Origin: Myxococcota bacterium
Lineage (GTDB): Bacteria; Myxococcota_A; SURF-8
NCBI GenBank assembly: GCA_963674735.2
Contig: CAXXQS010000002.1
Location: forward strand, 1,664,001 to 1,728,000
Direction of reading: 5' to 3'
Length of the DNA: 64,000 nt
Part shown: one piece after another, positions 1 to 64,000 of the stretch
Position numbering within the stretch: position 1 is the first letter of the stretch
How the letters are laid out: every line of letters starts with the position of its first letter
The notes under the pieces: generated by a model
Told to the model about the DNA's origin: nothing
What the model saw: only the letters and a program-made list of their open reading frames with translations
The model's database searches: none
Program-made: the position numbers and the translations under genes

Positions 1-963
1 GGGGTCGTCGCTTAAATCAAAATCGGGGAGCATCGCATAGACGCTCGGTTCATAGAAAATCACGTGTCCTTTCGATCCGGTTTCGGCTTCCGCTTTTCGA
101 ATGGACGCAATTGCCGATCGATAGAAAGCCGTCAATCCCTCAACGGTTGTGTCGGTTCCGTTGCCCGGCTCATTGATCAGATCATACCCGGCGACCCCGG
201 GTTCGTGGGCGAATTCAGTTGCGATGCGTCCCCAAAGCTCGGCCAATTCATCGCGAATACCGTCCCGATTGGTGTAAAAATTGTCCCAGGCGCGGATGAC
301 CGCCGGACTGTCTTCCCGGCTGCCAGGCGTGCAGGTAGGTTCGTTATCCGTGAAGGTTGCCCATTCGGGAGCGCCATCCCAGCCCTTTTGGTGTTTGGTT
401 CCCTCCGGACAGACTTCATCCGCCGGAGTGAATACGACCTTCGACCAGGCGTCCTGGTGCATGTCGATTACGACGTACATATCGTGGGCATTTGCTTCGG
501 CGATGGCTGCGCGGACTTTTGCCAGGTATTCCTCGTCGAATCGGTCCCGTTCCGGTTCCCAAAACGACCATGACGTCACCAGTCGAATGACATTGATCCC
601 GAAGGAGGCGGCCTCGTCCCAGTCATCCTCTCCTAGCTCGGCCACCGTCGGAAGCGAAGGATGAACCTGGAAGTAGTCACCCAGGTGGTTGAAATTTACG
701 CCGCGCAACAGGACTTGGCGGTCACGTGCATCGAAGATTCCGGGGTGGTCGCCACGTTGGGCCGTCAACCAGGGTAAGGACGTTACCGTTTCCTGGTCGC
801 CATCCGATTCTTTCTCAATCTCCAGGTCCGAATCGGATTCGTCCCCGTCGGTACGGCTGTCTCCATCAAGCGGTTGATCGTCGTTCTCGGACGCATTGGA
901 GCTGCACCCGATGATTAATGCCGCCAACAATATGAAGAGAGGGAGATGTTTTCGAATCCACAT
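1..963 (-). CDS. GH5 glycoside hydrolase lipoprotein (endoglycoceramidase-like); partial, runs off the left edge
   Basis: Not in the ORF track; translated by hand from ATG at 963. It has a lipobox (MWIRKHLPLFILLAALIIGC), an acidic DGD linker, then QVLLRGVNF, NVIRL..SW...EPE, YVVIDMHQDAWS and GYDLINEP (GH5 acid/base NEP motif). Confidence 0.85.
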   Translation of the reverse strand, partial: MWIRKHLPLFILLAALIIGCSSNASENDDQPLDGDSRTDGDESDSDLEIEKESDGDQETVTSLPWLTAQRGDHPGIFDARDRQVLLRGVNFNHLGDYFQVHPSLPTVAELGEDDWDEAASFGINVIRLVTSWSFWEPERDRFDEEYLAKVRAAIAEANAHDMYVVIDMHQDAWSKVVFTPADEVCPEGTKHQKGWDGAPEWATFTDNEPTCTPGSREDSPAVIRAWDNFYTNRDGIRDELAELWGRIATEFAHEPGVAGYDLINEPGNGTDTTVEGLTAFYRSAIASIRKAEAETGSKGHVIFYEPSVYAMLPDFDLSDDP

Positions 964-985
964 CCTTGAAAGTCCTTTATGCGAG

Positions 986-1495
986 TTAACGTTTTTTCTT
1001 CGTTCCGTCGGCTGGGGGCTGGTAACGGTGGAAAGTGGGGAAGACGGCGTTGACATGGTCGCGATAGTGCCGGTAGGTCTTGCCGAAACGACGTTCCAGG
1101 TAAGCGTCTTCCTCGCCGATCAGGCTGCGGAAGATGGTGTACATGGCGATGGGGATCGTTAAGGCAAGCCAGCTTTGGACGAAAAGGGAGAGTGCCGGGA
1201 TGATGAAGATCACGAAGGCGGCGTAGAGCGGATGGCGAAAGCGGCCGTAAACGCTGCGCGTGATCAATTTGTCCTGCTCGTAATCTTCCACAATGGTCGC
1301 AGCGGATAGGACCCACAACGGGATTCCGACCAGTAACAGCAGGACACCCGCATAGACTAGTAAAACGCCGGGAATCAGCGTGATCTTGAACATCGGGTAG
1401 GTCGCGATGTGCAAGCCGATGGCGAGAGCGGCGTAAAAAAGAGTTCCCGCTGCCAGTTTTCCACCGATACCCCAGAGGCTCATGCGTTTGCCCAT
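986..1495 (-). CDS. Isoprenylcysteine carboxyl methyltransferase / PEMT family membrane protein
   Basis: Hydrophobic protein with LITRSVYGRFRHPLY and EEDAYLERRFGKTYRHY, typical ICMT-family motifs. Confidence 0.8.
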   Translation of the reverse strand: MGKRMSLWGIGGKLAAGTLFYAALAIGLHIATYPMFKITLIPGVLLVYAGVLLLLVGIPLWVLSAATIVEDYEQDKLITRSVYGRFRHPLYAAFVIFIIPALSLFVQSWLALTIPIAMYTIFRSLIGEEDAYLERRFGKTYRHYRDHVNAVFPTFHRYQPPADGTKKKR

Positions 1496-1606
1496 CTTGC
1501 CGGTCCTTCCTCCTGCTGTTCATGATTAGGTGTAAGATTGATGATGACTGCTGATTGCCCGGCAGTATACTACATCTTTCGACAATTGGGTTAGGGCAAT
1601 TATAAA

Positions 1607-1635
1607 ACGGGCCGCCCCTGAATGAGACGGCCCGT
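1607..1635 (-). terminator. Intrinsic terminator of the cysteine protease gene
   Basis: ACGGGCCG...CGGCCCGT stem followed on the minus strand by a short T-run, about 30 nt after the stop at 1668. Confidence 0.55.
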
Positions 1636-1667
1636 CGGATATGCCTTAGTCTTGTGCGAAAAAACGA

Positions 1668-3614
1668 CTACCAGGAGGGGAGAATGTTCAATTCGTCCCC
1701 TGGGGCGAATACCGAGCAGGCATCGGCGAAACTGCCGGTGCACAATCCCAGCTTGCTGGGATTGAGAGAGCCGACGTTGACTCCCATGGCCTTGATGTCG
1801 GTTCCATCCAGGGAGAGGCGAATCGGTTCGGTGCGTGTGCCGTTTTCCTTTTTCATGCGGAAAAACGTTTTGGGGTTGCTCACGACCCAAGTCAGATCAT
1901 CGGGCTGGTAAACCTCGACACCGTAGTCGCCGAAGGGAATATCGAAACCGGACCAGCTGCCGTCGGGTAGCTCTTCGTCGTCCACCAGCCGATTGTCGGG
2001 GAAGGGGAATTCGATGTAGATCTTGTTTTCTTCGGTCGAGAAACGTAGCGAGCAAATGAGGTCGTATTCACCCGAACACAAGTACAACACCCCGTCGTCG
2101 ATCTGGCCCACTCGGTCGTTGTCGTAGAGCAAACGACCGGTTTTTTTGCTGTCTTTTACGAGCTCGACCGGGTTGGTGATGTTGGAGCTTTCGCGGATGA
2201 TGACGCGCACGAATACCTTGTCGCCGTCTTCGGCGTAGGCGGAGCGATAGTAGCTTTCGCCGGGGCCGAACAGTCGGATCTCATTCCAGGTCAGGTTTTC
2301 GTAGGGGTCGGGCTCGGGCAGATTGTCGATTTCATCTTCCACTTCGTCGTCGGACTTATCGGTATCGGCATTGGGGTCTTCCTCCGATTCGTCCGGAGTG
2401 TCCGGGGCGCTTTCGTCTTCGGCTTCGTCGTTATTGGGAAGTTCATCGGCTTCCTGCAGGTCTTCGCGCAGCATGACGCTCATAACCATGGGGTGGGTGA
2501 GCTGGTAACCGAAGGTCCACTGCTCCATCCATTTCAGCGTCATGCAGGAGAAACCGTTGACTCCCCAGCCGGTGCCCCAGGAATTCTTGATAACGAAGCA
2601 CATTCCGCCTTCGTCGGCCATGTTGTTCAGCTTTTTGTATCCGACGATCAGATAGGCGTGACCGGCCGCGTGACTGGTGTCGCCGGTGTGACCCGAGTCG
2701 GCGTAGGTGATCAAGCCGTCGTTGCGTTCCCAGTTGGACGACAACGGCGAAGCGAAAGGCACCGGCAGCTTGGTTTCGTGCAACGCCTTGATGATCTGGT
2801 CGGCGCCTTTGACATATTGCAACTGGGCGACTTTGACCGCGCCGGTGGAGCAGGAGCCGATTTGCGGAGTCTGCAGATCGTTGTCGCCACGTTGGGAATT
2901 ATACGGGCAATCGGCTTCCAGCGGGATGTCGAGGTCCGATGCTTCCAAGCTGCCCTCCATTCCCGTGCCGTACCAGCTTCCTTCCTCGTTGAGTGAGCAG
3001 CCCGAGCTATGGCATTCCGGCTTGCTTAGATAGTAGAAGCGTTGTTCGGACAAATCCATGGTGGGCAAGCTGCCGAAGGATTTCAGAGTGGCATATTCGA
3101 TCTGGGCGACACCGGTGAAGGCGGCGCAGGTGCCGCGGCGGCCCTGATTGCGGACTGGAATGGCGTCGAGGTGGTCGACGTAAAATTCGCTCTGCAGCTC
3201 GGACAAATTAACCTTGAAGCGCGCCTTGCGTGCGGCGTCGTCCAAGGGTTCCGAAGAATCGGCGAAGATGGAGAAATCGACACGCTCGAAATCGTCGGTG
3301 GCAATGTTTTTGCGCGGTTTGGTGGTTTTTTTGAGGATTCTCATCAAACCGTCATCCGGTTCGACCCGGCTTGAATCGGTACTTTTCGAGCGCACTTCGC
3401 CCGGACGCAATTTAGCGGACAGGTAGTCGTCCACCGCCCAATCCATGATCTGGCGGATCGATTCCACATCCGTCGGTGGAGCCATCGAAAGATCCTTGCG
3501 AATGTAATCGAAGGCCGAATCGCCGGTTAACTCCACTTCGCCCGAGTCGGAACAGCCCGCCAGGCCGATGGCCGACAGTAGGACGATGATGAGCAGATGA
3601 GCGATGCGTGACAT
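1668..3614 (-). CDS. Papain-like (C1A) cysteine protease lipoprotein with acidic linker and C-terminal domain
   Basis: Lipobox LAGC; catalytic Gln/Cys (NQGRRGTCAAF), His (AGHAYLIVGY) and Asn (IKNSWG) motifs; also DLSEQ. Confidence 0.9.
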   Translation of the reverse strand: MSRIAHLLIIVLLSAIGLAGCSDSGEVELTGDSAFDYIRKDLSMAPPTDVESIRQIMDWAVDDYLSAKLRPGEVRSKSTDSSRVEPDDGLMRILKKTTKPRKNIATDDFERVDFSIFADSSEPLDDAARKARFKVNLSELQSEFYVDHLDAIPVRNQGRRGTCAAFTGVAQIEYATLKSFGSLPTMDLSEQRFYYLSKPECHSSGCSLNEEGSWYGTGMEGSLEASDLDIPLEADCPYNSQRGDNDLQTPQIGSCSTGAVKVAQLQYVKGADQIIKALHETKLPVPFASPLSSNWERNDGLITYADSGHTGDTSHAAGHAYLIVGYKKLNNMADEGGMCFVIKNSWGTGWGVNGFSCMTLKWMEQWTFGYQLTHPMVMSVMLREDLQEADELPNNDEAEDESAPDTPDESEEDPNADTDKSDDEVEDEIDNLPEPDPYENLTWNEIRLFGPGESYYRSAYAEDGDKVFVRVIIRESSNITNPVELVKDSKKTGRLLYDNDRVGQIDDGVLYLCSGEYDLICSLRFSTEENKIYIEFPFPDNRLVDDEELPDGSWSGFDIPFGDYGVEVYQPDDLTWVVSNPKTFFRMKKENGTRTEPIRLSLDGTDIKAMGVNVGSLNPSKLGLCTGSFADACSVFAPGDELNILPSW

Positions 3615-3800
3615 GCAAACCCCCTTGTGATTTTGGGTTCATACCCCTTGTTTCGATCTATCGATCAATTGATAGAGAACATTGTAATGCGTCCAATTCC
3701 CTCTGGCAAGCCGCTTTCGCCCGAAAGCCGTGTATTCTCCGTTGAGATTTCCCCGTGACTTTGCTAAGGTGGCTTCGCAGAACACGCAGGAGGATGCGGC

Positions 3801-4538
3801 ATGATCCAGATGTTTCACGTCGCCAAAGCATATCAAGCGGATAAGCCCGTGTTATTCGATGTTACTTTGCAGGTGGAAAAAGGCGAATTCGTCTACCTGA
3901 CCGGTCCGTCCGGTGCGGGCAAGACCACACTTCTCAAGTTGATTTTCTGCGAAATCGAGCCCAATTCCGGGCAGGTGTTGGTGATGGGACGCAATGTCTC
4001 ACGTTTATCGATTCCCTCCATTCCCTTTTTACGTCGGAAAATCGGGGTTGTTTTCCAGGACTTCCGTCTGCTGCCGCGCCGCACGGTTTTCCAAAATGTG
4101 GCGGTGACGTTGGAAGTGCTCAACCGGCCGCGCCGGGATATCGATCGCCGCGTGCACGTGATGTTGAAGCGCGTGGGGCTTTCCCATCGGGCTCGGGCCT
4201 ATCCCGAACAATTATCCGGCGGCGAACAGCAGCGGGTGGCGGTGGCGCGCGCCCTGATCAACGAACCGCCGATTCTGTTGGCCGACGAACCCACCGGCAA
4301 CCTCGACGAAGATACCACCCGCGATATCATGGACTTGTTTTTCGATGCCAATGCCCGTGGAACGACGGTGTTGTTGGCGACCCATGACCGGCGTCTGTTC
4401 GACAAAACCGGTCGCCGGGTGGTGCGGCTGGAAGGGGGACGGGCGGTGTTCGATTCGGAAATCAAGCTCGAACAGGCCGAGGCCCAGGCGCAGGCGGCGC
4501 TTTCGAGTGCCGGGTTTCGGCGTGGGGGTGGCGCATGA
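3801..4538 (+). CDS. ftsE: Cell division ATP-binding protein FtsE
   Basis: [44 protein letters not shown]; overlaps ftsX. Confidence 0.95.
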
Positions 4539-5434
4539 TCCGGCTGGCTCGCTATTTCATGGCCCGTGCGCTGGAATCCATGCGGCGCTCGTTTTGGCTG
4601 GTGGCGGCCACGGTGGGGATGCTGGTCGTGATTCTGTTACTGTTCAACGTCTTCCTGATGGTCGCGATCAATGTCAATGCCCTGACCGACCGCTGGGTGG
4701 GGGCGGTACGCATGATCGTCTTCCTCGATCCGGTCGTCAATCCGGCCGAAGCACAGGATCTGGCGTTGGAATTGCGCAAACGGCCCGAAGTTCTGAATGC
4801 CTTTTATGTGACTCAACAGGATGCTACCGCACGTTTTTTAGCTGATTTTCCGTCTGATAAGGACATTTTGGAGGGTTTGCCTCAGAATCCTTTGCCGGCT
4901 TCATTGGAGTTGGAGTTGTCACCGACCGCCATGAATCTCGATGATCTTTCCCGCTTGGCAGAGGAGTTGAGCGCCCGTCCCGAAGTGGACGAGGCGGTGT
5001 TTGGACGGGAGCTTTTCGCAAAGCTGTCGGCTCTGGTGGGTCTCTTAAAACTGATCGGGGGTATTTTCGGGCTGGCGCTGGCGGTGGCGGTTTTATTTTT
5101 AAGCGCCAACACCATTCGTCTGAACCTTTACGCTCGTCGTGAAGAGATCGAAGTGATGCAAAATGTGGGGGCCACGCGCTGGTTTATCCGCTGGCCCTAC
5201 CTTATCGAAGGCCTGATCCAGGGTGCCGGGGGCGCGCTTTGCTCGCTTCTGCTCGCCTATGGTCTGTTCCGTCTGACCCTGCAACCGCTGACCGAGGCGC
5301 TGTTGGGGCCGCTGGGTCATGTGAATCTGGGCTTTTTGTCGCTTCCGGTAATGGTGACGCTCGTCCTTGCGGGTATGGCGCTGGGCGCGGGCGGAAGCAT
5401 GGTTGCGCTGGGGCGTTTCTGGAGGTCGATGTGA
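4535..5434 (+). CDS. ftsX: Cell division permease FtsX
   Basis: [13 protein letters not shown]...[23 protein letters not shown]; four TM segments; follows ftsE. Confidence 0.93.
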
Positions 5435-6510
5435 TGCAATTGCGGGGCCTCGAATGGATGGTCGGGCTGCTGGCCGTCATTCAGGTGCTGCTTCTGCCGC
5501 TGGGGGCCGCCGCCGAAACGGAATCTTCGATTCTGGAACAACTGGACAAACTGGAAGAACAGCTCGAAACCCACCGTAAAAACGCCGATAATCTGGATAA
5601 ACGCCGCAAGGCGCTGGATGCCAAATTGGAAGAATCGCTGGCTTTGGCGCTTGAGGCCGAAGCGGCGGCTAAACTGCAGTTCGACCTATTGGCGCAGCGG
5701 ATGGGTGAAGGTTATAAGCTGGCACGCGCGGCCAAGTGGGAATACCTGCTTTCCAGCCGGGATTTCTCGGATTTCGTTCTGCGACGCGAATATCTCATGC
5801 GTGTGTTGCACGAAGATCGGCGCCTGTTCGACCGGCACGCCTCATCGTTCAAGGAAATTCTTGCACGACGGCGGCGGATCGAATCGGAAAAAGTCGAACT
5901 GGATACAATCATCGCTTCGCAAAAGAACGAAAAGAAGGCCCTGACCGAGCAGGTGCTAAAGAAAAAAGCTTTCCTGGATAAGATCGTCAGCGAAGACCGG
6001 CTGCGCAAGCAGGCCGAACATGAAGTGGCTGAGGCCAAACGCAAACTGAACCGGCGCGTGGCTTCACTGGAAGGGAAGCCACGGGCGAATGCCGGACCGG
6101 CGGGCAAGTTTGCCGAGCGTAAAGGGAACATGCCTTGCCCGGTCAAAGGGCGTATCGAGATCGGCTTCGGCGAGGAAATCAGGGGATCCGCCAAGCGGTT
6201 TCACGGGGGATGGGATCTGGCCAGCCCGGCCGGGACGTCGATTCGGGCTCCGGCGGCGGGCAAAGTGGTATTTGCCGGACGTTTCAGGGGCTTTGGTAAT
6301 CTGTTGATCCTGGACCACGGCGATAAATATTATTCGCTATACGGGCATTTGCGGGAAATCAACAAGGCCGCCGGGCAACAGCTGCGAGCCGGAGAAATCA
6401 TTGGCGCCGTGGGCGACAGTGGATCGCTGAAAGGCGCGTTTTTGTATTTCGAGTTGCGGCATAGAGGCAAGCCGCTTGATCCGACCGGATGGTTTGCCTG
6501 TCGACCGTAA
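5434..6510 (+). CDS. envC: Murein hydrolase activator EnvC / M23 family
   Basis: Signal peptide, long coiled coil and C-terminal M23 domain (HGGWD, YSLYGHL, LYFELR). Start moved to the ATG overlapping the ftsX stop. Confidence 0.85.
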   Translation: MQLRGLEWMVGLLAVIQVLLLPLGAAAETESSILEQLDKLEEQLETHRKNADNLDKRRKALDAKLEESLALALEAEAAAKLQFDLLAQRMGEGYKLARAAKWEYLLSSRDFSDFVLRREYLMRVLHEDRRLFDRHASSFKEILARRRRIESEKVELDTIIASQKNEKKALTEQVLKKKAFLDKIVSEDRLRKQAEHEVAEAKRKLNRRVASLEGKPRANAGPAGKFAERKGNMPCPVKGRIEIGFGEEIRGSAKRFHGGWDLASPAGTSIRAPAAGKVVFAGRFRGFGNLLILDHGDKYYSLYGHLREINKAAGQQLRAGEIIGAVGDSGSLKGAFLYFELRHRGKPLDPTGWFACRP

Positions 6511-6696
6511 TTAAGCAGCCGGAAAATGATGTTTGAGAGTATAGTTTTTTGTCAATTGGCCGATTAACCGAGATACCCCCAAAAAACTTGATATAATAGG
6601 GGGTCGGGTGATACGATATTAGGGGAAGAGAAAGAATATGGGGATTGACGGAAACAGGCAAGACGGGGAAACACCGGCCTGTTGAAGGAGAATCAG

Positions 6697-7065
6697 ATGA
6701 GTTCGCCAGAGCAGAGAATCGCATCCCGCGTCAGCTTGAAGGTGGAAATCGACATTCACACCGAGACCAATTTCTATACCGGGTTTTCCGTCAATATTTC
6801 GACTGGCGGTATTTTCGTTGCGACACATGTTCCCGCCAAGGTTGGAGAGGAAATTCCGCTTTCGTTCAAACTGCCCAATCGCGACGAGGCCATTGAAGCT
6901 GTCGGCTATGTCTGCTGGTACCGGGAGTACAACCCCCTTTACCCCGACACCCACCCAGGCATGGGATTGCGCTTCAGGGGCTTGAATGAGGAAGATGCCA
7001 AAACCATCAACGACTATATTCAGCATTTCCGTGAGCCGTATTTCCACCCGGAAGATGACGAGTAG
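6697..7065 (+). CDS. PilZ domain protein, TIGR02266 (Myxococcales-type)
   Basis: RxxxR (RIASR), NFYTGFSVNISTGGIFVAT and PGMGLRF; RBS AAGGAG. Confidence 0.85.
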   Translation: MSSPEQRIASRVSLKVEIDIHTETNFYTGFSVNISTGGIFVATHVPAKVGEEIPLSFKLPNRDEAIEAVGYVCWYREYNPLYPDTHPGMGLRFRGLNEEDAKTINDYIQHFREPYFHPEDDE

Positions 7066-7100
7066 GCTTCGCGCCTGAAGCCGGATGCGGGAGAGAAACC

Positions 7101-7433
7101 ATGTGCGCCGTACAAAATAAACGCAAGCATACCAGAAAGCGGGCAGTAGGGAGAGTGTGGTTTCATTTTCCGGGACGCGAGCGGGTTAAGGCGGCCTTGG
7201 TGGATGTGTCTCAAGGCGGTTTCTGTGCACACATTCCCCAAAAGCTGGAACCGGATCGTGAAATTCAGGTTCAGCTTCATCTGGAAGCGGTTGAGCAGCC
7301 TATCCACGCCCGTGCGGTTTCCCGTTGGACGCGGGGAGAGGAAGAATATCTGGATTCCGGGTTGCAGTTTGTCGACATCAATCCGGAAGATCAGGATATC
7401 CTCAACGAATTCATGCTTCTTGATCCAGATTAG
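7101..7433 (+). CDS. PilZ domain protein
   Basis: c-di-GMP motifs RKHTR and DVSQGG; C-terminal GLQF. Confidence 0.8.
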   Translation: MCAVQNKRKHTRKRAVGRVWFHFPGRERVKAALVDVSQGGFCAHIPQKLEPDREIQVQLHLEAVEQPIHARAVSRWTRGEEEYLDSGLQFVDINPEDQDILNEFMLLDPD

Positions 7434-7721
7434 ACCGGTGATGGATAGGTTCGGCAGGGTGAATCCCTGCTTTTTCACTCCCTTTGAGAGTGAAAATACC
7501 ATTTTTATCAATCACCGGGATTGTCTTGAGCGTCATTCTTGTCTATATAAGTTGGGAGGTCTTGCCTGATTTCGATTTGGGCAAGTGTGAGGCCGCCTAT
7601 CGCTCGGTGGTTGAAAAGAGCTTGTTTTGTTTCGACCGTTGTGATCGGATGAGCGTATATCGGATGATTTTATCAAACGTGCCCTGCATGGCAGGTCTGT
7701 AGATTGGGAATCGTAGGCAAA

Positions 7722-10700
7722 ATGAAGAAACTAAAGCTGCTTATCTTATCCGTGCTGGCGCTTGTCATCCTCGGTGTTCTGGTTTTGCGGGCGGATTGGG
7801 TCGAGAAGATCGATGCCCCGAGTTTCAGTGTTGCCCCGGCCGTGGCCAAGGCCAATCCCAATCCGGACTATGACCTCTCCAGTATCGTGGTCATGACGCG
7901 CGTGATCAGTTATATCAAGAACTACTATTACGATCCCGGCCTTGTCGATCCGCAGAAAATGTTCAAGGGCGCACTGGAAGAAGTGGCGCGTTTTGTTCCC
8001 GCCGTCATGGTGGATTTCAATGACGAGACCCAGAGTGTTTTAGTGCAGATGGATACCGAGCAGAAGGTTTATCCCTATGCCGACATCGATTCGGTTTGGA
8101 AAATCCAATATCGCATGGCGGACATTTTGCGCTTTTTGCAGCCGCATTTGGATCGCGATATCGATCCCAAGGACATCGAATACGCCGCTATCAACGGAAT
8201 GCTGAGCACCCTCGATCCGCATAGTGTGCATCTGTCGCCCCGCATTTACAAAGAGTTGAGGTTGTCCACGGTCGGGAACTTCGGCGGGTTGGGCATTCAG
8301 ATCGGCATTCGCGAGGGCCGGTTGACGATCGTCGCTCCCATCAAAGGCACTCCCGCTTGGCGTGCCGGGTTGAAAGCCGACGATGTGATCGAGAAAATCG
8401 ACGGTCAGTCCTCGATCAATATGTCGCTGGACGAGGCCGTGCAATTGATGCGCGGGAAGAAAGGGACTCCCTGCATTCTGACGATCATGCGCAAGGGTTT
8501 CGCTCAATCGAAAGACTACAATATCGTACGCGATATCATCAAGATACGCTCGGTGCTGTCGGAGCTTCTGCCCGGCAACATCGGCTATATCCAGGTAAAG
8601 AATTTCCAGGGTAACACGGTCAGCGATTTCAAAGACCAGTTGTCCGAGATGCGCAGGCATGGAAGCCTGCGCGGGTTGATTCTCGATCTGCGCGGCAACC
8701 CCGGCGGGCTGTTGGAAGCCGCCGTCAAAATGTCCGATCTGTTCCTCGATTCCGGCGTGATCGTAACGACGGTTGGAGCCGGAAACGAACCGCTCGACAT
8801 GAGCGAGGCGTCCTTTATCGGTACTGAGTCCAAATATCCGATTACCGTACTGATCGGTTCCAGTTCGGCTTCGGCGTCCGAAATCGTGGCGGGAGCCCTG
8901 CGCAACAACAATCGGGCCATCCTGATCGGCGATCGGACCTTCGGTAAAGGATCGGTGCAGGTGCTCTACGATATGGATGATGATTCGGCTCTCAAGCTGA
9001 CGGTGGCGCAATACCTCACCCCCGGCAATGTTTCGATTCAATCGGTGGGGATCGTGCCGGACATCGAGTTGACGCCCGTGCGAATCACCGAGGATTTCAT
9101 CGATTTCTATTCCTCCGACCGCATGCGGCGTGAAAAGGATCTCGACCGCCATCTGATGCACGCGTCGGTGATGCAGGATAAATCTTTTGAAACCCTGCGC
9201 TACCTGTACGATGAGAAGCGTGATGAAGTCGATGTCGATGCCCCGCCCGATACCGTCAACACCAATGATTTCACCATCCAATTGGCTCAGAAGGTCTTGC
9301 GCAAGGTCGGCAGCATCAGCCGCCGCGAGATCATCCTGCAGCGTTCGTTGGATGTTCTGAAAGACATGGAGAAGCAGGAAGAAGCCAAGATGATCCGTGA
9401 GTTCAAAAAACTCGGGATCGACTGGACGCTCCAAAAGAGCGACGCACCAAGCACCGCCACCGTGACGGCTTCCTTCAACCAACCGCTGCCTCTCGAAGCC
9501 GGGGCGGAAGTCGAAATGGTTTTAAAAGTAGCCAATACCGGCCGGAAACCGTTGGTGCGGCTCCGGGCGATTACGGATTCCGACAGCTATATTTTCGACG
9601 GGGTGGAGTTTTTCTTCGGCTTGATCAAACCAGGGCATCAAAAGGAATACAAAGCCAAAGTCACGCTGCCCAAAGATATGGATGATCGTTCCGACGACGT
9701 GGTCTTCACCTTCAGCGAAGCAAATGGACATGCGCCCGATAGTCTGGTTCAGCGGGTAGACGTCAAGGGCCTCAAACGGCCGGTTTTCGCCTACACCTTC
9801 CAGGTTGACGATCACCGGGGTAACGGGGATGGTCTGCTCCAAAAAGGGGAAGAGATCGATCTGCGGCTCGACGTTGAGAATATCGGAGAAGGACCGGCTC
9901 TCGAAGGTCTTGCCATGTTGAAGAACAGCGATAACATCAAAGCCGTATTCATCGAAAAAGGTCGGGAGGAATTTAAAAACCTGAAGCCCGGCGAACGCAA
10001 GTCCATCGCTTTTAAGTTCAAGATCCAGGCGGATTTGAAAGAGCAGAACTTCCCGATGGAAATCACCATCATGGATACCGATCTGCGCGAATTCGTTTCA
10101 GAATCGGTGACCTTGCACGTGCAGCCTGCGCTTTCGTTAACTCCGGTTCCGGCGGGGCGCGTGGTTAAACTGACGGCGGGAACCACGGTATTCGGGTCGC
10201 CCGATGAGCGTTTACCCGAAATTGCGACGATTGGGAAGGATTTGGCGGTTGCCGCTTCGGCTTTGTCCGGACGCTGGGTCCGTATCGGTCTGCAAAATGA
10301 TCGGATTGGCTGGGTGTTGGGAACCGATGCCTTCCAACCTCAGGCGGGAAAGGCGGCTTCGCCGGTCTTGAGCATGAGCCATCGTAGTCCGCAGGTTACG
10401 ATCGAAAACGGACCGGAGTTGCACTATACCCACAAAGATCGTCTCATTTTGAAGGGGATCGCGCGTGATGACAACAACGTGCAGGATCTTTACATTTTGA
10501 GCAACGGGAAAAAAGTCTACTTCAAGTCGAACAAAATCGGCAGCGATCCGCTATCGATGGCATTCATGACGGATATCGAGTTGGAGGAAGGGAACAACCG
10601 TATCGTGATCGTTGCGCGGGAAAGCGATGATTTCGTCGGCCGCAAGTTCCTGAATGTGTATCGCGTCAAGAAGCCGGAGACGACGGTCAGCCAGGCTGGA

Positions 10701-10724
10701 GATGCCGCGATTTCGCCGAAATAA
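7722..10724 (+). CDS. S41 C-terminal processing protease with long C-terminal Ig/SH3-like extension (MXAN_5808 family-like)
   Basis: LDPHS, PDZ GGLGI, LDLRGNPGGLL, SASASEIVAGAL and TFGKGSVQ, then about 450 aa of extra beta-rich domains. Confidence 0.88.
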   Translation: MKKLKLLILSVLALVILGVLVLRADWVEKIDAPSFSVAPAVAKANPNPDYDLSSIVVMTRVISYIKNYYYDPGLVDPQKMFKGALEEVARFVPAVMVDFNDETQSVLVQMDTEQKVYPYADIDSVWKIQYRMADILRFLQPHLDRDIDPKDIEYAAINGMLSTLDPHSVHLSPRIYKELRLSTVGNFGGLGIQIGIREGRLTIVAPIKGTPAWRAGLKADDVIEKIDGQSSINMSLDEAVQLMRGKKGTPCILTIMRKGFAQSKDYNIVRDIIKIRSVLSELLPGNIGYIQVKNFQGNTVSDFKDQLSEMRRHGSLRGLILDLRGNPGGLLEAAVKMSDLFLDSGVIVTTVGAGNEPLDMSEASFIGTESKYPITVLIGSSSASASEIVAGALRNNNRAILIGDRTFGKGSVQVLYDMDDDSALKLTVAQYLTPGNVSIQSVGIVPDIELTPVRITEDFIDFYSSDRMRREKDLDRHLMHASVMQDKSFETLRYLYDEKRDEVDVDAPPDTVNTNDFTIQLAQKVLRKVGSISRREIILQRSLDVLKDMEKQEEAKMIREFKKLGIDWTLQKSDAPSTATVTASFNQPLPLEAGAEVEMVLKVANTGRKPLVRLRAITDSDSYIFDGVEFFFGLIKPGHQKEYKAKVTLPKDMDDRSDDVVFTFSEANGHAPDSLVQRVDVKGLKRPVFAYTFQVDDHRGNGDGLLQKGEEIDLRLDVENIGEGPALEGLAMLKNSDNIKAVFIEKGREEFKNLKPGERKSIAFKFKIQADLKEQNFPMEITIMDTDLREFVSESVTLHVQPALSLTPVPAGRVVKLTAGTTVFGSPDERLPEIATIGKDLAVAASALSGRWVRIGLQNDRIGWVLGTDAFQPQAGKAASPVLSMSHRSPQVTIENGPELHYTHKDRLILKGIARDDNNVQDLYILSNGKKVYFKSNKIGSDPLSMAFMTDIELEEGNNRIVIVARESDDFVGRKFLNVYRVKKPETTVSQAGDAAISPK

Positions 10725-10853
10725 AAAAAAACGTAGGCAGATCCCCAAAAATATGATATCAGCAGCAGCGCGGTTTCGTTCGGCCGAGATCGGCCCGACC
10801 GTGAATATGCCGACGAAACGGGAAATCCGTTTGTAAGAATCGAGGAGTGAACG

Positions 10854-11111
10854 ATGATCGTCAGAGAAATTCGTATGGGCGGCAAGCTGAGAAAGTTCGA
10901 GTGCTTCCCCGTCGTCGAAAAGTGTGAAGGCTGCAGCAATATCGCCGAAGTCGAGGGCGCGAATTACTGTAACGTGTATGCCAAGCCGGATGCCATGTGG
11001 ACGACGGATGACTGCCTCGGCGCCACGCATGTCGATCGCAAAATCGTCAGCGTCACCGATAAAAAGGTCAATCCGCTCAAGGCGTCGAAGAAGGCCAGCC
11101 GCAACCGCTAA
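10854..11111 (+). CDS. PxxKW family small cysteine-rich protein
   Basis: C.PVVEKCEGC...YC..Y..P...W....C..ATH and KVNPLKASK pattern; RBS GAGGAG. Confidence 0.75.
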   Translation: MIVREIRMGGKLRKFECFPVVEKCEGCSNIAEVEGANYCNVYAKPDAMWTTDDCLGATHVDRKIVSVTDKKVNPLKASKKASRNR

Positions 11112-11220
11112 CGACTCGTTTTCGCAAGTCGTTTTGCGCCTACCGGACATTCATGTCTTCCCTGCCGCAAAGCCGTATTCGCAAGAGTTACGGTTAGGTG
11201 GTGGGGTTTGTCTTTTTTCG

Positions 11221-11850
11221 TCAGCGTACACCGATCAGTTTGTGCAGTTGCAGTGAAAGCCGCCAGCGGGGGTGACGCAGGCAATAGTCCAGCGCCTGTC
11301 GGATGTGGACGGAACCGTCGGGAATATCGACCGGCTGCAGGAAGAAGTAGCGGAAATCAAGGTTCTCGAAATCTGCCGGGTCAAGCCCGATTGGATAGAG
11401 CAACTTCAGCTCGTCTCCTTGGATAATCGTCAATGATTGTCCGGGCTTGGGGCTGACCGTCACCCAGTCGAGTTCTTCCGGAAGAGCGCGCGTACCGTTG
11501 GTTTCGACCGCCAGCGTGAAACCGGCGGTTTTACAGGCGGTTAGAAGCGGCGCGTCCAGTTGCAACGACGGTTCCCCGCCGGTGAAGACCAGGTAGGGGG
11601 CTTCCTCCGATTTCGGCCAGCATGAAATGAGATGATCGGCCAGGGATGCTGCGGTGTCGAATACCCCCCCGCCTTTGCCGTCGGTCCCGACAAAATCCGT
11701 GTCGCAGAACGGGCAGGCGCTGCCGGGCTTGTCGGCTGCTTTGCCGCTCCACAGGTTACAACCCGAAAAACGGCAGAAGACCGCCGGTCGTCCGGCTTGC
11801 AGGCCTTCACCTTGAATCGAATAGAATGCTTCTTTGACGCGATAGGCCAT
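11221..11850 (-). CDS. queE: 7-carboxy-7-deazaguanine synthase (radical SAM, Cx14Cx2C variant)
   Basis: YSIQGEG..AGRPAVFCRFSGCNLWSG...CPFCDTDF, TGGEP, ETNG, SPK, LSLQLHK; adjacent to queC. Confidence 0.93.
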   Translation of the reverse strand: MAYRVKEAFYSIQGEGLQAGRPAVFCRFSGCNLWSGKAADKPGSACPFCDTDFVGTDGKGGGVFDTAASLADHLISCWPKSEEAPYLVFTGGEPSLQLDAPLLTACKTAGFTLAVETNGTRALPEELDWVTVSPKPGQSLTIIQGDELKLLYPIGLDPADFENLDFRYFFLQPVDIPDGSVHIRQALDYCLRHPRWRLSLQLHKLIGVR

Positions 11851-12558
11851 TCAGCCCTCCGCGTAACGTGTAGGATCGGGGACTTGCGCCTCAGCGAAAC
11901 CTCGTTTTCGCAAAATACAGCTATCGCAGTGGCCGCAGGCCAAGCCTTCCGGGCTTGGGTCGTAGCAGCTATGGGTGAGACCGTAATCGATACCGAGCTT
12001 GACGCCTTCGCGGATGATCTGGGCTTTCGTGAGGTTCAACAGCGGGCTATGGACGGTGAATGTCCCACTGCCTTCCACCCCGGCGCGCGTGGCCAGATTC
12101 GCGGTTCGCTCGAAGGCGCGGATAAATTCCGGGCGGCAATCGGGATAGCCGGAGTAGTCGATAGCGTTGACGCCGATGAAAATATCGAAGGCTCCCAGCA
12201 CTTCGGCCCAACCGAGTGCGAACGACAGGAAAATCGTGTTGCGTGCCGGGACGTAGGTAATTGGAATGTCAGCCGAATGATCCACGTCCTGGTCTTTCGG
12301 GACGGCCAGATCGGCGGTCAGGGCCGAGCCGCCGAAGCGGCGCAAATCGAAGCGGATGGTGGCGACGTCTTCCGCACCGTAAACATCAGCGATACGCCGG
12401 GCGGCCTGCAATTCCACTGCGTGACGCTGGCCATAGTCGAAGGTCAAGGCATAGCAGGTGAAGCCTTGTTGGCGTGCGATGGCCAGGCAAGTGGCGGAAT
12501 CGAGTCCTCCGGACAGTAAAACGACGGCTTTTTTCGACGATGTTTGGCTCATGCTCAT
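11851..12558 (-). CDS. queC: 7-cyano-7-deazaguanine synthase
   Basis: [32 protein letters not shown] and SCY...CG.CDSC. Confidence 0.95.
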
Positions 12559-12714
12559 CTCCCAATCCTGTTCCCTTTCTTCTACCCCTCCCTGCCGGGA
12601 AGATCAAGTGAATCGAGTGTTTGAAAGAATGCTTAACAATCTCCTCTCTTTACATCGCTCTTTGCCTGGGTGATAATGCGGTCAATCCGACAGCCGAGCA
12701 AAGGAGAAACCGAC

Positions 12715-14862
12715 ATGTCCGCGTTTTTCAGCCGTTTTGCCGCATTCAGTGTTCTCGTTGTTTTTCTCTTGGCTCCGTCCGTTGTTTTCGCTTGGGGGGC
12801 GGGGATGCATACCGCTTTGACCGGGCATGCTTACGATCGTATGACCGCCCGCTGGAAGTCGGCGATGGACCCGGCGCTCATGTACTACGGTTCCTGGGGA
12901 CCGGACGCCTGGTATATTCTCTCGGATGATTTCATGAGTCTTCTGTGCCCGGTGTCCTGCGGCGGAGCCAACGGTGCGCTGTCGAATGAGGGTTGGGGCC
13001 ATTATACCGATCCCGACCGCTACTACAACATGACGCGCCATCTGATGGTCCATGCCGACAGCCTCCCGGCTTTGTCCTGGGCTTTTGGATACGGTGCGCA
13101 TACGGTGGAAGATTGGCGCGGGCATATCGAATACATTATTTTATCAAATCCTTCCGGCAGCTTATACAATCGGCATACTTTCATCGACAGCACCGGGGCG
13201 GCCCTGGCTTTCAACGTGGAGGGACTTTACGGCTATCCCACCGACTTCACCCTCAATCGGCTGGCCTTCGGTTACGCTGAAGGAGGTTTTGTCACCGATA
13301 GCAATGCCGAACAGACCGGTGGGCGCATTCCGGGCTTGGGGCTGAGTGTCGCCGTCGAGGAAGTGGCCGGTCAGCTCAAGGCACGCTGGAAGGGCATTTT
13401 GGATCCCGAGGTGTCGGGCCTGGAACCGGCGGCCGTCAGCGCCATGTCGGATCTCACGGCTTATTCCAGTGCTTCGGAAGGCATTCTGGCCGCCCAATAC
13501 GGCGTGAGCGACTGGGATTCCGCCGGGCGGGATTTTCCCATTTACATCGAAGACGGCGAACCGGCTATCGTGTGCGCGAACGATTACAAGCAGCGCCTCG
13601 CCTGCGAGGAAGGCTTCGGCTATCCCATGGCCTGCCAAATCAGTTATGGCGGCATCAGCGGGCTGGTTCAATGGCACGATTACCTCAAACCTGCCGACGA
13701 AACATCCCAGGAAGTGGTGGTGGATCGCGATCAGGTGGCGCGCTGGATGGAGAAAATCGCCGAGAATCAGGAATCGGGCGGGGTGCGCATGGATGATGCC
13801 GCGGTTTTCGATGTCGATCCCGATACGGGCCTCTCACGGCGGCATTTCACGGGTATCGATGGCCGCGATTTCAGCTTTGGCCGCACGGTGCCGGAAATCG
13901 TATATGAAGTTCTGGATTTATCGGTTCAGGACGTGGTGGAGCGCCTGTTCGAGAATCCGCATATCGTTGGGACCATCTGGCAGTCGCGCTTGAATCCCTT
14001 CGACAAGGCGCGCTTTGTGGCTTTCGGGTTTCACGCGCGTCCGCGTCTGTCGGCCTGGCCGGATACTTTGTCTTACGAAGACGAAACCATCGCCCTCAAG
14101 CCCGCCGCACCGGGGCCTTTCGCGCTGGCCGAGTTGTCCATCGATCTGCGGCCGGAGGTCGACAATGCGGCACCGGAGATGGTCTTCCCGCATTATCTGG
14201 TTGAAATCAGGCCGGAATTGGATGGCTTTTTCGGAACGGGTCGTGTCGATTTCGAAGCCGGTTATGTTGATGAAGCCGGGTTGCTTGACGTCCTCCAGCA
14301 GGCGTCCTTCGATCTCGCCACGGCGAGTGTCGGCGGTGATGAGGATTTCGCCGTGCAGGCGACGGACGCGGAGGAACGTTCGGTGTTGCGCTTATGGCTC
14401 GACAATCGCGAGGGGGGCTGGCATTTTTACCCGGAAGGTCATTCCGAACGCGCCCTGATGCTTCGCATCTCACTGGCCGTCACTGACGCCGTGCAACCGC
14501 CTTTTGACCTGATTCTCGATACAACCGTTCAGGGTTATTGCGAAAAGCCGGATCTGGCCGATCCCGGCGATGCCTCCACCTCGAATGCCGCCTGCCCGCT
14601 CGTCAAACCGGATTTCCCCGAAGAGCCGGAGATGGAGGGCGATGGCGATGAAGAATCGAGCGAGTTGAATGAGGATGGCGATACCGAAGCGGAATCCGGT
14701 GATGAGGATCAGTCCGCTTCCGATGGCGATGCGTCGGAGTCACCTTTGGTGTCGGACGACGCGGGCGGGGGTGGTTGTCAAGCGGCCACTCCGTCCGCGC
14801 TGGGAATGCTCCTGCTCGTCTTGAGCGGGGCTTGGTTGCGTCGTCGTCGCCTAGTCTTCTGA
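12715..14862 (+). CDS. Secreted Zn-dependent phospholipase C / P1-nuclease-like protein with C-terminal MYXO-CTERM-like sorting signal
   Basis: Signal peptide ending VFA|WG..MH; metal-ligand pattern [25 protein letters not shown]; acidic linker; tail GGGGC...TM...RRRR. RBS AAGGAG before ATG 12715. Confidence 0.65.
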
Positions 14863-15624
14863 GGCTGTCGTCTTGGTTTGTGCCTGATAAATCGGCAGGT
14901 TGAGGATTCCCCACTTCTGCCCTAAAAACTGAAGCAGCGTGCGCAGTGTTTCCAACCCATAGGTCGTCGAACGCAAAAAATTGATTTGCGAAGCTTCCGG
15001 CATGTAGCGACAAGGGACCGGGACGTCGCCCACATTGAAGCCGAAATACGCGGCTTGGGTGAGAAACTGCGAATCGAAAACGAAGTCTTCGGAGTTTTGC
15101 ATGAAGGGGATGGTTTCGAGCACCTGCCGTGAGTAAGCGCGAAAGCCGGTGTGACATTCCCCCAAGTTCAGGTCCAGCACGATATTTTCGAGGATGCTGA
15201 GGGCGCGGTTCGAGATGTATTTGTAAAGCGGCATGCCGGATTCGAGCGTATAGCGCCGATTGCGTACCCGGTTGCCGAAAACCACGTCGCAGATGCCCTG
15301 CTCGATGAAGCCGGTCATGTAAGGAATCAGGCGCGGGTCGTACTGGTAATCCGGGTGGACCATGACCACAATGTCGGCGCCATGCTCCAGGGCCAGGGTA
15401 TAGCAGGTTTTCTGGTTGCCGCCGTAACCGCGGTTTTCGGAATGCTCCACCACCGTCAATCCGAGTCGTTTGGCGACCTCGACCGTATTGTCCTTCGATG
15501 CGTCGTCGACCAGAATGATTTCATCTACGCTGTTCTCGGGGATATCGGCAACCGTTTTTTCCACGGTTTGTGCGGCATTGTAGGCCGGCATGACCACAAT
15601 CACTTTGCTTTTTCGCTCGCTCAT
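14851..15624 (-). CDS. GT2 polyprenyl-phosphate glycosyltransferase (DPM-like)
   Basis: [32 protein letters not shown] and HTGFRAYSR. Confidence 0.9.
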
Positions 15625-17378
15625 GGTGCTCCTTCGTCTCCTTTTTCACGGGGTGTCGGGAACCGGTTTTGCCAAAGGTAAACGCCTTGGCTTGTCTTGT
15701 CAAATCGCGTGGGTTCCCGATAACGATGCAAATGGGGTTCGGGACGCGTGGTGTCCCACCCATAGACGGGCAAGGCCGCCACCCGCTCGAAACGGCTTTC
15801 CAGCACACGCGTCAGGCCCGGCACGGGGGAGCCGTATTGCAGAATCCATTGTGCATCGGCAGGCGGCTGCCAAATCCACCTGGGCAGTTTGTCGGCGACC
15901 ACTTGGCCGATGGTGGAACTCTTCGGGGCGATGATGGAGGAAAAGAGAGTGCGGTCGCCCAGGTACACGATCAGAGCCAGGGCCTCCGATTCCGGATAAA
16001 CGTAAAGGGTGTCGTCGGCTGGAACCGTTTTCTGCAGCAGATCAAACGCCGCCTCGGTCATGGTGCTGCGCGGTGTGCTGATTTCTTCTATATATCCGGG
16101 CAGCGGGAAACTGATGTAACGGGCCAGGGCCTCGTTTCCACCGCTCAACTTGGCGTAAAACGGCAGCAGGCCGAGTAGATTGGTGCCGATGAACAACAGC
16201 GCCGTACCCATGGCCGCCAGGCGGTTGAATTGCCACAGACGCATGAAGACGAGCGCGCTCAGCAGCGCGAGCATGGGAAGCAGCGGCACCTGATAGCGGA
16301 AATCGGAGAAAGCCGTGCTTTGGATGAATTGAGGGGAGAAGGTGGCCAAGGCCAGGCTGAAAACAAAAGAGAAAACGAGCAGTTGACGTACCCCCGACTC
16401 GTCGCTGTTCCGATTGCGCCAGGCCCAATAGAGGGACGGCGCGGCAAAAAGGAAGGGGAACAGGCTAAAGGCGTTGAAATCACGCCAGATCAGCCACAGG
16501 AGCCGCAGACGGTCGCCTAAAGAGTTGCCGTAGCCCTCGGCCAGTTCACGTCCCACCGCATAGCCGGGAGAAGCGAAGCGGATGATTTCCGCTACCGAGA
16601 CGTCCCAGGGGCGGCTGTAGATGATCCAAGGGAGGGCAAGCAGTCCGGCGAAGGCGGTGGCCCAACAAAAGGGCTTCAGGCGGCTTCGGTGTTGCGGTAA
16701 GAGCAATAAGGCGGTCAGCCCGGCCCCGGTGGCGAGGCACCCGAGGGTGTGCGTGTAGAACAGCAGCGTCATGACCAGCGAAAACCCGAATATCGAGCGC
16801 CATTTACCCGATTGCAGATAGGTAAACAACCCCACCGCCAGCAGTGTCAGCAACACAGCCAGGGCGTAATAGCGGCATTGCCGAATGTAAAGCAGATACG
16901 TGGGTGTCAGCGTCAGCAGCGCCAGGGCGGCGAGCCCCGGCCGGGCGCGTCCGTACAGACGCCCCGATAGCCACGGCAAGAGCGCCAGTGCGGCCAGTCC
17001 GCAAAGCACCATCGGTAGACGTCCCGCCCAGGTGGTGACGCCGAAGAGGGCGAACGAGGCGGCGATCAGGTAATGCTGGGCCCAGGTTTCCTTCACATTG
17101 ACGAAGGTTTCGTTCAGGTGCAGACCGTTGCGGTAGGCGGCCAGATTGCGGCCGTCGAAACCGGTGGGGTAGCCGAAGTCGAGGATATTTTTGGCGAAAA
17201 CCGCCGCATGCGCTTCGTCCTCCCAGAAGGGCGTCTCATCCAAGCCGACGAAAGCCAGAACGGTTGCCATGAGCAGCAGCGCCAGCCACAGCACGCGTTC
17301 CCGCCCGGATGAAACCGGCGAAGCGGCGGGTGACGAGGAGCTTTGGGGATCGCTGGGCATGGCTGTGTTTCTCGGCAT
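15621..17378 (-). CDS. GT-C fold membrane glycosyltransferase (ArnT/PMT_2-like)
   Basis: FWEDEA motif after the first [15 protein letters not shown] and many TM helices; overlaps the GT2 gene. Confidence 0.8.
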
Positions 17379-17522
17379 TTCATGTGTGGTAATCGGCGGT
17401 TAGTCGCGTCCAGCGACATTAGCGCGAGCCGGGCGGCGCGGTCAAGGGAATTTCGGAATGCGCCCTGGCGTATCCCGGTTTCCATGGGGTGCATCACAAG
17501 ATATTGCAAATCGCTTGATTTC

Positions 17523-17611
17523 GGGGTGGCACGGGCCAAGCCGCAGGCTTGCCCGTGTTCGAGAGCTGCATGGGCAAGCTTCGTTGCACTTCGCTTCGCC
17601 CATGGCACCCC
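17523..17611. repeat. REP/REPIN-like double palindrome
   Basis: Imperfect terminal inverted repeats GGGGTGGCACGGG / CCCATGGCACCCC enclose two related hairpins: CACGGGC.AAGCC-GCA-GGCTTGCCCGTG and CATGGGCAAGC...GCTT.GCCCATG. Confidence 0.6.
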
Positions 17612-17769
17612 TTAATAAACCAATCGCAGTTTTCTGGTATGCATTCGTTTCCCTGCACAACAAGCCGATTTTTTTGCCATTCCGATAGTCGATTAGTATA
17701 ACTGGATTACAGCACAGATAGATCAATCTATCAGATACGTACAGAACTGCTTGAGGATGTAGGAAAGCG

Positions 17770-18741
17770 ATGCAAAGAAAACGTCAGTGGTTGTTGATTT
17801 TTTTATCGAGCCTGCTGATTTCCTGTGGCGGAGATGATGACGCAAGTGACAGCGGTGTCTTTAGCCGTGAAGGCGAGAGCTGTACGAAGACGGCGGACTG
17901 CGAAAGCGGTCTGCGCTGTGTGGATTTGGAGTGTGTGCAGGATAATGAAACTTCGGACGGCGACGAAACCGACGGGGATACGTCCGAGGGCGACTTTGCC
18001 GACGGCGACTCGACAGAGCGCGATCTCTCCTGGTTATCGATTCCGGGCGGAAGTTTTGAAATGGGCTGCTCGATAGACGACAATCGTTGCAATTCCAGCG
18101 AAAATCCGCGTCATCGCGTGACCGTCCCCGGCTTCAAGATGACGAAGTATGAGGTAACGAACGCGCAGTACGTGGAGTTTATAAACAACCGTGGGAGCAA
18201 TGAATGCTCGACTTTTCCCTGCATGAGCCTGCACCCTTATCGTTGGCATGAATCGGGCGGTTTGTGGAGGGTGATTCGTGGCCACGAGAACCATCCGGTT
18301 GTGCAAGTGACCTGGTATGGGGCGAAGGCGTTTTGCCAGGCGGCGGGCGGCCGCTTGCCCAGCGAAGCGGAATGGGAGTATGCGGCACGCGCCGGAACGA
18401 CGACGAGATACTATTGCGGCGATGAATCAATCTGCCTGCCTGATGTTGCGCGTTGGAATACGGGGAGCACCTGCCCGGTAGGCCAGTACGATCCAAACGA
18501 TTTCGGGTTGTACGACATGCTGGGCGGCGTGTGGGAGTGGGTGGAGGATTGCTGGCACGATGATTACGATGGTGCTCCCACGGACGGCACTGTTTGGGAC
18601 AGACAATTTTACACGACTCGTGTGTTGCGCGGCGGTTCCTACTGGTCCTATTCTTCCCGGAGCCTGGGCGCGTCGAGCCGCTCCAGGCTATTTCCCTACG
18701 AATTGGACACTGACATCGGCTTCCGCTGCGCCCGGGACTGA
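17770..18741 (+). CDS. Formylglycine-generating-enzyme (SUMF1/FGE-sulfatase) domain lipoprotein
   Basis: Lipobox LISC, short Cys module, DGD linker; F.MG, YEVTNAQY, HPVVQVTW..A.AFC, RLPSEAEWEYAARAG, GLYDMLG.VWEW, RGGS, IGFRC. Confidence 0.9.
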   Translation: MQRKRQWLLIFLSSLLISCGGDDDASDSGVFSREGESCTKTADCESGLRCVDLECVQDNETSDGDETDGDTSEGDFADGDSTERDLSWLSIPGGSFEMGCSIDDNRCNSSENPRHRVTVPGFKMTKYEVTNAQYVEFINNRGSNECSTFPCMSLHPYRWHESGGLWRVIRGHENHPVVQVTWYGAKAFCQAAGGRLPSEAEWEYAARAGTTTRYYCGDESICLPDVARWNTGSTCPVGQYDPNDFGLYDMLGGVWEWVEDCWHDDYDGAPTDGTVWDRQFYTTRVLRGGSYWSYSSRSLGASSRSRLFPYELDTDIGFRCARD

Positions 18742-18771
18742 GTCACTTTTATTCATTCTGCGCGATCACAC

Positions 18772-18841
18772 ATCATTTCCGCGAAAGCGGGAATCCATTG
18801 CAATATCAGAAGCCTGGACCCCCGCGTGCGCGGGGGTGACG
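18772..18841. repeat. REP-type inverted pair (GTCA..CCCGCG..AGCGGG class)
   Basis: ATCATTTCCGCGAAAGCGGGAATCCA ... TGGACCCCCGCGTGCGCGGGGGTGAC: two inverted palindromic units, intergenic, just after a stop codon. Confidence 0.7.
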
Positions 18842-19024
18842 ATTTCCTTTCTCGTGTAAACAGAGTAATACTCAGCACAAAATGACCCTTGAGCGCGTTT
18901 GCCATTGTGATTGCTGCTAGAAATCTCCCCTCGCAATCCGCTTGCCCACGCTGCACGCTTGCGTTACCATGGAGTCGGATGGAGTGATTCATCCGGTAAC
19001 CGAACAACGCGAAGAGGGATAAGC

Positions 19025-20029
19025 ATGTCGGATCGTATCCTGGTGCTCGGTGGCAGCGGTTTGATCGGGTCGCATATCGTCAAGGCTTTGGTGGCGCGCG
19101 ATTGGCCGGTGCGGGTGTTGTTGCGCGACAACAGCCCAACGTTGAACCTCGACGGCCTGCCGGTCGAGCGCGTCAAGGGCGACCTGCGCGACCATCCGTC
19201 GCTTTTGGCCGCGATGAGCGACTGCCGGGCCGTGTTTCATGCGGCGGGCTATTATCCGCTGTATTCGAAACCGGAGGAGGATGAGCGCCAGGCCATGCGG
19301 GAGATCCACAATGTGCTGGAAGCGGCGGCCGCCTCGGGGATCGGTCGCCTGGTCTACACCAGCAGCCCCGCTACCATCGGGAGTTATGGCAAAGACGGCC
19401 CCATGGCCAACGAAGATGCGCCGTATCATCTGGAAAACGAACGGTCCTCCTATTTTCGCGTGAAATACCGGATGGAGCAGGAAGTCCTGAACTGGAGTCC
19501 GCGCGGACTCGACGTGGTTCTACTGAACCCGGCTTTCGTGTTCGGGCCGGGAGACGTCAAACCGAGCTCCGGTCAATTGCTGCTCGATCTGGCCAACCGG
19601 CGCATACCGGCGTTTTTGGATGGTCCGCTCAATGTCGTGGATGTGCGGGATGTGGCTGAGAGCCATATTGCGGCTTTCGAGCGGGGAAAACGGGCGGAAC
19701 GCTACATTCTCGGCGGCACCAACACCCGCATGTCGGAGGTGATCGCCTTGGCTGCGACCATTGCCGATGTTCGGCCTCCCACGATTAAATTGCCCCTCTG
19801 GGCGGCGGAACTGGCGGCGGATTTTTCGGAAATGTGGAGCCAGTCCGTGCGCAAATCTCCCAAACCGGGAATTCCGCGTGTCGGGGTGGATATGCTGAAA
19901 CATGCGCAGCATCTCGACGATTCGCGGGCGCGGCAACGGTTGGGACATGCCGCCCGGCCCTTGGAGGAAACGTTGCGCGATACCTATGCCTGGTTTGCGC
20001 AGAACGACTACTGGACGCGCAAAGCCTAG
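19025..20029 (+). CDS. NAD-dependent epimerase/dehydratase (HpnA / dihydroflavonol reductase-like)
   Basis: GGSGLIG, VFHAAG, VYTSS, YxxxK, NPAFVFGPGD.KP and VVDVRDVA. Confidence 0.88.
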   Translation: MSDRILVLGGSGLIGSHIVKALVARDWPVRVLLRDNSPTLNLDGLPVERVKGDLRDHPSLLAAMSDCRAVFHAAGYYPLYSKPEEDERQAMREIHNVLEAAAASGIGRLVYTSSPATIGSYGKDGPMANEDAPYHLENERSSYFRVKYRMEQEVLNWSPRGLDVVLLNPAFVFGPGDVKPSSGQLLLDLANRRIPAFLDGPLNVVDVRDVAESHIAAFERGKRAERYILGGTNTRMSEVIALAATIADVRPPTIKLPLWAAELAADFSEMWSQSVRKSPKPGIPRVGVDMLKHAQHLDDSRARQRLGHAARPLEETLRDTYAWFAQNDYWTRKA

Positions 20030-20042
20030 CGAAATCAGTCGA

Positions 20043-20570
20043 TTAGTCGCCTTCGAACTCGACCAGATGGAAGGTCGAGATTCCGGCTTCCGAAAGTTTT
20101 TTGGTGCCTCCGATGTCGGGCAGATTGATCACGAAGCCCGCTTCAACCACTTCGGCTCCCATTTTACGACAGAGATTGGATACGGCCAGAGCCGTGCCGC
20201 CGGTGGCCAGCAGATCGTCGATCACCACCACTTTATCGCCGGAATCGAGTGCGTCGACGTGGATTTCGACGGCGTCCGTCCCATACTCCAGGGCGTATTC
20301 CTCACGCATCGTTTTCACCGGTAATTTTCCCGGTTTACGTGCGATTACGAGTCCTTTTCCGAGATCTTTGGCCAACACGGAACCGAAGATGAATCCGCGT
20401 GACTCGATGGCGACGAATTTGTCGAAGTCCAGGCCGCGATAATGCGTGAGAAGCGCGTCACACGTTTGTGCGAAACCTTCCGGATTGAGCATCAAGGTGC
20501 TGATATCGCGGAACATAATGCCCTCTTTCGGCCAATCGGGGACCGTGCGGATGTAGGACTTCAGAGTCAT
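20043..20570 (-). CDS. apt: Adenine phosphoribosyltransferase
   Basis: IRTVPDWPKEGIMFRDI, IESRGF, RKPGKLP, YALEYG and VIDDLLATGGT. Confidence 0.96.
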   Translation of the reverse strand: MTLKSYIRTVPDWPKEGIMFRDISTLMLNPEGFAQTCDALLTHYRGLDFDKFVAIESRGFIFGSVLAKDLGKGLVIARKPGKLPVKTMREEYALEYGTDAVEIHVDALDSGDKVVVIDDLLATGGTALAVSNLCRKMGAEVVEAGFVINLPDIGGTKKLSEAGISTFHLVEFEGD

Positions 20571-20633
20571 GGATGGAATCCTTTCGCTGAATGACGCTCT
20601 TTATTTGGGTTGTAACGCTATGTTTTTAAACAA

Positions 20634-21200
20634 CTAAATGATCATTTTCTGCATCTTTTTAAAGGCTTCGGTGCCTGCACGCTCCAGGAGTTGAAAAAGG
20701 GCGGCTTCGGTGGTGGTCACCACCGCACCGGCACGCTCCATCAAGGCCAGACCGGCGGCCTGATTGTGGGGGAGACGCGTGGCGGTGGCATCGGCGACGA
20801 CGTGGACATCGTAGCCGAGCTTCAGAAGCCCGAGGGCGGTCTGATACACGCAGATGTGTGCTTCCATCCCCGTAAGCAGGATTTGTTTACGTCCCTTGCG
20901 GTCCAGCTGGCGAACCACTTCTTCTTCTTCCGTGGCGGCAAAATCGATTTTAGCAACGGTTAATGCGTCTGTAATCGACTGTTTTATATCGGGAATCGTG
21001 GGTCCGATCCCCTTCGGGTATTGCTCGGTGACGAGAATGGGGATTTTGAGTTCGTTTGCCGCGGCGGTCAGGATCGGGACATTTTTGAGTAAATTTGTCT
21101 GTCCTTCTTCCGTCATAACCTTAAAGAGACGCTCTTGAATATCCACCACCATCAGGTGGGTGCTTGCCGTGCCAAGAAACTGCGGGTGTTGATGATTCAT
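20634..21200 (-). CDS. Isochorismatase family hydrolase
   Basis: VVDIQERL, TEQYPKGIGPT and GMEAHICVYQTA. Confidence 0.9.
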   Translation of the reverse strand: MNHQHPQFLGTASTHLMVVDIQERLFKVMTEEGQTNLLKNVPILTAAANELKIPILVTEQYPKGIGPTIPDIKQSITDALTVAKIDFAATEEEEVVRQLDRKGRKQILLTGMEAHICVYQTALGLLKLGYDVHVVADATATRLPHNQAAGLALMERAGAVVTTTEAALFQLLERAGTEAFKKMQKMII

Positions 21201-21544
21201 TATTTTTCTCCAAGTCAAAGGATGAATTTAATTAGCATGTCCCGGCACTATCGTCAATGGAAACGAGATGGGTAACAACCCGGTACGGTGTTTCATTCAC
21301 GAATCCAGAAAAAATGAGCTAAACTTGTGATTGCAGCAACCGTTATTAAAAGGGAAGACCTGTTTTACTGCTACGGCTTAAGGTTTGAGGTGGTCCCATC
21401 CACAGCAGCCGGCCATGTGGGGAATGCATGAACGATAGCCATCGCACAACGCAATCGATCGGAAGTGATGACAAACTTTGGGCGGTTGTGGCACATTTAC
21501 GGCGATCTTTATGTTTTTCTCATCGCAATCGCCACTGAAAGGCA

Positions 21545-21574
21545 TTGACACAAGGTGGGGAGGCTGGGTAGGAT
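21545..21574 (+). promoter_or_regulatory. Putative sigma70 promoter of the PqqD / giant-protein unit
   Basis: TTGACA-18 nt-TAGGAT upstream of ATG 21618. Confidence 0.4.
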
Positions 21575-21617
21575 TAAGTCTCACGCAGGGAGAAAGGGAA
21601 GGGAAACGGAAACAAGC

Positions 21618-21893
21618 ATGACTTATCCGTTCAGAAATCCGCGTGCGGCGACACGAACCATTGAAGGCGAGGCGGTTGCCGTTTCGCCGGACGATGCGAT
21701 GCTGCACAATTTCAACGAAGTGGGAACCCTGATTTGGGAACTGGCGGATGGTCGACACGACCTCGACGCCATTGCCGATCGCGTTTCGGCTACCTATGAC
21801 GTCGGCTTGGCCGAAGCCCGGCGCGATGTGGAAGCGTTTTGCAGCCAGTTGGCCGATCGCAAGATTCTCGTTTGGCGAGATAAGCCTCGATAA
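21618..21893 (+). CDS. PqqD family protein (RiPP recognition element)
   Basis: 91 aa: R.IEGEAV.V......H.FNEVGTLIWELADG......IADRVS..YDV....ARRDVEAF...L....IL, the classic PqqD/RRE pattern. Confidence 0.9.
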   Translation: MTYPFRNPRAATRTIEGEAVAVSPDDAMLHNFNEVGTLIWELADGRHDLDAIADRVSATYDVGLAEARRDVEAFCSQLADRKILVWRDKPR

Positions 21894-21972
21894 ATTATTA
21901 AGGAAACGTCGATAACCGACAAATGAAATTGGGAATACTTTAAGTAAACTTTTCAGTACCGAAAAGAAGGAG

Positions 21973-24900
21973 ATGGTCATGAAACGGATTCCGGAGATCC
22001 TGATGGTGTTGATCGCCACTACGCTATTGGCGGGGTTGGCGGTTGGATGCTCCAGCTCCAGTTCCATCGGCGGCGATTACGACCTGAGCAGCGAAACCGA
22101 CCTCGATGGCGATATGGAAGACACGGAAGAGCCGGAAGGCGACACCGACGGAGATGCGGACGAAGACGGTGATGTCGAAGAGGAGACGGCCATCCCGACG
22201 GTTTCCTTCGATGACGGAGATTCTTGGTCGGTGACGTATGCCGATGATGCCAATGGCAGTCTCGACGGTGTACAGATTTCGGTCGGAATCAGCACCGAAA
22301 ACATCGATGCCGGGGTTGCGGTCAGCTTGACCGTCGGGGATTCGACCGAGCCCTTGTCCGGCACGCTTGGAGACGATGGCAAAGCGACATTTGCCGATGT
22401 AACGCTGGAGCCGGGCACGAACAACCTGGGGGTTACGGTGGACTTGGAAGGCGATGACGACCTGACCGCCGCTGCCGCCGTTACCTTGACCGGTTGCCGG
22501 ATCATCTTTGTCGATCCCATCGAGGCCCAGAGCCTGACGGATGCGGGGGGAACCTGCTCAGCCGACGATTGCGGCGATGATCTCGATTGCAACATGCCGA
22601 ACCTGCAATACAACGTGTCGTTGACCGTCGAAAACGTCGGTGTCGGCCGCGCGGCGGCTCTGACCGTCGGGGATGTCGATCCGTTGACGGCCAATGTGGC
22701 GGCCGACGGTTTGACCTTCAGCATGGTGAGCCTGCCGCACAACGCCTCGCTTCCGCTTAGCGTCGAAGTAACCAATGCTGCGGGCTTCACCTGCGAGGCG
22801 GAGATCAATGTGGCGGTGGATATCCAGTGCGATTGCCATCTTGTCATTGATCCGATTCCCGAAGATTACAATCTGGCGGTTACCGACGATGACGACCAGA
22901 CCGACGGTTTCCAGAAGCGCTTCACCGCGACTTCCGATAACTGTCTGGACGGCTCGCAGGTCAGCTTCACTGTGGATGCCGGAACGCGCGCCGATCCGGT
23001 CGTGGTAACATTGGAAAACCAGCAAGCTGTTGCCTTACTGACCTTGCCCGATGGCTCGCATACGCTTGAAATGGGGATCACCGAGCCCGATACCGCGCGT
23101 ACCGGCGCGGCCGGTCCTTACAGCTTCCGCGTCGATCGGGAGGCTCCGCTGTTCGATTCGGTCAACCCGACCGATGGTATGACGCTTTCCAAGCTCAACG
23201 ACAGCGACCTGGATCTCAGCAACGGCATTCAAATTGCCGTTTCGGGTGTTACGACGGGCGTTGAAGCCTTGGATCCGGCCTTGACCGTCGCTTTGACCAT
23301 CGACGATGTGGATTGGCCGGAAACGGCGGATGTGGCCAACAACCAGTTCAATTTCGCTTCGGTTACCCTGTCGCGTCCCGATGGCGCGGCCGATCCGGTC
23401 GCTATGGTTCTTGAGTTGACCGTCCAAGACGAATTGGGGAATCCCACAACGGAGACGATCAACCTCAACGTGTATTTCGATGAACCGGAGTTGACCCTCA
23501 CTGAAGTCGGCACCAAACCGGTTGCCGATCCGCTGATTCTCAACATCGGTGACGATGAGGACGGCGTTGCAAACCTGCTGCAGGTTACCGTTACCGCCAG
23601 CAGCAACCTGATTCCCGAGAACTCCAATGCTCGGCTGTTTGTCGATTCGGGTGCGCCGGTTGATGGGACGATCGGGTCCGATGGCTCCGTCACCTGGGAA
23701 ATAGCCTTGGATAACGGTGCGCATACCCTGAGTGCCGATGCGGAACTATCGGGTGTCGCCGGAGCCGTTGAGGCCGAAGATGTGGATCTCTGGGCAGACT
23801 GGGAAGCTCCGATGATTCAGTTTGTCTCACCACAGAATAACGATTACGTCGATACCAATGTGATGGATGTTACCGTTTATTCGGATGCGGAGAACGCGTC
23901 CGATGGCGATAAAGGTCAGAAAGTGACCTTGCTGGTCAACGGCAGTGCGCTGGCGTCCGGTCCGGTGGCCCTTGATGCCGATGGATTGGCGCTTTTCGAA
24001 GACGTGGATGTTTCGATGTCGCGACTTTCGACTTTCCAACTGGAGGCGGAGATTTCGGATTACGCCGGAAACGATGCCGATACGCAACTTAGCTTGAATG
24101 TCGACAATCAGGCTCCGACCGTTGCCGTGACGGCTACCCCGGATGTTGGCAATCCCGCTCAAGTCGAAATCCTGATCACGGTTAGCGATGATGCGCCGAC
24201 GGAAGGACGCGATGTGACGCTGACGTTGTTTAACGTCAACAGTGCGCCTGTCCAGCAGGATCAACGAACCCTCAGCCTGGCTTCCGGAGAAGCGACCTAT
24301 ACCTACAATAGTCTTCCCGACAGCAGCTACAGCGTAACGGCTCGCTATGAAGATCAGGCCGGGAACGACGATAGCAGCAGTGACGATTTCGAGGTTGATA
24401 CCGGTTGTTATACCATGTCGATCACGGCGCCGACCAATGGCGTTTTCTATGGGATTGCCGATGCCGTCGGTGGGAACCCGGCCAATGGTGTTGACATTTC
24501 CGTTGTTGTCGAGGCCGGTGGCGTTCGACCCATCCCGGATGCCAGCGCGGTTTTCCTGCAAGTCGACGGCGCTTTGCCGGGCATAAGCGGAACGATGGCT
24601 TCAGGTGTGGCGACGTTTGCGAACGTCAACCTCGATGCCGGATCGCATACTTTGGAAGTGTACACTCTCAAACAGCCGGGACCGGTGTTCTGCTATGCGT
24701 CGCCGCGACCGGTTAATGTGACCGTCGATTTCACGGCCCCGACGCTCAGCCTGACGAGCCCCGCGCCTCCAGTCCCCGCGACGGACCCGCTGGTGTACAA
24801 TCTGGCCAGCACCGATGTTTCTCCCGATGCGGGTTTCCAGGCCGCTTTCACGTATCGCAGTCTGGATGCCGGTGAAGGTCAGGATGTCACGTTGGTGGTG

Positions 24901-27900
24901 AGCGACGGTTCGCGTGCGCAACAGTCGTACACGGCGGCGCTCAATGCTTCGGGCGATGCCCTTTTCAATTCCGTCACCCTTTCCGGCAGCACTTTTGCAC
25001 AAGGAACGCTGCTGACTCTGACGGCGACCGTGGAAGACGAATCCGGCAACACATCGGATCCGGTGGCTTATTTTGCCATCGTCGACCGCCTGGCGCCGAC
25101 TTTCAGCAATATCATGCCGACAGCGGGATCCACCTTGAATTCCGGTGATGACAACGATCCGGTTGCGGAAAACTTCCAGCTGCTGATGACTCTCACCATC
25201 GCCGATGGAACGCCGGGTTCCGGTAATGTGAGCGTCGAGGTGGTTCCGTCCGCCGATCCGGGCAACCCTTATGATCTTGGGCCCTTCAATCTGCAGGCGA
25301 ATGGCTCGGTGACGATTACCGGGTCTTTCACCGAAGGCAGCTACACCTTGAACATCGCCCATACCGATGAAGCCGGAAACAGCGGCGATACCAGCGTATT
25401 CTATCAGATCGACTTCGTGGCCGAACTGACGCTGCTTGACAAGAATTTCGATCCCATTCCTCCCGATGGCGGTGGAGATACGGTTCTCGACAGCTCGTTC
25501 GATACCAGCGGCGATGCCGGTTTCCAGACCAACTTCTATGCGAATACGCGTGGTTTCCAACAAGGTCTGCCGGTTTATCTGTGCTCGACCCTCGCGTCGG
25601 AAGGGACCAATGGAGTCTGTACCTCCGCTCCTGGCGGGGTTACGGCTTATCGCGTAGCCAGCGCGCTGGTTACCGCCGGCTCCGGCGATGCCGGGTCGGC
25701 CACGTTCAGCGATATCGATCTTGACGATCAGGCCACCCGCCTACTGTTTGTCGAAGGTACCGATGGGGCCAACAACTACAGCTCGTCCGAACCGGCAACG
25801 GTTATCGTCGATGCGACCGCTCCGACCGTGGATGCCTTTGTTATTACGGACAATCTGGTCGGCAACGATTTTCCGCCCAACATCGTTCTGAACCGCAATG
25901 AAGGTGACATCGTAACGGGTCTGTTGGTTGTCGATATGAGAGTGGATAGTGCCGACAGCGACGCTGAAACGGTACGTGTTTATGTCGGGGCCGTGGATGG
26001 TACCATCGAAGCCAGCGCGAGTCTCTCTGCCGGTTCGGCGGTTTTACGTTTGCCGGATGTCTCCGGTTTGCCGAACGGATATACGGATGAGCTGAATGCG
26101 GTGGTCGTCGATGAAAACGGCAATGAGTCCGATCCGTTCACATTGCCGGTTATCGTGGATCTGCGGAGTCCCTCGATTGCCTTTGTCGGAAGCGGTCTCT
26201 TGAGCGTCAATGCCGATGATTGCTCGGGCTTCAGCGGCGACGCTTGCGAGACGTCGGTTTCCGTTACGGTCACACGCGCCGCCAATGATCTTTTCGATCT
26301 GGACGGCGGAGTTGTCACGATTACCGATTCGGCCAGCCGGGCGGTGGTCGGTACGGCGGTTATTCCCAGCATCGCCGCCGGAGCTTCGGCCGAAATTCCG
26401 GTTGATGTGACGCTGGACGAAGGATCCTACACGCTCTATGCCAGCGCTGCCGATCCTTATGGCAATTTGTCCGAGACCGTCAACCGGAGTGTCAGCGTCG
26501 ATGTGTTTGCTCCGACGGTGGCGTTTGTAACGCCGTCGAGCGCATCGATTACGTATGATGGCGGCACGGATGATCAGGCTACCTGCGGCGGCAGCACCAC
26601 CGATCAGTACTTCACCCGCTGCGACTGGCAGGTTTCAGCCAGTGGCGTGACGAGTAATACGACCTTACAGCTTTATTACAAGGTTTCCACGGACCCGGGC
26701 GACTTCAACCCCTTCGACCTGCCCAGTCAGGGTTCGACCAGCGTGAGTGCGGACGGCAACTGGTCGATCAGTCGCGCGGATTTCCAACTGGACGGCAGTG
26801 AAACTTTCCTGGTTAAAGTGCAGGCCACCGAAGTTGCGACCGGTAACGTCGGGTGGTCGGACGAGGTGTCGGTTACCATCAATGGTTTCAGTCCGACCTG
26901 GACGATCGCGTTCAAACGTCTGGATGATTCAACGTTTGCCAGCGGCGCAATCTTTGATGAGAACGATGAAAAGGATGGCGATTTGACCAATGCCTCCGTA
27001 ACCATCGATTTCAAGGTTTCCACCAACATTCCGGATGGCGAAACGATGAGCCTGTCCGTTAACGGCAACGGCCCCGCCAGCCAAAGCATCGCCAGCGGAA
27101 TCGCGACGTTTAGCGATGTGGTTCTCAATGAAGGTGCGCAGAACACCTTGAGCGTCGAGGTGGTTGGTTATACCAGTTCATCGGTAACGGTTATCGCCGA
27201 TACCAAAAATCCGGAGCTGGTTTTCACCTCTCCCGTATTTAAAGCGACGTACAACGTGGCGGACGATACGGATACCGGTGATCGTACCGGCGTGTTGCTG
27301 GGATCCAGCGTCGTGGTCAAAACCACGGATATCATGCCCCAGTCGGGACAACCGGGTTACACGGTTCGTCTGGTGGCCGACGATGGAACGAAGGCTGTGA
27401 CCACCTTGGCCACGGCGAATTGGACGACCGATACCGGTGTCTACAAATACAAAGCGACCTTCACCAATGTCAGCCTGCCGAACGGGGCTATTTCGCTGGA
27501 TGTCAAAGCCGACGATACCGGGGCGGCTCCGGTGGATCGCGCCGAACACCAGGGGGCCGTGCAGACGCCTCTGCCGTCGATGACGGTCGATGCCGATCCT
27601 CCGGCGGATGCTACCAGCCTGGAAGTCTGTCTGGGCTCGGATACGGGCACGACGGGCAGTTTCGATCAGGATGGTGTCAACTGTACGTCGGCTTATGCCT
27701 GTAACAGTCTGAGCAGCCGCTGTGACCGCCATGCCGGCACGGCCGCCCTTGTGTGGACGGCACCCTCCGGTGATGGAACGACCGGTAGCGTGACGCCGAG
27801 CAGTTATGAAATCCATTACGTCAAGAAAACCGGCACGGTCGACCCGTGTTCGGGTGTTACCTGGGCGACGGCCAACAGCCCATCCGCCGGTGTAACCGTT

Positions 27901-29475
27901 ACCGTGGATGCGCTCGTTGCGCCAAGTAGCAAACAAGGGGCGGTGGTTACGGGGCTGTCGGTCAATACCGATACCAGCTATTGCTTCCTGGTCAAGGCCA
28001 AGGATGCGGCCGGGAACAGCTCGATCAATGCGGTTTCTGTGGCCCGTGAAGTGGCGTTCATCAAAGAAACGCTGGTGTCGGGTGTGGGCGGAAGCGAATT
28101 GGTCTATCCGGGGTATTACGTCGAATTCGGCGATTTCAACGGAGATGGTTGCGCTGATGTCGCCGTCGCCGATCCTTATTGGGGCACGCAGAGCACCTGC
28201 GCTGAAGTTGACAAGAGCGACTGCACACAGGAGGGTGGAAAAGTCAGCGTGATTTATGGCGATGACGGCGATGCCTGTACGCCTGAAAGCGATTGGGAAA
28301 CCAACGGTTTCTACCAGTCTGCGAACTCGTTTGGCGACAACCTTGGCTGGAGCCTGGGGGTGGGCGATCTGAACGGCGATTGCATCGATGACTTGGCTGT
28401 GAGCGCCTCCCGTTACAATTCCGATGATGGCGGCGTGTTTGTTTACCTCGGTAGTTCCTCGGGTCTCAAAACCACCGCCGGTGATGTGGCGGGTGGTGAG
28501 CCGAGCATCGAACCCGATGTCACGATCGGGTCGGATGCGGGGGGATATCAGGGTCTTGGCAACCATATCGAGGTCATGAACTGGAACGGCGATACGGTGA
28601 ATTGCGGCGGAACCGATAGGCCGGTGCACGACCTGTTTGTTTCGACTTACTTCTATTCGGACTATGCCACCATCTTCTTCCCGGTTTATGCGTTCCTGGG
28701 CGGCTCCGGCTTTACCAGCGGTGCGAACTTCAATGTCACCAGTGGCGACGAAGATTTCAGTGTTCAGGGATTGTACGACGATCCGACCACTACTTATTCG
28801 TGGTACTTCGGCTTCTTCCTGTCTCATGGCGATTTAGATGGTGACGGCTATGAAGATCTACTGATCAGCGATACCGATTACCAGTGGTCGGGCGGTACTC
28901 GCGATCATTTCTGGGTGGTTTGGGGCAACTCCACCGTATCGAGTTCGATCCAAGCGCCTGCCGCGGGCTTCCTCGAACTTCCGCCTGATACCGCCGATCA
29001 GGTCGAGGATTATGGATTCTATGTCGGAGGTGTGCTCGATACCGACAATGACGGTCTTGACGAGGCTCTGGTGCGCAAACTCGCCACCAATTCCGTGCAC
29101 TATTGGAAAAGCACGACAGGCAGCGAGCGTGATGTTGCCGATACAACGCGCTTCTTCCAGTATGAGACATCGCCGGGTAGCACGGATACCTACTATGGCA
29201 TCGAACCGGCCACGGCGGGCGATTTCAACCATAGCGGCTTCAACGATGTCATTTTGTCCGGCACCGGTATCGTGCGTGTCTTCTGGGGCCGCACCGGTGG
29301 CATCAAGAATGACAGCGAAGCGCCGGGCGCACCGGAAGACGACTTCATCAACATCAACGGTCTGTCGACGGTCAACACCTTGCAGGCTAAGGGTAACGGC
29401 GATTTCGACAATGATGGTTCCGCCGATATCGTCGTGGTGGATCAGTCGACCGGTGACGTTTACCTGATTCACTAA
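21973..29475 (+). CDS. Giant (about 2500 aa) surface lipoprotein: tandem Ig-like repeats, FN3-like domain, C-terminal FG-GAP/integrin-like beta-propeller
   Basis: Lipobox LAVGC; D/T/S/G/V-rich repeats ending D.AGN and VD..AP; WTAP.GDG...Y.F.VKAKDAAGN; GDFNGDG, GDLNGD, GDLDGDG and GDFDNDG motifs. The true start may be ATG 21979, given RBS spacing. Confidence 0.85.
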   Translation: MVMKRIPEILMVLIATTLLAGLAVGCSSSSSIGGDYDLSSETDLDGDMEDTEEPEGDTDGDADEDGDVEEETAIPTVSFDDGDSWSVTYADDANGSLDGVQISVGISTENIDAGVAVSLTVGDSTEPLSGTLGDDGKATFADVTLEPGTNNLGVTVDLEGDDDLTAAAAVTLTGCRIIFVDPIEAQSLTDAGGTCSADDCGDDLDCNMPNLQYNVSLTVENVGVGRAAALTVGDVDPLTANVAADGLTFSMVSLPHNASLPLSVEVTNAAGFTCEAEINVAVDIQCDCHLVIDPIPEDYNLAVTDDDDQTDGFQKRFTATSDNCLDGSQVSFTVDAGTRADPVVVTLENQQAVALLTLPDGSHTLEMGITEPDTARTGAAGPYSFRVDREAPLFDSVNPTDGMTLSKLNDSDLDLSNGIQIAVSGVTTGVEALDPALTVALTIDDVDWPETADVANNQFNFASVTLSRPDGAADPVAMVLELTVQDELGNPTTETINLNVYFDEPELTLTEVGTKPVADPLILNIGDDEDGVANLLQVTVTASSNLIPENSNARLFVDSGAPVDGTIGSDGSVTWEIALDNGAHTLSADAELSGVAGAVEAEDVDLWADWEAPMIQFVSPQNNDYVDTNVMDVTVYSDAENASDGDKGQKVTLLVNGSALASGPVALDADGLALFEDVDVSMSRLSTFQLEAEISDYAGNDADTQLSLNVDNQAPTVAVTATPDVGNPAQVEILITVSDDAPTEGRDVTLTLFNVNSAPVQQDQRTLSLASGEATYTYNSLPDSSYSVTARYEDQAGNDDSSSDDFEVDTGCYTMSITAPTNGVFYGIADAVGGNPANGVDISVVVEAGGVRPIPDASAVFLQVDGALPGISGTMASGVATFANVNLDAGSHTLEVYTLKQPGPVFCYASPRPVNVTVDFTAPTLSLTSPAPPVPATDPLVYNLASTDVSPDAGFQAAFTYRSLDAGEGQDVTLVVSDGSRAQQSYTAALNASGDALFNSVTLSGSTFAQGTLLTLTATVEDESGNTSDPVAYFAIVDRLAPTFSNIMPTAGSTLNSGDDNDPVAENFQLLMTLTIADGTPGSGNVSVEVVPSADPGNPYDLGPFNLQANGSVTITGSFTEGSYTLNIAHTDEAGNSGDTSVFYQIDFVAELTLLDKNFDPIPPDGGGDTVLDSSFDTSGDAGFQTNFYANTRGFQQGLPVYLCSTLASEGTNGVCTSAPGGVTAYRVASALVTAGSGDAGSATFSDIDLDDQATRLLFVEGTDGANNYSSSEPATVIVDATAPTVDAFVITDNLVGNDFPPNIVLNRNEGDIVTGLLVVDMRVDSADSDAETVRVYVGAVDGTIEASASLSAGSAVLRLPDVSGLPNGYTDELNAVVVDENGNESDPFTLPVIVDLRSPSIAFVGSGLLSVNADDCSGFSGDACETSVSVTVTRAANDLFDLDGGVVTITDSASRAVVGTAVIPSIAAGASAEIPVDVTLDEGSYTLYASAADPYGNLSETVNRSVSVDVFAPTVAFVTPSSASITYDGGTDDQATCGGSTTDQYFTRCDWQVSASGVTSNTTLQLYYKVSTDPGDFNPFDLPSQGSTSVSADGNWSISRADFQLDGSETFLVKVQATEVATGNVGWSDEVSVTINGFSPTWTIAFKRLDDSTFASGAIFDENDEKDGDLTNASVTIDFKVSTNIPDGETMSLSVNGNGPASQSIASGIATFSDVVLNEGAQNTLSVEVVGYTSSSVTVIADTKNPELVFTSPVFKATYNVADDTDTGDRTGVLLGSSVVVKTTDIMPQSGQPGYTVRLVADDGTKAVTTLATANWTTDTGVYKYKATFTNVSLPNGAISLDVKADDTGAAPVDRAEHQGAVQTPLPSMTVDADPPADATSLEVCLGSDTGTTGSFDQDGVNCTSAYACNSLSSRCDRHAGTAALVWTAPSGDGTTGSVTPSSYEIHYVKKTGTVDPCSGVTWATANSPSAGVTVTVDALVAPSSKQGAVVTGLSVNTDTSYCFLVKAKDAAGNSSINAVSVAREVAFIKETLVSGVGGSELVYPGYYVEFGDFNGDGCADVAVADPYWGTQSTCAEVDKSDCTQEGGKVSVIYGDDGDACTPESDWETNGFYQSANSFGDNLGWSLGVGDLNGDCIDDLAVSASRYNSDDGGVFVYLGSSSGLKTTAGDVAGGEPSIEPDVTIGSDAGGYQGLGNHIEVMNWNGDTVNCGGTDRPVHDLFVSTYFYSDYATIFFPVYAFLGGSGFTSGANFNVTSGDEDFSVQGLYDDPTTTYSWYFGFFLSHGDLDGDGYEDLLISDTDYQWSGGTRDHFWVVWGNSTVSSSIQAPAAGFLELPPDTADQVEDYGFYVGGVLDTDNDGLDEALVRKLATNSVHYWKSTTGSERDVADTTRFFQYETSPGSTDTYYGIEPATAGDFNHSGFNDVILSGTGIVRVFWGRTGGIKNDSEAPGAPEDDFININGLSTVNTLQAKGNGDFDNDGSADIVVVDQSTGDVYLIH

Positions 29476-29494
29476 TCCGGGTTGATTATGACGG

Positions 29495-29528
29495 CCCGGG
29501 GCTGGCTCTGGCCTGGCCCCGGGTCTTT
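29495..29528 (+). terminator. Probable terminator after the giant gene
   Basis: CCCGGGGC...GCCCCGGG stem followed by TCTTT. Confidence 0.55.
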
Positions 29529-29564
29529 AGTTAATTCGGTTAGTTGGAAATCTCTTTGAATCGC

Positions 29565-29593
29565 TTGACAGTCTGGTGACACCTATTGATAAT
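29565..29593 (+). promoter_or_regulatory. Sigma70-type promoter of the small peptide gene
   Basis: TTGACA-17 nt-GATAAT, about 50 nt upstream of ATG 29644. Confidence 0.65.
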
Positions 29594-29643
29594 TGCGAGA
29601 TCGGAAGACCCAAAACTTCGCATTCTTTGAACGAGAGGACAGC

Positions 29644-29802
29644 ATGAGCGACAGAACGAAGACTACGGAACAAGAAGTCCGGAGCAGCAAGAAGCCATAT
29701 AAAAAACCCGAAGTCGAAAGCGCCAAGATTTACGAGCGTTTATCGCTGGCCTGCGGTAAAGCTACGCAGCCTCCCTGCCGCACTCCGCTTAAGTCGGCTT
29801 AA
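29644..29802 (+). CDS. Putative RiPP precursor peptide (52 aa)
   Basis: RBS GAGAGGA; MSDRTKTTEQEVRSSKKPYKKPEVESAKIYERLSLACGKATQPPCRTPLKSA carries a KKPYxKPxV RRE-binding-type motif and a two-Cys C-terminal region. Confidence 0.75.
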   Translation: MSDRTKTTEQEVRSSKKPYKKPEVESAKIYERLSLACGKATQPPCRTPLKSA

Positions 29803-29824
29803 TTCAAGGTCTACAGGTTAGCTG

Positions 29825-30679
29825 TTGCCTCACACATCGGAAGGCTTTTGTATTGCGGGCGTTTTCTTTTCGCTGGATGCTGCGCCTGAGGTATATAAAG
29901 CTTGCGTCATTCCTCGATATCTTTCGGCATTCATCTCCGATGGCATGAGTCGTCACGACTTGGTGCATGCGCGGATCGAAGCGCTTGACAAGCCGGAAGA
30001 ATTCGTGAGCGATTCAACCGTACCGGATGTTCGGATTCTGCCTCATCATCAAGGCTATCGTATTGAAGTTCCAGGGGGTATTTTCGCTAATGTCGATGAG
30101 GAAAACCGATCGATCGTGATGATGATTCCGCGCGCATTGCTTGAAGGCGATTGTTTCACGGCCTGGATCCCATTTTCTTCCCTGCTCCGTATCTTCTTTT
30201 CGATCGAATTACCCAAGCGGAACAGCGGACTTCTCATGCATGCTTCCTCGATTGAAACAACCCAAGGGGCACAACTGTTTCTCGGGCCTTCGGGGGCGGG
30301 AAAATCCACGGTTTGCGATCTGGGGGGTGAACGAAATATTTTGAATGACGAAGTATCGATTTTACGCCGGATTTCAGGCTCTTGGGTCGTGGAACCTTCT
30401 CCGTTCTTTTCCCGCGAAACACGGGAAAATCGCGCGATTCGGCCCGGTCCTGTGGCCGGGATTCATCTGCTAACTCAATCGGAATTCGATTCTCTTGAAT
30501 CTCTATCCATTCCGCAGGCGCTAGCTCCCTTCATGCGCTGCATCATGAATTTTTTGGATGGCCCCGAGGTGGCGGAAAGACTTCTGGAGCTTTCCACGGA
30601 CTGTCTGATGGCCCATCCGGCCACCCGCCTGTATTTCACTCCAACCCCGGCATTTTGGTCGCACATCGAAGCGGATTGA
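29825..30679 (+). CDS. HPr kinase-related P-loop protein (ScmC / lasso-kinase-like)
   Basis: LLMHASSI, LFLGPSGAGKST, ILNDEVSILR, SPF and LYFTPTPAFW; the TTG start is uncertain. Confidence 0.75.
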   Translation: MPHTSEGFCIAGVFFSLDAAPEVYKACVIPRYLSAFISDGMSRHDLVHARIEALDKPEEFVSDSTVPDVRILPHHQGYRIEVPGGIFANVDEENRSIVMMIPRALLEGDCFTAWIPFSSLLRIFFSIELPKRNSGLLMHASSIETTQGAQLFLGPSGAGKSTVCDLGGERNILNDEVSILRRISGSWVVEPSPFFSRETRENRAIRPGPVAGIHLLTQSEFDSLESLSIPQALAPFMRCIMNFLDGPEVAERLLELSTDCLMAHPATRLYFTPTPAFWSHIEAD

Positions 30680-30687
30680 TTTCGCGG

Positions 30688-32052
30688 CTATTTCTCCTTG
30701 TGAGGGAAGGCTTGCGGACTGTTGAAATACGCCTTGGTTTCCTTGGCAACCAGGCCTGAGAGGAATAGCAGCCCGATCAGGTTCGGGAAGGCCATCAACC
30801 CGTTGAAAATATCTGAAACGGTCCACACGACCGGCAAAGCCAGTGTCGCACCGAGCGGGATGGCCAGGGTGTAGAGCGTTCGATAGACAATCACGGATTT
30901 TGCTCCAAAGATGAACTCAGTCGAACGATCTCCATAATAACTCCATGAAATTATGGTCGAAAAAGCAAAGAAAACGAGTCCAAAGCTGACGATGTAGCGG
31001 CCGATTCCCGGCAGCGCTTGCTGAAAAGCGCTGGCGGACAGGACAGCTCCCGTCAGTTGTTTGCCCGTTTCGGGGTCTGTGTGCGTCCACAAGCCACTAA
31101 TCAAGATGACCAGGGCTGTCATAGAGCAAATCACGATCGTGTCGATAAATGGCCCCAACATGGCGACCAATCCCTCACGCGGGGGATACTTGGTTTTGGC
31201 GGCGGCATGGGCGATGGGAGCCGATCCCAAACCGGCTTCATTGGAAAAAAGACCGCGAGCCACACCGAATCGCATGGTCTCCATCACCGTGGCGCCCAAA
31301 AAGCCTCCGGCGGCGGAAGTCGGGGTGAAGGCGTGCTTGACGATCAGGGCGAATGTGGCCGGAATCAGGTCGAAATGCATCACCAGAATCGTCAGGGATC
31401 CCAGAACGTAGATGATGGACATAAACGGCACGATACGAGACGCCACATTGGCGATGCGTCGGATGCCGCCAAGAATGACCAATCCCACCAATATCCCTAA
31501 AACAATGCCGGTTATCCATTTGGGGATTCCCAATTCCGCCAGTGGTTCGGCGACGGAATTGGCTTGCACCATGTTGCCGATACCGAAGGAGGCGATGACG
31601 GCGAACAGCGCGAATAGCCAACCCAGCCATTTTTGTCCAAGCCCCTCGGCCAGGTAATACATCGGGCCGCCGGAAACCGAGCCGTCGGGATTGATGCGCC
31701 GGTATTTGCTGCTCAGGGTGCACGAAGTGAATTTGGTGGCCATACCCACAAACGCCGTCACCCACATCCAGAAAATCGCTCCCGGACCGCCCGCCGCGAT
31801 CGCAGTGGCGACTCCGGCGATGTTGCCGGTCCCGATGGTGGCCGATAGCGCAGTTGCTAACGCCTGAAAATGACTGATGTCGCCTTCGTCCTCGGGATCG
31901 TCGAATTTCCCGGAAATCAATGTCCAGGCATAGCGAAAGCGTAATAGTTGGATGAGTTTCAGTCGTAGGGTAAGAAAGATTCCCGTGCCCACCAATAAAA
32001 CGATGGTGACAGGACCCCAGACGAATGAACTGATCGTGTTCAGCAGTTCCAA
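30688..32052 (-). CDS. Sodium:alanine/glycine symporter (AGCS family)
   Basis: ALSATIGTGNIAGVATAI..GGPGAIFWMW, GVARGLFSNEAGLGSAPIAHA and FIDTIVIC. Confidence 0.95.
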   Translation of the reverse strand: MELLNTISSFVWGPVTIVLLVGTGIFLTLRLKLIQLLRFRYAWTLISGKFDDPEDEGDISHFQALATALSATIGTGNIAGVATAIAAGGPGAIFWMWVTAFVGMATKFTSCTLSSKYRRINPDGSVSGGPMYYLAEGLGQKWLGWLFALFAVIASFGIGNMVQANSVAEPLAELGIPKWITGIVLGILVGLVILGGIRRIANVASRIVPFMSIIYVLGSLTILVMHFDLIPATFALIVKHAFTPTSAAGGFLGATVMETMRFGVARGLFSNEAGLGSAPIAHAAAKTKYPPREGLVAMLGPFIDTIVICSMTALVILISGLWTHTDPETGKQLTGAVLSASAFQQALPGIGRYIVSFGLVFFAFSTIISWSYYGDRSTEFIFGAKSVIVYRTLYTLAIPLGATLALPVVWTVSDIFNGLMAFPNLIGLLFLSGLVAKETKAYFNSPQAFPHKEK

Positions 32053-32256
32053 ATCGGCCTCCCGGTTTCGTGCGTAGATTGTATTCGATTACCGCAGGTG
32101 GGATGGATTGTCAACCGCATCCTTTGTGGTGGTCGAGTTTCGAATAATCCGCCCAAAGCTTTCATCACCTTGTTTGAAACGAAAACCTTGAATCATTTCC
32201 GAAATTTTGGTAGTCAAGACCAAATAAAATGAGTATGTTGAATCAAGGTAGCATCG

Positions 32257-32955
32257 ATGTCCACCGACAAAAAAAAGACCGACCGCATGGCGGATATGGA
32301 AAAAGTGAACCCGCAACTGTGGGAGCGAGTTCTTCAACCCGATCAGTTGATTCGTATTCGTTTCCCAAAGGAAGACGGCGGGTTCGCTCTGGACAGCAAG
32401 GTTCTGGCTCTCGATCGGAACACGGTTTACAGCGCCGGATTGGAAGATTTGACTGTTAATCCTGGAGCGTTGGCGCAGATTTCCTTTTTTACCGAAAAGG
32501 CCATATACAGCTTCGTTACGCGATTAATCGAACGTCGACCGGTGGATGAGCCCCTGATTGGTCCCTTGCTTGCCTTTGAAAAACCCGTGGCCTGGAAACG
32601 CATTCAGCGAAGATCGGATTTCCGATTGGAATGGCATTTTCCCGTGAATGTTCGGTTCCTGTCGCACCCCGATGATTTGTTTAAAGCTCGAAACGTGAAC
32701 ATCAGTGCATCGGGGATGCTGCTGGCGATGGAACGCTACCCGTCTATCGGTGATAAACTGAGCCTTGATTTCAACCTTCCCGGCGAGGATGATCCTTTTC
32801 ATGCCGAAGCCGAGGTGATTCGGCAGGCCGTGCGTCAGGAAGGTGATCGGGAGCTTTTTCAGTTCGCTATCCGCCTCACTTTGTTAAACGACCGAGACCG
32901 AGACCGTCTAGCCCAGATCCTGTGGAAAAAAACCCGTGAAAGGATCATGAAATGA
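32257..32955 (+). CDS. YcgR-like flagellar brake (PilZN + PilZ)
   Basis: IQRRSDFR and NISASG motifs after an N-terminal beta domain; lies upstream of the flagellar cluster. Confidence 0.8.
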   Translation: MSTDKKKTDRMADMEKVNPQLWERVLQPDQLIRIRFPKEDGGFALDSKVLALDRNTVYSAGLEDLTVNPGALAQISFFTEKAIYSFVTRLIERRPVDEPLIGPLLAFEKPVAWKRIQRRSDFRLEWHFPVNVRFLSHPDDLFKARNVNISASGMLLAMERYPSIGDKLSLDFNLPGEDDPFHAEAEVIRQAVRQEGDRELFQFAIRLTLLNDRDRDRLAQILWKKTRERIMK

Positions 32956-35522
32956 TCGCAAGGCTGTTGGATTTACGTCACCTTGTGATTGGATCCGGTT
33001 TTGTTTTTTGGATGATCTTTTCGAGCATCAATCCGCTTGAAGCGGCTTCGTCCGATCGATCCCTGGTTTTGGTGGTTGACCGTTCCCAAATTGGTTTGCA
33101 ACATGATGTCAGCCAGCATGTTTTGCCTGCTGCGGAATTGGCCATCGGTGTTTCTCCGACTTCCATGAACTGTGGTGTCGTTGCAGTGGGAGAGAAAGCG
33201 GAAGTGGCGGCTCGGCTTCGATCGCCTTGGACGTCAAAACGGTTAAGGGAAAAATTCGCCGTACTTCGACGTCAAGCGCATTTGGGTCAGGAATTGGATC
33301 TGGATGTCGGTTTGCTCGAGGCTCTTCGCTTGATCAAAAAGAAACGTGGTTCAAAAGGGGTGATCCTCGCGGTTGTAACCAACCCAGCTCCATTGGATCC
33401 TATTGAAAAAACGATAAAGTTATTAAAAAAATCTGAGGTTCGACTTCATGTTGTCGCGTTGAAAGCGGCGGCTCCTCCGATTGAATGGGAGAAGGCGGCG
33501 CAGGCGACGGGGGGGATTTTAAAGGTTTGCGATGTTGTAACGGATCTCGAGAGATGTTTGTTGGATGCGTTTATGGTTGCGGCAGGACCTCAACAGCTTC
33601 CTCTGAATGACTCGTCATTTCAGATCGACCCCTACTCGCGCATTATCCGGATTGTCGCCCGTTCCACGGGATCGGTGAAACCGGTATTGCTTGGACCTGG
33701 CGGGATTCGTATTGACGCCGCAAAGCCCGCGATGTATGGCCGCAAAGGAATTTTTGTTCAAGAATTTCATTTCCACTCCATGTTTCAGTTGAAGAATCCG
33801 AAGCCGGGCAATTGGAAAATAGAGCACGTCGATTTGAAAGGCGTGAACGCTTTTATTGAATCCCAGCAGCGGGTTGAAGTTCTGGTGCCCCGCCGCCGAT
33901 TTGTTGAGACCGAACTGTTACCCGTTGCTGCGTATCTTGCGCGCAAAGGAGTGGTTGTCAAATTACCGGGTTCTGAACAAATGGAAGGTTTCGTCGTTAA
34001 ATTGGTGAATGATGATGGCGATGCCATTGCCAGTTCGACCATGCTGGATGACGGTAGTTTTCCCGATGCGCGTAAAGGTGACGGCGTTTATTCCGTTGTC
34101 TTACCGCTGAATCACCACACCGGGATGCAAACCATCCAAGTCGAGGCGCGAACCCAGGCTCTGGCCAGACGGCGTTTGGAGCGTATCGAGGTTATGCCTG
34201 GAAACTGGGTTGAAAAACTTGAGCCTGCGGACGAGATTGAGATGGGGCGGACGCCGCTTACAACGGTGATGCTCTCTCAAGCTCTCCCGCTGGATAGCAG
34301 TACGGTTGTTATGGCGCGTTTGGGAAGCAGCAAGGAATACCTTCTCAAGCAAGCTCGTGGAAATCCCTACCAATGGGGAGGGTTACTGCCGACTCCAACG
34401 ACTCCGGGGCACCTGACGTTGCATATTTTCAAACGCAATTCATCGGTTCCCTGGCTGAGAGATGAACAATCGGTGCTGTATCCTATTCGTGTCAAGGAAG
34501 CGCTGAACGAAGAGGTCGCAACTTCACCGATGGTTGTTTTGTTCGTTCTTCTCGTGGTCCTCAACTCCGGTGCCATGTTGTATATGCTGGTTCGCTATTT
34601 GCGTCGGCCTAAGCCGGTTTTGGTTCAGGAAACGGGAGAGTTTGAGCCCGAGGACCGGTTTGTCGAGCATGAAGTGGAAGAATCGATTCCGGACTCACCC
34701 GAGCCGGTCAAAATGAGAGTGGAAGCACGAATCATCACACCGGAAGCGGAAAAGCACGAGGGAGTTGTCTCCAACGTCGGCGAGCGACTCGGGGAGGTAT
34801 TGGGTTCTCATATAGAGGCTTCAGAGCAAGATGATATTGTTGTTCCGGATTTTTCCGCGGATGAACTCGATCGGGATTCTGATTCGGAATGGGTGACGGG
34901 GGATGCCTTGGATCGCGTCCAAACCTGGTTTAACAAGGATGATAAACCGGAGGATAGCGATTCCCGGGAAACAGGTTCCGAAGATGAACAACCCGATTCT
35001 GAAGAGGCAACTGATGAGTCCGACTTGTCGGCGGAAGAGGTAGAAGAAGAAATACCGGGTGAAGAAGGAAAACCGGATGCGGCTGAAAGCGAATCTGGTG
35101 ATCCGGTGGAATCGGTTGACGAAGATGACCTGGGATCGGAAGAACCTGAAACCGTGGAAATACCGGCTGAGGCGAGCAAGGGGGAAATGAACGCCGATCA
35201 GGCCATGAATGCGACGGCCTCACTCCTTGATTCCTTGATCTCGTCCAGTTCGGACGAAGAGACGGGATTGTCTGAGATGGCGACGGCGCTCGGTTTGGTT
35301 GACAACGCGGAGTCCGGTGACGAAGATCAGGTCATATCTGGCGATGACGACCCGGATGCACAAGTGGAGCCGGCCGCGCGGATCGTTACGGATGACGATG
35401 AGTTGGGGGGCTTGTTGGATGAGGATCTGCGGGCGATGTTATCCCAACAGGAAAAAGTCGGGGCTTTGGCGGATACCCTTCCTGATGCGGATGCTTCGGA
35501 AGAAGAGCCGGACTCTCCATGA
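32952..35522 (+). CDS. Membrane protein: degenerate vWA-like and beta-sandwich exterior part, one TM, long acidic cytoplasmic tail
   Basis: LVLVVDRS (degenerate MIDAS), LDDGSFPDARKGDGVYS, TM VVLFVLLVVLNSGAMLYMLV, then about 300 aa rich in D/E. Confidence 0.6.
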   Translation: MIARLLDLRHLVIGSGFVFWMIFSSINPLEAASSDRSLVLVVDRSQIGLQHDVSQHVLPAAELAIGVSPTSMNCGVVAVGEKAEVAARLRSPWTSKRLREKFAVLRRQAHLGQELDLDVGLLEALRLIKKKRGSKGVILAVVTNPAPLDPIEKTIKLLKKSEVRLHVVALKAAAPPIEWEKAAQATGGILKVCDVVTDLERCLLDAFMVAAGPQQLPLNDSSFQIDPYSRIIRIVARSTGSVKPVLLGPGGIRIDAAKPAMYGRKGIFVQEFHFHSMFQLKNPKPGNWKIEHVDLKGVNAFIESQQRVEVLVPRRRFVETELLPVAAYLARKGVVVKLPGSEQMEGFVVKLVNDDGDAIASSTMLDDGSFPDARKGDGVYSVVLPLNHHTGMQTIQVEARTQALARRRLERIEVMPGNWVEKLEPADEIEMGRTPLTTVMLSQALPLDSSTVVMARLGSSKEYLLKQARGNPYQWGGLLPTPTTPGHLTLHIFKRNSSVPWLRDEQSVLYPIRVKEALNEEVATSPMVVLFVLLVVLNSGAMLYMLVRYLRRPKPVLVQETGEFEPEDRFVEHEVEESIPDSPEPVKMRVEARIITPEAEKHEGVVSNVGERLGEVLGSHIEASEQDDIVVPDFSADELDRDSDSEWVTGDALDRVQTWFNKDDKPEDSDSRETGSEDEQPDSEEATDESDLSAEEVEEEIPGEEGKPDAAESESGDPVESVDEDDLGSEEPETVEIPAEASKGEMNADQAMNATASLLDSLISSSSDEETGLSEMATALGLVDNAESGDEDQVISGDDDPDAQVEPAARIVTDDDELGGLLDEDLRAMLSQQEKVGALADTLPDADASEEEPDSP

Positions 35523-35683
35523 TTTGTGTCATTAAAATGTCGAAACCATGACGAAATTCAAAGCTGCCGTCCGTTGAAAGTCAAAGGGTTGACGATTTTG
35601 CCTAGTGCCTGAACCTTTTTTCCCAATCCTTAACATGCTGATATTATAGACAAAAACCATTAAGATGGGGTTTGTTGCCGGTC

Positions 35684-35699
35684 TGGCACGCCATTTGCT
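35684..35699 (+). promoter_or_regulatory. Sigma54 -24/-12 promoter
   Basis: TGGCACGCCATTTGCT is a near-perfect GG-N10-GC consensus with an AT-rich region upstream. Confidence 0.85.
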
Positions 35700-35737
35700 C
35701 TCCTCTTCATTCGTCAAAAGTGAAGAGAGGTGGCATC

Positions 35738-38125
35738 GTGAAGGCCCTACATTCCATTCTGATTTACACAATATTGACGCTGAATGCGATCTGTGTACTC
35801 TCCGGGGTCGCCACCGCCCAGACGATGATGACCCTCTCGCTCGAAGTCAATCGCCAAACACTCTATTCCATTGATAAGGGAGAAAACGCCGGTGAACTGA
35901 CTTTAACTGTCGAGGGTTATCCTGAAGATCTGTTGTCACAGCTCGAATCCCAATTCAATGAGCACTTGGTGGCGATAAAAGTGATCGATCGGACTCCGGC
36001 GCGTATGCAACTGACGATGATTATATTTCCGGTCGTCTTCGAGTTTTCACATCTTCGACGTGTTCAACCGCAACAGATACAGATCAGTCTGATATTCGAC
36101 AATACATCCCAGTCGAAAATGGTTTCGACCATTCCTCCTTTGCCGGTATGGGAAATGCTCGAAGATGGAACGATTATACTGCCGCCCGCCGAGTACCAAA
36201 AAGTGGCTGGACCGGAAGGAGTTGCCAAGGAATTTCGCAACGCTTTGAGCTTCTTTGAGCTCGGCGCCTATTCGACGGCACGAAACAAGTTACAGGAGCT
36301 TTTAAAGTCCGGCAATGGGGAATTGTGGCAGGAAAGCCTTACTTTGCTTGGCGAGACGATGTTCAATGAGGCTTTTTACAGCGGGTCATCCATGTACGAC
36401 GCTCGTCGAGCGTTGGGGATTGCCGAGCAGGAGAGCAAGCAGGATATCTGGCGGAGCCGGGCTCTTTTACTGCTTTCCTGGGCGCACACATTTTCAGGGG
36501 ACTTGAAAAACGGGGCGATCTATTTCGAACGAGGGGCGAAAACATACCCAATATTGAAGCCTTATTTTGTTTTAGGTCGCCTGCAAGTTGCCGTGTCACG
36601 TGATGAGATAGATTTGGCGCGTGAGCTTGTCCGTGAGGTGAAGCAAGTTAAGAATCTGCCGGAAGAAGCCATAACCAAGCTGTGTTTTTCCGAGGTTCTC
36701 TTGGTTCTGCGTTCCGGTGATGTCGCGAAAGCGAATAAACTGGCCGATTCATGCATGAAGCAATTTGATCGTGCCGGAGTGCTGGATGTCGGCCAACTTC
36801 TGGCCGTTGCCGAAGCGCGACTTCTAGCTTATCGCTACGGCGAGGCCAAGGATATGCTGAACCGCGTGATGCGTGATTTTGCCGATCATCCCAAGGCGGC
36901 TCTTGCCGCCATGCGACTGGGAGATGCCTTGTTTTTCGAGAATCGCTGGACGGAAGCTCAAGGCGCATATGAGTTGTGTGTCCAGCGATGGCCGGGTAGC
37001 TCTTACGCGCGGCTGGCAGAGATTAAGGGGAAGGAACTGGCTAAACGCCAGGAGCGGGTTCTCAACCCGATGAAAGTGTATACCGAATTGGATATGCACC
37101 ACGAGCCGGAGCCGGTTGGACGCGAGAGCAAACTTCGGCTGATGTGGTATTACGATGAAGACGGTGTGTATGATCAAGCCTATATCTACTTGGTTGAGGT
37201 TGTACGCCGTTATAATGGAATGAAATACTGGCCCTTCCAGCGTGACCGCTTATCGCGGATTGTGTCGAAAGCCTATGAGTACCTGGCGGAAAACGAAGAC
37301 CATCTCAACATTATCAAACTCTATCAGGCCAAAGAGGATTTTCCGCTGAATCAGCGCGCGCTTGACCGTGTGTCGGTGTTGGTGGCCAATGCTTATGCGG
37401 CTTTGGGAAAATTTCAACTGGCTGTGGACGCCTATCTGGAGGCCTTGGCCAACAAAGAGCGTACGCCTGAAGGTGAGCGAAACCTGCTGGTTGGCTTGAC
37501 GCAGGCTTATATGGCGGAAGGGGATCTTTATCGAGCTGAAAAAACACAGGAGTATTTCGGGAATCGATTCAACAAACCCGAAGATGAACGTGTACACAAT
37601 CTCCTGATGGGTGAGATTCTGGAAGCCCGTGGAGACATGGAGGAATCCCTCAAAACCTATGAGCGTGTTATCGAAGCCACGACGGACCCAGCCGAGCGAA
37701 GACGCTTGTCGTTTAAAATCGGACGCGTGTTTTATCGTCAGCAGCGTTTCGAGAAAGCCACGCTTGCCTTGGCTCCCGCTTTAGAACATTTTCTGGACCC
37801 CAATCTCATCATCGATCCTGACGTGATTCCCGAAACGGTGAGAAACGCCATGTTTTTCCTCGCGGATAGTTATTACCGGGTGCGCATGTTCAGGGAGAGT
37901 TCGGACGTTTATTTACGGATTATCAGCCTGTTTCCGAAAGATAGCCGGGTTCCGATCGCGCATTACTATGCTGCGGAGGGTTTGGTTATGAGCGACCGAA
38001 AAGAACTGGCGATGAAAGAATATGACACGCTGAAGAACATGGATGACCCGTTCTGGCAGGAGGTCGGAAGTCTGAAGGCCGCCATCTCGGAGTGGTTTGT
38101 CAAGCACGATTTGCTGGATTACTGA
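35738..38125 (+). CDS. Exported tetratricopeptide-repeat protein (flagellar cluster-associated)
   Basis: GTG start after GAGAGG, downstream of the sigma54 promoter; signal peptide; multiple TPR-like repeats (AAMRLGDALF, AMFFLADSYY). Confidence 0.75.
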   Translation: MKALHSILIYTILTLNAICVLSGVATAQTMMTLSLEVNRQTLYSIDKGENAGELTLTVEGYPEDLLSQLESQFNEHLVAIKVIDRTPARMQLTMIIFPVVFEFSHLRRVQPQQIQISLIFDNTSQSKMVSTIPPLPVWEMLEDGTIILPPAEYQKVAGPEGVAKEFRNALSFFELGAYSTARNKLQELLKSGNGELWQESLTLLGETMFNEAFYSGSSMYDARRALGIAEQESKQDIWRSRALLLLSWAHTFSGDLKNGAIYFERGAKTYPILKPYFVLGRLQVAVSRDEIDLARELVREVKQVKNLPEEAITKLCFSEVLLVLRSGDVAKANKLADSCMKQFDRAGVLDVGQLLAVAEARLLAYRYGEAKDMLNRVMRDFADHPKAALAAMRLGDALFFENRWTEAQGAYELCVQRWPGSSYARLAEIKGKELAKRQERVLNPMKVYTELDMHHEPEPVGRESKLRLMWYYDEDGVYDQAYIYLVEVVRRYNGMKYWPFQRDRLSRIVSKAYEYLAENEDHLNIIKLYQAKEDFPLNQRALDRVSVLVANAYAALGKFQLAVDAYLEALANKERTPEGERNLLVGLTQAYMAEGDLYRAEKTQEYFGNRFNKPEDERVHNLLMGEILEARGDMEESLKTYERVIEATTDPAERRRLSFKIGRVFYRQQRFEKATLALAPALEHFLDPNLIIDPDVIPETVRNAMFFLADSYYRVRMFRESSDVYLRIISLFPKDSRVPIAHYYAAEGLVMSDRKELAMKEYDTLKNMDDPFWQEVGSLKAAISEWFVKHDLLDY

Positions 38126-38139
38126 GAAAGGAATCCACG

Positions 38140-39162
38140 ATGAGTATTTCTCAACAAGCGGAACGCGTAGATGTGGATCAAACAGAAGGGCGGATGGCAA
38201 TACCTGTCATCGCTGCGCCACTGATTCTCACCCGAGATGAAAAAATGGATGCCTTGATGAAGATGGCACAAGTGGTGTCACAATATCAGACACCCGTGTT
38301 GATCGAGGGTGAAAGCGGGACCGGCAAAGAGTTGATGGCTCGCTACATCCATGTCAATTCGGAACGCGCTAAAGGGCCCTTTGTGGCGGTGAATTGTGCG
38401 GCGATCCCGGAACAGTTGCTGGAAAGCGAGTTGTTCGGATATGAGAAGGGAGCTTTCACCGGGGCTTTGGGTGGACGCTTGGGGAAATTCGAACAGGCCA
38501 ACGGCGGTACCATTTTGTTGGACGAAATCGGTGAGTTGGCTCCGGCGTTGCAAGTCAAGCTGCTGCGAGTTCTGCAGGAATACGAAGTGGATCGATTGGG
38601 GGGACGTCAAGCGATACCGGTGGATGTTCGCGTGATTGCAACCACGAATCGTTCCCTGAAAAAACTGGCGGCTCAGGGCTCGTTTCGGGATGATTTGTAT
38701 TATCGCATCAATGTGTTTCCGCTCAAGCTGCCGCCGTTGCGGCAACGTCTGGACGATTTGAAGATCCTGGTTCCGCATTTTATCTGTAAATACAACCATG
38801 ATGAAGTGAAGGAAGTCGACGCCAATGTTTACGAGATGCTGCGGCATAGTGGATGGCGGGGCAATATCCGCGAACTGGAAAACGTGATTACGCGTGCGGT
38901 GGTGTTATCGCATGGTTTACCGCGGATTTTGGCCGAGCACATCGTCTTTGAAGAAGTGGAAGACGAAACCATGTCGGATGAGGACTTGCTGCCTTCCGGC
39001 ATGACGTTACGAGAAATGGAAAAACGGCTGATTTTGAAAACCCTGCACGAATATGAAGGAAACCGCACTCACGCCTCTCAGGTTCTCAATATTTCGGTGC
39101 GAACCCTGCGGAACAAGCTGAAAGAGTATCGTGAGAACGGAGAATTGACAGAGCTGGTATGA
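38140..39162 (+). CDS. Sigma54-dependent enhancer-binding activator lacking an N-terminal receiver domain
   Basis: GESGTGKE, ESELFGYEKGAFTGA, LDEIGE, FRDDLYYRINV and a Fis-type HTH; only about 30 aa precede the AAA+ domain. Confidence 0.9.
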   Translation: MSISQQAERVDVDQTEGRMAIPVIAAPLILTRDEKMDALMKMAQVVSQYQTPVLIEGESGTGKELMARYIHVNSERAKGPFVAVNCAAIPEQLLESELFGYEKGAFTGALGGRLGKFEQANGGTILLDEIGELAPALQVKLLRVLQEYEVDRLGGRQAIPVDVRVIATTNRSLKKLAAQGSFRDDLYYRINVFPLKLPPLRQRLDDLKILVPHFICKYNHDEVKEVDANVYEMLRHSGWRGNIRELENVITRAVVLSHGLPRILAEHIVFEEVEDETMSDEDLLPSGMTLREMEKRLILKTLHEYEGNRTHASQVLNISVRTLRNKLKEYRENGELTELV

Positions 39163-39267
39163 CAAAATGGGAAATTATTGCCGCGCCAGAGGAAGAATCT
39201 GCCTAGCCGGGTGTCGAAAATGGGCGTTCGATGCCGAAAATGAAGGATCTTTGGGCTTGAAAATGGA

Positions 39268-39284
39268 TTGGCATGGAAGTCGCA
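39268..39284 (+). promoter_or_regulatory. Sigma54 promoter of the flgB operon
   Basis: TTGGCATGGAAGTCGCA (GG-N10-GC), about 50 nt before flgB. Confidence 0.7.
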
Positions 39285-39335
39285 TCGATACTGTATCCGG
39301 TGGTTATATAGCTGGAGAATCGACAGGATTTTGAC

Positions 39336-39734
39336 ATGAAACTTTTCGACGCAATCATACAGGGCCTGCATAAAAACATGGATCTGCGGCTTGAGCGGCA
39401 GAACCTGATCAACACCAATATCGCCAATGCGGAAACCCCGGGCTATCGTCCCATCGATTTGGATTTCAAGGAAGAACTGGCGCGGTTGCTTCGGCAAGAC
39501 GACGAACCGATCGGCGCGACCAGTGGAGGCCATATGGGTGGTGTGCCCAGCTTTGATGATGTTCGTGGAGAGGTCATCGAACAAGCCGGTGAGAACGGTG
39601 CCGACGGCAATGCCGTCGATGTGGATCGTCAGATGGCGGAACTGAGTTCCAATGCCTTCAACTACCGTGCTTCCGCCAAGCTGGTTAGTAAGAAAATGGC
39701 TCTTTTAAAGTACGTCATCAACGAATCGAGGTAA
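39336..39734 (+). CDS. flgB: Flagellar basal-body rod protein FlgB
   Basis: NIANAETPGY and DGNAVDVDRQM. Confidence 0.95.
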   Translation: MKLFDAIIQGLHKNMDLRLERQNLINTNIANAETPGYRPIDLDFKEELARLLRQDDEPIGATSGGHMGGVPSFDDVRGEVIEQAGENGADGNAVDVDRQMAELSSNAFNYRASAKLVSKKMALLKYVINESR

Positions 39735-39737
39735 GCC

Positions 39738-40169
39738 ATGGACTTTGATACCGCTATTCGCATCGCCGCCAGCGGCATGTCGGCCAATAAGCTTCGGTTG
39801 AATTTGCTGACGTCGAATCTGGCCAATGCACAGACGACACGAAGTGAAAACGGAGGCCCCTATCAGCGGCGTGATGCAGTCTTTCGGACCTCGCAGGCGG
39901 TGGACAGCTTCGAGCAGTTATTATCCGACATCCAGGCTGAACACGCAAACGGTGTGGAAGTGACCAGCGTCATCAAGCAAAACAAATTCCGCGAAGTCTA
40001 CGACCCCAGTCATCCCGACTCCAATGACAAAGGCTATGTTTTGATGCCGGACATCAACGTGGTTGAAGAAATGGTCGATATGCTGGCGACGTCGCGCAGT
40101 TACGAAGCCAATGTTCAGGCGATCAAGGCTCTCAAGGCCATGGCCAATCAAGCTTTGAACATCGGTTAG
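39738..40169 (+). CDS. flgC: Flagellar basal-body rod protein FlgC
   Basis: SNLANAQTT, GPYQRR, YDPSHPD, GYV.MP.INVVEEMVDM and RSYEAN. Confidence 0.96.
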   Translation: MDFDTAIRIAASGMSANKLRLNLLTSNLANAQTTRSENGGPYQRRDAVFRTSQAVDSFEQLLSDIQAEHANGVEVTSVIKQNKFREVYDPSHPDSNDKGYVLMPDINVVEEMVDMLATSRSYEANVQAIKALKAMANQALNIG

Positions 40170-40188
40170 GATCGGAAAGGAGTGCGCC

Positions 40189-40503
40189 ATGGATAAAGTA
40201 TCCCTCAGCCCCAGTGCCGTCCGACAGGCGATGAGCCCCAACCGGCTGAAAGCCGTTGAGAAAAAAGACGAAGCGAAAGAGGCGCAATCATTCGGCGAGA
40301 TGCTGAAAAATTCAGTGGAAGACGTCAACAACACGCAGGCCACGGCCGACAAATCGATTGCCGAGTTTCTTAGCGGAGGCAACATCGGTTTGCATGAAAC
40401 CATGTTGAATGTGGAAAAAGCCGATGTTTCCCTGCGATTGCTGGTACAGGTACGCAACAAAGCTGTGGAAGCCTACCGCGAAATCATGCGGATGCAGGTT
40501 TAA
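40189..40503 (+). CDS. fliE: Flagellar hook-basal body protein FliE
   Basis: QVRNKAVEAYREIMRMQV. Confidence 0.95.
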   Translation: MDKVSLSPSAVRQAMSPNRLKAVEKKDEAKEAQSFGEMLKNSVEDVNNTQATADKSIAEFLSGGNIGLHETMLNVEKADVSLRLLVQVRNKAVEAYREIMRMQV

Positions 40504-40528
40504 CGGCGAAGCGAGCAGGTAAGAGACG

Positions 40529-42130
40529 ATGCCTTCCGGATTTAAGCAAATGTTTGGTGATTTGGGCAAGCTTTACGGCGAACTCAATACCAACAAGAAA
40601 GTCATCATCGGTTCGGTGTTGGCGCTGATGATTACGGGCTTTGTGTATTTGATCGCCTTCGCCGATATGGTGGACTACGATTACCTGTTCACCAATATCA
40701 ACGAAGACGATGCGGGTGGGATTGTCAATTATCTGAAAGAAAAAAATATCCCTTTCAAGCTGGAAAGCCGCGCGGTTATGGTTCCGCGTCAGAAAGTGCA
40801 TGAGTTGCGGATGCAGCTGGCGGCAGAAGGGCTGCCGAAGGGCGAAGGGGTCGGGTTTGAAGTCTTCGATAAACAGAAGCTGGGAACCAGCAAATTCGTT
40901 CAGGACTTGAATCTGAAGCGAGCCCTTCAAGGGGAACTGGCACGGACGATCTCTCAGTTGGAAAAAGTCGAGATCGCTCGCGTTCACCTGGTGATGCCGA
41001 AGAAAACGCTGTTTAAAGAAGATGCCGTCGAGCCGAGCGCTTCGGTGGTAGTCAAGATGAAGGAGAACCAGAAGCTCACGGGTGATGAAGTTAAATCCAT
41101 GATTCATCTGGTCAGTTCCGCTGTTGAAAATCTGAATCCCAAAAACATCACGATTATCGATTCCGGCGGCAAGATGCTTTCCCGCGCGGCCAACGAGAAT
41201 GAAGAGAGCATTTTCGGATCGACTCCGTTGGAATATAAAAAGAATGTCGAGCGGGATTTGGCCGGCCGGGTGGAGGAAGTGGTCAGCCATATGGTCGGTT
41301 CCGGCAAAGTTGTGGCGAAAGTTACGGTGGAGCTGGATTTCAAAAAAGAAGAAAAAACCGAGGAAATGTTCGACCCGGACCAAGTGGTCGTGAGATCCGA
41401 ACGTCGAATCAAGGAAGCCCGAAAGAACGATGAAAACGTTGCCGGTGGTGTGCCGGGAACGCAGTCCAATACGCCTCAAGGTCCAGAAACCGCCGGAAAT
41501 CAGACATCTAACAGCGAGCGCGAGCGCCAGTTGGTTAATTACGAAATCAACAAGGTTGTGCGCCATACGGTGCGTGCCGCCGGAGATGTCAAGCGCTTGT
41601 CGGTAGCGGTATTGGTGGACGGAACCTACGAGCAGAAGGACGTGGATGGGGAACTGCAGAATAAATATGTTTCACGTAGCCCGGAAGAGCTTGATAAAAT
41701 TACCGCTTTGGTGAAAAGAGTGGTGGGCTATTCCGGTATCCGGGGTGATGAAGTCGCCGTCACCAACGTTCCGTTTGAAACGTCGATTCTGGACAGCGAG
41801 GAATCTCCGCAGACGTTCCTGGAAAAATACGATTTCATTCCGCAGGTGTTGCGCTACGGGATTATCCTGGTGCTCGCGATGGTGATGGTATTCTTCCTTT
41901 TCCGCCCTCTGGTTGAGTGGGTGATTTCCTTCCACGAGGAAGAACGTTTACGAGATATCGAGCGCCAGCAGGAAGACGTGGTGAAATCGATGGAGGAGCA
42001 GCTCATGGAGGTGCGTCAGACCATCGAGACGACGACGGTGGAGCATAAGAATAAGGTCAAAGAACTGGCAACGCAGGCGCCCGAGATGGTGGCGTCGGTG
42101 GTTCGTGCCTGGATCAATGCCGAGGAATAG
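40529..42130 (+). CDS. fliF: Flagellar MS-ring protein FliF
   Basis: GVGFEVFD, RALQGELARTI, ARVHLVMP, GGVPG and RLSVAVLVDG. Confidence 0.96.
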   Translation: MPSGFKQMFGDLGKLYGELNTNKKVIIGSVLALMITGFVYLIAFADMVDYDYLFTNINEDDAGGIVNYLKEKNIPFKLESRAVMVPRQKVHELRMQLAAEGLPKGEGVGFEVFDKQKLGTSKFVQDLNLKRALQGELARTISQLEKVEIARVHLVMPKKTLFKEDAVEPSASVVVKMKENQKLTGDEVKSMIHLVSSAVENLNPKNITIIDSGGKMLSRAANENEESIFGSTPLEYKKNVERDLAGRVEEVVSHMVGSGKVVAKVTVELDFKKEEKTEEMFDPDQVVVRSERRIKEARKNDENVAGGVPGTQSNTPQGPETAGNQTSNSERERQLVNYEINKVVRHTVRAAGDVKRLSVAVLVDGTYEQKDVDGELQNKYVSRSPEELDKITALVKRVVGYSGIRGDEVAVTNVPFETSILDSEESPQTFLEKYDFIPQVLRYGIILVLAMVMVFFLFRPLVEWVISFHEEERLRDIERQQEDVVKSMEEQLMEVRQTIETTTVEHKNKVKELATQAPEMVASVVRAWINAEE

Positions 42131-42133
42131 ACC

Positions 42134-43126
42134 ATGGCGGCGTTAACTCAGCTTCAAAAAGCGGTTCTGATTATCGTATCTCTAGGTAAAGAGGATGCGG
42201 TGGGCGTAATCAAGTCGCTGTCCAATCGGGAAATCAAGCGGCTTTCCAGCGCCGTCGGTAGCGTCTCGAAAGTGACACCGGAAGAAGTGATGGAGGTGCT
42301 GGAGGAATTTCTCACCGAAGTCAGCGGAGATACAGGATTTTTGGCATCCGGTGAAGAGTGGATGAAAGATGTCATCGAAAAAGCGATTGGATCCAACAAG
42401 GCCCAACATCTTCTCCGAGGATTGGGCCCGAAGCAGAAAGTATTCGATTCACTTTTCGATATTGACACCAACACGCTCGCCAACCTCATTCGCAAAGAGC
42501 ATCCACAGACACAAGCTTTGATTCTGGCCCATCTCGATCCTTCCAAGGCGGCGGAAGTGTTGCCGCTTCTTTCGGATCAGGAGCAGGTGGACATCGTTTT
42601 ACGTATTGCCAAAATCAGCACGATCCATCCCGATCTCATTCACGAGATCGAGGACGCCTTGATGGAGGAGATCCAGATGATGGGTACCCTCACCACGGCC
42701 GAGGCCGGCGGCGTCGATATGGTGGTGGATATGTTGAATATTATGGAAAAGAAAACGGAAAAGACGATTCTCGAAGGAGTCGAGCAGGAAAATCCGAAAC
42801 TGGCCGAAGAAATCAAGAACCTGATGTTTGTGTTCGAGGATTTGATTCGCCTGGACGATCGTTCGCTGCAAATGGTTATGCGTGAGGTGGAATCTTCACA
42901 GTTGGTCGTAGCCATGAAGGCGGCTCAAGAAGAAATGCGGGAGCGTATCTATGGCAATATCTCGCAGCGTGCTTCTCAGATGCTACGTGAAGATCTCGAA
43001 GGTCTGGGTCCGGTCAAGCTTAGTGAAGTGGAAAAAGCCCAGAGCGAGATCGTGAAGATTGCCCTGCGCTTGGAGGAAGAGGGCCAGATCGTGGTGAGTG
43101 CGGGCTCGGAGGAAGAGTATGTCTGA
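42134..43126 (+). CDS. fliG: Flagellar motor switch protein FliG
   Basis: EHPQT.ALIL, MFVFEDL and GPVKLSEVE.AQ. Confidence 0.96.
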   Translation: MAALTQLQKAVLIIVSLGKEDAVGVIKSLSNREIKRLSSAVGSVSKVTPEEVMEVLEEFLTEVSGDTGFLASGEEWMKDVIEKAIGSNKAQHLLRGLGPKQKVFDSLFDIDTNTLANLIRKEHPQTQALILAHLDPSKAAEVLPLLSDQEQVDIVLRIAKISTIHPDLIHEIEDALMEEIQMMGTLTTAEAGGVDMVVDMLNIMEKKTEKTILEGVEQENPKLAEEIKNLMFVFEDLIRLDDRSLQMVMREVESSQLVVAMKAAQEEMRERIYGNISQRASQMLREDLEGLGPVKLSEVEKAQSEIVKIALRLEEEGQIVVSAGSEEEYV

Positions 43127-43910
43127 TATCATCCGCTCCGAACGTCTTGCCGGGATGGGGGTGGAGAATATGGTCTTTGAGGAGATCACTGAAACCCATC
43201 AGATCTCCCAGCTTGTTCTGGCTCAAAATCGAAATAAAGAACAATTCGATTCGTTACCGGATGGCGATGAATCGCAATCGGGTCGCGGAGAACAGCACGA
43301 GCCTTCGGACATACAGGATGTGGTGGATGAGTCGATGCCGTCCGAGAGCGCGGCAAGTATGGGCTTGGCCGAGATCAAAGCCGATCTGCAGCGAATGATC
43401 GAGGCCATTCAGACGAACGAAGCCCGTATTCAGGAAGCCTATGAACGTGGGTTGGAAGAAGGCGTGCGCAGAGCCACGGAAGCGCAAAGCGAATTGGCTG
43501 AACAGTATGTTTACGGTCTTGAGCGTCTTGAAATGTTGGGCCGTACCCTGGATGTGTTGGCGCGTCATGAAACGCTTGAAATCGCCCTTCTGATTTCAAA
43601 GCGGATTTTGCAGAAGGAAATTACGACAGAACCGATGCTCTTGATCGAACTGGTGAAACGGGTGGCGGCTGAAACCATGGGTCGCAAGGAACTGACGATT
43701 CGTCTGCACCCTGAAGATTTAGTGGTAATTCGGGCGCAGGCACCCAATCTGTCCGATCATTTTCCGGCCGTTGCGGAAATCACATTGGCGGAGGATCCCT
43801 CGCTTGAGCGAGGCGACTGCATTGTCGATACGGAAGTGGAGCAGATTAATCTCTCGTTGGAAGAACAACTTTCGGCGATCAAGCGCGCCATCGAGGAGGA
43901 AATCCAGTGA
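43119..43910 (+). CDS. fliH: Flagellar assembly protein FliH
   Basis: AYERGLEEG, IRLHPEDL and DPSLERGDC; lies between fliG and fliI. Confidence 0.85.
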   Translation: MSDIIRSERLAGMGVENMVFEEITETHQISQLVLAQNRNKEQFDSLPDGDESQSGRGEQHEPSDIQDVVDESMPSESAASMGLAEIKADLQRMIEAIQTNEARIQEAYERGLEEGVRRATEAQSELAEQYVYGLERLEMLGRTLDVLARHETLEIALLISKRILQKEITTEPMLLIELVKRVAAETMGRKELTIRLHPEDLVVIRAQAPNLSDHFPAVAEITLAEDPSLERGDCIVDTEVEQINLSLEEQLSAIKRAIEEEIQ

Positions 43911-45250
43911 GCCTGTTCCGGATGGACAACCTGGCGGCGACGATCGAGCGCACCGAGCCTTACACCATGCGCGGAAAAGTGCAGAAGGTAGTCGGTATGG
44001 TGGTCGAGGGTTATGCGCCGCGCGCGAAAGTAGGCTCGCTCTGCCGCATCTTTCCGGGTCCGGGCGTAACGCCGATTATGGCGGAAGTTGTCGGATTTCG
44101 CGGACATACGGCGCTGATGATGGCGCTTGGCGATATTCGCGGCGTGCGTATGGGTTCCACCATCGAGGTGGCCACCGTCGAAACAACCCTGTCTGTCGGA
44201 CCGCGTTTGCTGGGTCGGGTGGTGGACGGAATGGGGCAACCGCTGGATGGCAAAGGCCCCCTGAACCTGACGGATTCCATCCCTCTGTATGGAACGCCTT
44301 TGAACCCGTTGCAGCGGCGTCCGATCACCGAGAAGCTGGAGCTTGGGGTGCGTACGATCGATGGACTGATGACCTGCGGTAAAGGCCAGCGCATGGCGAT
44401 CATGGCCGGTTCCGGAGTCGGAAAGTCGGTTTTAATGGGCATGATCGCGCAGAACACGCGGGCGGATGTCAAAGTTATCGCTCTGATCGGCGAACGTGGC
44501 CGTGAAGTGAACAATTTCATTAACAATATCTTGACCGATAAAGGGCTGGCCACCTCTGTGGTTATTGCAGCTGCTTCCGACCAGCCACCGTTGATTCGTA
44601 TGCGTGGCGCTTTTGTCGCGACCGCTATCGCCGAATATTTCCGGGACCAGGGTCTTTCCGTTTTGTTGATGATGGATTCCATTACGCGTTTTGCCATGGC
44701 CCAACGTGAAATTGGCCTGGCGGTTGGTGAGCCGCCGACGACCAAAGGATATACGCCCTCCGTTTTTGCGGCGTTGCCCAAACTTTTGGAACGGGCCGGG
44801 ACAGCTTCGGGGGCAGGTACGATTACCGGTCTCTATACCGTTCTGGTGGAAGCCGATGATATGAATGACCCGGTGGCGGATTCGGTGCGCTCCATTCTGG
44901 ATGGACATATTGCCCTCTCTCGTGAAATGGCACAGCGAAATGTTTACCCGGCGGTGGATATTCTGGCATCGATTTCGCGTGTTATGAATGAGGTGGTGGA
45001 TGACCGCCATCAGGCTTTGGCCAATCGAATTCGCGAACTTTTAGCAAGTTATAGCAAGGCGGAAGATCTGATCAATATCGGAGCCTATGTCAAAGGCAAC
45101 AATCCGAAGATCGATGAAGCTCTGGCGCGTATCGACGATATTATCGCTTTTCAGCGACAAGGTATGCGAGAGCGTACGGATATGAAGACCGCGTTCAATG
45201 CCATGGAGGCGATTGTCAGCTCGGAAAGTCACAAGGAGGCGTCTGCGTGA
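43907..45250 (+). CDS. fliI: Flagellar export ATPase FliI
   Basis: AGSGVGKS, LIGERGREV, MDSITRFAMAQREIGL..GEPP and GYTPSVF. Confidence 0.96.
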   Translation: MSLFRMDNLAATIERTEPYTMRGKVQKVVGMVVEGYAPRAKVGSLCRIFPGPGVTPIMAEVVGFRGHTALMMALGDIRGVRMGSTIEVATVETTLSVGPRLLGRVVDGMGQPLDGKGPLNLTDSIPLYGTPLNPLQRRPITEKLELGVRTIDGLMTCGKGQRMAIMAGSGVGKSVLMGMIAQNTRADVKVIALIGERGREVNNFINNILTDKGLATSVVIAAASDQPPLIRMRGAFVATAIAEYFRDQGLSVLLMMDSITRFAMAQREIGLAVGEPPTTKGYTPSVFAALPKLLERAGTASGAGTITGLYTVLVEADDMNDPVADSVRSILDGHIALSREMAQRNVYPAVDILASISRVMNEVVDDRHQALANRIRELLASYSKAEDLINIGAYVKGNNPKIDEALARIDDIIAFQRQGMRERTDMKTAFNAMEAIVSSESHKEASA

Positions 45251-46002
45251 AAAAGGTCTATTTTCCCAATATGGTACCCAATCGTCGCTTAACCCGACCC
45301 CGGATTCTGCTGCTTGGTGGATTGCTTGGATTGGGGGTTTTCCTGCTTATCAGTCAGATAAACGAGGCAACCCAGGCGGACCTCTTGGATGCCATCGGTA
45401 CTCAGCCCGCTCAGGCGCAGGAAAAACTTCCGGCGAATGCGAATCTTAAAGAAGAAAATCCTGCCGATAATACGCAGGTTACCATCAACGCCCAGAAAAA
45501 AATCGACGATAAAGTTCAGGAAGGCGTTACATCGCAGGCTAGTGTTTCTCTGCAACAACGGAAAGCAAAAGAAGACGAGCTGGAGTTCAGGGAAAGTAAA
45601 CTAGGTGAAATTAAAAATGAAATTACCGATACCCTCACGACCATGCGCCGATTGCAAAACAACCTGGATATCAAGCTGAAAGAACAGCGATCGGACAACA
45701 TGAATGTGCGGGATCAACGTCTCGCAAAGCTGATCAAGATCGTAAACAGCATGCGTGCTGAAGAAGCGGCCCGTGTGTTGCCTGCCATGGAAGAGGATCT
45801 GGCGGTTAAAATTTTGGCATCCTTGTCGGGAGCCAAGGCAAGTAAAATCATGGGTGGATTGCCACCGGAGAAAGCAGCGGTGTTATCGGCGAAAATGGTG
45901 CAGCTCAAACCCGATGTTCGGCTGAAATACATCATGAAAAACTGGAAACAAATGGTCGAAGAAGAGGATAATCGTGGAAAAGCCCAGTCTAATCAAGAGT
46001 GA
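45247..46002 (+). CDS. MotE/FlbB-like protein (TM, coiled coil, MgtE-N-like domain)
   Basis: M.AEEAARVL..M...LAVKIL..L...KASKIM..LPPEKAA.LS. Confidence 0.75.
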   Translation: MKKVYFPNMVPNRRLTRPRILLLGGLLGLGVFLLISQINEATQADLLDAIGTQPAQAQEKLPANANLKEENPADNTQVTINAQKKIDDKVQEGVTSQASVSLQQRKAKEDELEFRESKLGEIKNEITDTLTTMRRLQNNLDIKLKEQRSDNMNVRDQRLAKLIKIVNSMRAEEAARVLPAMEEDLAVKILASLSGAKASKIMGGLPPEKAAVLSAKMVQLKPDVRLKYIMKNWKQMVEEEDNRGKAQSNQE

Positions 46003-47611
46003 GCCGGTCAAGCCGGTCGAGAGTGTGGCGGACTATACTTCGATTACGCATGGGGTGCAGCCGGAATCCGGATTCAACGTGATTTTGGATGATTTGCACA
46101 AAGAAGTTGAAGGGAAATCGGCCACAGAAACCGAGAAACCCGGAAAAAAAGCGGCAGATGCCGCCGCCTCCCAAGCGGATCCGAAAGCTAACGGCGTGAA
46201 GTTGGGTTTCGCTTCTGCCAAAGGGCTGAAATCACCTTCGCTTTTGCAGCATCGTGCCGAAAAGGCTGCGCCTGGGCATCGGGCAGAAAGTCTCAAACGG
46301 CAAACGGTGGGTGGAACGATTCAAAAGGGACATCTGGAGCCCGCAAGCGATTGGGAAAAAGCGCAACTCACCAAAAACAAATCGGTTTTGTCGGTGGTTG
46401 GTGGGCGTAACCGTATTGAAGGGGAAGCGCTGGATTCCGCTGCGCCGCCCGATGGCCGGACAGCTCCGGTGACGTCGAAGCAGCAACTCAAAACGGGTTT
46501 GGACTTGAACGGCCGATCGGAAAGTCAGCGGGCGGACGGCTCGCCGATTTTTCGAACCGAAGAAGGTGTAGCGCGGGTTGTGGACGCGAAGAATCCGGAG
46601 AATTCCGCTGCAACCTATCTGAAAGAGGATGCATCTGAAAAGCAGATTCTGGAAGCGGCACAGAAGTCAGTCGAGAAAAAGCTGAACGATCAGGAAGCGC
46701 CGCGAACGGTGCGGGAGGCCTTCGTTCGACAAAACGAGCAAACCCGGACGGAGGCAACGGCCCGCGTTACGGTTGGCGTGAAAGACAACGAAGCCAAGTT
46801 GGTTCAGGATCTACTTGATAAAAGCGCTCCTTCCAAGGAACGAAACAGTCGGGATGGCAACATCAAGGCTGTTGCCGAGTCGAAAGGCAAAACCGCGAGT
46901 GACACGCGGGCGCAGTCCCGCCAGGCAACCGCAGCGGAAGAGGTGAAGACCGAGCAGAGCCAGGAGAACAAAGAGGCGGAACGTCCGGTAGCTGCGGTGC
47001 AGACGGAACGTAACGAGGCTTTTGATTCACGGTCGGAAGAGGCGGCTTCTTTCCAGGTGAAAGGCGCATCACGACCGGAGTCCGCTGGGGCTTCCGTGGC
47101 TCGTGAGGCTCATGCCGCAATGGCGTCTGTTACGGTGGAGGCGGGGGATGTGGCGCGTGCTCTGGAAAACGGGCAGCGGCCACAGGCGATTCAACGGATG
47201 ACGGAAGTCTTGAATGCGCGGATGAATTATATCGTCGAGAATGCTCGCCCGGAACTGCGCTTGCAACTGACACCACGCAATCTTGGAGATATTCAGATCC
47301 GGCTGGTGGAAATGAAGGCGGGTACCGAAGTGCGCGTGCGTGCCGAGCGTGAATCGGTGGGACGCGTCCTTGAATCGATCGTGCCGCAGATCGTTCAACA
47401 GCTAACACGAGCGGGCGTTCAGGTGCAGAGCGTCGATATCGATTATACAGGAATGGATTTCAATCAGGCTCCCAACGATGGTGATCCTTCGCAAGGCGGA
47501 ACGGACAACCCCTTCGCGTCGGATCATCCTCAACAGGAAGAGGCTCGGCCGGATGCGGCGATGAAGAGTAAGCCGTTTAAGGGCGAAGACGGCATCGATG
47601 TCGTTGCCTGA
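45974..47611 (+). CDS. fliK: Flagellar hook-length control protein FliK
   Basis: Low-complexity N-terminus; C-terminal LRLQLTPRNLGDIQIRL; lies upstream of flgD. Confidence 0.85.
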   Translation: MEKPSLIKSEPVKPVESVADYTSITHGVQPESGFNVILDDLHKEVEGKSATETEKPGKKAADAAASQADPKANGVKLGFASAKGLKSPSLLQHRAEKAAPGHRAESLKRQTVGGTIQKGHLEPASDWEKAQLTKNKSVLSVVGGRNRIEGEALDSAAPPDGRTAPVTSKQQLKTGLDLNGRSESQRADGSPIFRTEEGVARVVDAKNPENSAATYLKEDASEKQILEAAQKSVEKKLNDQEAPRTVREAFVRQNEQTRTEATARVTVGVKDNEAKLVQDLLDKSAPSKERNSRDGNIKAVAESKGKTASDTRAQSRQATAAEEVKTEQSQENKEAERPVAAVQTERNEAFDSRSEEAASFQVKGASRPESAGASVAREAHAAMASVTVEAGDVARALENGQRPQAIQRMTEVLNARMNYIVENARPELRLQLTPRNLGDIQIRLVEMKAGTEVRVRAERESVGRVLESIVPQIVQQLTRAGVQVQSVDIDYTGMDFNQAPNDGDPSQGGTDNPFASDHPQQEEARPDAAMKSKPFKGEDGIDVVA

Positions 47612-47670
47612 CCGAGCCGGGATGCGTTGAATGGCGCATCATCAGATCACGCGAAAGGAGGTGAAATAAC

Positions 47671-48342
47671 ATGAGTTCAATCAATGATGTTCTGAACACT
47701 CAGGCGTCCACTTTCGACACGAGCACCGCGACCGGGTCCACCGAAATGGGGAAAGAGCAGTTCTTGCAATTGCTGGTCACCCAGTTGGAAAATCAGGATC
47801 CAATGAATCCGATGAACAACGAAGAGTTTGTGGCTCAGTTGGCGCAGTTCTCCAGCCTGGAACAGCTGGTGAATGTCAACGAACGGCTCGATTCCATGTC
47901 GATGTCCATTCTGTCTCAGAATAGCGCATCGGCCGTCAATTTCATCGGCAAAGATGTGGCGGCGATGGCGGATTGGGTCGAGTATGCGGGCGAAGGAACC
48001 GAGAGCGACATCAACTTTGACTTGTTGAGCGATGCCGAAGATGTCACATTGACTCTTAAGGACGATGCCGGCAAGACAATCAAGACGGTCAACCTTGGCG
48101 CGCAAAGTGAAGGACGTTCTACTTGGGCTTGGGACGGCAAGAACAGCGACGGTTCTCCGATGGAGGCCGGGACGTATCACGTTGAGATCACGGCTAAAAA
48201 TGCGGCCGGTGAGGATGTCAGCGGGTTCCATGTCGCACAAGGCCGCGTAACGGGCATTTCGTATGAAAACGGGTATCCCGAATTGTTGATCGGAGATCAG
48301 CGTTTGACGCTCTCCGATATCATTGAAGTCTTGGAGGACTGA
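47671..48342 (+). CDS. flgD: Flagellar hook capping protein FlgD
   Basis: FLQLLVTQLENQDPMNPM...FVAQLAQFSSLEQ and WDGKN. Confidence 0.96.
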   Translation: MSSINDVLNTQASTFDTSTATGSTEMGKEQFLQLLVTQLENQDPMNPMNNEEFVAQLAQFSSLEQLVNVNERLDSMSMSILSQNSASAVNFIGKDVAAMADWVEYAGEGTESDINFDLLSDAEDVTLTLKDDAGKTIKTVNLGAQSEGRSTWAWDGKNSDGSPMEAGTYHVEITAKNAAGEDVSGFHVAQGRVTGISYENGYPELLIGDQRLTLSDIIEVLED

Positions 48343-48343
48343 T

Positions 48344-48742
48344 ATGACGGATCGCCTCAATCCAACCGGTGCGGCGGGAGTCGGCTTTTCCGAAAAGCCG
48401 AGCCAGAACGTCGCGCGTCCCGGTGAACGGGAGGCGGGCTCACCCGATTTTCAGACGCTTTTAGAGGAGGTTCAAAACGGTGAGATCGAGTTTTCGCGCC
48501 ATGCAAAGGAACGCATCGAGCGACGAGGAATCGAACTGACCAGCGATGATTTGGCGCTTCTGAAAGAAGGGGTTCGCCGCGCCGAAAGCAAAGGCTCGAA
48601 AGAGTCGCTTCTCTTAATGGACAACAATGCGTTTGTGGTCAATGTCGCCAACCGGACGGTGATTACGGCCATGGACCAGGAAGGAATGAAAGACAAAACG
48701 TTTACCAACATAGACAGCGCCATTTTGCTGTCTCGCAAGTGA
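48344..48742 (+). CDS. Flagellar operon protein (TIGR02530 family)
   Basis: FSRHAKERIERRGI, KGSKESLLL, V.NRTVITAMD and FTNIDSA. Confidence 0.9.
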   Translation: MTDRLNPTGAAGVGFSEKPSQNVARPGEREAGSPDFQTLLEEVQNGEIEFSRHAKERIERRGIELTSDDLALLKEGVRRAESKGSKESLLLMDNNAFVVNVANRTVITAMDQEGMKDKTFTNIDSAILLSRK

Positions 48743-48789
48743 CGGAACACAACGGAAACCGCACGGACGCGACATGACTGACATCACAT

Positions 48790-48819
48790 GAGGGCCGGCC
48801 CTCCTTCGAGGAGGCCCTC
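48790..48819 (+). promoter_or_regulatory. Structured hairpin in the flgE leader
   Basis: GAGGGCC-GGC-CCTC-CTTC-GAGG-A-GGCCCTC is a two-stem hairpin with an internal loop and no U-tract. Confidence 0.5.
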
Positions 48820-48861
48820 CAGGTCGCGCGGCTGCTTGCCGCCGACATCAAGGAGGTTTCC

Positions 48862-50145
48862 ATGTCGATCTACGGATCTCTTTACACCGGTATTTCCGGT
48901 TTGAACTCCAATGGCATGACCATGTCGGTTATCTCCGACAACATCGCCAACATGAACACCGTGGGCTTCAAACGCTCTCGTGCCAGTTTTCAGGACATCA
49001 TGGCCTATCCGGTCATCGGTGTGGGTACGGAATCGTATGTGGGTCGCGGCAACATGCTTTCCAAAGTAGACAACGAAATGACCCAGGGATCGTTGCAGAA
49101 CACCGGCAACGGGCTCGACCTGGCCATCCAGGGAAATGGGTTTTTCGTCGTACGCGGTGTTCAAGCAGGCCAGGACGCGAATTTCTATTCGCGAGCCGGG
49201 CAATTTCATGTCGATAACGAAGGATATATGGTGAATCTGAACAACATGCGCCTGCAGGGTTATGCCGCCGATGCTTCGGGCGACATTTCGACTGTTCTCG
49301 GCGATTTGCAGTTCAAAGATTCAACTTCCCCCGTCAGCGCTACCTCGACCGTGGATCTGTCGGTGAACCTGGATGCTGAAGCCGAAGCGATTCCGGCGGG
49401 TTTCGATGTGGCCGATCCCGAAAACACCAGCCATTTCTCCACGACCATCACGGTCTACGATTCCCTGGGTGCGGCCCGCGATGTGGCGGCCTATTTCACC
49501 AAGACGGCGGATGGCAGCTGGAGCTGGAATGCGGTTGTGGATGCATCCGATAGTGCCTCCGGCAACACGGAAATCCAGGCTTCGGGTACGCTGGCCTTCG
49601 ATACCGATGGTAAGCTGGTAACCGTTACTACGGCGTCGAATAGCTTCAATTTCGATGGAGCGACGGCAAACCAAGCGATTGAATTCGATTTCGGCGATCC
49701 GATTTCGGATGGGGGCTCCGGCTTGATCGGGTCGACACAGTTTGCCTCTTCCTCGACGGTTACGTCACAAGGGCAAGACGGTTATCCGGCAGGTGATCTG
49801 CAAACCGTCCTGATCGATGAGGAAGGCATGATTGTCGGAACCTTCACCAACGGTCAACGGCGCACCATGGGGCAGATCGCCCTGGCCGATTTCCGCGGAA
49901 ACGGTCTGCGTCGCATGGGGGGCAACCTTTGGCAAGCCACGACCGAAAGCGGGGATGCTTTGATCGGCGCGCCCAGCTCGGGCACTCGCGGTGGGATCAG
50001 TTCATCGCTGCTTGAGCAGTCCAACGTGGACTTGGCGAGCGAATTTGTGGATATGATCGTGGCCCAGCGCGGGTATCAGGCTAACAGCCGTACCATCACC
50101 ACGGCCGATCAGCTTCTTCAAGAGGCTTTGCAGATGAAGCGCTAA
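48862..50145 (+). CDS. flgE: Flagellar hook protein FlgE
   Basis: NIANMNTVGFK, DLAIQGNGFF, YSRAGQF and LEQSNVDLASEFVDMI.AQRGYQAN. Confidence 0.96.
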   Translation: MSIYGSLYTGISGLNSNGMTMSVISDNIANMNTVGFKRSRASFQDIMAYPVIGVGTESYVGRGNMLSKVDNEMTQGSLQNTGNGLDLAIQGNGFFVVRGVQAGQDANFYSRAGQFHVDNEGYMVNLNNMRLQGYAADASGDISTVLGDLQFKDSTSPVSATSTVDLSVNLDAEAEAIPAGFDVADPENTSHFSTTITVYDSLGAARDVAAYFTKTADGSWSWNAVVDASDSASGNTEIQASGTLAFDTDGKLVTVTTASNSFNFDGATANQAIEFDFGDPISDGGSGLIGSTQFASSSTVTSQGQDGYPAGDLQTVLIDEEGMIVGTFTNGQRRTMGQIALADFRGNGLRRMGGNLWQATTESGDALIGAPSSGTRGGISSSLLEQSNVDLASEFVDMIVAQRGYQANSRTITTADQLLQEALQMKR

Positions 50146-50169
50146 CGTGTCTGAAAAGACCGTATTGAA

Positions 50170-50199
50170 CCAAGGGCGGAGAGCAATCTCCGCCCTTGG
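50170..50199 (+). terminator. Strong hairpin after flgE (terminator or mRNA stabiliser)
   Basis: Perfect 13-bp stem CCAAGGGCGGAGA-GCAA-TCTCCGCCCTTGG; no clear U-tract. Confidence 0.6.
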
Positions 50200-50350
50200 C
50201 GCGTCAAGGCCCTGACACCTTTCGACAAACTTTGACAGATTCTGTTCGTTTGATCGATCCCCTTGGTTCAAGCTTGTAAACGTTAAATAAAAACAAGTGT
50301 AATTACATGGTGTTGCGCTTTTATGGGTGACGTTTTCCCCTAGCTCGACT

Positions 50351-50367
50351 TTGGCATATGGTTTGCA
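50351..50367 (+). promoter_or_regulatory. Sigma54 promoter of the motA operon
   Basis: TTGGCATATGGTTTGCA consensus with an AT-rich upstream region. Confidence 0.85.
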
Positions 50368-50426
50368 CTTTCGGCCATTGGTTTGTTTTGTTTCACGGCT
50401 CATTTTGACTATGGAGAAAGAGACTT

Positions 50427-51200
50427 ATGGATCTGGCAACCATTATCGGATTGGTAGGTGCCTTTGGCGTGGTGATCGCCGGTATTCTGGTCGGATCGTC
50501 GATTCTCATTTTTATCGATATTCCGTCCGTCCTGATCGTCGGTATCGGCACTCTTTTTGCCGCGACGTCCGCCTATCGGCTCGGTGATATGGTCAATCTT
50601 GTGCGTGTGCTTAAAAACGCGTTTTTCACCTCGCAAAAACCCATCCAGAACATCGCTCGCACCATGATTGAGATGTCCATCCGGGCTAGAAAAGAGGGCT
50701 TGCTGGCGCTGGAGTCCATGCTCGGCGAAACCAAAGACGCTTTTTTAAGCAAGGGCATCCAATTGGTTGTGGATGGTCATGAAGTCGAAGATGTCGATAA
50801 AATTCTTTCTGCGGAAATCGAAGCGATCGAAACGCGTCACACCTTGAGTTCCGAGATCTTTTCCACCCTCGGAGCTTTCGCCCCGGCGCTTGGTTTGATC
50901 GGTACCCTGATCGGTCTGATCCAGATGCTTCAAAACATGGATGATCCGTCCAGTATTGGTCCGGCCATGTCGGTCGCCCTGATCACGACGTTCTACGGCG
51001 CTATTCTGGCCAACATGGTGTTCAATCCCTTGGCGAACAAACTTACCGTTCGAGCCAAGGAAGAAACCGAGATGAAAGAGATGGTTCTCTCCGGAATCCT
51101 GGCCATCTCAAATGGAGACAACCCGCGTATCGTGGAACAGAAATTGAATGCGTATCTATCCCCGAGTCAGCAGATCGATATGTTCGGCGCGGACGATTAG
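50427..51200 (+). CDS. motA: Flagellar stator A subunit (MotA/PomA)
   Basis: MDLATIIG, ARKEGLLALE, APALGLIGTLIGLIQML and ALITTFYG. Confidence 0.95.
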   Translation: MDLATIIGLVGAFGVVIAGILVGSSILIFIDIPSVLIVGIGTLFAATSAYRLGDMVNLVRVLKNAFFTSQKPIQNIARTMIEMSIRARKEGLLALESMLGETKDAFLSKGIQLVVDGHEVEDVDKILSAEIEAIETRHTLSSEIFSTLGAFAPALGLIGTLIGLIQMLQNMDDPSSIGPAMSVALITTFYGAILANMVFNPLANKLTVRAKEETEMKEMVLSGILAISNGDNPRIVEQKLNAYLSPSQQIDMFGADD

Positions 51201-51221
51201 GCCTTAGGCGGAGTTGGATAA

Positions 51222-51938
51222 ATGTCCAAGCGCAAGAAAAAAGAAAAAGAACCCAAGGCAGACAGCTTTACTGCCCTGTTTCTGGCTCTTACCATCATCC
51301 TGCTGGCCTTCTTTATTCTGTTGAATTCGATTGCTGAATTGGATACGCAACGCTGCAAGCGGGCCTTACGTTCTTTCCAGGCCGCTCGTGCCGGGATGGG
51401 GATCTTCGGTATGGGTATTGGACTGGATGAAACCAGCAAAAGTCCCGGTGGACCCGACTCGAAACTGACTATTTTAGACAACGTCCACGATCTCATTCAG
51501 CAATCGCTGACCAAATGGGGTGAAGGAAAAACTTGGATCGATGCTTACGAGGATGAGCGGCGATTGGTTATCAGTCTTCAGGATGTCGCGGTTTTCGATG
51601 CAGGTTCGCAAACCCTGCATCCGCGCATTTTCGGCTTTCTTGATGGTGTTGGGCAGATTGCCAAGCGTATTCAGGTTCCGATCACCATTCAAGGGCATTC
51701 CGATGCGACACCCTCGGGTGGTAAAGCCAGCAACTGGGAATTGTCGGCCGCTCGCGCCGGGGAAGTGGCCCGCTATATGACCGAAGGCGTGCATCTCCCG
51801 GAATCGTTGGTTGAAGCCGAGGCGTTTAGCTCCAATCGCCCCATTGCCGACAATTCGACCGCTGAAGGGCAGAATCGCAATCGCCGTGTCGATATGGTTT
51901 TCTATAAACGTGATTTGAATCGGCTTAAGGGACAGTAA
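51222..51938 (+). CDS. motB: MotB-like protein 1 (OmpA-like domain intact, TM Asp absent)
   Basis: TM SFTALFLALTIILLAFFILL; IQGHSD, SNWELSAARA and NRRVD. Confidence 0.8.
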   Translation: MSKRKKKEKEPKADSFTALFLALTIILLAFFILLNSIAELDTQRCKRALRSFQAARAGMGIFGMGIGLDETSKSPGGPDSKLTILDNVHDLIQQSLTKWGEGKTWIDAYEDERRLVISLQDVAVFDAGSQTLHPRIFGFLDGVGQIAKRIQVPITIQGHSDATPSGGKASNWELSAARAGEVARYMTEGVHLPESLVEAEAFSSNRPIADNSTAEGQNRNRRVDMVFYKRDLNRLKGQ

Positions 51939-52678
51939 TGGCCAAGCCCGATAAAAATGCATGGATGGCGACTTTTTCGGATCTGGTGACTCTGTTGATC
52001 ACCTTCTTCGTGTTGTTGCTGACCATGTCCACCCTCGATAGCAGCCGTCTCAAGGAAATGTTTCAGTATTTTCCAGGAGCCAGCATGAATTTCGAAGGCG
52101 GTGCCTTTACTCAGCCTCCCAAAAGCCTGGTTGAAAAGATGCGAATCACCAGCCGGATCGGCCAGAAACGCTGGCTCGATGAGCATGATACGGAAACTTT
52201 TCAGGTTTTGACCCGCTGGCTGGAAGAACAGAAGCTTACGGATCACATGAAAGTGGTACGTCGTCAAGATGCTTTCGAAATCCACCTGGAGAATACAATC
52301 GCTTTTGCACCGGGAGCTTTGAATTTGAAGCCGCAGGTCGTTCCATTTTTCAAAGAAATCAAGGCTATGCTTGATGCGCAGAAAGACGTTCGGCTGCGTG
52401 TGGAGGTTGTGGCATCGGATAAAAGTGAACTTGACTATCAGAAAAAGTATACGTCTTTGTGGCAGTTGGCCGCCAAACGCGGTGATTCGATTATGACGCT
52501 CTTGGAACGCCGTCTTGGAGCGGATCCCAAGCGTTTGTCGATGATGGGTTATGGCGTTCCCCGACCTGTTACACAAAAAGGCGTGACCGACAAAAAAGAA
52601 AGTTTCGAAAACCGAATCGATCTGGTGTTCGTTGAAAATGACGATCCCAGCCGAAAAATCAACGCGAGGGAGGAGTGA
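51938..52678 (+). CDS. motB: MotB-like protein 2 (TM Asp present, OmpA-like domain degenerate)
   Basis: AWMATFSDLVTLLITFFVLL; VEVVASD, SLWQLAAKRG and ENRID replace the GHTD, NWELS and NRRV motifs. Confidence 0.85.
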   Translation: MAKPDKNAWMATFSDLVTLLITFFVLLLTMSTLDSSRLKEMFQYFPGASMNFEGGAFTQPPKSLVEKMRITSRIGQKRWLDEHDTETFQVLTRWLEEQKLTDHMKVVRRQDAFEIHLENTIAFAPGALNLKPQVVPFFKEIKAMLDAQKDVRLRVEVVASDKSELDYQKKYTSLWQLAAKRGDSIMTLLERRLGADPKRLSMMGYGVPRPVTQKGVTDKKESFENRIDLVFVENDDPSRKINAREE

Positions 52679-52682
52679 GAGG

Positions 52683-53222
52683 ATGGCGAAAAAGGACGAC
52701 GAAAACACCAATGAAGAAGGACAAAAGACCAAACCGGAGAAAAGTGGCGGAAGCCCTCTGGTTGTGATTCTTCTGGCTCTGAACATGTTGCTGGTTGCCG
52801 GTGTCGGTGCTTATGTCGTTTTCTTCGGTGGGATTGGGCAGGCTCCTGAAAAAGCGAATGATACGGTTGAAGCCGAACAAACCGAAGAATCGGATGAAAA
52901 GAAAGACACGGGTGTTACGATCGGACCGATTGTCGAAATGCAGCCGTTTCTGGTTAACCTGGATGAACCGGGAACCAATCGCTATCTCAAGGCGTCGATT
53001 CAATTGGAATTGGATGGACCCAATGGACAGACGGAAGCGCAGACACGCCAGGTTCCGCTTCGCGATCTGATTATTACCTATCTGTCGTCACTGAATTACA
53101 GTCAGACCCAGGGAGTGGTCAACAAGGAAATTATTCGAACTTCGATGATCAAGCAAATCAACGAAGTGCTTCGTCAAGGCAAAGTGAACAACCTTTACTT
53201 TACGGAGTTTGTGATTCAGTAG
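52683..53222 (+). CDS. fliL: Flagellar basal body-associated protein FliL
   Basis: N-terminal TM, FLVNL, RYLK and LYFTEFVIQ. Confidence 0.93.
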   Translation: MAKKDDENTNEEGQKTKPEKSGGSPLVVILLALNMLLVAGVGAYVVFFGGIGQAPEKANDTVEAEQTEESDEKKDTGVTIGPIVEMQPFLVNLDEPGTNRYLKASIQLELDGPNGQTEAQTRQVPLRDLIITYLSSLNYSQTQGVVNKEIIRTSMIKQINEVLRQGKVNNLYFTEFVIQ

Positions 53223-53248
53223 GGCGGCCTCCGCCAGGGAGAAACATC

Positions 53249-54259
53249 ATGGATCAAGTCCTCTCGCAAAACGAAGTCAATGCACTGCTTGACGCTGTCA
53301 ACGATGGTCGTGTTGCGGTTGACCCCCTGAAAGAAGACCGTGCACCGGGCGAAGACTTCGAATATTACGATCTTGCCAGTACCGACAAGATTATTCGTGG
53401 ACGGATGGCGGGTTTGGAGATTGTGAACGATCGTCTCACCCGCTATCTGCAAATCTCCATGTCTTCGCTGTTGCGTAAAGTGGTTGAGGTACAACTTGAG
53501 TTCTCCGGTCTGATGAAATACGGCGAATTCATCAATCAACTGGTTGCTCCAACGGCACTCACGATGATCAAGATGTCGCCACTTCGCGGCATTGCCATCG
53601 TTGGGGTCGAAACCCGCTTTGTTTTCAGCATGGTGAACAACTTCTTCGGCGGTCTCGGCGAGGGAGACAAAGACGTGGGTTCGTTGGAATCACGTGATTT
53701 CACCATGATTGAGAATAATATCGTTCGCAAAGTCGTGCGGACCATTATCGCCGAACTGAAGCGTGCATGGCAGCCGGTTTACGAAATCAATCCGACTTTT
53801 TTGCGCACCGAAACCAATCCGCAGTTTGTTGGAGCGGTGCCGAATGCGGATGTGGTGATCAATACCCAGTTCACGATCGAGTTTGAAAATGCGGTCGGTG
53901 TTCTCAATTTGGTCATTCCATATGCGATGGTTGAGCCGATCAAGCAAATCCTCACGATTTCCAATCAGAATGAGGAAGACGAACTGGATCAGCATTGGAT
54001 TCAACGCTTGAAAGAAGAAATGCTGAAGGCTAAGGTCAATATGCTTGTGGAGTTGGGGAGAGCGAGCTTGACGGTTGAGGAAGTGCGCAATCTCGAGGTC
54101 GGAGATGTCTTGATGTTGGATTCCGATTCGACCAAGCCTCTGATATTGAAAATCGAGAATGTCCCGAAAATGAAAGGGATGCCCATTATTCACAAGGGTC
54201 ATGTCGCTTTGCGTCTGACTGAAGCTTCGATCGAAACCGGACCGCAGGTTTCACTTTAA
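53249..54259 (+). CDS. fliM: Flagellar motor switch protein FliM
   Basis: VLSQNEVNALL (CheY-binding), RDFT.IE and ETNPQF. Confidence 0.95.
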   Translation: MDQVLSQNEVNALLDAVNDGRVAVDPLKEDRAPGEDFEYYDLASTDKIIRGRMAGLEIVNDRLTRYLQISMSSLLRKVVEVQLEFSGLMKYGEFINQLVAPTALTMIKMSPLRGIAIVGVETRFVFSMVNNFFGGLGEGDKDVGSLESRDFTMIENNIVRKVVRTIIAELKRAWQPVYEINPTFLRTETNPQFVGAVPNADVVINTQFTIEFENAVGVLNLVIPYAMVEPIKQILTISNQNEEDELDQHWIQRLKEEMLKAKVNMLVELGRASLTVEEVRNLEVGDVLMLDSDSTKPLILKIENVPKMKGMPIIHKGHVALRLTEASIETGPQVSL

Positions 54260-54274
54260 ACAACGGAGAAAACC

Positions 54275-54685
54275 ATGAGCAATCCCATGGATGGACTGGA
54301 AGGTCTGAAAAACGAGCTGGATCGTATGGTGGAAGCCAACGAAGGCCGCGATGATGAGGAACCGGCGAATAAATCCGGTGACGCAGGGACGGCCGAAATC
54401 AGCGAAGGTGACAAAACACGCAAGAAAAATCTCAATCTCATTCTGGACATCCCCTTGGAGGTTTCGGTGGAGTTGGGACGCAACAAGATGCTGATCAACG
54501 ACTTGCTCCAACTTGGACGTGGATCGGTGATCGAATTGAACAAGCTGGCCGGTGAACCGCTTGAAGTGCTTGTGAACGGTCGCCTGGTCGCCCGGGGCGA
54601 GGTTGTGGTTCTGCATGACAAATTTGGTGTGCGCCTGACCGACATCATTTCGCCGACCGAACGAATCCAACAGTTGGTGGGTTAA
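54275..54685 (+). CDS. fliN: Flagellar motor switch protein FliN
   Basis: [27 protein letters not shown] and ARGEVVV...FGVR. Confidence 0.95.
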
Positions 54686-54700
54686 CGCGAGGATAATCCC

Positions 54701-56035
54701 ATGCCACGCTTCGTTTCTCTAATTTTGGTGCTTCTGGTGTGTCTGATCGCTTATGCACCGGAAGTCAAGGCGGCCAAAGCGACACGGACTTTGACCGGGA
54801 TCGATTTCAGTGCGGATGATGCCCTTTCACAGATTCATCTGGCCTTTGAGGGAGATACGGCTCGCCCCCTGGGACGCGTGTATTACTCAGACAAACTTAT
54901 CCGTGTCGTTATCAGCAAAACAAGTTTGGCGAAGGGGCAGAAGAAACTACTGATCACTCCCAAAGACGATCTGGTGACCAAGGTATATGCCTATCCGCGC
55001 AAGGGTGCCATTCAACTGAAGATTTATCTGAAAAAGAAGGTTCAGTCGATTATGGAACGTATCGACTTTGAACCTGGCGCAACCGTCTCGACCATCAGCT
55101 TTCGAAAAGAGCCGTTTTACACCAGATTGGCACAGAGGGAGCGCCCGGGTGCTCAGATCGTTCAAGTGATTGAAACGGGGACGAAAACACCGGATATGGC
55201 GGATGACGAAGAAAAACCGACGGCCGCGACGGTGAATAGCCTCCTGCCTTTGGTTAACCCCAAGCGCAATCCAGCAGCGTCCGCCACCCCCGATCCTTTG
55301 GCGGAAGCCGCGCGCCAGAAAACCCTGGCGCAACTGTTGGGTGAAGATGCGGAAGAGGCGACGGCGGGTGTCGGAGAGAAGAAAAACGACGAGCTCATTG
55401 CCGCAGCCAAAGAAAACAAAGCGAAAGATGTCGCCGCCGATGCAGGCAAGCCACCGTCGGACCCGATGCTGGACGACAGCAAAGTCGAAACCGTGTTGCC
55501 GAATATGGGTGAAAAACGAGATGGGATTCAGGGAGTCGGGGATTTCGCACCCGACCTCACCAACCTGTATTGGATGGCGGGGATGATGGTCTTGGTGGCT
55601 CTGCTGTGGTTACTCGCTCGTCGCGGAAAACTGATGAATCTGCAAGGGGTTAATGGCCCGCTGAAGGTGATCAAATCGCAAAGTCTGGGGGGCAAGCAGC
55701 GGCTGTTGATTGTCGAAGTGGAGGGCAAGCGGCTTTTACTGTCTTCATCGGACAAAGAACTTCGGCTGATCACGGAAATCGATCGTGACGGGGCCGCCGA
55801 TGAGCAGATGAAGGCTGCGTTGATGTCCGGAATCAAAACTTCCGAGGCGAACGCTCAAGACCCCAACTTGCGAGTGGTTCGGGAAAAGAAGCCGGGGATC
55901 GCCAAAGCGCGGCCCGCGGCCAAACCGCCGGTCGCCTCTGGGGAGCGTCCGTCATATTTTGGCTTTAAGGATGGTTCAAAACCGGCGGAAACCGGCCTTC
56001 GGGAAAAGCTTCGAGCTTTACGTAGGGGAAGGTGA
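54701..56035 (+). CDS. fliO: Long FliO with N-terminal periplasmic (AMIN-like) extension
   Basis: Lies between fliN and fliP; a TM is followed by LKVI..QSLGGKQRLLIVEVEGKRLLL. Confidence 0.75.
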   Translation: MPRFVSLILVLLVCLIAYAPEVKAAKATRTLTGIDFSADDALSQIHLAFEGDTARPLGRVYYSDKLIRVVISKTSLAKGQKKLLITPKDDLVTKVYAYPRKGAIQLKIYLKKKVQSIMERIDFEPGATVSTISFRKEPFYTRLAQRERPGAQIVQVIETGTKTPDMADDEEKPTAATVNSLLPLVNPKRNPAASATPDPLAEAARQKTLAQLLGEDAEEATAGVGEKKNDELIAAAKENKAKDVAADAGKPPSDPMLDDSKVETVLPNMGEKRDGIQGVGDFAPDLTNLYWMAGMMVLVALLWLLARRGKLMNLQGVNGPLKVIKSQSLGGKQRLLIVEVEGKRLLLSSSDKELRLITEIDRDGAADEQMKAALMSGIKTSEANAQDPNLRVVREKKPGIAKARPAAKPPVASGERPSYFGFKDGSKPAETGLREKLRALRRGR

Positions 56036-56039
56036 AAGC

Positions 56040-56813
56040 ATGAACTGGCAGCGCCTCGGTATCTGGATGGGGATGGCGGTTCTCATAACCCTTTGTTTCA
56101 CGGCGTTTGGGTCCGAATTCGCGAATGCAGCCCCGGTGGAACTGCCCAAAATATCAATTGAAATGGGGCAGGAAGGTGAGCCGGGACGCGTGGTCGGTAC
56201 GTTGAAAATCCTCTTCCTGGTCACGATTTTGGCTTTGGCGCCGACATTTCTTATCACGATGACCTCATTCACACGCATTGTGGTGGTCTTTTTCTTTTTA
56301 CGACAAGCGATGAGTACGCAGCAGACACCGCCCAATACGGTTTTAATCGGGCTGGCGATGTTTCTGACCTTCTTTATCATGAAACCCGTGTTCATCGATA
56401 TCAATGATAATGCGTTGCAGCCGTACTTGAATGAGGAAGTTAGTCAGGAAGATGCTTTCGAGACGGCTTCCAAACCGCTAAAGGCGTTCATGCTCAAACA
56501 GACGCGTGAAAACGATCTGGCTTTGTTTTATACGATTTCCGGCAGCGCAAAACCGACGACCGCTCTTGAAGTGCCATTCCACTTGGCCGTTCCGGCGTTT
56601 ATTATCTCGGAATTGAAAACGGCCTTCCAGATCGGTTTTCTGATTTATCTTCCCTTCCTGATCCTCGATATGGTTATTGCTTCGGTTCTGATGGCCATGG
56701 GTATGATGATGTTGCCGCCGGTCATCATTTCGTTGCCCTTCAAGATCATGCTGTTTGTTTTGATCGACGGTTGGAATCTGGTTGTCGGTTCCCTAGTGAA
56801 GTCATTCAATTAG
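56040..56813 (+). CDS. fliP: Flagellar export protein FliP
   Basis: MTSFTRIVVV, PAFIISELKTAFQIGF and MGMMMLPP..ISLPFK. Confidence 0.96.
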   Translation: MNWQRLGIWMGMAVLITLCFTAFGSEFANAAPVELPKISIEMGQEGEPGRVVGTLKILFLVTILALAPTFLITMTSFTRIVVVFFFLRQAMSTQQTPPNTVLIGLAMFLTFFIMKPVFIDINDNALQPYLNEEVSQEDAFETASKPLKAFMLKQTRENDLALFYTISGSAKPTTALEVPFHLAVPAFIISELKTAFQIGFLIYLPFLILDMVIASVLMAMGMMMLPPVIISLPFKIMLFVLIDGWNLVVGSLVKSFN

Positions 56814-56841
56814 TGTCGTTACGGCATGAGGCAGGTGAGCC

Positions 56842-57114
56842 ATGACTCCGGAATACGTTCTCTCGCTCGGCAGCCAGGCGCTTTTGACGGCGCTGTCTAT
56901 CGCGGCGCCTATGCTGATGGTCGGTCTGGTTGTGGGGTTAAGCATTTCGTTGTTTCAAGCCGTAACGCAGATCAATGAAGTTTCGCTGGCCTTTATCCCC
57001 AAAATTATCGCCATGATTGTCTCGTTGCTGACTTTCTCAGGATGGATGCTCGACAAGCTGATGACGTTGGCAATAGATCTGTTCAATCAGATTCCCAATG
57101 TCGGGCCTAACTGA
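56842..57114 (+). CDS. fliQ: Flagellar export protein FliQ
   Basis: ISLFQAVTQINE.SLAFIPK. Confidence 0.96.
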   Translation: MTPEYVLSLGSQALLTALSIAAPMLMVGLVVGLSISLFQAVTQINEVSLAFIPKIIAMIVSLLTFSGWMLDKLMTLAIDLFNQIPNVGPN

Positions 57115-57116
57115 TC

Positions 57117-57890
57117 ATGTTGATTTCCGCTTTTTTCGATCACATGACACCGTTGTTTCTGATTTTGGCACGTGTCAGTGGACTCGTTGTGACGGCTCCG
57201 TTCTGGTCGAGTGGCGCGATTTCGGCACGGATCAAGATGGCTATTGTGGTGATGATTACGTTGTCGCTGCATTTCGGCATGGGTATCGGTGCTGAACTCA
57301 CTGGTTTCAACCTCAGTTTTGCGATTCTGGGACTCATATCCGAAATCCTGGTCGGTGCCGGAATGGGCTTGGTAATGGCCCTTATTTTCGCTGCTATCGG
57401 TTATGCCGGTGCAATCATCGCTCCGCAAATGGGTTTAGCGATCAGCCAGCTTATGGATCCTCAAAGCGAGTCTATGCAGCCGTTACTCGCCGCTTTTCTG
57501 AATTTACTGGCCGTAATGTTTTTCCTGGCCATCGATGGTCATTTGATGATTCTTCGCTCTTTGCACGACAGTTTTCGGCTTATTCCCCTGGCCGGTTTTT
57601 CGGTGACGGGCGGTTTCGTCAAAGGCTTGTTGGATACCGGGTCGCACATGTTTGTGGTGGCGTTCAAACTGTGCTCTCCCGTTTTGGGAGTCATCATGTT
57701 TCTCAATATCGGGATGGCGCTTCTGGCGCGCGCGGTTCCGCAGGTCAACGTTATCGTGGTCGGATTTATCGTGACGATTTCGGTTGGAATGCTGACTTTC
57801 CTGTTGATGCTGCCACAGGCCGGACCCTTTTTGCAGGATGTGATGATGGATGCGGTTTCGCGTATGATGTGGCTTTTAAAAACGGTGTAA
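57117..57890 (+). CDS. fliR: Flagellar export protein FliR
   Basis: QMGL....MDP, FLAIDGH and LARAVPQVNV. Confidence 0.93.
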   Translation: MLISAFFDHMTPLFLILARVSGLVVTAPFWSSGAISARIKMAIVVMITLSLHFGMGIGAELTGFNLSFAILGLISEILVGAGMGLVMALIFAAIGYAGAIIAPQMGLAISQLMDPQSESMQPLLAAFLNLLAVMFFLAIDGHLMILRSLHDSFRLIPLAGFSVTGGFVKGLLDTGSHMFVVAFKLCSPVLGVIMFLNIGMALLARAVPQVNVIVVGFIVTISVGMLTFLLMLPQAGPFLQDVMMDAVSRMMWLLKTV

Positions 57891-57901
57891 AGGCATAGAG
57901 G

Positions 57902-59008
57902 ATGGCCGAAGACCAATTCGAAAAGACAGAGCCCGCAACCCCACGGCAGCGGAAGCAATTTCGCGAAAAGGGGCAGGTGGCCAAGAGCAAGGAAATCACG
58001 ACCTTGTTTACACTTCTTGGGTGTCTGGTCTATTTTTATTTCTTCGGTGCACAGATTTTCGAAGATGTTGCCAATATTCTACGAACGAACTTTGATCTGG
58101 CGGGGGAATTGGATCTTGACGCGGAGCGCATGCAGGCGCTTTTCGTTGTCAATATCGAGTTGTTCGCTAGAATAGTCGGGCCGTTTTTTGTAATGATTTT
58201 AGTGCTGACGCTTCTTCCCAATGTCGTGCAAACAGGTTGGTTGTTCACCGCCAAACCGCTGGCCCCCGATCTTACGCGTATTGATCCCATTTCGAACTTC
58301 AAACAGAAATTTCTTACTATTCGTTTGTTCACGGATACGGGGATCAACATTCTCAAGATCGGAGTTCTCGCTGCTGTGGTCTACATGATTATCAGCAATG
58401 AAATGCAAACGTTGATGAGCTTCCTGTTTATGTCTGAGTTGGCTGTTTCACGCACCATCATGATGACAATCTTGGATATCATGTTGAAGACCATCCTCTT
58501 TTTCATCGTGGTGGCGGCCATCGATTTTGCCAAGCAATGGCACCAGCTCGAACAACAGATGCGCATGACCAAGCAGCAGGTCAAGGATGAGTTTAAGGAT
58601 ACCGAGGGTAATCCTCAGGTCAAAGGCCAGATGCGCCAACGCATGCGTGAAATCAGCATGAACAACATGATCGAATCGGTGCCGCAAGCCGATGTGGTGG
58701 TGACCAATCCAACGCATTTGGCGATTGCCATTCAATACGATCCGGCCGTGGATGCCGCTCCGAAAGTTGTTGCTAAGGGACAAGGATTTTGGGCGGAACG
58801 CATCAAGATCATTGCCCGCGAAAGCGGAGTGGAAGTGGTTGAAGATAAGCTGTTGGCGCGGGCGATGTTTAAAACCGTCAAAATCGGGCAATCGATTCCT
58901 TCCAATTTCTATCGGGCCGTGGCCGAACTGCTGGCCCAGGTGTACAAGTTGAACAAGGAACGCGGCAAGAAGGTCGCGCCTCGCCGTCCTGTGAGAGCAC
59001 GCGCCTGA
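57902..59008 (+). CDS. flhB: Flagellar export protein FlhB
   Basis: EKTEPATP, MTKQQVKDEFK.TEGNP and the VVTNPTH autocleavage motif. Confidence 0.96.
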   Translation: MAEDQFEKTEPATPRQRKQFREKGQVAKSKEITTLFTLLGCLVYFYFFGAQIFEDVANILRTNFDLAGELDLDAERMQALFVVNIELFARIVGPFFVMILVLTLLPNVVQTGWLFTAKPLAPDLTRIDPISNFKQKFLTIRLFTDTGINILKIGVLAAVVYMIISNEMQTLMSFLFMSELAVSRTIMMTILDIMLKTILFFIVVAAIDFAKQWHQLEQQMRMTKQQVKDEFKDTEGNPQVKGQMRQRMREISMNNMIESVPQADVVVTNPTHLAIAIQYDPAVDAAPKVVAKGQGFWAERIKIIARESGVEVVEDKLLARAMFKTVKIGQSIPSNFYRAVAELLAQVYKLNKERGKKVAPRRPVRARA

Positions 59009-59033
59009 GGGGATTCGTTTTTTCATGTGAAAT

Positions 59034-59064
59034 GAAAAACCGGGACGCGTTCTGCGTCCCGGTT
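59034..59064. terminator. Terminator between convergent flhB and acyl-CoA dehydrogenase
   Basis: AACCGGGACGC-GTTCT-GCGTCCCGGTT preceded by an A-run (T-run on the minus strand). Confidence 0.75.
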
Positions 59065-59089
59065 CACATTTCGGTTGGAGCCGACCAAG

Positions 59090-60952
59090 CTAGATCACGA
59101 CATCCATATGGGAGAGGTCTTCACTCAGGATCCCTTTGGCCCATCCATGGACGCGCGGCAGGATGGTGTTGACGAAGAATTGCGCGGTCATGATTTTGGC
59201 GTGGTAGAAGGCCGATTCTTCGCTGTCGACCAGATGTGCGTGCAGGGCCGCCGCATCGCTTCCGTCGATACCAGCCGCCGACAGGCGCTGGGTGAGGACG
59301 TCGTTGGCCACGAGCGCCGCCTTCAGAAGCTCGGCCGCCGTCACGACATCTCCCATCAGATCGAGAAAACCGGTCGCCCGGCTGGTGGCCAGATCGAGGC
59401 GTTTCTGCATGCCCCAGCCGCCAAGCGTCATGGCGACCTGGGCCAGCAGGTCTTTGGCACCGGAGAAACCATCGGCCAGATGTTTGAGTGTTTCTGCCTC
59501 GCGGACATTGGCGATGACCGAGTCCAGTTCGGCGAGATAGCTCATGAACACCGCGCCGCCCTTCATGGGCATTTTGCGGGCGATCAGATCCATGGCCTGA
59601 ATGGAGTTGGTTCCCTCATAGATGCAACCGATTTTGACGTCGCGCATGTACTGTTCGACCGGGTAGTCGCGGGTGTAGCCGTAGCCGCCGAAGACCTGAA
59701 TGGCCATCGAGGTCATTTCCACGCCGCGGTCGGTGCAATACGCTTTACAGATGGGGGTCAGAAGTTCGAGGAAGCCCTGATATTTGTCGCGATCCGCCGC
59801 TTCGGGTGCATGGTGGGCCATATCGGTGCAGAAGGCCGTGTAATGCAGAAGCAGGCGCGATCCTTCGGCGAAGGCTTTGATGGTCAGCAGCTGGCGGCGT
59901 ACGTCGGGATGTTCGATGATCGCCACGCGCGGAGCGTCGGGGTTCTTGAAGTCTTTGATTGAGGAACCCTGGATGCGGTCTTTGCTGTAAGCCAAGGCGT
60001 TCTGATACGCCGCATTCATCAGCGAGCAACCCTGCAGGCCGACTTCGATGCGGGCTTCGTTCATCATGTTGAACATCACGCGGATGCCGTCGCCTTCGTT
60101 GCCAAGGATCCAGCCGCGGCAATTGCCGCTGTCGCCGAAAGACAACTGGCAGGTGGGGGATCCGTGGATGCCCATTTTGTGTTCGATACCGACACATTGC
60201 ACGTCGTTGAATTCTCCCAGAACGCCGTTCTCGTCGAAGCGGACTTTCGGTGTGACGAACAGCGAGAGACCTTTGGTGCCCGCCGGAGCGCCGGGGGTGC
60301 GGGCCAGGACGAGATGGATGATGTTGTCGCAGAAATCATGATCGCCGGCCGTGATGAAAATCTTGGTGCCGCTGATCAGGTAGTAATCTTCACCATCCAC
60401 TTTTTCCGCACGCGTTTTGGCTGCGCCGACGTCGGAACCGGCCGAGGGCTCGGTCAGAACCATCGAACCGCCCCAGGTGCCGTCGTAGAGTTTGGGAATG
60501 ATCATGTCTTTCATGAAGTCATTGCCGTATTTTTCCAAGACATGGGCGACGCCGATGGAAAGCAGAGTCGTGAGATACAGGGCCGTGTTGGCGCCGGTGA
60601 AAATGTCGGCCAACGCGGTATTGACCACATGCGGCAGACCCTGGCCGCCGTATTCCGGCATACCGGCCGAGGCCAGCCAGCCCGCTTCCGCATAGGCTTT
60701 GAAGGTTTCTTTGAAATTGGGCGGAGTGGTGACCGTGCCGTTATCGAAAATGCAGCCGACCTCGTCGCCTTCTTTGTTGCAGGTGGCGAATTTTTCTTTG
60801 CCGAATTTGGCCGCTTCATTGACGATCATCTCGAAATCGTCCTTCGAGAAATCTTTGTAGCCGTCTAGCTGGCAGAGTTCCTGCGCTTTCAGATACTCGA
60901 ACAAGACAAAATGCAAATCACGAACATCGATCGTAAAATCGGTTGCAGACAT
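59090..60952 (-). CDS. Long-type acyl-CoA dehydrogenase (FadE/DmdC-like)
   Basis: MVLTEP.AGSDVG, GTKIFIT.GDH, EHKMGIHGSPTC, QVFGGYGY and IYEGTN.IQA.DL. Confidence 0.93.
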   Translation of the reverse strand: MSATDFTIDVRDLHFVLFEYLKAQELCQLDGYKDFSKDDFEMIVNEAAKFGKEKFATCNKEGDEVGCIFDNGTVTTPPNFKETFKAYAEAGWLASAGMPEYGGQGLPHVVNTALADIFTGANTALYLTTLLSIGVAHVLEKYGNDFMKDMIIPKLYDGTWGGSMVLTEPSAGSDVGAAKTRAEKVDGEDYYLISGTKIFITAGDHDFCDNIIHLVLARTPGAPAGTKGLSLFVTPKVRFDENGVLGEFNDVQCVGIEHKMGIHGSPTCQLSFGDSGNCRGWILGNEGDGIRVMFNMMNEARIEVGLQGCSLMNAAYQNALAYSKDRIQGSSIKDFKNPDAPRVAIIEHPDVRRQLLTIKAFAEGSRLLLHYTAFCTDMAHHAPEAADRDKYQGFLELLTPICKAYCTDRGVEMTSMAIQVFGGYGYTRDYPVEQYMRDVKIGCIYEGTNSIQAMDLIARKMPMKGGAVFMSYLAELDSVIANVREAETLKHLADGFSGAKDLLAQVAMTLGGWGMQKRLDLATSRATGFLDLMGDVVTAAELLKAALVANDVLTQRLSAAGIDGSDAAALHAHLVDSEESAFYHAKIMTAQFFVNTILPRVHGWAKGILSEDLSHMDVVI

Positions 60953-61068
60953 GGGTTACCTCCACTTGGGTCTAGCGTTCATATTTATAGTTGCGTGTTT
61001 CTGCGCCTTGTATAACTAGCATGATCATGGGCCGAGCGCAACGGTAAAAAGTTGGATGAAAGACGTCT

Positions 61069-62217
61069 TTATCGAGGGATATTGGCCAGGTGACGGCGCA
61101 CGAAAGGACACTCGGGGTCGGGGTTGTCACCGCCGGTCAGGTGGCGCGCCACAGCCCGGCAGCCACCGTTGCATTGCTCCAGATAAGCACATGATTTACA
61201 AGGTTCAGCCGCGATTTCTTTGAAATGGCGAACGGTTACGAAACGATCGTCTTCCCAGTTCTCCCGGAGGACGGTTGCCTGAATGTCGGTTGGGGACAAA
61301 AAACTGCAACCACTGACGCGCCCGTTGGGTGTTACGCCGATGAGGTGATTCCCGGCTTCGCAGCCGAGGACCCCGAAGCGGTCCATGACGTGCCGGTTAG
61401 GCCGATGCCAGGCAATCATGGGTACGAAGGAGCAGTCGACTTTGAGTGGCAGTCGCACCGTTTTGGAAATACGAACGATTTCCGGGTAGAACGAATCCGC
61501 CTGCTCGGGGGTCAGAGCATGTCGGGCGTAGTCCTTCGTGCCGCGCCCGAACGGTTTGAAGCGCAGCAGTTCTACATCGTGCAGTTTGAGGGAATGGGCC
61601 AGGCGCGCCACGGCTTCGATTCGGGTGAAGCTACGGGAGGTGACGACCATGTTGATCCCCGAGCGGCAACCGGCTCGGCGCAGGATTTTCAAGGATTCGA
61701 TGGCGCGGCTGGGCGGAATGGCGCGTGGCGAAGCGGGATCGTCCCGCGTGTCGTCGAGCGAGACGTTGATCTGGCCGAAAACCCGGCAGCGGCGCGCAAT
61801 GTCGGGGGTCATGTGCAGGCCGTTGGTGGTCAGATTCGGGACCAGCCCGCGCGAGCGTACATAGGCGGCCAGTTCGAACAGGTCGGGTCGTTCCAACGAT
61901 TCGCCGCCTCCCATGGCCAGGTGAAAAACACCCATGTCGGCCAAGTGGTCGATTACGCGTTTCCAGCCCGCCGTATCCAGCTCGTCCGGATCCCCGGCGG
62001 GTGTCGAACCGACATAGCAATGCCGACATCCGGCCGAACAGCGATTGGTGACCACCAGATGGGCCTCGATGGGGGCAGATAGGTGGCTGCATGAGCGCGC
62101 CCATTTTGGGTGAAAAGGATAACCCCAACGCAATAGGGCGTCACGGTTGAGGTAGATAAGGGCCGGAGGACGATTGAGCGACAGGATGGCCCCAAAAGAT
62201 TCGAATCGCAACTTCAT
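61069..62217 (-). CDS. Radical SAM protein with C-terminal SPASM domain
   Basis: CSAGCRHC (CxxxCxxC) and GGGE; SPASM CEAG...GC...C..C....CNGGC...DPEC. Confidence 0.9.
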   Translation of the reverse strand: MKLRFESFGAILSLNRPPALIYLNRDALLRWGYPFHPKWARSCSHLSAPIEAHLVVTNRCSAGCRHCYVGSTPAGDPDELDTAGWKRVIDHLADMGVFHLAMGGGESLERPDLFELAAYVRSRGLVPNLTTNGLHMTPDIARRCRVFGQINVSLDDTRDDPASPRAIPPSRAIESLKILRRAGCRSGINMVVTSRSFTRIEAVARLAHSLKLHDVELLRFKPFGRGTKDYARHALTPEQADSFYPEIVRISKTVRLPLKVDCSFVPMIAWHRPNRHVMDRFGVLGCEAGNHLIGVTPNGRVSGCSFLSPTDIQATVLRENWEDDRFVTVRHFKEIAAEPCKSCAYLEQCNGGCRAVARHLTGGDNPDPECPFVRRHLANIPR

Positions 62218-62226
62218 GATTTTATA

Positions 62227-63261
62227 CTAACATGTCTGGTCGATCGTGCCGGGCTCGGAAGAAATCCCGGCTTGTTTGTCGACCTCCCGTTTTCCGGTGG
62301 ATGTTGGTAATTGAACTGGGACAGCCGGTATGAGCTGTCGCGAGCGTGCGTAAAGGACAAGTTGCACGGCCAGCACCATGATGGCCCAGGCTTCCCAGAC
62401 GATTGAAAAGGTCAGATCCCAAGCCGAGGCCGCCGTGCCCGGCCAGCGCCAACTTGAGTCGAGCGTCTGCAAGGTCGACCACCACAGGTTTCCGGCCAGC
62501 GAAAGCGCCGTCCAAGCCAGTGCGATGGCGATGAAAAAAGCGAAGGCGGTTGCCATACTTGCGGCTTCCCGTTTTAAATGTCGCCCGGCCGACCGCCATG
62601 CCTGGCGCAAGGGCAGATCTTCCATTCCCATCGCGACTGCAACGGCCATGGCCAGCCAGAAAACGCCAGCCTTGATGGTCGTCATATAAGCGACGAGCAG
62701 CCCCAAACCGCCTAGAATGACGACGATTTCACGTGAACCCATGGGGTCAAGACCGTTCAAGGTGAGGCCCGTTTTCCATAGGATCAGTCCCATTACGAGG
62801 ATACCCAGACCGTTGGCTGTGAACGTGATGGCGGTAAAGGCGATGCGCAGGATGGCCATGCGACCGAAGAAACGTAGAGAATTACGCAGGAAACTACCGG
62901 CATCTGCGGTGCGCCCCTCACGGATGGCTTGGCCAAGTTCGCCTACAATACCGCCGTCTGTCAGGGTGGTGAGCAGAAAGTGGAATACGTAAGCGATGGC
63001 GCATAATGCCGCTATAGCTGCCAGCACGGAAGGATCGGTGAAATAGCCGGAAAGCAGGATTTCCGGGTCTGGATAACCTGTGGTGGGGTCGACCGGTGCA
63101 AAGAGCAGAAGCCGGACAAGCAAAACGAATCCCAAAATGATGGGAAAGGCGGCGGCGATACCGGCGGCGGTACGCAGGCCGATCAGAATGATCAGGACGA
63201 TCCAACTACGCAGGGTGAGGTGAATTCCCTCTTGGACGATACTGGCCAGGGAGTTCGGCAT
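62227..63261 (-). CDS. Multi-pass membrane protein of unknown function
   Basis: About six hydrophobic segments; translationally coupled to the upstream MlaD-like gene. Confidence 0.7.
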   Translation of the reverse strand: MPNSLASIVQEGIHLTLRSWIVLIILIGLRTAAGIAAAFPIILGFVLLVRLLLFAPVDPTTGYPDPEILLSGYFTDPSVLAAIAALCAIAYVFHFLLTTLTDGGIVGELGQAIREGRTADAGSFLRNSLRFFGRMAILRIAFTAITFTANGLGILVMGLILWKTGLTLNGLDPMGSREIVVILGGLGLLVAYMTTIKAGVFWLAMAVAVAMGMEDLPLRQAWRSAGRHLKREAASMATAFAFFIAIALAWTALSLAGNLWWSTLQTLDSSWRWPGTAASAWDLTFSIVWEAWAIMVLAVQLVLYARSRQLIPAVPVQLPTSTGKREVDKQAGISSEPGTIDQTC

Positions 63262-64000
63262 TACGGCTGCGTTGACATCGTGTCCGACTGGATACGCGAT
63301 TCTTCGCCGCGCAGGCGCTCGACGTCATCCTGCTTTTCCAGAGACATCCGGATAAGCGCTTTCAAAGCCGCGTTGCGTTTGAGGTTACCCAGGATCGACT
63401 TGAGATCTTCATAAACCGTCGGATCCTTGATCAAGCCGCCGATGGTGCCGTTGCCTTGTTCGATATAACGCGCCAGTTTACGGATGTCGGTGGAAGCATC
63501 TTCCAGATTTTTAATGATGTTTCCCTTATCTTCTTCGTAAATCAGGGTATGCAACATGCCTTTGCGATCTTTGATGGCGCTGACCACTTCGGAAATGGTG
63601 GCGGAAGCTTCCCGAATGTTTTCGAGGATCTTTTTGCCGTCCTCATCGTAGATGATGCCATGCAGGGTGCCTTTTCCGGTACGCACTTCGCCGAGGATAT
63701 TTTCGACGTGGTCGACGCTTTTTCGGATGCCGCCCGAAGCCGAGCGCACGTTGTGCATGGTGGTTTTGAGATCGGCTTGTACTTTGGCATCGTAGATCAG
63801 GCCGTGTGCAATACCATCGCCGGTTTCCACTTCCTTGATGACTTCGTCGATGGAACTGATGATACTTTTGATGTGGGTGACGGTTTCTTCGTCGATGATC
63901 TTGCGAATGGCGGTTTTGATGTCTTTGGCGACATCCGCGCCATGGCTGATCAAGGCCTGGCCTTTCTCCATGATCGTAAACAGATCGGGGGGCTCTTCAC
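63261..64000 (-). CDS. MlaD/MCE family protein, C-terminal helical part (partial, starts beyond the right edge)
   Basis: Repeated G.GTL/I.GLIYD/LIKDP motifs, typical of long MlaD helical tails. Confidence 0.7.
   Translation of the reverse strand, partial: EEPPDLFTIMEKGQALISHGADVAKDIKTAIRKIIDEETVTHIKSIISSIDEVIKEVETGDGIAHGLIYDAKVQADLKTTMHNVRSASGGIRKSVDHVENILGEVRTGKGTLHGIIYDEDGKKILENIREASATISEVVSAIKDRKGMLHTLIYEEDKGNIIKNLEDASTDIRKLARYIEQGNGTIGGLIKDPTVYEDLKSILGNLKRNAALKALIRMSLEKQDDVERLRGEESRIQSDTMSTQP

Follow-up and report, generated by a model that had tools for sequence, protein, structure and literature searches.

The locus comprises four co-oriented genes on the + strand of the window (the whole 64,000-nucleotide stretch of DNA that was analysed), encoding a stand-alone PqqD-type RiPP recognition element (RRE), a giant probable lipoprotein, a 52-aa peptide and a P-loop protein (Table 1). 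As the first-pass annotation had stated, these four genes exist as a block between housekeeping genes on the opposite strand, and no lasso cyclase, B2 peptidase, nucleotidyltransferase, radical SAM protein or exporter is encoded next to them. The order PqqD, giant, peptide, ScmC is kept in three related genomes (G001, G003, G004) together with the apt and isochorismatase flanks, and in four genera of the family each of the four is intact. The promoter-like site ahead of the RRE gene is given as a consensus match only, because the region is no richer in such sites than its shuffles (4 found vs a shuffle mean of 4.5). Terminator-like sites are likewise not enriched in the region (13 vs a shuffle mean of 10.8); given the hairpin between the giant and peptide genes, the two may not be co-transcribed. 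The peptide gene has a purine-rich GAGAGGA 4 nt ahead of its ATG.

Table 1. Features of the four-gene locus and its flanks (positions within the window)
Feature	Position	Strand	Remarks
apt	20043-20570	opposite to cassette	upstream flank
Isochorismatase-family gene	20634-21218	opposite to cassette	upstream flank
Promoter-like site ahead of RRE gene	21545..21574	+	TTGACA, 18 nt, TAGGAT; 10/12 consensus matches
Stand-alone PqqD-type RRE	21618..21893	+	91 aa; Pfam PqqD
Giant probable lipoprotein	21973..29475	+	2500 aa; FG-GAP, Big_13, signal peptide
Strong hairpin after giant gene	29493..29525	+	13 pairs, 10 G-C; terminator-like, weak T-run
Near-consensus promoter-like site ahead of peptide gene	29565..29593	+	TTGACA, 17 nt, GATAAT; 11/12 matches, the region's best
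Precursor peptide	29644..29802	+	52 aa; conserved ORF, coding selection
ScmC-family P-loop protein	29825..30679	+	284 aa, TTG start; putative precursor-peptide kinase; PF27840, PEPCK/HPr-kinase-like fold
AgcS symporter	30688-32052	opposite to cassette	downstream flank

The RRE matches Pfam PqqD well above the cut-off (E 2e-16, 60.5 bits vs 23.4) and is the sole PqqD domain found in a search of the genome. A profile built from the RRE and 17 relatives yielded TbiB1 (5v1u, 1.4e-19), LppB (9x8z, 7.2e-15), PbaB1 and TfuB1 as best matches, with the true PqqD ranking below these four; judged by profile similarity, the RRE is closest to the RREs of lasso systems and of linear polyphosphorylated peptides (LPP). 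Its conserved N33, D70 and F74 line up with the residues by which LppB grips the YxxP leader in the solved complex.

The peptide, a single copy in the genome, starts with a K-rich N-terminus, continues with the leader motif Y19-x-x-P22-x-V24 and a downstream I-Y-E-R block, and has a core with Cys37 and Cys45 and with Ser51 before the C-terminal Ala52. Its ORF is kept in five relatives of the same taxonomic order, and substitutions pile up at third codon positions (e.g. 3/1/11 and 5/3/13 over 21 codons), which shows coding selection on the peptide. An alignment of 16 peptides has no variation at Y19 and P22. S34, at the place matching the polyphosphorylated Ser near the leader cleavage site of LPP, varies and is replaced by Ala in relatives. 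The post-leader stretch LSLACGKATQPPCRTPLKSA contains neither Asp nor Glu, with none after residue 31, and most of the family likewise carries no Asp or Glu after the leader. A word-index search gave 86 matches, all of which (86/86) have a terminal Ser and 84 of which have two Cys; an exhaustive search extended the family to at least 1163 representative clusters at E<=1e-3. Among the further representatives in the matches listed by this search, 129 of 142 end in Ser and only 5 of 142 in Ser-x, which makes the Ser-Ala end of the window peptide atypical. On these alignments and searches, the family is large and unannotated, and its hallmarks are a YxxP leader that never varies, a pair of Cys and a Ser at the C-terminus. 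The conserved ORF, together with an RRE carrying predicted leader-binding residues, supports the earlier proposal of a RiPP-type system.

For the P-loop protein, the Pfam scan returned AAA_29 alone, below threshold. Its own cluster nevertheless has a precomputed PF27840.1 match, as do 17 of the 18 other homologues, and PF27840 is named ScmC in the Atlas (nearest clusters scoring 0.97); we thus assign the protein to Pfam ScmC (PF27840) by sequence. The NCBIfam ScmC model (TIGR04249) scores it at 30.1 bits (E 3e-7), below the 125-bit cut-off. H139, GxSGAGK160xT and D175 are invariant in 18 homologues, the His, the P-loop Lys and the Asp presumably standing at HprK-like spacing, and the fourth residue of the His-Lys-Asp-Asp motif of lasso kinases is Glu in the window protein. 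The predicted structure (pLDDT 90.8) was matched by Foldseek to ATP-PEPCK (E 2.5e-7) and to HprK/P chains (4e-5 to 5e-4). Pfam HprK gave no match to the protein, and HprK_rel_A reached 17 bits vs a cut-off of 200; judged from the model, the likeness to HprK is one of fold only. Identity to HprK and PEPCK is ~10-13%, an HPr context is absent, and by TM-score the protein is nearer PEPCK than HprK/P, while the fold class (Foldseek) is shared with both HPr kinase/phosphorylase and ATP-dependent PEP carboxykinase. The gene is the sole ScmC-like copy in the genome.

The giant protein consists of a signal peptide ending in ...LAGLAVGC, which we take to be a lipobox, followed by an acidic linker, Ig-like repeats (Big_13, E 4.9e-13; Big_3) and a C-terminal FG-GAP integrin-alpha-like beta-propeller (E 1.6e-13); a domain search detected no enzyme domain. 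G001, G003 and G004 each have an orthologue (2592-2877 aa) at this position.

To place the locus in its phylum, 401 genomes from 254 genera were searched with a profile of the peptide, which was found in 64 genomes and 50 genera. These 64 loci contain ScmC in 59 cases, PqqD in 46 and a cassette radical SAM/SPASM gene in 53, and the order pqqd>fggap>PEP>scmc>rsam is among the commonest (n=10). In 39 of the 64, a large FG-GAP gene ends just upstream of the peptide gene, and we therefore regard the giant gene as part of the system; the giant surface protein recurs in gene neighbourhoods, a point that the first-pass annotation had proposed to check, and is no chance insert. Of 36 loci from other phyla, 23 have PqqD, 17 a radical SAM gene and 9 a PorU-like C25 protein, a family that matched none of 14 control genomes; PF14907 nucleotidyltransferases accompany many homologous cassettes. 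The locus can thus be described, as far as sequence comparison goes, as a genuine conserved copy of a widespread cassette predicted to modify a small Ser-ended peptide. The first-pass view that it fits no class does not stand: with a Pfam ScmC member among its genes, it is a trimmed ScmC/PqqD/radical SAM-SPASM cassette (SynChlorMet-like), a predicted type of system for which curated databases already have a definition drawn from sequence comparison.

The radical SAM gene is missing from the locus in all six genomes of the window's taxonomic order and also in L135 and L163; the order is one of two lineages without an adjacent radical SAM gene. A radical SAM/SPASM gene of the cassette clade (G000:C2:831964-833295) lies ~0.85 Mb from the locus and adjoins a gene for a PRMT-like methyltransferase. 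Its orthologues occur in G002-G005 and G008, and in each of six genomes farther off within the phylum its top match is a radical SAM gene next to ScmC. Two trees, both computed with fast methods, group it with the cassette enzyme of L025 (SH-aLRT 98) and as sister to eight giant-linked cassette enzymes (SH-like 91), respectively; the same broad radical SAM group also contains a paralogous clade (L064-type) from genomes without ScmC. The methyltransferase shares 33% identity (E 8e-46) with one encoded next to ScmC in G008, and it adjoins the radical SAM gene in G004 too, these two genomes being the only ones of the order in which it was found. G001, which has the cassette, gave no orthologue of the radical SAM gene at E<=1e-30; G005, 79% complete, has the orthologue and no ScmC match. 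With a length of ~360 aa in its orthologues, the distant radical SAM protein probably needs a separate RRE. The NCBIfam ScmE model scores it at 95 bits vs a cut-off of 400. Of the two options offered earlier, the local part of a split cluster is the best fit because of this distant cassette-clade enzyme beside the methyltransferase, and a minimal system is less likely. We consider it probable that the locus is the main part of a split RiPP-type ScmC/PqqD/radical SAM-SPASM system, in the form typical of the phylum, with the precursor gene directly behind the gene of a giant FG-GAP lipoprotein.

Among tested systems, phosphorylated lasso peptides and LPP come nearest, and the locus falls under neither definition. 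According to Popov et al. (2026, PMC13381572), LPP of Bacillota comprise the LppA precursor, the LppB RRE, the HprK-like kinase LppK, the SpI-like peptidase LppS, LppN and LppD; RRE and kinase act on YxxP leaders, and the class is called restricted to Bacillota. As far as that account goes, the window system resembles LPP in its discrete lasso-B1-type RRE with the same leader-contact residues (Asn33, Asp70, Phe74), in the YxxPxV leader followed by an (I)-aromatic-Glu-(Thr/Arg) block, which in relatives of the window peptide reads FET like the LPP logo, in a P-loop enzyme of HprK/PEPCK fold (at the level of fold and motifs only), in the absence of a cyclase, and in a link to cell-envelope genes. 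By the same account, it differs in that the locus has no SpI-like peptidase, NTP transferase or MsbA-type exporter: the best match to the SpI-like peptidase model TIGR02228 in the genome has 40 bits vs a cut-off of 51.85 (at C2:261738), and one PF14907 (NTP transferase) gene lies ~0.4 Mb away. Moreover, LPP are described as phosphorylated at core Ser3, whereas the conserved Ser of the window family is C-terminal; the window core has two conserved Cys, the family normally has a radical SAM/SPASM enzyme, the locus includes a giant FG-GAP lipoprotein, and the phylum is another.

Phosphorylated lasso peptides such as paeninodin and pseudomycoidin, as reviewed in PMC9266682, involve the kinases PadeK, ThcoK, SyanK and PsmK, a B1 RRE and PsmN, and the kinases phosphorylate the C-terminal Ser of the precursor. 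Going by that source, the window system shares with them an HprK-like (here putative) kinase for a leader-bearing precursor, a highly conserved C-terminal Ser, a YxxP leader with a separate B1-type RRE, and the PF14907 nucleotidyltransferases of homologous cassettes, but has no cyclase, B2 peptidase or Asp/Glu acceptor, and features two Cys and radical SAM chemistry instead. The SynChlorMet (SCM) cassette, for which a literature search gave no paper, is defined by sequence comparison through NCBIfam TIGR04248-TIGR04251 and Pfam PF27840 (ScmC). There, too, an ScmC-family protein, a PqqD-like chaperone and radical SAM/SPASM proteins travel together, and the window P-loop protein has the Pfam ScmC domain; yet the NCBIfam scores for ScmC, ScmD, ScmE and ScmF are all far below cut-offs (the RRE reaches 32.4 bits vs 100 for ScmD, TIGR04248), the window system has one radical SAM protein rather than two, and that outside the locus, and a Ser-terminated two-Cys precursor with a giant surface protein lies outside the curated definition as judged from model names. 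The cassette radical SAM enzymes also match sactipeptide and ranthipeptide models (AlbA, StsB, PapB-type) at E 1e-14 to 1e-27 and share Cys-conserved substrates with them, but their scores are far below cut-offs, a kinase-like partner and a terminal Ser are foreign to those classes, and the thioether of the cassette is only putative.

Several other explanations were weighed against the split system. The pathway could be reduced to the kinase, its radical SAM chemistry lost, with a linear LPP-like phosphopeptide as product, the two Cys in a disulfide, and the distant radical SAM protein and methyltransferase serving another substrate. The lack of a radical SAM gene in the locus in the six genomes of the order and in L135 and L163, the missing orthologue in G001 and the working core of RRE and HprK-like kinase described for LPP (PMC13381572) speak for this; however, the distant enzyme falls inside the cassette radiation and is tied to ScmC through the methyltransferase in G008, both Cys are still conserved, and the ~360-aa orthologues probably need a separate RRE in a genome with one PqqD domain, so that we regard the kinase-only pathway as unlikely, though not negligibly so. 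That the locus is a decaying remnant, having lost a key enzyme and drifting towards loss of the rest with no present function, is very improbable: the locus lacks the radical SAM gene that closes the commonest architecture, the Ser-Ala end is unusual, and the peptide ORF is absent from database matches and was seemingly never called as a gene, but the four genes are intact in four genera, changes in the peptide gene favour third codon positions, the residues for catalysis and leader binding are all in place, and a near-consensus promoter precedes the peptide gene.

The giant gene might be an unrelated passenger between the RRE and peptide genes. It is separated from the latter by a terminator-like hairpin and a promoter, its domains hint at no peptide chemistry, and an FG-GAP gene is missing in 25 of the 64 phylum loci as well as in G002 and G008. 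Against this, the placement directly upstream of the peptide in the other 39 loci extends over at least three gene orders, including scmc>pqqd>rsam>fggap>PEP, and large PorU-like C25 proteins take a neighbouring position in 9/36 loci of other phyla against 0/14 controls; we hold a passenger to be improbable. A lasso peptide cluster with cyclase and peptidase elsewhere in the genome would accord with the YxxP-type leader, the B1-like RRE, two Asn-synthase-family genes ~230 kb away and the tailoring of lasso peptides by HprK-like kinases (PMC9266682). It can be virtually dismissed, with B2-type Transglut_core3 below cut-off genome-wide (best 24.9 bits vs 26, in a distant 645-aa frame) and a post-leader stretch that, like most of the family, offers no Asp or Glu for a macrolactam.

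Taking the locus as the main part of a split system, we infer its chemistry and the role of the giant protein as follows. The 52-aa precursor would be expressed from its own strong promoter, as suggested by consensus sites, and the stand-alone RRE would bind the Y19-x-x-P22-x-V24 leader through the Asn, Asp and Phe that make this contact in the LppB and lasso B1 complexes of known structure. With ATP, the ScmC-family enzyme of PEPCK/HprK fold would then phosphorylate the C-terminal Ser, here Ser51 before one Ala, by analogy with PadeK, ThcoK, PsmK and LppK and in keeping with the near-universal terminal Ser of the family. Phylogeny and gene neighbourhood suggest that the distant radical SAM/SPASM enzyme acts in trans, using the only PqqD domain of the genome, and most likely introduces cross-links into the core at its pair of conserved Cys. 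The product may work at the cell surface with the giant Ig/beta-propeller lipoprotein, with whose gene the peptide gene is associated by conserved adjacency. More speculatively, and with no great confidence, we propose that the mature Ser-terminated, Cys-constrained peptide is a dedicated partner of the giant protein rather than a secreted antibiotic, either as bound ligand or plug of the beta-propeller or passed via its phospho-Ser to a surface acceptor, to which the PorU-like C25 proteins of other phyla would be analogous.

To our knowledge, experiments on RiPP pathways that pair an RRE with an HprK-like kinase have been confined to lasso and LPP systems of Bacillota; one phosphorylated lasso cluster has been reported from Bradymonas. 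The locus belongs to a much larger family of putative precursor peptides with very regular sequence rules, and its peptide, RRE, ScmC-like enzyme, methyltransferase and radical SAM protein form a small, defined gene set for joint expression. Because the parts of such a system can lie far apart in a genome, mining tools that rely on clusters would overlook or misjudge it. The ties of the family to giant integrin-like lipoproteins in one phylum and to PorU-like C25 proteins in others suggest that it serves the cell envelope rather than chemical warfare; if the peptide is indeed a dedicated partner of the giant protein, ribosomal peptides would be built-in parts of bacterial adhesins or envelope structures.

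The locus consists of four genes, all on the forward strand and flanked on both sides by housekeeping genes on the reverse strand, as the first-pass annotation had described. The PqqD domain (hereafter RRE), the P-loop protein and the peptide each occur once in the window's genome, G000. Consensus scans for transcription signals returned a promoter-like sequence before the RRE gene, a hairpin after the giant gene and a second promoter-like sequence before the peptide gene. The counts of such sites in the region were not above those of shuffled sequences, so that they can serve only as hints; read in this way, the locus may hold two transcription units, one with the RRE and giant genes and one with the peptide and P-loop genes.

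Features of the locus, of the remaining window and of related loci (positions without prefix refer to the window; L numbers denote individual loci)
Feature	Position	Strand	Description
apt and isochorismatase-family gene	20043-21218	-	one flank of the locus
Promoter-like sequence			before RRE gene; TTGACA-18-TAGGAT
PqqD-domain protein (RRE)	21618-21893	+	91 aa; Pfam E 2e-16, 60.5 bits (cut-off 23.4)
Giant protein	21973-29475	+	2500 aa; signal peptide, Ig-like and FG-GAP repeats
Hairpin	29493-29525		after giant gene; 13 pairs, 10 G-C
Promoter-like sequence	29565-29593		before peptide gene; TTGACA-17-GATAAT, 11/12 matches
Precursor peptide	29644-29802	+	52 aa; MSDRTKTTEQEVRSSKKPYKKPEVESAKIYERLSLACGKATQPPCRTPLKSA
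P-loop (ScmC-like) protein	29825-30679	+	284 aa; TTG start
AgcS-type symporter	30688-32052	-	other flank of the locus
Methyltransferase and radical SAM/SPASM pair (L065/L072)	G000:C2:830968-833295		PRMT-like (PRMT_C, PrmA domains), directly upstream of the radical SAM gene
Radical SAM/SPASM gene of this pair	G000:C2:831964-833295		about 0.85 Mb before the locus
Radical SAM/SPASM protein, unnamed	61069-62217	-	382 aa; best NCBIfam match mycofactocin maturase, 130 bits (cut-off 265)
ORF after the preceding	62227-63261	-	344 aa; no family match
ORF after the preceding	63261-63971	-	236 aa; no family match
Export-apparatus genes	54701-59008	+	FliO, FliP, FliR-type (Bac_export_1), FlhB-type (Bac_export_2); flagellar or type III secretion export gate
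Probable lipoprotein	17770-18741	+	323 aa; Cys-rich Asp/Gly-rich linker, full FGE-sulfatase domain (formylglycine-generating enzyme-like), E 4e-61
PilZ-domain protein, 856-aa protein, TPR protein	32257-35522	+	PilZ gene overlaps start of 856-aa gene; 856-aa protein has no family match, a single membrane segment and a long C-terminal tail that is highly acidic
Cassette and >3030-aa protein, Bacteriovoracaceae	L031 1-9122	-	back to back; fn3, Ig, LamG, then C25 domain cut by locus end
Cassette and >3030-aa protein, Bacteriovoracaceae	L053 1-9102	-	as L031
ScmC-like domain fused to PqqD	L052 365-1534	+	Acidobacteriota MAG
QueC-like domain fused to PqqD	L034 10590-11843	-	gammaproteobacterial MAG

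A Pfam scan of the P-loop protein yielded only a sub-threshold AAA_29 match, and the NCBIfam models for ScmC and for HprK-related kinase A scored 30 bits (cut-off 125) and 17 bits, respectively. A large protein collection holds a precomputed match to PF27840, named ScmC by the Atlas, for the protein's own cluster and for 17 of 18 other homologues. G135, H139, G154-x-S-G-A-G-K160-x-T162, D175 and P193 are invariant in the 18-homologue alignment. AlphaFold modelled the protein with high confidence (mean pLDDT 90.8, pTM 0.88), and the nearest Foldseek matches of the model are ATP-dependent PEP carboxykinases (E 2.5e-7, TM about 0.5), followed by HPr kinase/phosphorylase chains (1ko7, 1knx, 1jb1, 1kkl; E 4e-5 to 5e-4). 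The earlier label "HPr-kinase-like" thus holds for fold and motifs; the family itself is named ScmC.

For the RRE, a profile built from the window copy and 17 cassette relatives was compared with solved structures, and matched TbiB1 (5v1u, 1.4e-19), LppB (9x8z, 7.2e-15), PbaB1 (9x90, 4.1e-12) and TfuB1 (6jx3, 1.6e-10), with true PqqD proteins following later at about 1e-7. In LppB, the leader Tyr is reported to be hydrogen-bonded by Asp70, and the kink at the leader Pro is fixed by Asn33, with Phe74 packing on the same Pro (Popov et al. 2026, PMC13381572). The HMMER alignment places N33, D70 and F74 of the RRE on these leader-contact residues; D70 is the sole invariant column of the RRE alignment, N33 is conserved to at least 90% and F74 is also conserved. 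At the level of individual residues, the comparison supports a predicted binding of the YxxPxV leader by the RRE.

By tblastn, the peptide ORF also lies immediately before the ScmC-like gene in G001-G004 and G008, five relatives from the window's order, as well as in more distantly related genomes. When the 21 codons from K-P-Y up to the first Cys are compared with the window copy, most differences lie at third positions (5/3/13, 3/1/11, 5/4/9, 4/4/7 and 7/4/16 by codon position), a sign of coding selection. The ORF, on whose conservation the first-pass annotation had made its proposal depend, is a genuine gene, and its family is large. Among 16 aligned peptides, all of which end in Ser or Ser-Ala/Gly, Y19, P22 and C37 never vary and C45 is almost invariant. 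A profile search of a word-indexed collection matched 86 proteins, all unnamed and none with a Pfam domain; an exhaustive search of 1.84 billion representatives yielded 1163 with E<=1e-3. The terminal Ser was present in 86/86 of the former, exactly two Cys after the leader motif in 84/86 and the motif Tyr in 85/86, and among 142 further representatives listed, 129 had a terminal Ser, 5 had Ser-x and 124 had two Cys; all these counts lean towards the Tyr, Cys and Ser features, which the search profile itself carries. Orthologues from G001, G002, G004 and G008 appear among the matches, and the window's own peptide is absent from those in both protein collections, so gene calling has probably missed it.

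The giant protein starts with a signal peptide with a lipobox-like end (LAGLAVGC) and contains acidic linkers, Ig-like Big_13 repeats (E 4.9e-13) and C-terminal FG-GAP repeats (E 1.6e-13); integrin alpha-V propellers were its sole matches among solved structures. A hidden enzyme or C25 domain was sought and none was found, even at E<=1 or against solved structures, so that a role in surface binding, anchoring or display is the simplest reading. Within the window's own phylum, the peptide profile matched 64 of 401 sampled genomes, representing 50 of 254 genera. About 15 kb were retrieved around 57 further matches, and all 64 loci annotated with HMMs from our own alignments; L036 is identical to G013, a genome of the same phylum. 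ScmC was present in 59/64 loci, PqqD in 46/64 and a cassette-type radical SAM gene in 53/64. A large FG-GAP gene ends just upstream of the peptide, on the same strand, in 39/64, which marks the giant gene as a recurring part of the system within this phylum, the point that the gene-neighbourhood check proposed at first pass was to address. As stop-to-stop frames overlap, some gene orders are slightly scrambled; the commonest orders were ScmC, PqqD, radical SAM, peptide (11 loci), PqqD, FG-GAP, peptide, ScmC, radical SAM (10 loci) and FG-GAP, peptide, ScmC, radical SAM (8 loci, several cut by contig ends). A second arrangement with the peptide directly behind the large gene is ScmC, PqqD, radical SAM, FG-GAP, peptide, represented by L048, where FG-GAP and Big_13 were confirmed by Pfam in the 1377-aa large protein.

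The radical SAM gene is absent from 11 of the 64 loci. Of these, L166, L168 and L187 are cut less than 1 kb past the peptide, six come from the window's order, the window included (G000-G004, G008), and two belong to a single genus (L135, L163), which leaves the window's order as one of two lineages without an adjacent radical SAM gene. The loci of that genus (in G355 and G280) hold peptide and ScmC only, with PqqD, radical SAM and FG-GAP absent within about 6-9 kb.

G000 encodes five SPASM-domain genes. The one within the window was rejected as the missing enzyme, as neither of two trees places it in the cassette group. Another lies on the same contig behind a PRMT-like methyltransferase gene and has orthologues in G004 (47%), G003, G002, G005 and G008. 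In G012, G013, G019, G024, G029 and G038, the genes that match it best are the radical SAM genes adjoining ScmC. A quick IQ-TREE analysis of 29 rows joins it with its orthologues and the cassette enzyme L025 in one clade (SH-aLRT 98), and a 75-row FastTree tree has it as sister to eight cassette enzymes of giant-linked loci (SH-like 91). In G008, a homologue with 33% identity to the methyltransferase (E 8e-46) directly follows ScmC, and in G004, as in G000, the methyltransferase and radical SAM genes are adjacent. Orthology, tree placement and these methyltransferase links support the option, raised at first pass, that the locus is the local part of a split cluster. Several observations speak against this option: the cassette of G001 is not accompanied by a radical SAM orthologue at E<=1e-30; G005, a genome 79% complete, carries the orthologue and yields no match for ScmC; searches located the methyltransferase in just two relatives from the window's order; a paralogous clade from genomes without ScmC lies inside the same broad tree group; and both trees were calculated with fast methods. 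Six loci of the distant pair were inspected for a second precursor gene, and none was found.

For other phyla, a pattern scan with a narrow homologue alignment gathered 36 loci that encode P-loop protein relatives from Acidobacteriota, Bdellovibrionota, Chloroflexota, Desulfobacterota, Gammaproteobacteria and others. ORFs were called crudely, 317 neighbours scanned against Pfam and the RRE located by tblastn. PqqD domains were found in 23/36 loci, radical SAM genes in 17/36 (14 of these 17 with a SPASM domain), Peptidase_C25 proteins in 9/36, PF14907 nucleotidyltransferases in 8/36, Wzy_C proteins in 4/36 and S24/S26-like peptidases in 3/36, and no cassette member in these loci reached an NCBIfam equivalog cut-off. 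Beside the kinase-like gene, many of them have small ORFs with the YxxP, two-Cys and terminal-Ser pattern. The C25 family had matches in 0/14 control genomes, and one cassette C25 protein scored 218 bits with the PorU sortase model (cut-off 420). The giant FG-GAP protein of the window's phylum has a parallel in the >3030-aa protein of the two Bacteriovoracaceae loci.

Two described systems offer precedents. HprK-type lasso-tailoring kinases phosphorylate, and are able to polyphosphorylate, the hydroxyl of the C-terminal Ser of a leader-bearing precursor; this Ser is reported as extremely conserved, and a His-Lys-Asp-Asp motif as necessary (PMC9266682). In LPP (linear polyphosphorylated peptide) clusters, precursors whose leader reads YxxPxVLxHQxIxFETxxS are handled by an RRE together with an HprK-like kinase and a peptidase of the SpI-like type (PMC13381572). 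The leader of the window's peptide family, YxxPxVxSxxI(Y/F)E(R/T), is visibly related to the latter, with relatives reading FET. On these grounds we propose that the RRE would present the precursor, that the ScmC-like enzyme would phosphorylate the terminal Ser, here Ser51, and that a radical SAM/SPASM enzyme, usually in the cassette and here in trans, would cross-link the two-Cys core. The PRMT-like enzyme might act on Arg46: an Arg stands at or near the second Cys in the three genomes of the order that encode the methyltransferase (G000, G004, G008), a weak correlation.

A lasso cluster was rejected, with a B2 peptidase above cut-off nowhere in the genome, no cyclase nearby and no acidic acceptor residue in the peptide. 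An LPP cluster was likewise rejected: SpI peptidase, NTP transferase and exporter are absent from the locus, the conserved Ser occupies another position and the phylum differs. The first-pass view that the locus fits no class is not supported; the locus belongs to the ScmC-containing cassette type of NCBIfam/Pfam, a type defined by sequence comparison, while missing every equivalog cut-off. A literature search, which was incomplete and had most subscription journals outside its scope, found no paper on the SynChlorMet/ScmC cassette or on these peptides, and nothing relevant on radical SAM enzymes together with Peptidase_C25 and PqqD proteins. What is added here is the phylum-wide counts, the residue match of the RRE and the evidence for a split cluster.

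Follow-up and report, generated by a model that had tools for sequence, protein, structure and literature searches.

Introduction

The closest known system to the one analyzed here is that of the linear polyphosphorylated peptides (LPPs), described by Popov et al. in 2026 (PMC13381572). According to the available sections of that paper, LPP clusters combine an RRE, an HprK kinase and a leader peptidase of the signal-peptidase-I (SpI) type, and their precursors begin with the leader YxxPxVLxHQxIxFETxxS, in which YxxPx[V/L] is the described RRE-binding motif. Residues N33 and D70 of LppB grip the leader, polyphosphate is placed on Ser3, and the peptidase LppS cuts after F-E-T. Removal of a leader by an SpI was presented in these sections as new for RiPPs, the final product and its function were left open, and the peptides were reported from Bacillota only. 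Neither radical SAM nor SPASM proteins, and neither Acidobacteria nor Myxococcota, are mentioned in the main text as available; in the dataset, peptidases from Acidobacteriota and Myxococcota are listed with the precursor "not determined" in the rows at hand, and the model TIGR04249 is counted 67 times in the cluster-1 neighborhood table. A second group of related enzymes, the HprK-type lasso kinases, phosphorylates the C-terminal Ser of the linear precursor (PMC8498205 and PMC9266682, in the parts available).

Here we describe a peptide gene with comparable partners in a 64,000-nucleotide stretch of Myxococcota DNA, referred to as the window. A literature search, most subscription journals being outside its coverage, returned no published description of the peptide family, and the available parts of PMC7470986 and bioRxiv 10.1101/467670 contain nothing on it.

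Results

The terminator, the TTGACA-17-GATAAT promoter, the GAGAGGA ribosome-binding site and the 52-codon reading frame that had been noted in a first-pass annotation of the window were all found where it had placed them (Table 1), and the translation likewise agreed with its account of Cys37, Cys45 and Ser51 and of a region after Cys37 that is free of Asp and Glu. A longer reading of 69 aa from a TTG at 29593 was rejected, since this start falls inside the -10 box and the homologues described below begin at the ATG. The peptide matched no Pfam or NCBIfam model, a regular-expression search found no second precursor copy in the window, and an Rfam search gave two matches, both subthreshold and implausible. 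Taking the evidence together, we consider the reading frame almost certain to be a genuine RiPP precursor gene.

Table 1. Features of the peptide locus, with positions numbered from the first nucleotide of the window
Feature	Position	Strand	Basis or remark
Discrete RRE (PqqD family), candidate leader-binding adapter	21618..21893	+	PF05402, E = 3.5e-16
Predicted lipoprotein of 2500 aa with Ig-like and FG-GAP repeats	21973..29475	+	Lies between RRE and peptide
Intrinsic terminator that ends the giant-lipoprotein gene and shields the promoter of the peptide	29493..29535	+	13-pair stem and T tail
Predicted sigma-70-type promoter, TTGACA-17-GATAAT (11/12)	29565..29593	+	Sequence match
Shine-Dalgarno-like GAGAGGA, with ATG 4 nt further on	29633..29639	+	Sequence
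RiPP precursor gene, 52 aa	29644..29802	+	ATG at 29644, stop codon ends at 29802
Conserved leader motif Y19-x-K-P-x-V-x-S-x-x-I-Y-E-R-L-S-L-A36; candidate RRE-binding YxxPxV plus peptidase-recognition part	29698..29751	+	Family alignment
Variable core region C37-G-K-A-T-Q-P-P-C45-R-T-P-L-K-S51-A	29752..29799	+	Family alignment
HprK/PEPCK-fold P-loop kinase, ScmC-like, candidate peptide kinase	29825..30679	+	Profiles, structural model, residues

The terminator hairpin (29493 to 29525), which is followed by a T-rich tail, had a folding energy of -29.5 kcal/mol (z = -4.38), and just 1 of 200 shuffled sequences folded as well; the hairpin at the equivalent place before the peptide gene of a related Myxococcales locus (L001) reached z = -6.94. 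Promoter matches at the 9/12 level are not unusual by themselves, with 2 observed against 3.8 expected from 6 kb of shuffled sequence; the TTGACA-17-GATAAT site is the sole one scoring at least 11/12 on either strand of the 64-kb window. L001 repeats the succession of terminator, promoter (TTGACA-18-GATACT, 10/12), ribosome-binding site, peptide and kinase, and the peptide gene of another Myxococcota locus (L006) is preceded by TTGACA-17-TATACT (11/12). At operon-internal peptide genes (L003 to L005) the best promoter score was just 6 to 8/12, and a 10/12 match at L002 lies within the upstream gene and is possibly due to chance. As judged from these matches, the promoter is conserved where it would be expected, at leading peptide genes and not at operon-internal ones. 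Its letters, taken by themselves, suggest high expression of the peptide gene.

While a single-sequence word-index search returned no homologue of the peptide, an exhaustive phmmer search of 1.84 billion representatives gave 9 matches at E ≤ 0.001, 8 of them homologues of 46 to 57 aa (best E, 1.7e-11); the ninth, a 642-aa repeat protein (P0025), was dropped as spurious. A profile search yielded 19 proteins out of 468 candidates, and 6 loci were confirmed among 47 pattern matches in a scan of species genomes. The resulting family set comprised 26 sequences (25 distinct), of which 23 were counted as full length once P0038, which has no Cys, and P0039, which stops at the Cys motif after 31 aa, had been excluded as probably truncated or frameshifted. 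The family near PqqD genes that the first-pass annotation had predicted does exist. Its profile matched nothing in the PDB at E ≤ 10, a set that may not include the short LppA leader chain, and tblastn searches of plasmids with the peptide, the kinase and the related-locus S26 peptidase found nothing. In the ESM Atlas, 30 of 30 look-alike clusters lacked a common Pfam family (best score, 0.94; 829, 97 and 63 members in the top three), which is a lead on family size and not an alignment. Going by these clusters, the class could be an extensive one in both Acidobacteriota and Myxococcota.

The leader of all 23 full-length members conforms to YxKPxVxSxxI(Y/F)E, in which Y, K, P, S and E are invariant and V (22/23) is replaced once by I. 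An RRE-binding leader motif, as had been proposed for the window peptide, is well in keeping with this pattern and with the linked RRE present in the window and in 4 of 6 related loci. The first Cys stands exactly 18 residues after the leader Tyr (Tyr+18) in every member and is always preceded by a small-Leu-small tripeptide (A or S at -3; A, G, S or T at -1), and a further Cys invariably follows 6 to 14 residues beyond it. Both Cys residues are kept whether or not a radical SAM gene adjoins. A Ser is found 6 to 8 residues past the last Cys in 23/23 members, as the last residue in 17, the penultimate in 5 and neither in 1; after the cores had been thinned to <60% identity, it was last or penultimate in 10 of 11, against a background of 24 of 184 long reading frames, but the family members are kin and these counts are thus not independent trials. 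In the window peptide, Ser51 is the sole Ser downstream of Cys37.

The proposed small gene with a leader and a core was thereby substantiated, since the leader is fixed and the core varies except for its Cys residues and terminal Ser, and the Cys pair (23/23) and the terminal Ser (22/23 in the last two positions) proved to be family traits. Between the window and L001, the 23 leader codons show 11 synonymous and 3 non-synonymous differences. "LACGK" did not hold as a conserved element, with Gly following the first Cys in just 11 of 23 members. Asp and Glu are absent after the first Cys in 21/23, including the window peptide. A third Cys occurs in four members (those of L002 and L005, P0024 and P0036), which form a subgroup with CxKC straight after the leader; their three thiols could favor metal binding or a different cross-link.

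The kinase gene begins 22 nt downstream of the peptide gene, and the gap contains no stable hairpin and no attenuator (z = 0.71), so that the two are probably cotranscribed. The protein carries Pfam PF27840 (ScmC), and its best NCBIfam match is TIGR04249 (ScmC; E = 3e-7), under the cut-off of that model. Its structural model (pLDDT 90.2) aligned with HPr kinases at Z 9.9 to 11.0 and rmsd 2.5 to 3.0, far above unrelated folds (3tqf: Z 11.0, rmsd 2.8 over 120 residues), and with PEPCK at Z 15.2. H139, K160 and D175 are invariant in 23/23 aligned homologues, a set containing no lasso kinase, and we infer that they represent the His-Lys-Asp-Asp motif of the lasso kinases; the residue after D175 is Glu in 14 of the homologues and Asp in 9, with Glu in the window kinase. 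A kinase tree gave no well-supported group including the window kinase (87/87, drawn open) and serves as the basis for no claim. We consider the peptide very likely to be the substrate of the adjacent kinase.

With a profile built from five RRE sequences, the best PDB match was the LppB structure 9x8z (E = 3.6e-11); since a lasso RRE scored 1.8e-9, the lead of LppB is slight. The Asn and Asp equivalent to N33 and D70 of LppB are kept in 5/5. A second good promoter match, TTGACA-18-TAGGAT (10/12), lies upstream of the RRE gene at 21545-21574 (+) and shows no clear conservation in L001. The giant lipoprotein between RRE and peptide, which carries numerous Ig-like repeats and, toward its C terminus, an FG-GAP region, is probably a surface adhesin. 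It is 37% identical over 1902 aa to its 2613-aa counterpart from the corresponding position in L001 (1993-9834), and its membership in the peptide system is uncertain.

The six related loci come from four named lineages and one unclassified genome, with 51 and then 81 selected ORFs scanned; the sample is small, with several loci on short contigs (L002, L003 and L005 are limited thereby). L001 has the gene order of the window, with RRE, giant protein, peptide and kinase. A radical SAM/SPASM gene directly precedes the peptide in L002, and in L003 (Methylomirabilota) and L004 (Acidiferrales) the order is kinase, RRE, radical SAM/SPASM, peptide and S26 peptidase. L005 (Elusimicrobia) consists of RRE, peptide and S26 before the contig ends, and L006 of peptide, kinase and methyltransferase. 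Overall, the kinase and the RRE were each present in 4/6 loci, radical SAM/SPASM and S26 each in 3/6 and a lasso cyclase in 0/6. Two further peptide-kinase pairs, P0035 with P0003 (15141) and P0022 with P0005 (4140), are suggested solely by contigs of the same size. The PRMT-like methyltransferase right behind the L006 kinase (11088-12230, +) could provide that member with an additional tailoring step; in L005, two large membrane proteins with spermidine-synthase domains (1112-5964, +) lie upstream of RRE and peptide.

The S26 proteins of the related loci match SEC11/SPase I and possess the Ser and His motifs. Their presence coincides with the aromatic-Glu motif of the leader, which reads (Y/F)-E-T in the three S26-adjacent loci (L003 to L005), Y-E-R in the window and L001 and Y-E-V in L006. 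Among the 107 window ORFs of at least 130 aa, we found no S26 peptidase (tblastn was likewise negative), lasso cyclase, B2 peptidase, nucleotidyltransferase or MsbA-like exporter, and the scanned ORFs of the six loci contained no NTP transferase, MsbA-like exporter, macrolactam cyclase or B2 peptidase; the sole Asn_synthase match among scanned ORFs was QueC. The window, L001, L005 and L006 have no radical SAM gene beside the peptide. The nearest solved relatives of the family enzyme, PqqE and SkfB, are both distant and do not settle its chemistry, and its SPASM domain has eight Cys. The adjacent HprK/ScmC-type kinase, the RRE, and the S26 and radical SAM partners of the related loci all go beyond the first-pass annotation.

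A radical SAM/SPASM protein that is encoded in the window (61069-62217, -) was rejected as cognate because of its ~27% identity to the family enzyme, its different SPASM Cys spacing and its distance of 31 kb. It has mycofactocin-, NirJ- and GeoRSP-like matches, all under cut-off, scores far under cut-off with PapB/StsB-type models and is flanked by an acyl-CoA dehydrogenase and an uncharacterized membrane protein. Weak plasmid matches for radical SAM, kinase and RRE belonged to other clusters, and none of three radical SAM loci that were opened contained the peptide system. One plasmid (L008, Macrococcoides bohemicum NZ_CP079985.1, 4676-8752) carries a separate RiPP-like cluster with PqqD, a radical SAM enzyme, a 40-aa peptide (FxKP leader, one Cys) outside the peptide family, a second radical SAM enzyme along with an ABC transporter. 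Another (L007, Thiodictyon NZ_CP020371.1, 5647-11724) encodes a PqqD-fused radical SAM enzyme, a second radical SAM enzyme, an amidohydrolase, YcaO and TfuA.

Elsewhere in the window, we observed a 730-aa protein with a weakly zinc phospholipase C-like N terminus and a MYXO-CTERM-like C terminus (12670-14862, +), features suggestive of a Myxococcota-like host, a PilZ gene at 32257, and a sigma-54 activator with, after it, an extended flagellar operon comprising flgC, fliF-I, hook genes, motAB, fliL-P, flhB and others (38092-59008, +).

Discussion

Our analysis points to an apparently undescribed sister family of the LPPs, whose members are probably phosphorylated and trimmed by neighboring enzymes. 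In the reading that we favor, at a probability of roughly 0.6, the window peptide would be a RiPP precursor guided by the RRE, with Ser51 as the most likely phosphorylation site and a ring closed between Cys37 and Cys45. The RRE would bind the leader YxKPxV and the kinase would phosphorylate the linear precursor, with the phosphate going to Ser51. The Cys pair would most simply close a ring, although a disulfide is not expected to be stable in the cytoplasm; in operons containing a SPASM enzyme, a radical modification would be expected, the chemistry of which cannot be read from sequence. The S26 peptidase, where present, would remove the leader, and the expected product is a short, cationic peptide with a Cys ring and a tail bearing phosphoserine. 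We can only guess at its role, which by analogy to the proposal for LPPs might be that of a cell-surface or biofilm-related signal.

Taken by itself, Ser51 is the probable phosphorylation site, because the terminal Ser is the sole conserved hydroxyl of the core, with no other Ser after Cys37 in the window peptide, and because HprK-type lasso kinases recognize a C-terminal Ser (PMC8498205 and PMC9266682, as available). Several observations count against it. Ser51 is penultimate, as in 5/23 members, and one member has no Ser among its last two residues. The closest characterized kinases, LppK and BsfK, act in the available descriptions on Ser3 of the core, where the present family has Cys. Against the favored reading as a whole stand the Glu in place of Asp as the fourth catalytic residue of the window kinase, the failure to recognize S26, a nucleotidyltransferase or an MsbA-like exporter among the 107 scanned window ORFs, the lack of the family radical SAM enzyme in the window, the slight lead of LppB over a lasso RRE, the small number of loci, and the 7.7 kb between RRE and peptide gene.

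The leader/core cut directly before Cys37 that the first-pass annotation had assumed is now one of three candidate sites. LppS cuts after F-E-T in the available text of PMC13381572, and a small-x-small cut before Cys37 was accordingly demoted from an obligatory step. An LPP-like cut after (Y/F)-E-T would suit the three S26-adjacent loci and not the Y-E-R of the window; a cut after Tyr+15 would make Cys the third residue, like Ser3 of LPPs; and a cut immediately before Cys would use the small-Leu-small tripeptide.

It is also possible, at somewhat below even odds, that a radical SAM cross-link defines the product, as a Cys37/Cys45 thioether or another oxidation, with the window holding half of a split cluster whose family radical SAM and S26 genes would be located in another part of the genome. 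This would be compatible with phosphorylation of Ser51 by the adjacent kinase. The placement of radical SAM/SPASM directly before the peptide in L002 to L004, the invariance of both Cys residues regardless of an adjoining radical SAM gene and the fact that the window is part of a 2.37-Mb contig all fit such an arrangement, but the window, L001 and L006 have no such gene beside the peptide, and PqqE and SkfB are too distant to decide the matter. The pairing of a cognate radical SAM/SPASM enzyme with a Cys-containing precursor that marks sactipeptides and ranthipeptides is thus seen in L002 to L004 and not in the window, L001, L005 or L006. The eight Cys of the family SPASM domain argue against it as well; in thioether-forming radical SAM enzymes, one site is often free to accept the thiol of the substrate.

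We consider it unlikely that the cluster has been reduced in the lineage of the window, so that the leader is retained and an abundant, phosphorylated small protein of full length acts inside the cell as a phosphate sink, a metal or redox ligand, or a regulator. Such a scenario would explain why S26 adjoins just the three loci with (Y/F)-E-T, LppS requiring F-E-T at its cut in the available text of PMC13381572, and why the window, L001 and L006, with Y-E-R or Y-E-V, have none; a promoter that is strong by sequence and the failure to see a dedicated exporter agree with it. The peptidase may nevertheless be encoded elsewhere, and three loci against three is a small sample. Signal-peptidase sites have small residues at -3 and -1, and the tripeptide before Cys has this form in 23/23 members, which counts against a retained leader.

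Improbable in our view is that the kinase keeps the LPP register and hits Cys37, yielding S-phosphocysteine or a thiol activated for ring closure, with the terminal Ser used in another step. Counted from the leader Tyr, Ser3 of LPPs is at +18 (Y-16 to S3), precisely where all 23 members have Cys, and the kinase belongs to the ScmC type, which is frequent in LPP clusters as far as the available tables show. This would leave the conservation of the terminal Ser (22/23) without explanation, and LppK did not accept Thr or Tyr there, with no Cys variant reported in the text available; moreover, the register may not carry over, because the spacing from Tyr to (Y/F)E differs by two residues from that of LPPs. 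We give a similarly low weight to the extension of this idea to an undescribed, widespread class: its LPP-type kinase would have exchanged Ser for Cys as the target at Tyr+18, and a cyclic phosphopeptide would be completed by a SPASM radical SAM enzyme together with a soluble signal peptidase.

That the RRE and the kinase mature the 2500-aa surface protein, the peptide being merely a decoy or regulator, is very unlikely: the giant gene does separate RRE and peptide in L001 as well as in the window, but the protein has no leader-like motif and was not seen in the other 5 of 6 loci, a terminator separates its gene from the peptide, and the synteny with L001 extends to housekeeping genes upstream and may therefore be plain inheritance. 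A class I lasso precursor beginning with Cys can be practically dismissed in spite of the paeninodin-like YxxPxV leader, discrete RRE, HprK kinase and terminal Ser, because the Asp/Glu acceptor is missing (absent in 21/23) and neither a cyclase nor a B2 peptidase turned up when ORFs of the window and six loci were scanned; the first-pass conclusion on this point stands, although its argument from the absence of Thr at -2 is a poor one because lasso precursors with Ile or Val at -2 exist (PMC10368454, in the part available).

The peptide family supplies a precursor for clusters with LPP-type peptidases outside Bacillota, with a different core characterized by the Cys pair and the terminal Ser. 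Its systems of three or four small genes make testable how an HprK-type kinase chooses among Ser3, a C-terminal Ser and Cys, and likewise where S26 cuts and what the family SPASM enzyme does, and the leader motif can be used to annotate a gene family overlooked by Pfam and NCBIfam.

Among known systems, the SynChlorMet, GeoRSP and HPr-rel-A models (TIGR04248-04251, TIGR04302-04303 and TIGR04352-04353) name the same kinds of genes, PqqD-like, HprK-related and radical SAM/SPASM, and give the best subthreshold matches for kinase, RRE and radical SAM enzyme. All scores are well under the curated cut-offs, however (window ScmC, 30.1/125 bits; ScmD, 31.6/100 bits), the peptide matches no model, and no ScmE or ScmF lies beside it. 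No paper on SynChlorMet was found in the literature search, with its coverage excluding most subscription journals.

With the paeninodin type (PadeK, ThcoK and SyanK; PMC8498205 and PMC9266682, as available) the system shares an HprK-homologous kinase, a discrete RRE, a C-terminal Ser and a ring-plus-tail layout. It differs in having no macrolactam acceptor, cyclase or B2 peptidase and YxxP instead of WxxP, and those kinases use the last residue, whereas Ser51 is penultimate. The Bsf lasso peptide of Bradymonadales (PMC10368454, in the part available) similarly involves a deltaproteobacterial, RRE-assisted kinase acting on a YxxP-leader precursor, but is a true lasso that is phosphorylated on Ser3 and cut by B2.

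As far as the available parts of PMC13381572 allow comparison, LPPs share the discrete RRE with its leader-gripping Asn and Asp, the HprK-like kinase, the archaeal-type signal peptidase I (here S26 in 3/6 loci, none being found in the window) and the lack of a macrolactam cyclase, along with the leader start YxxPxV, an aromatic-Glu(-Thr) motif and a conserved modifiable residue at Tyr+18; some LPP cores in the supplementary table also have two Cys, which narrows the gap. In contrast to LPPs, the present family has Cys rather than Ser at Tyr+18 (23/23), an aromatic-Glu motif two residues nearer the Tyr, no HQ, a second Cys and a terminal Ser throughout, and a radical SAM/SPASM gene adjoining the peptide in 3/6 loci, while the NTP transferase and MsbA-like pump of LPP clusters were not seen in the window or the six loci. 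Its hosts are Myxococcota, Acidobacteriota, Methylomirabilota and Elusimicrobia, whereas the paper limits LPPs to Bacillota. We did not file the family as LPP because the leader consensus, the Ser3 site and the NTP-transferase and exporter features fail; its kinase, RRE, S26 and radical SAM partners place the system beside the LPP family.
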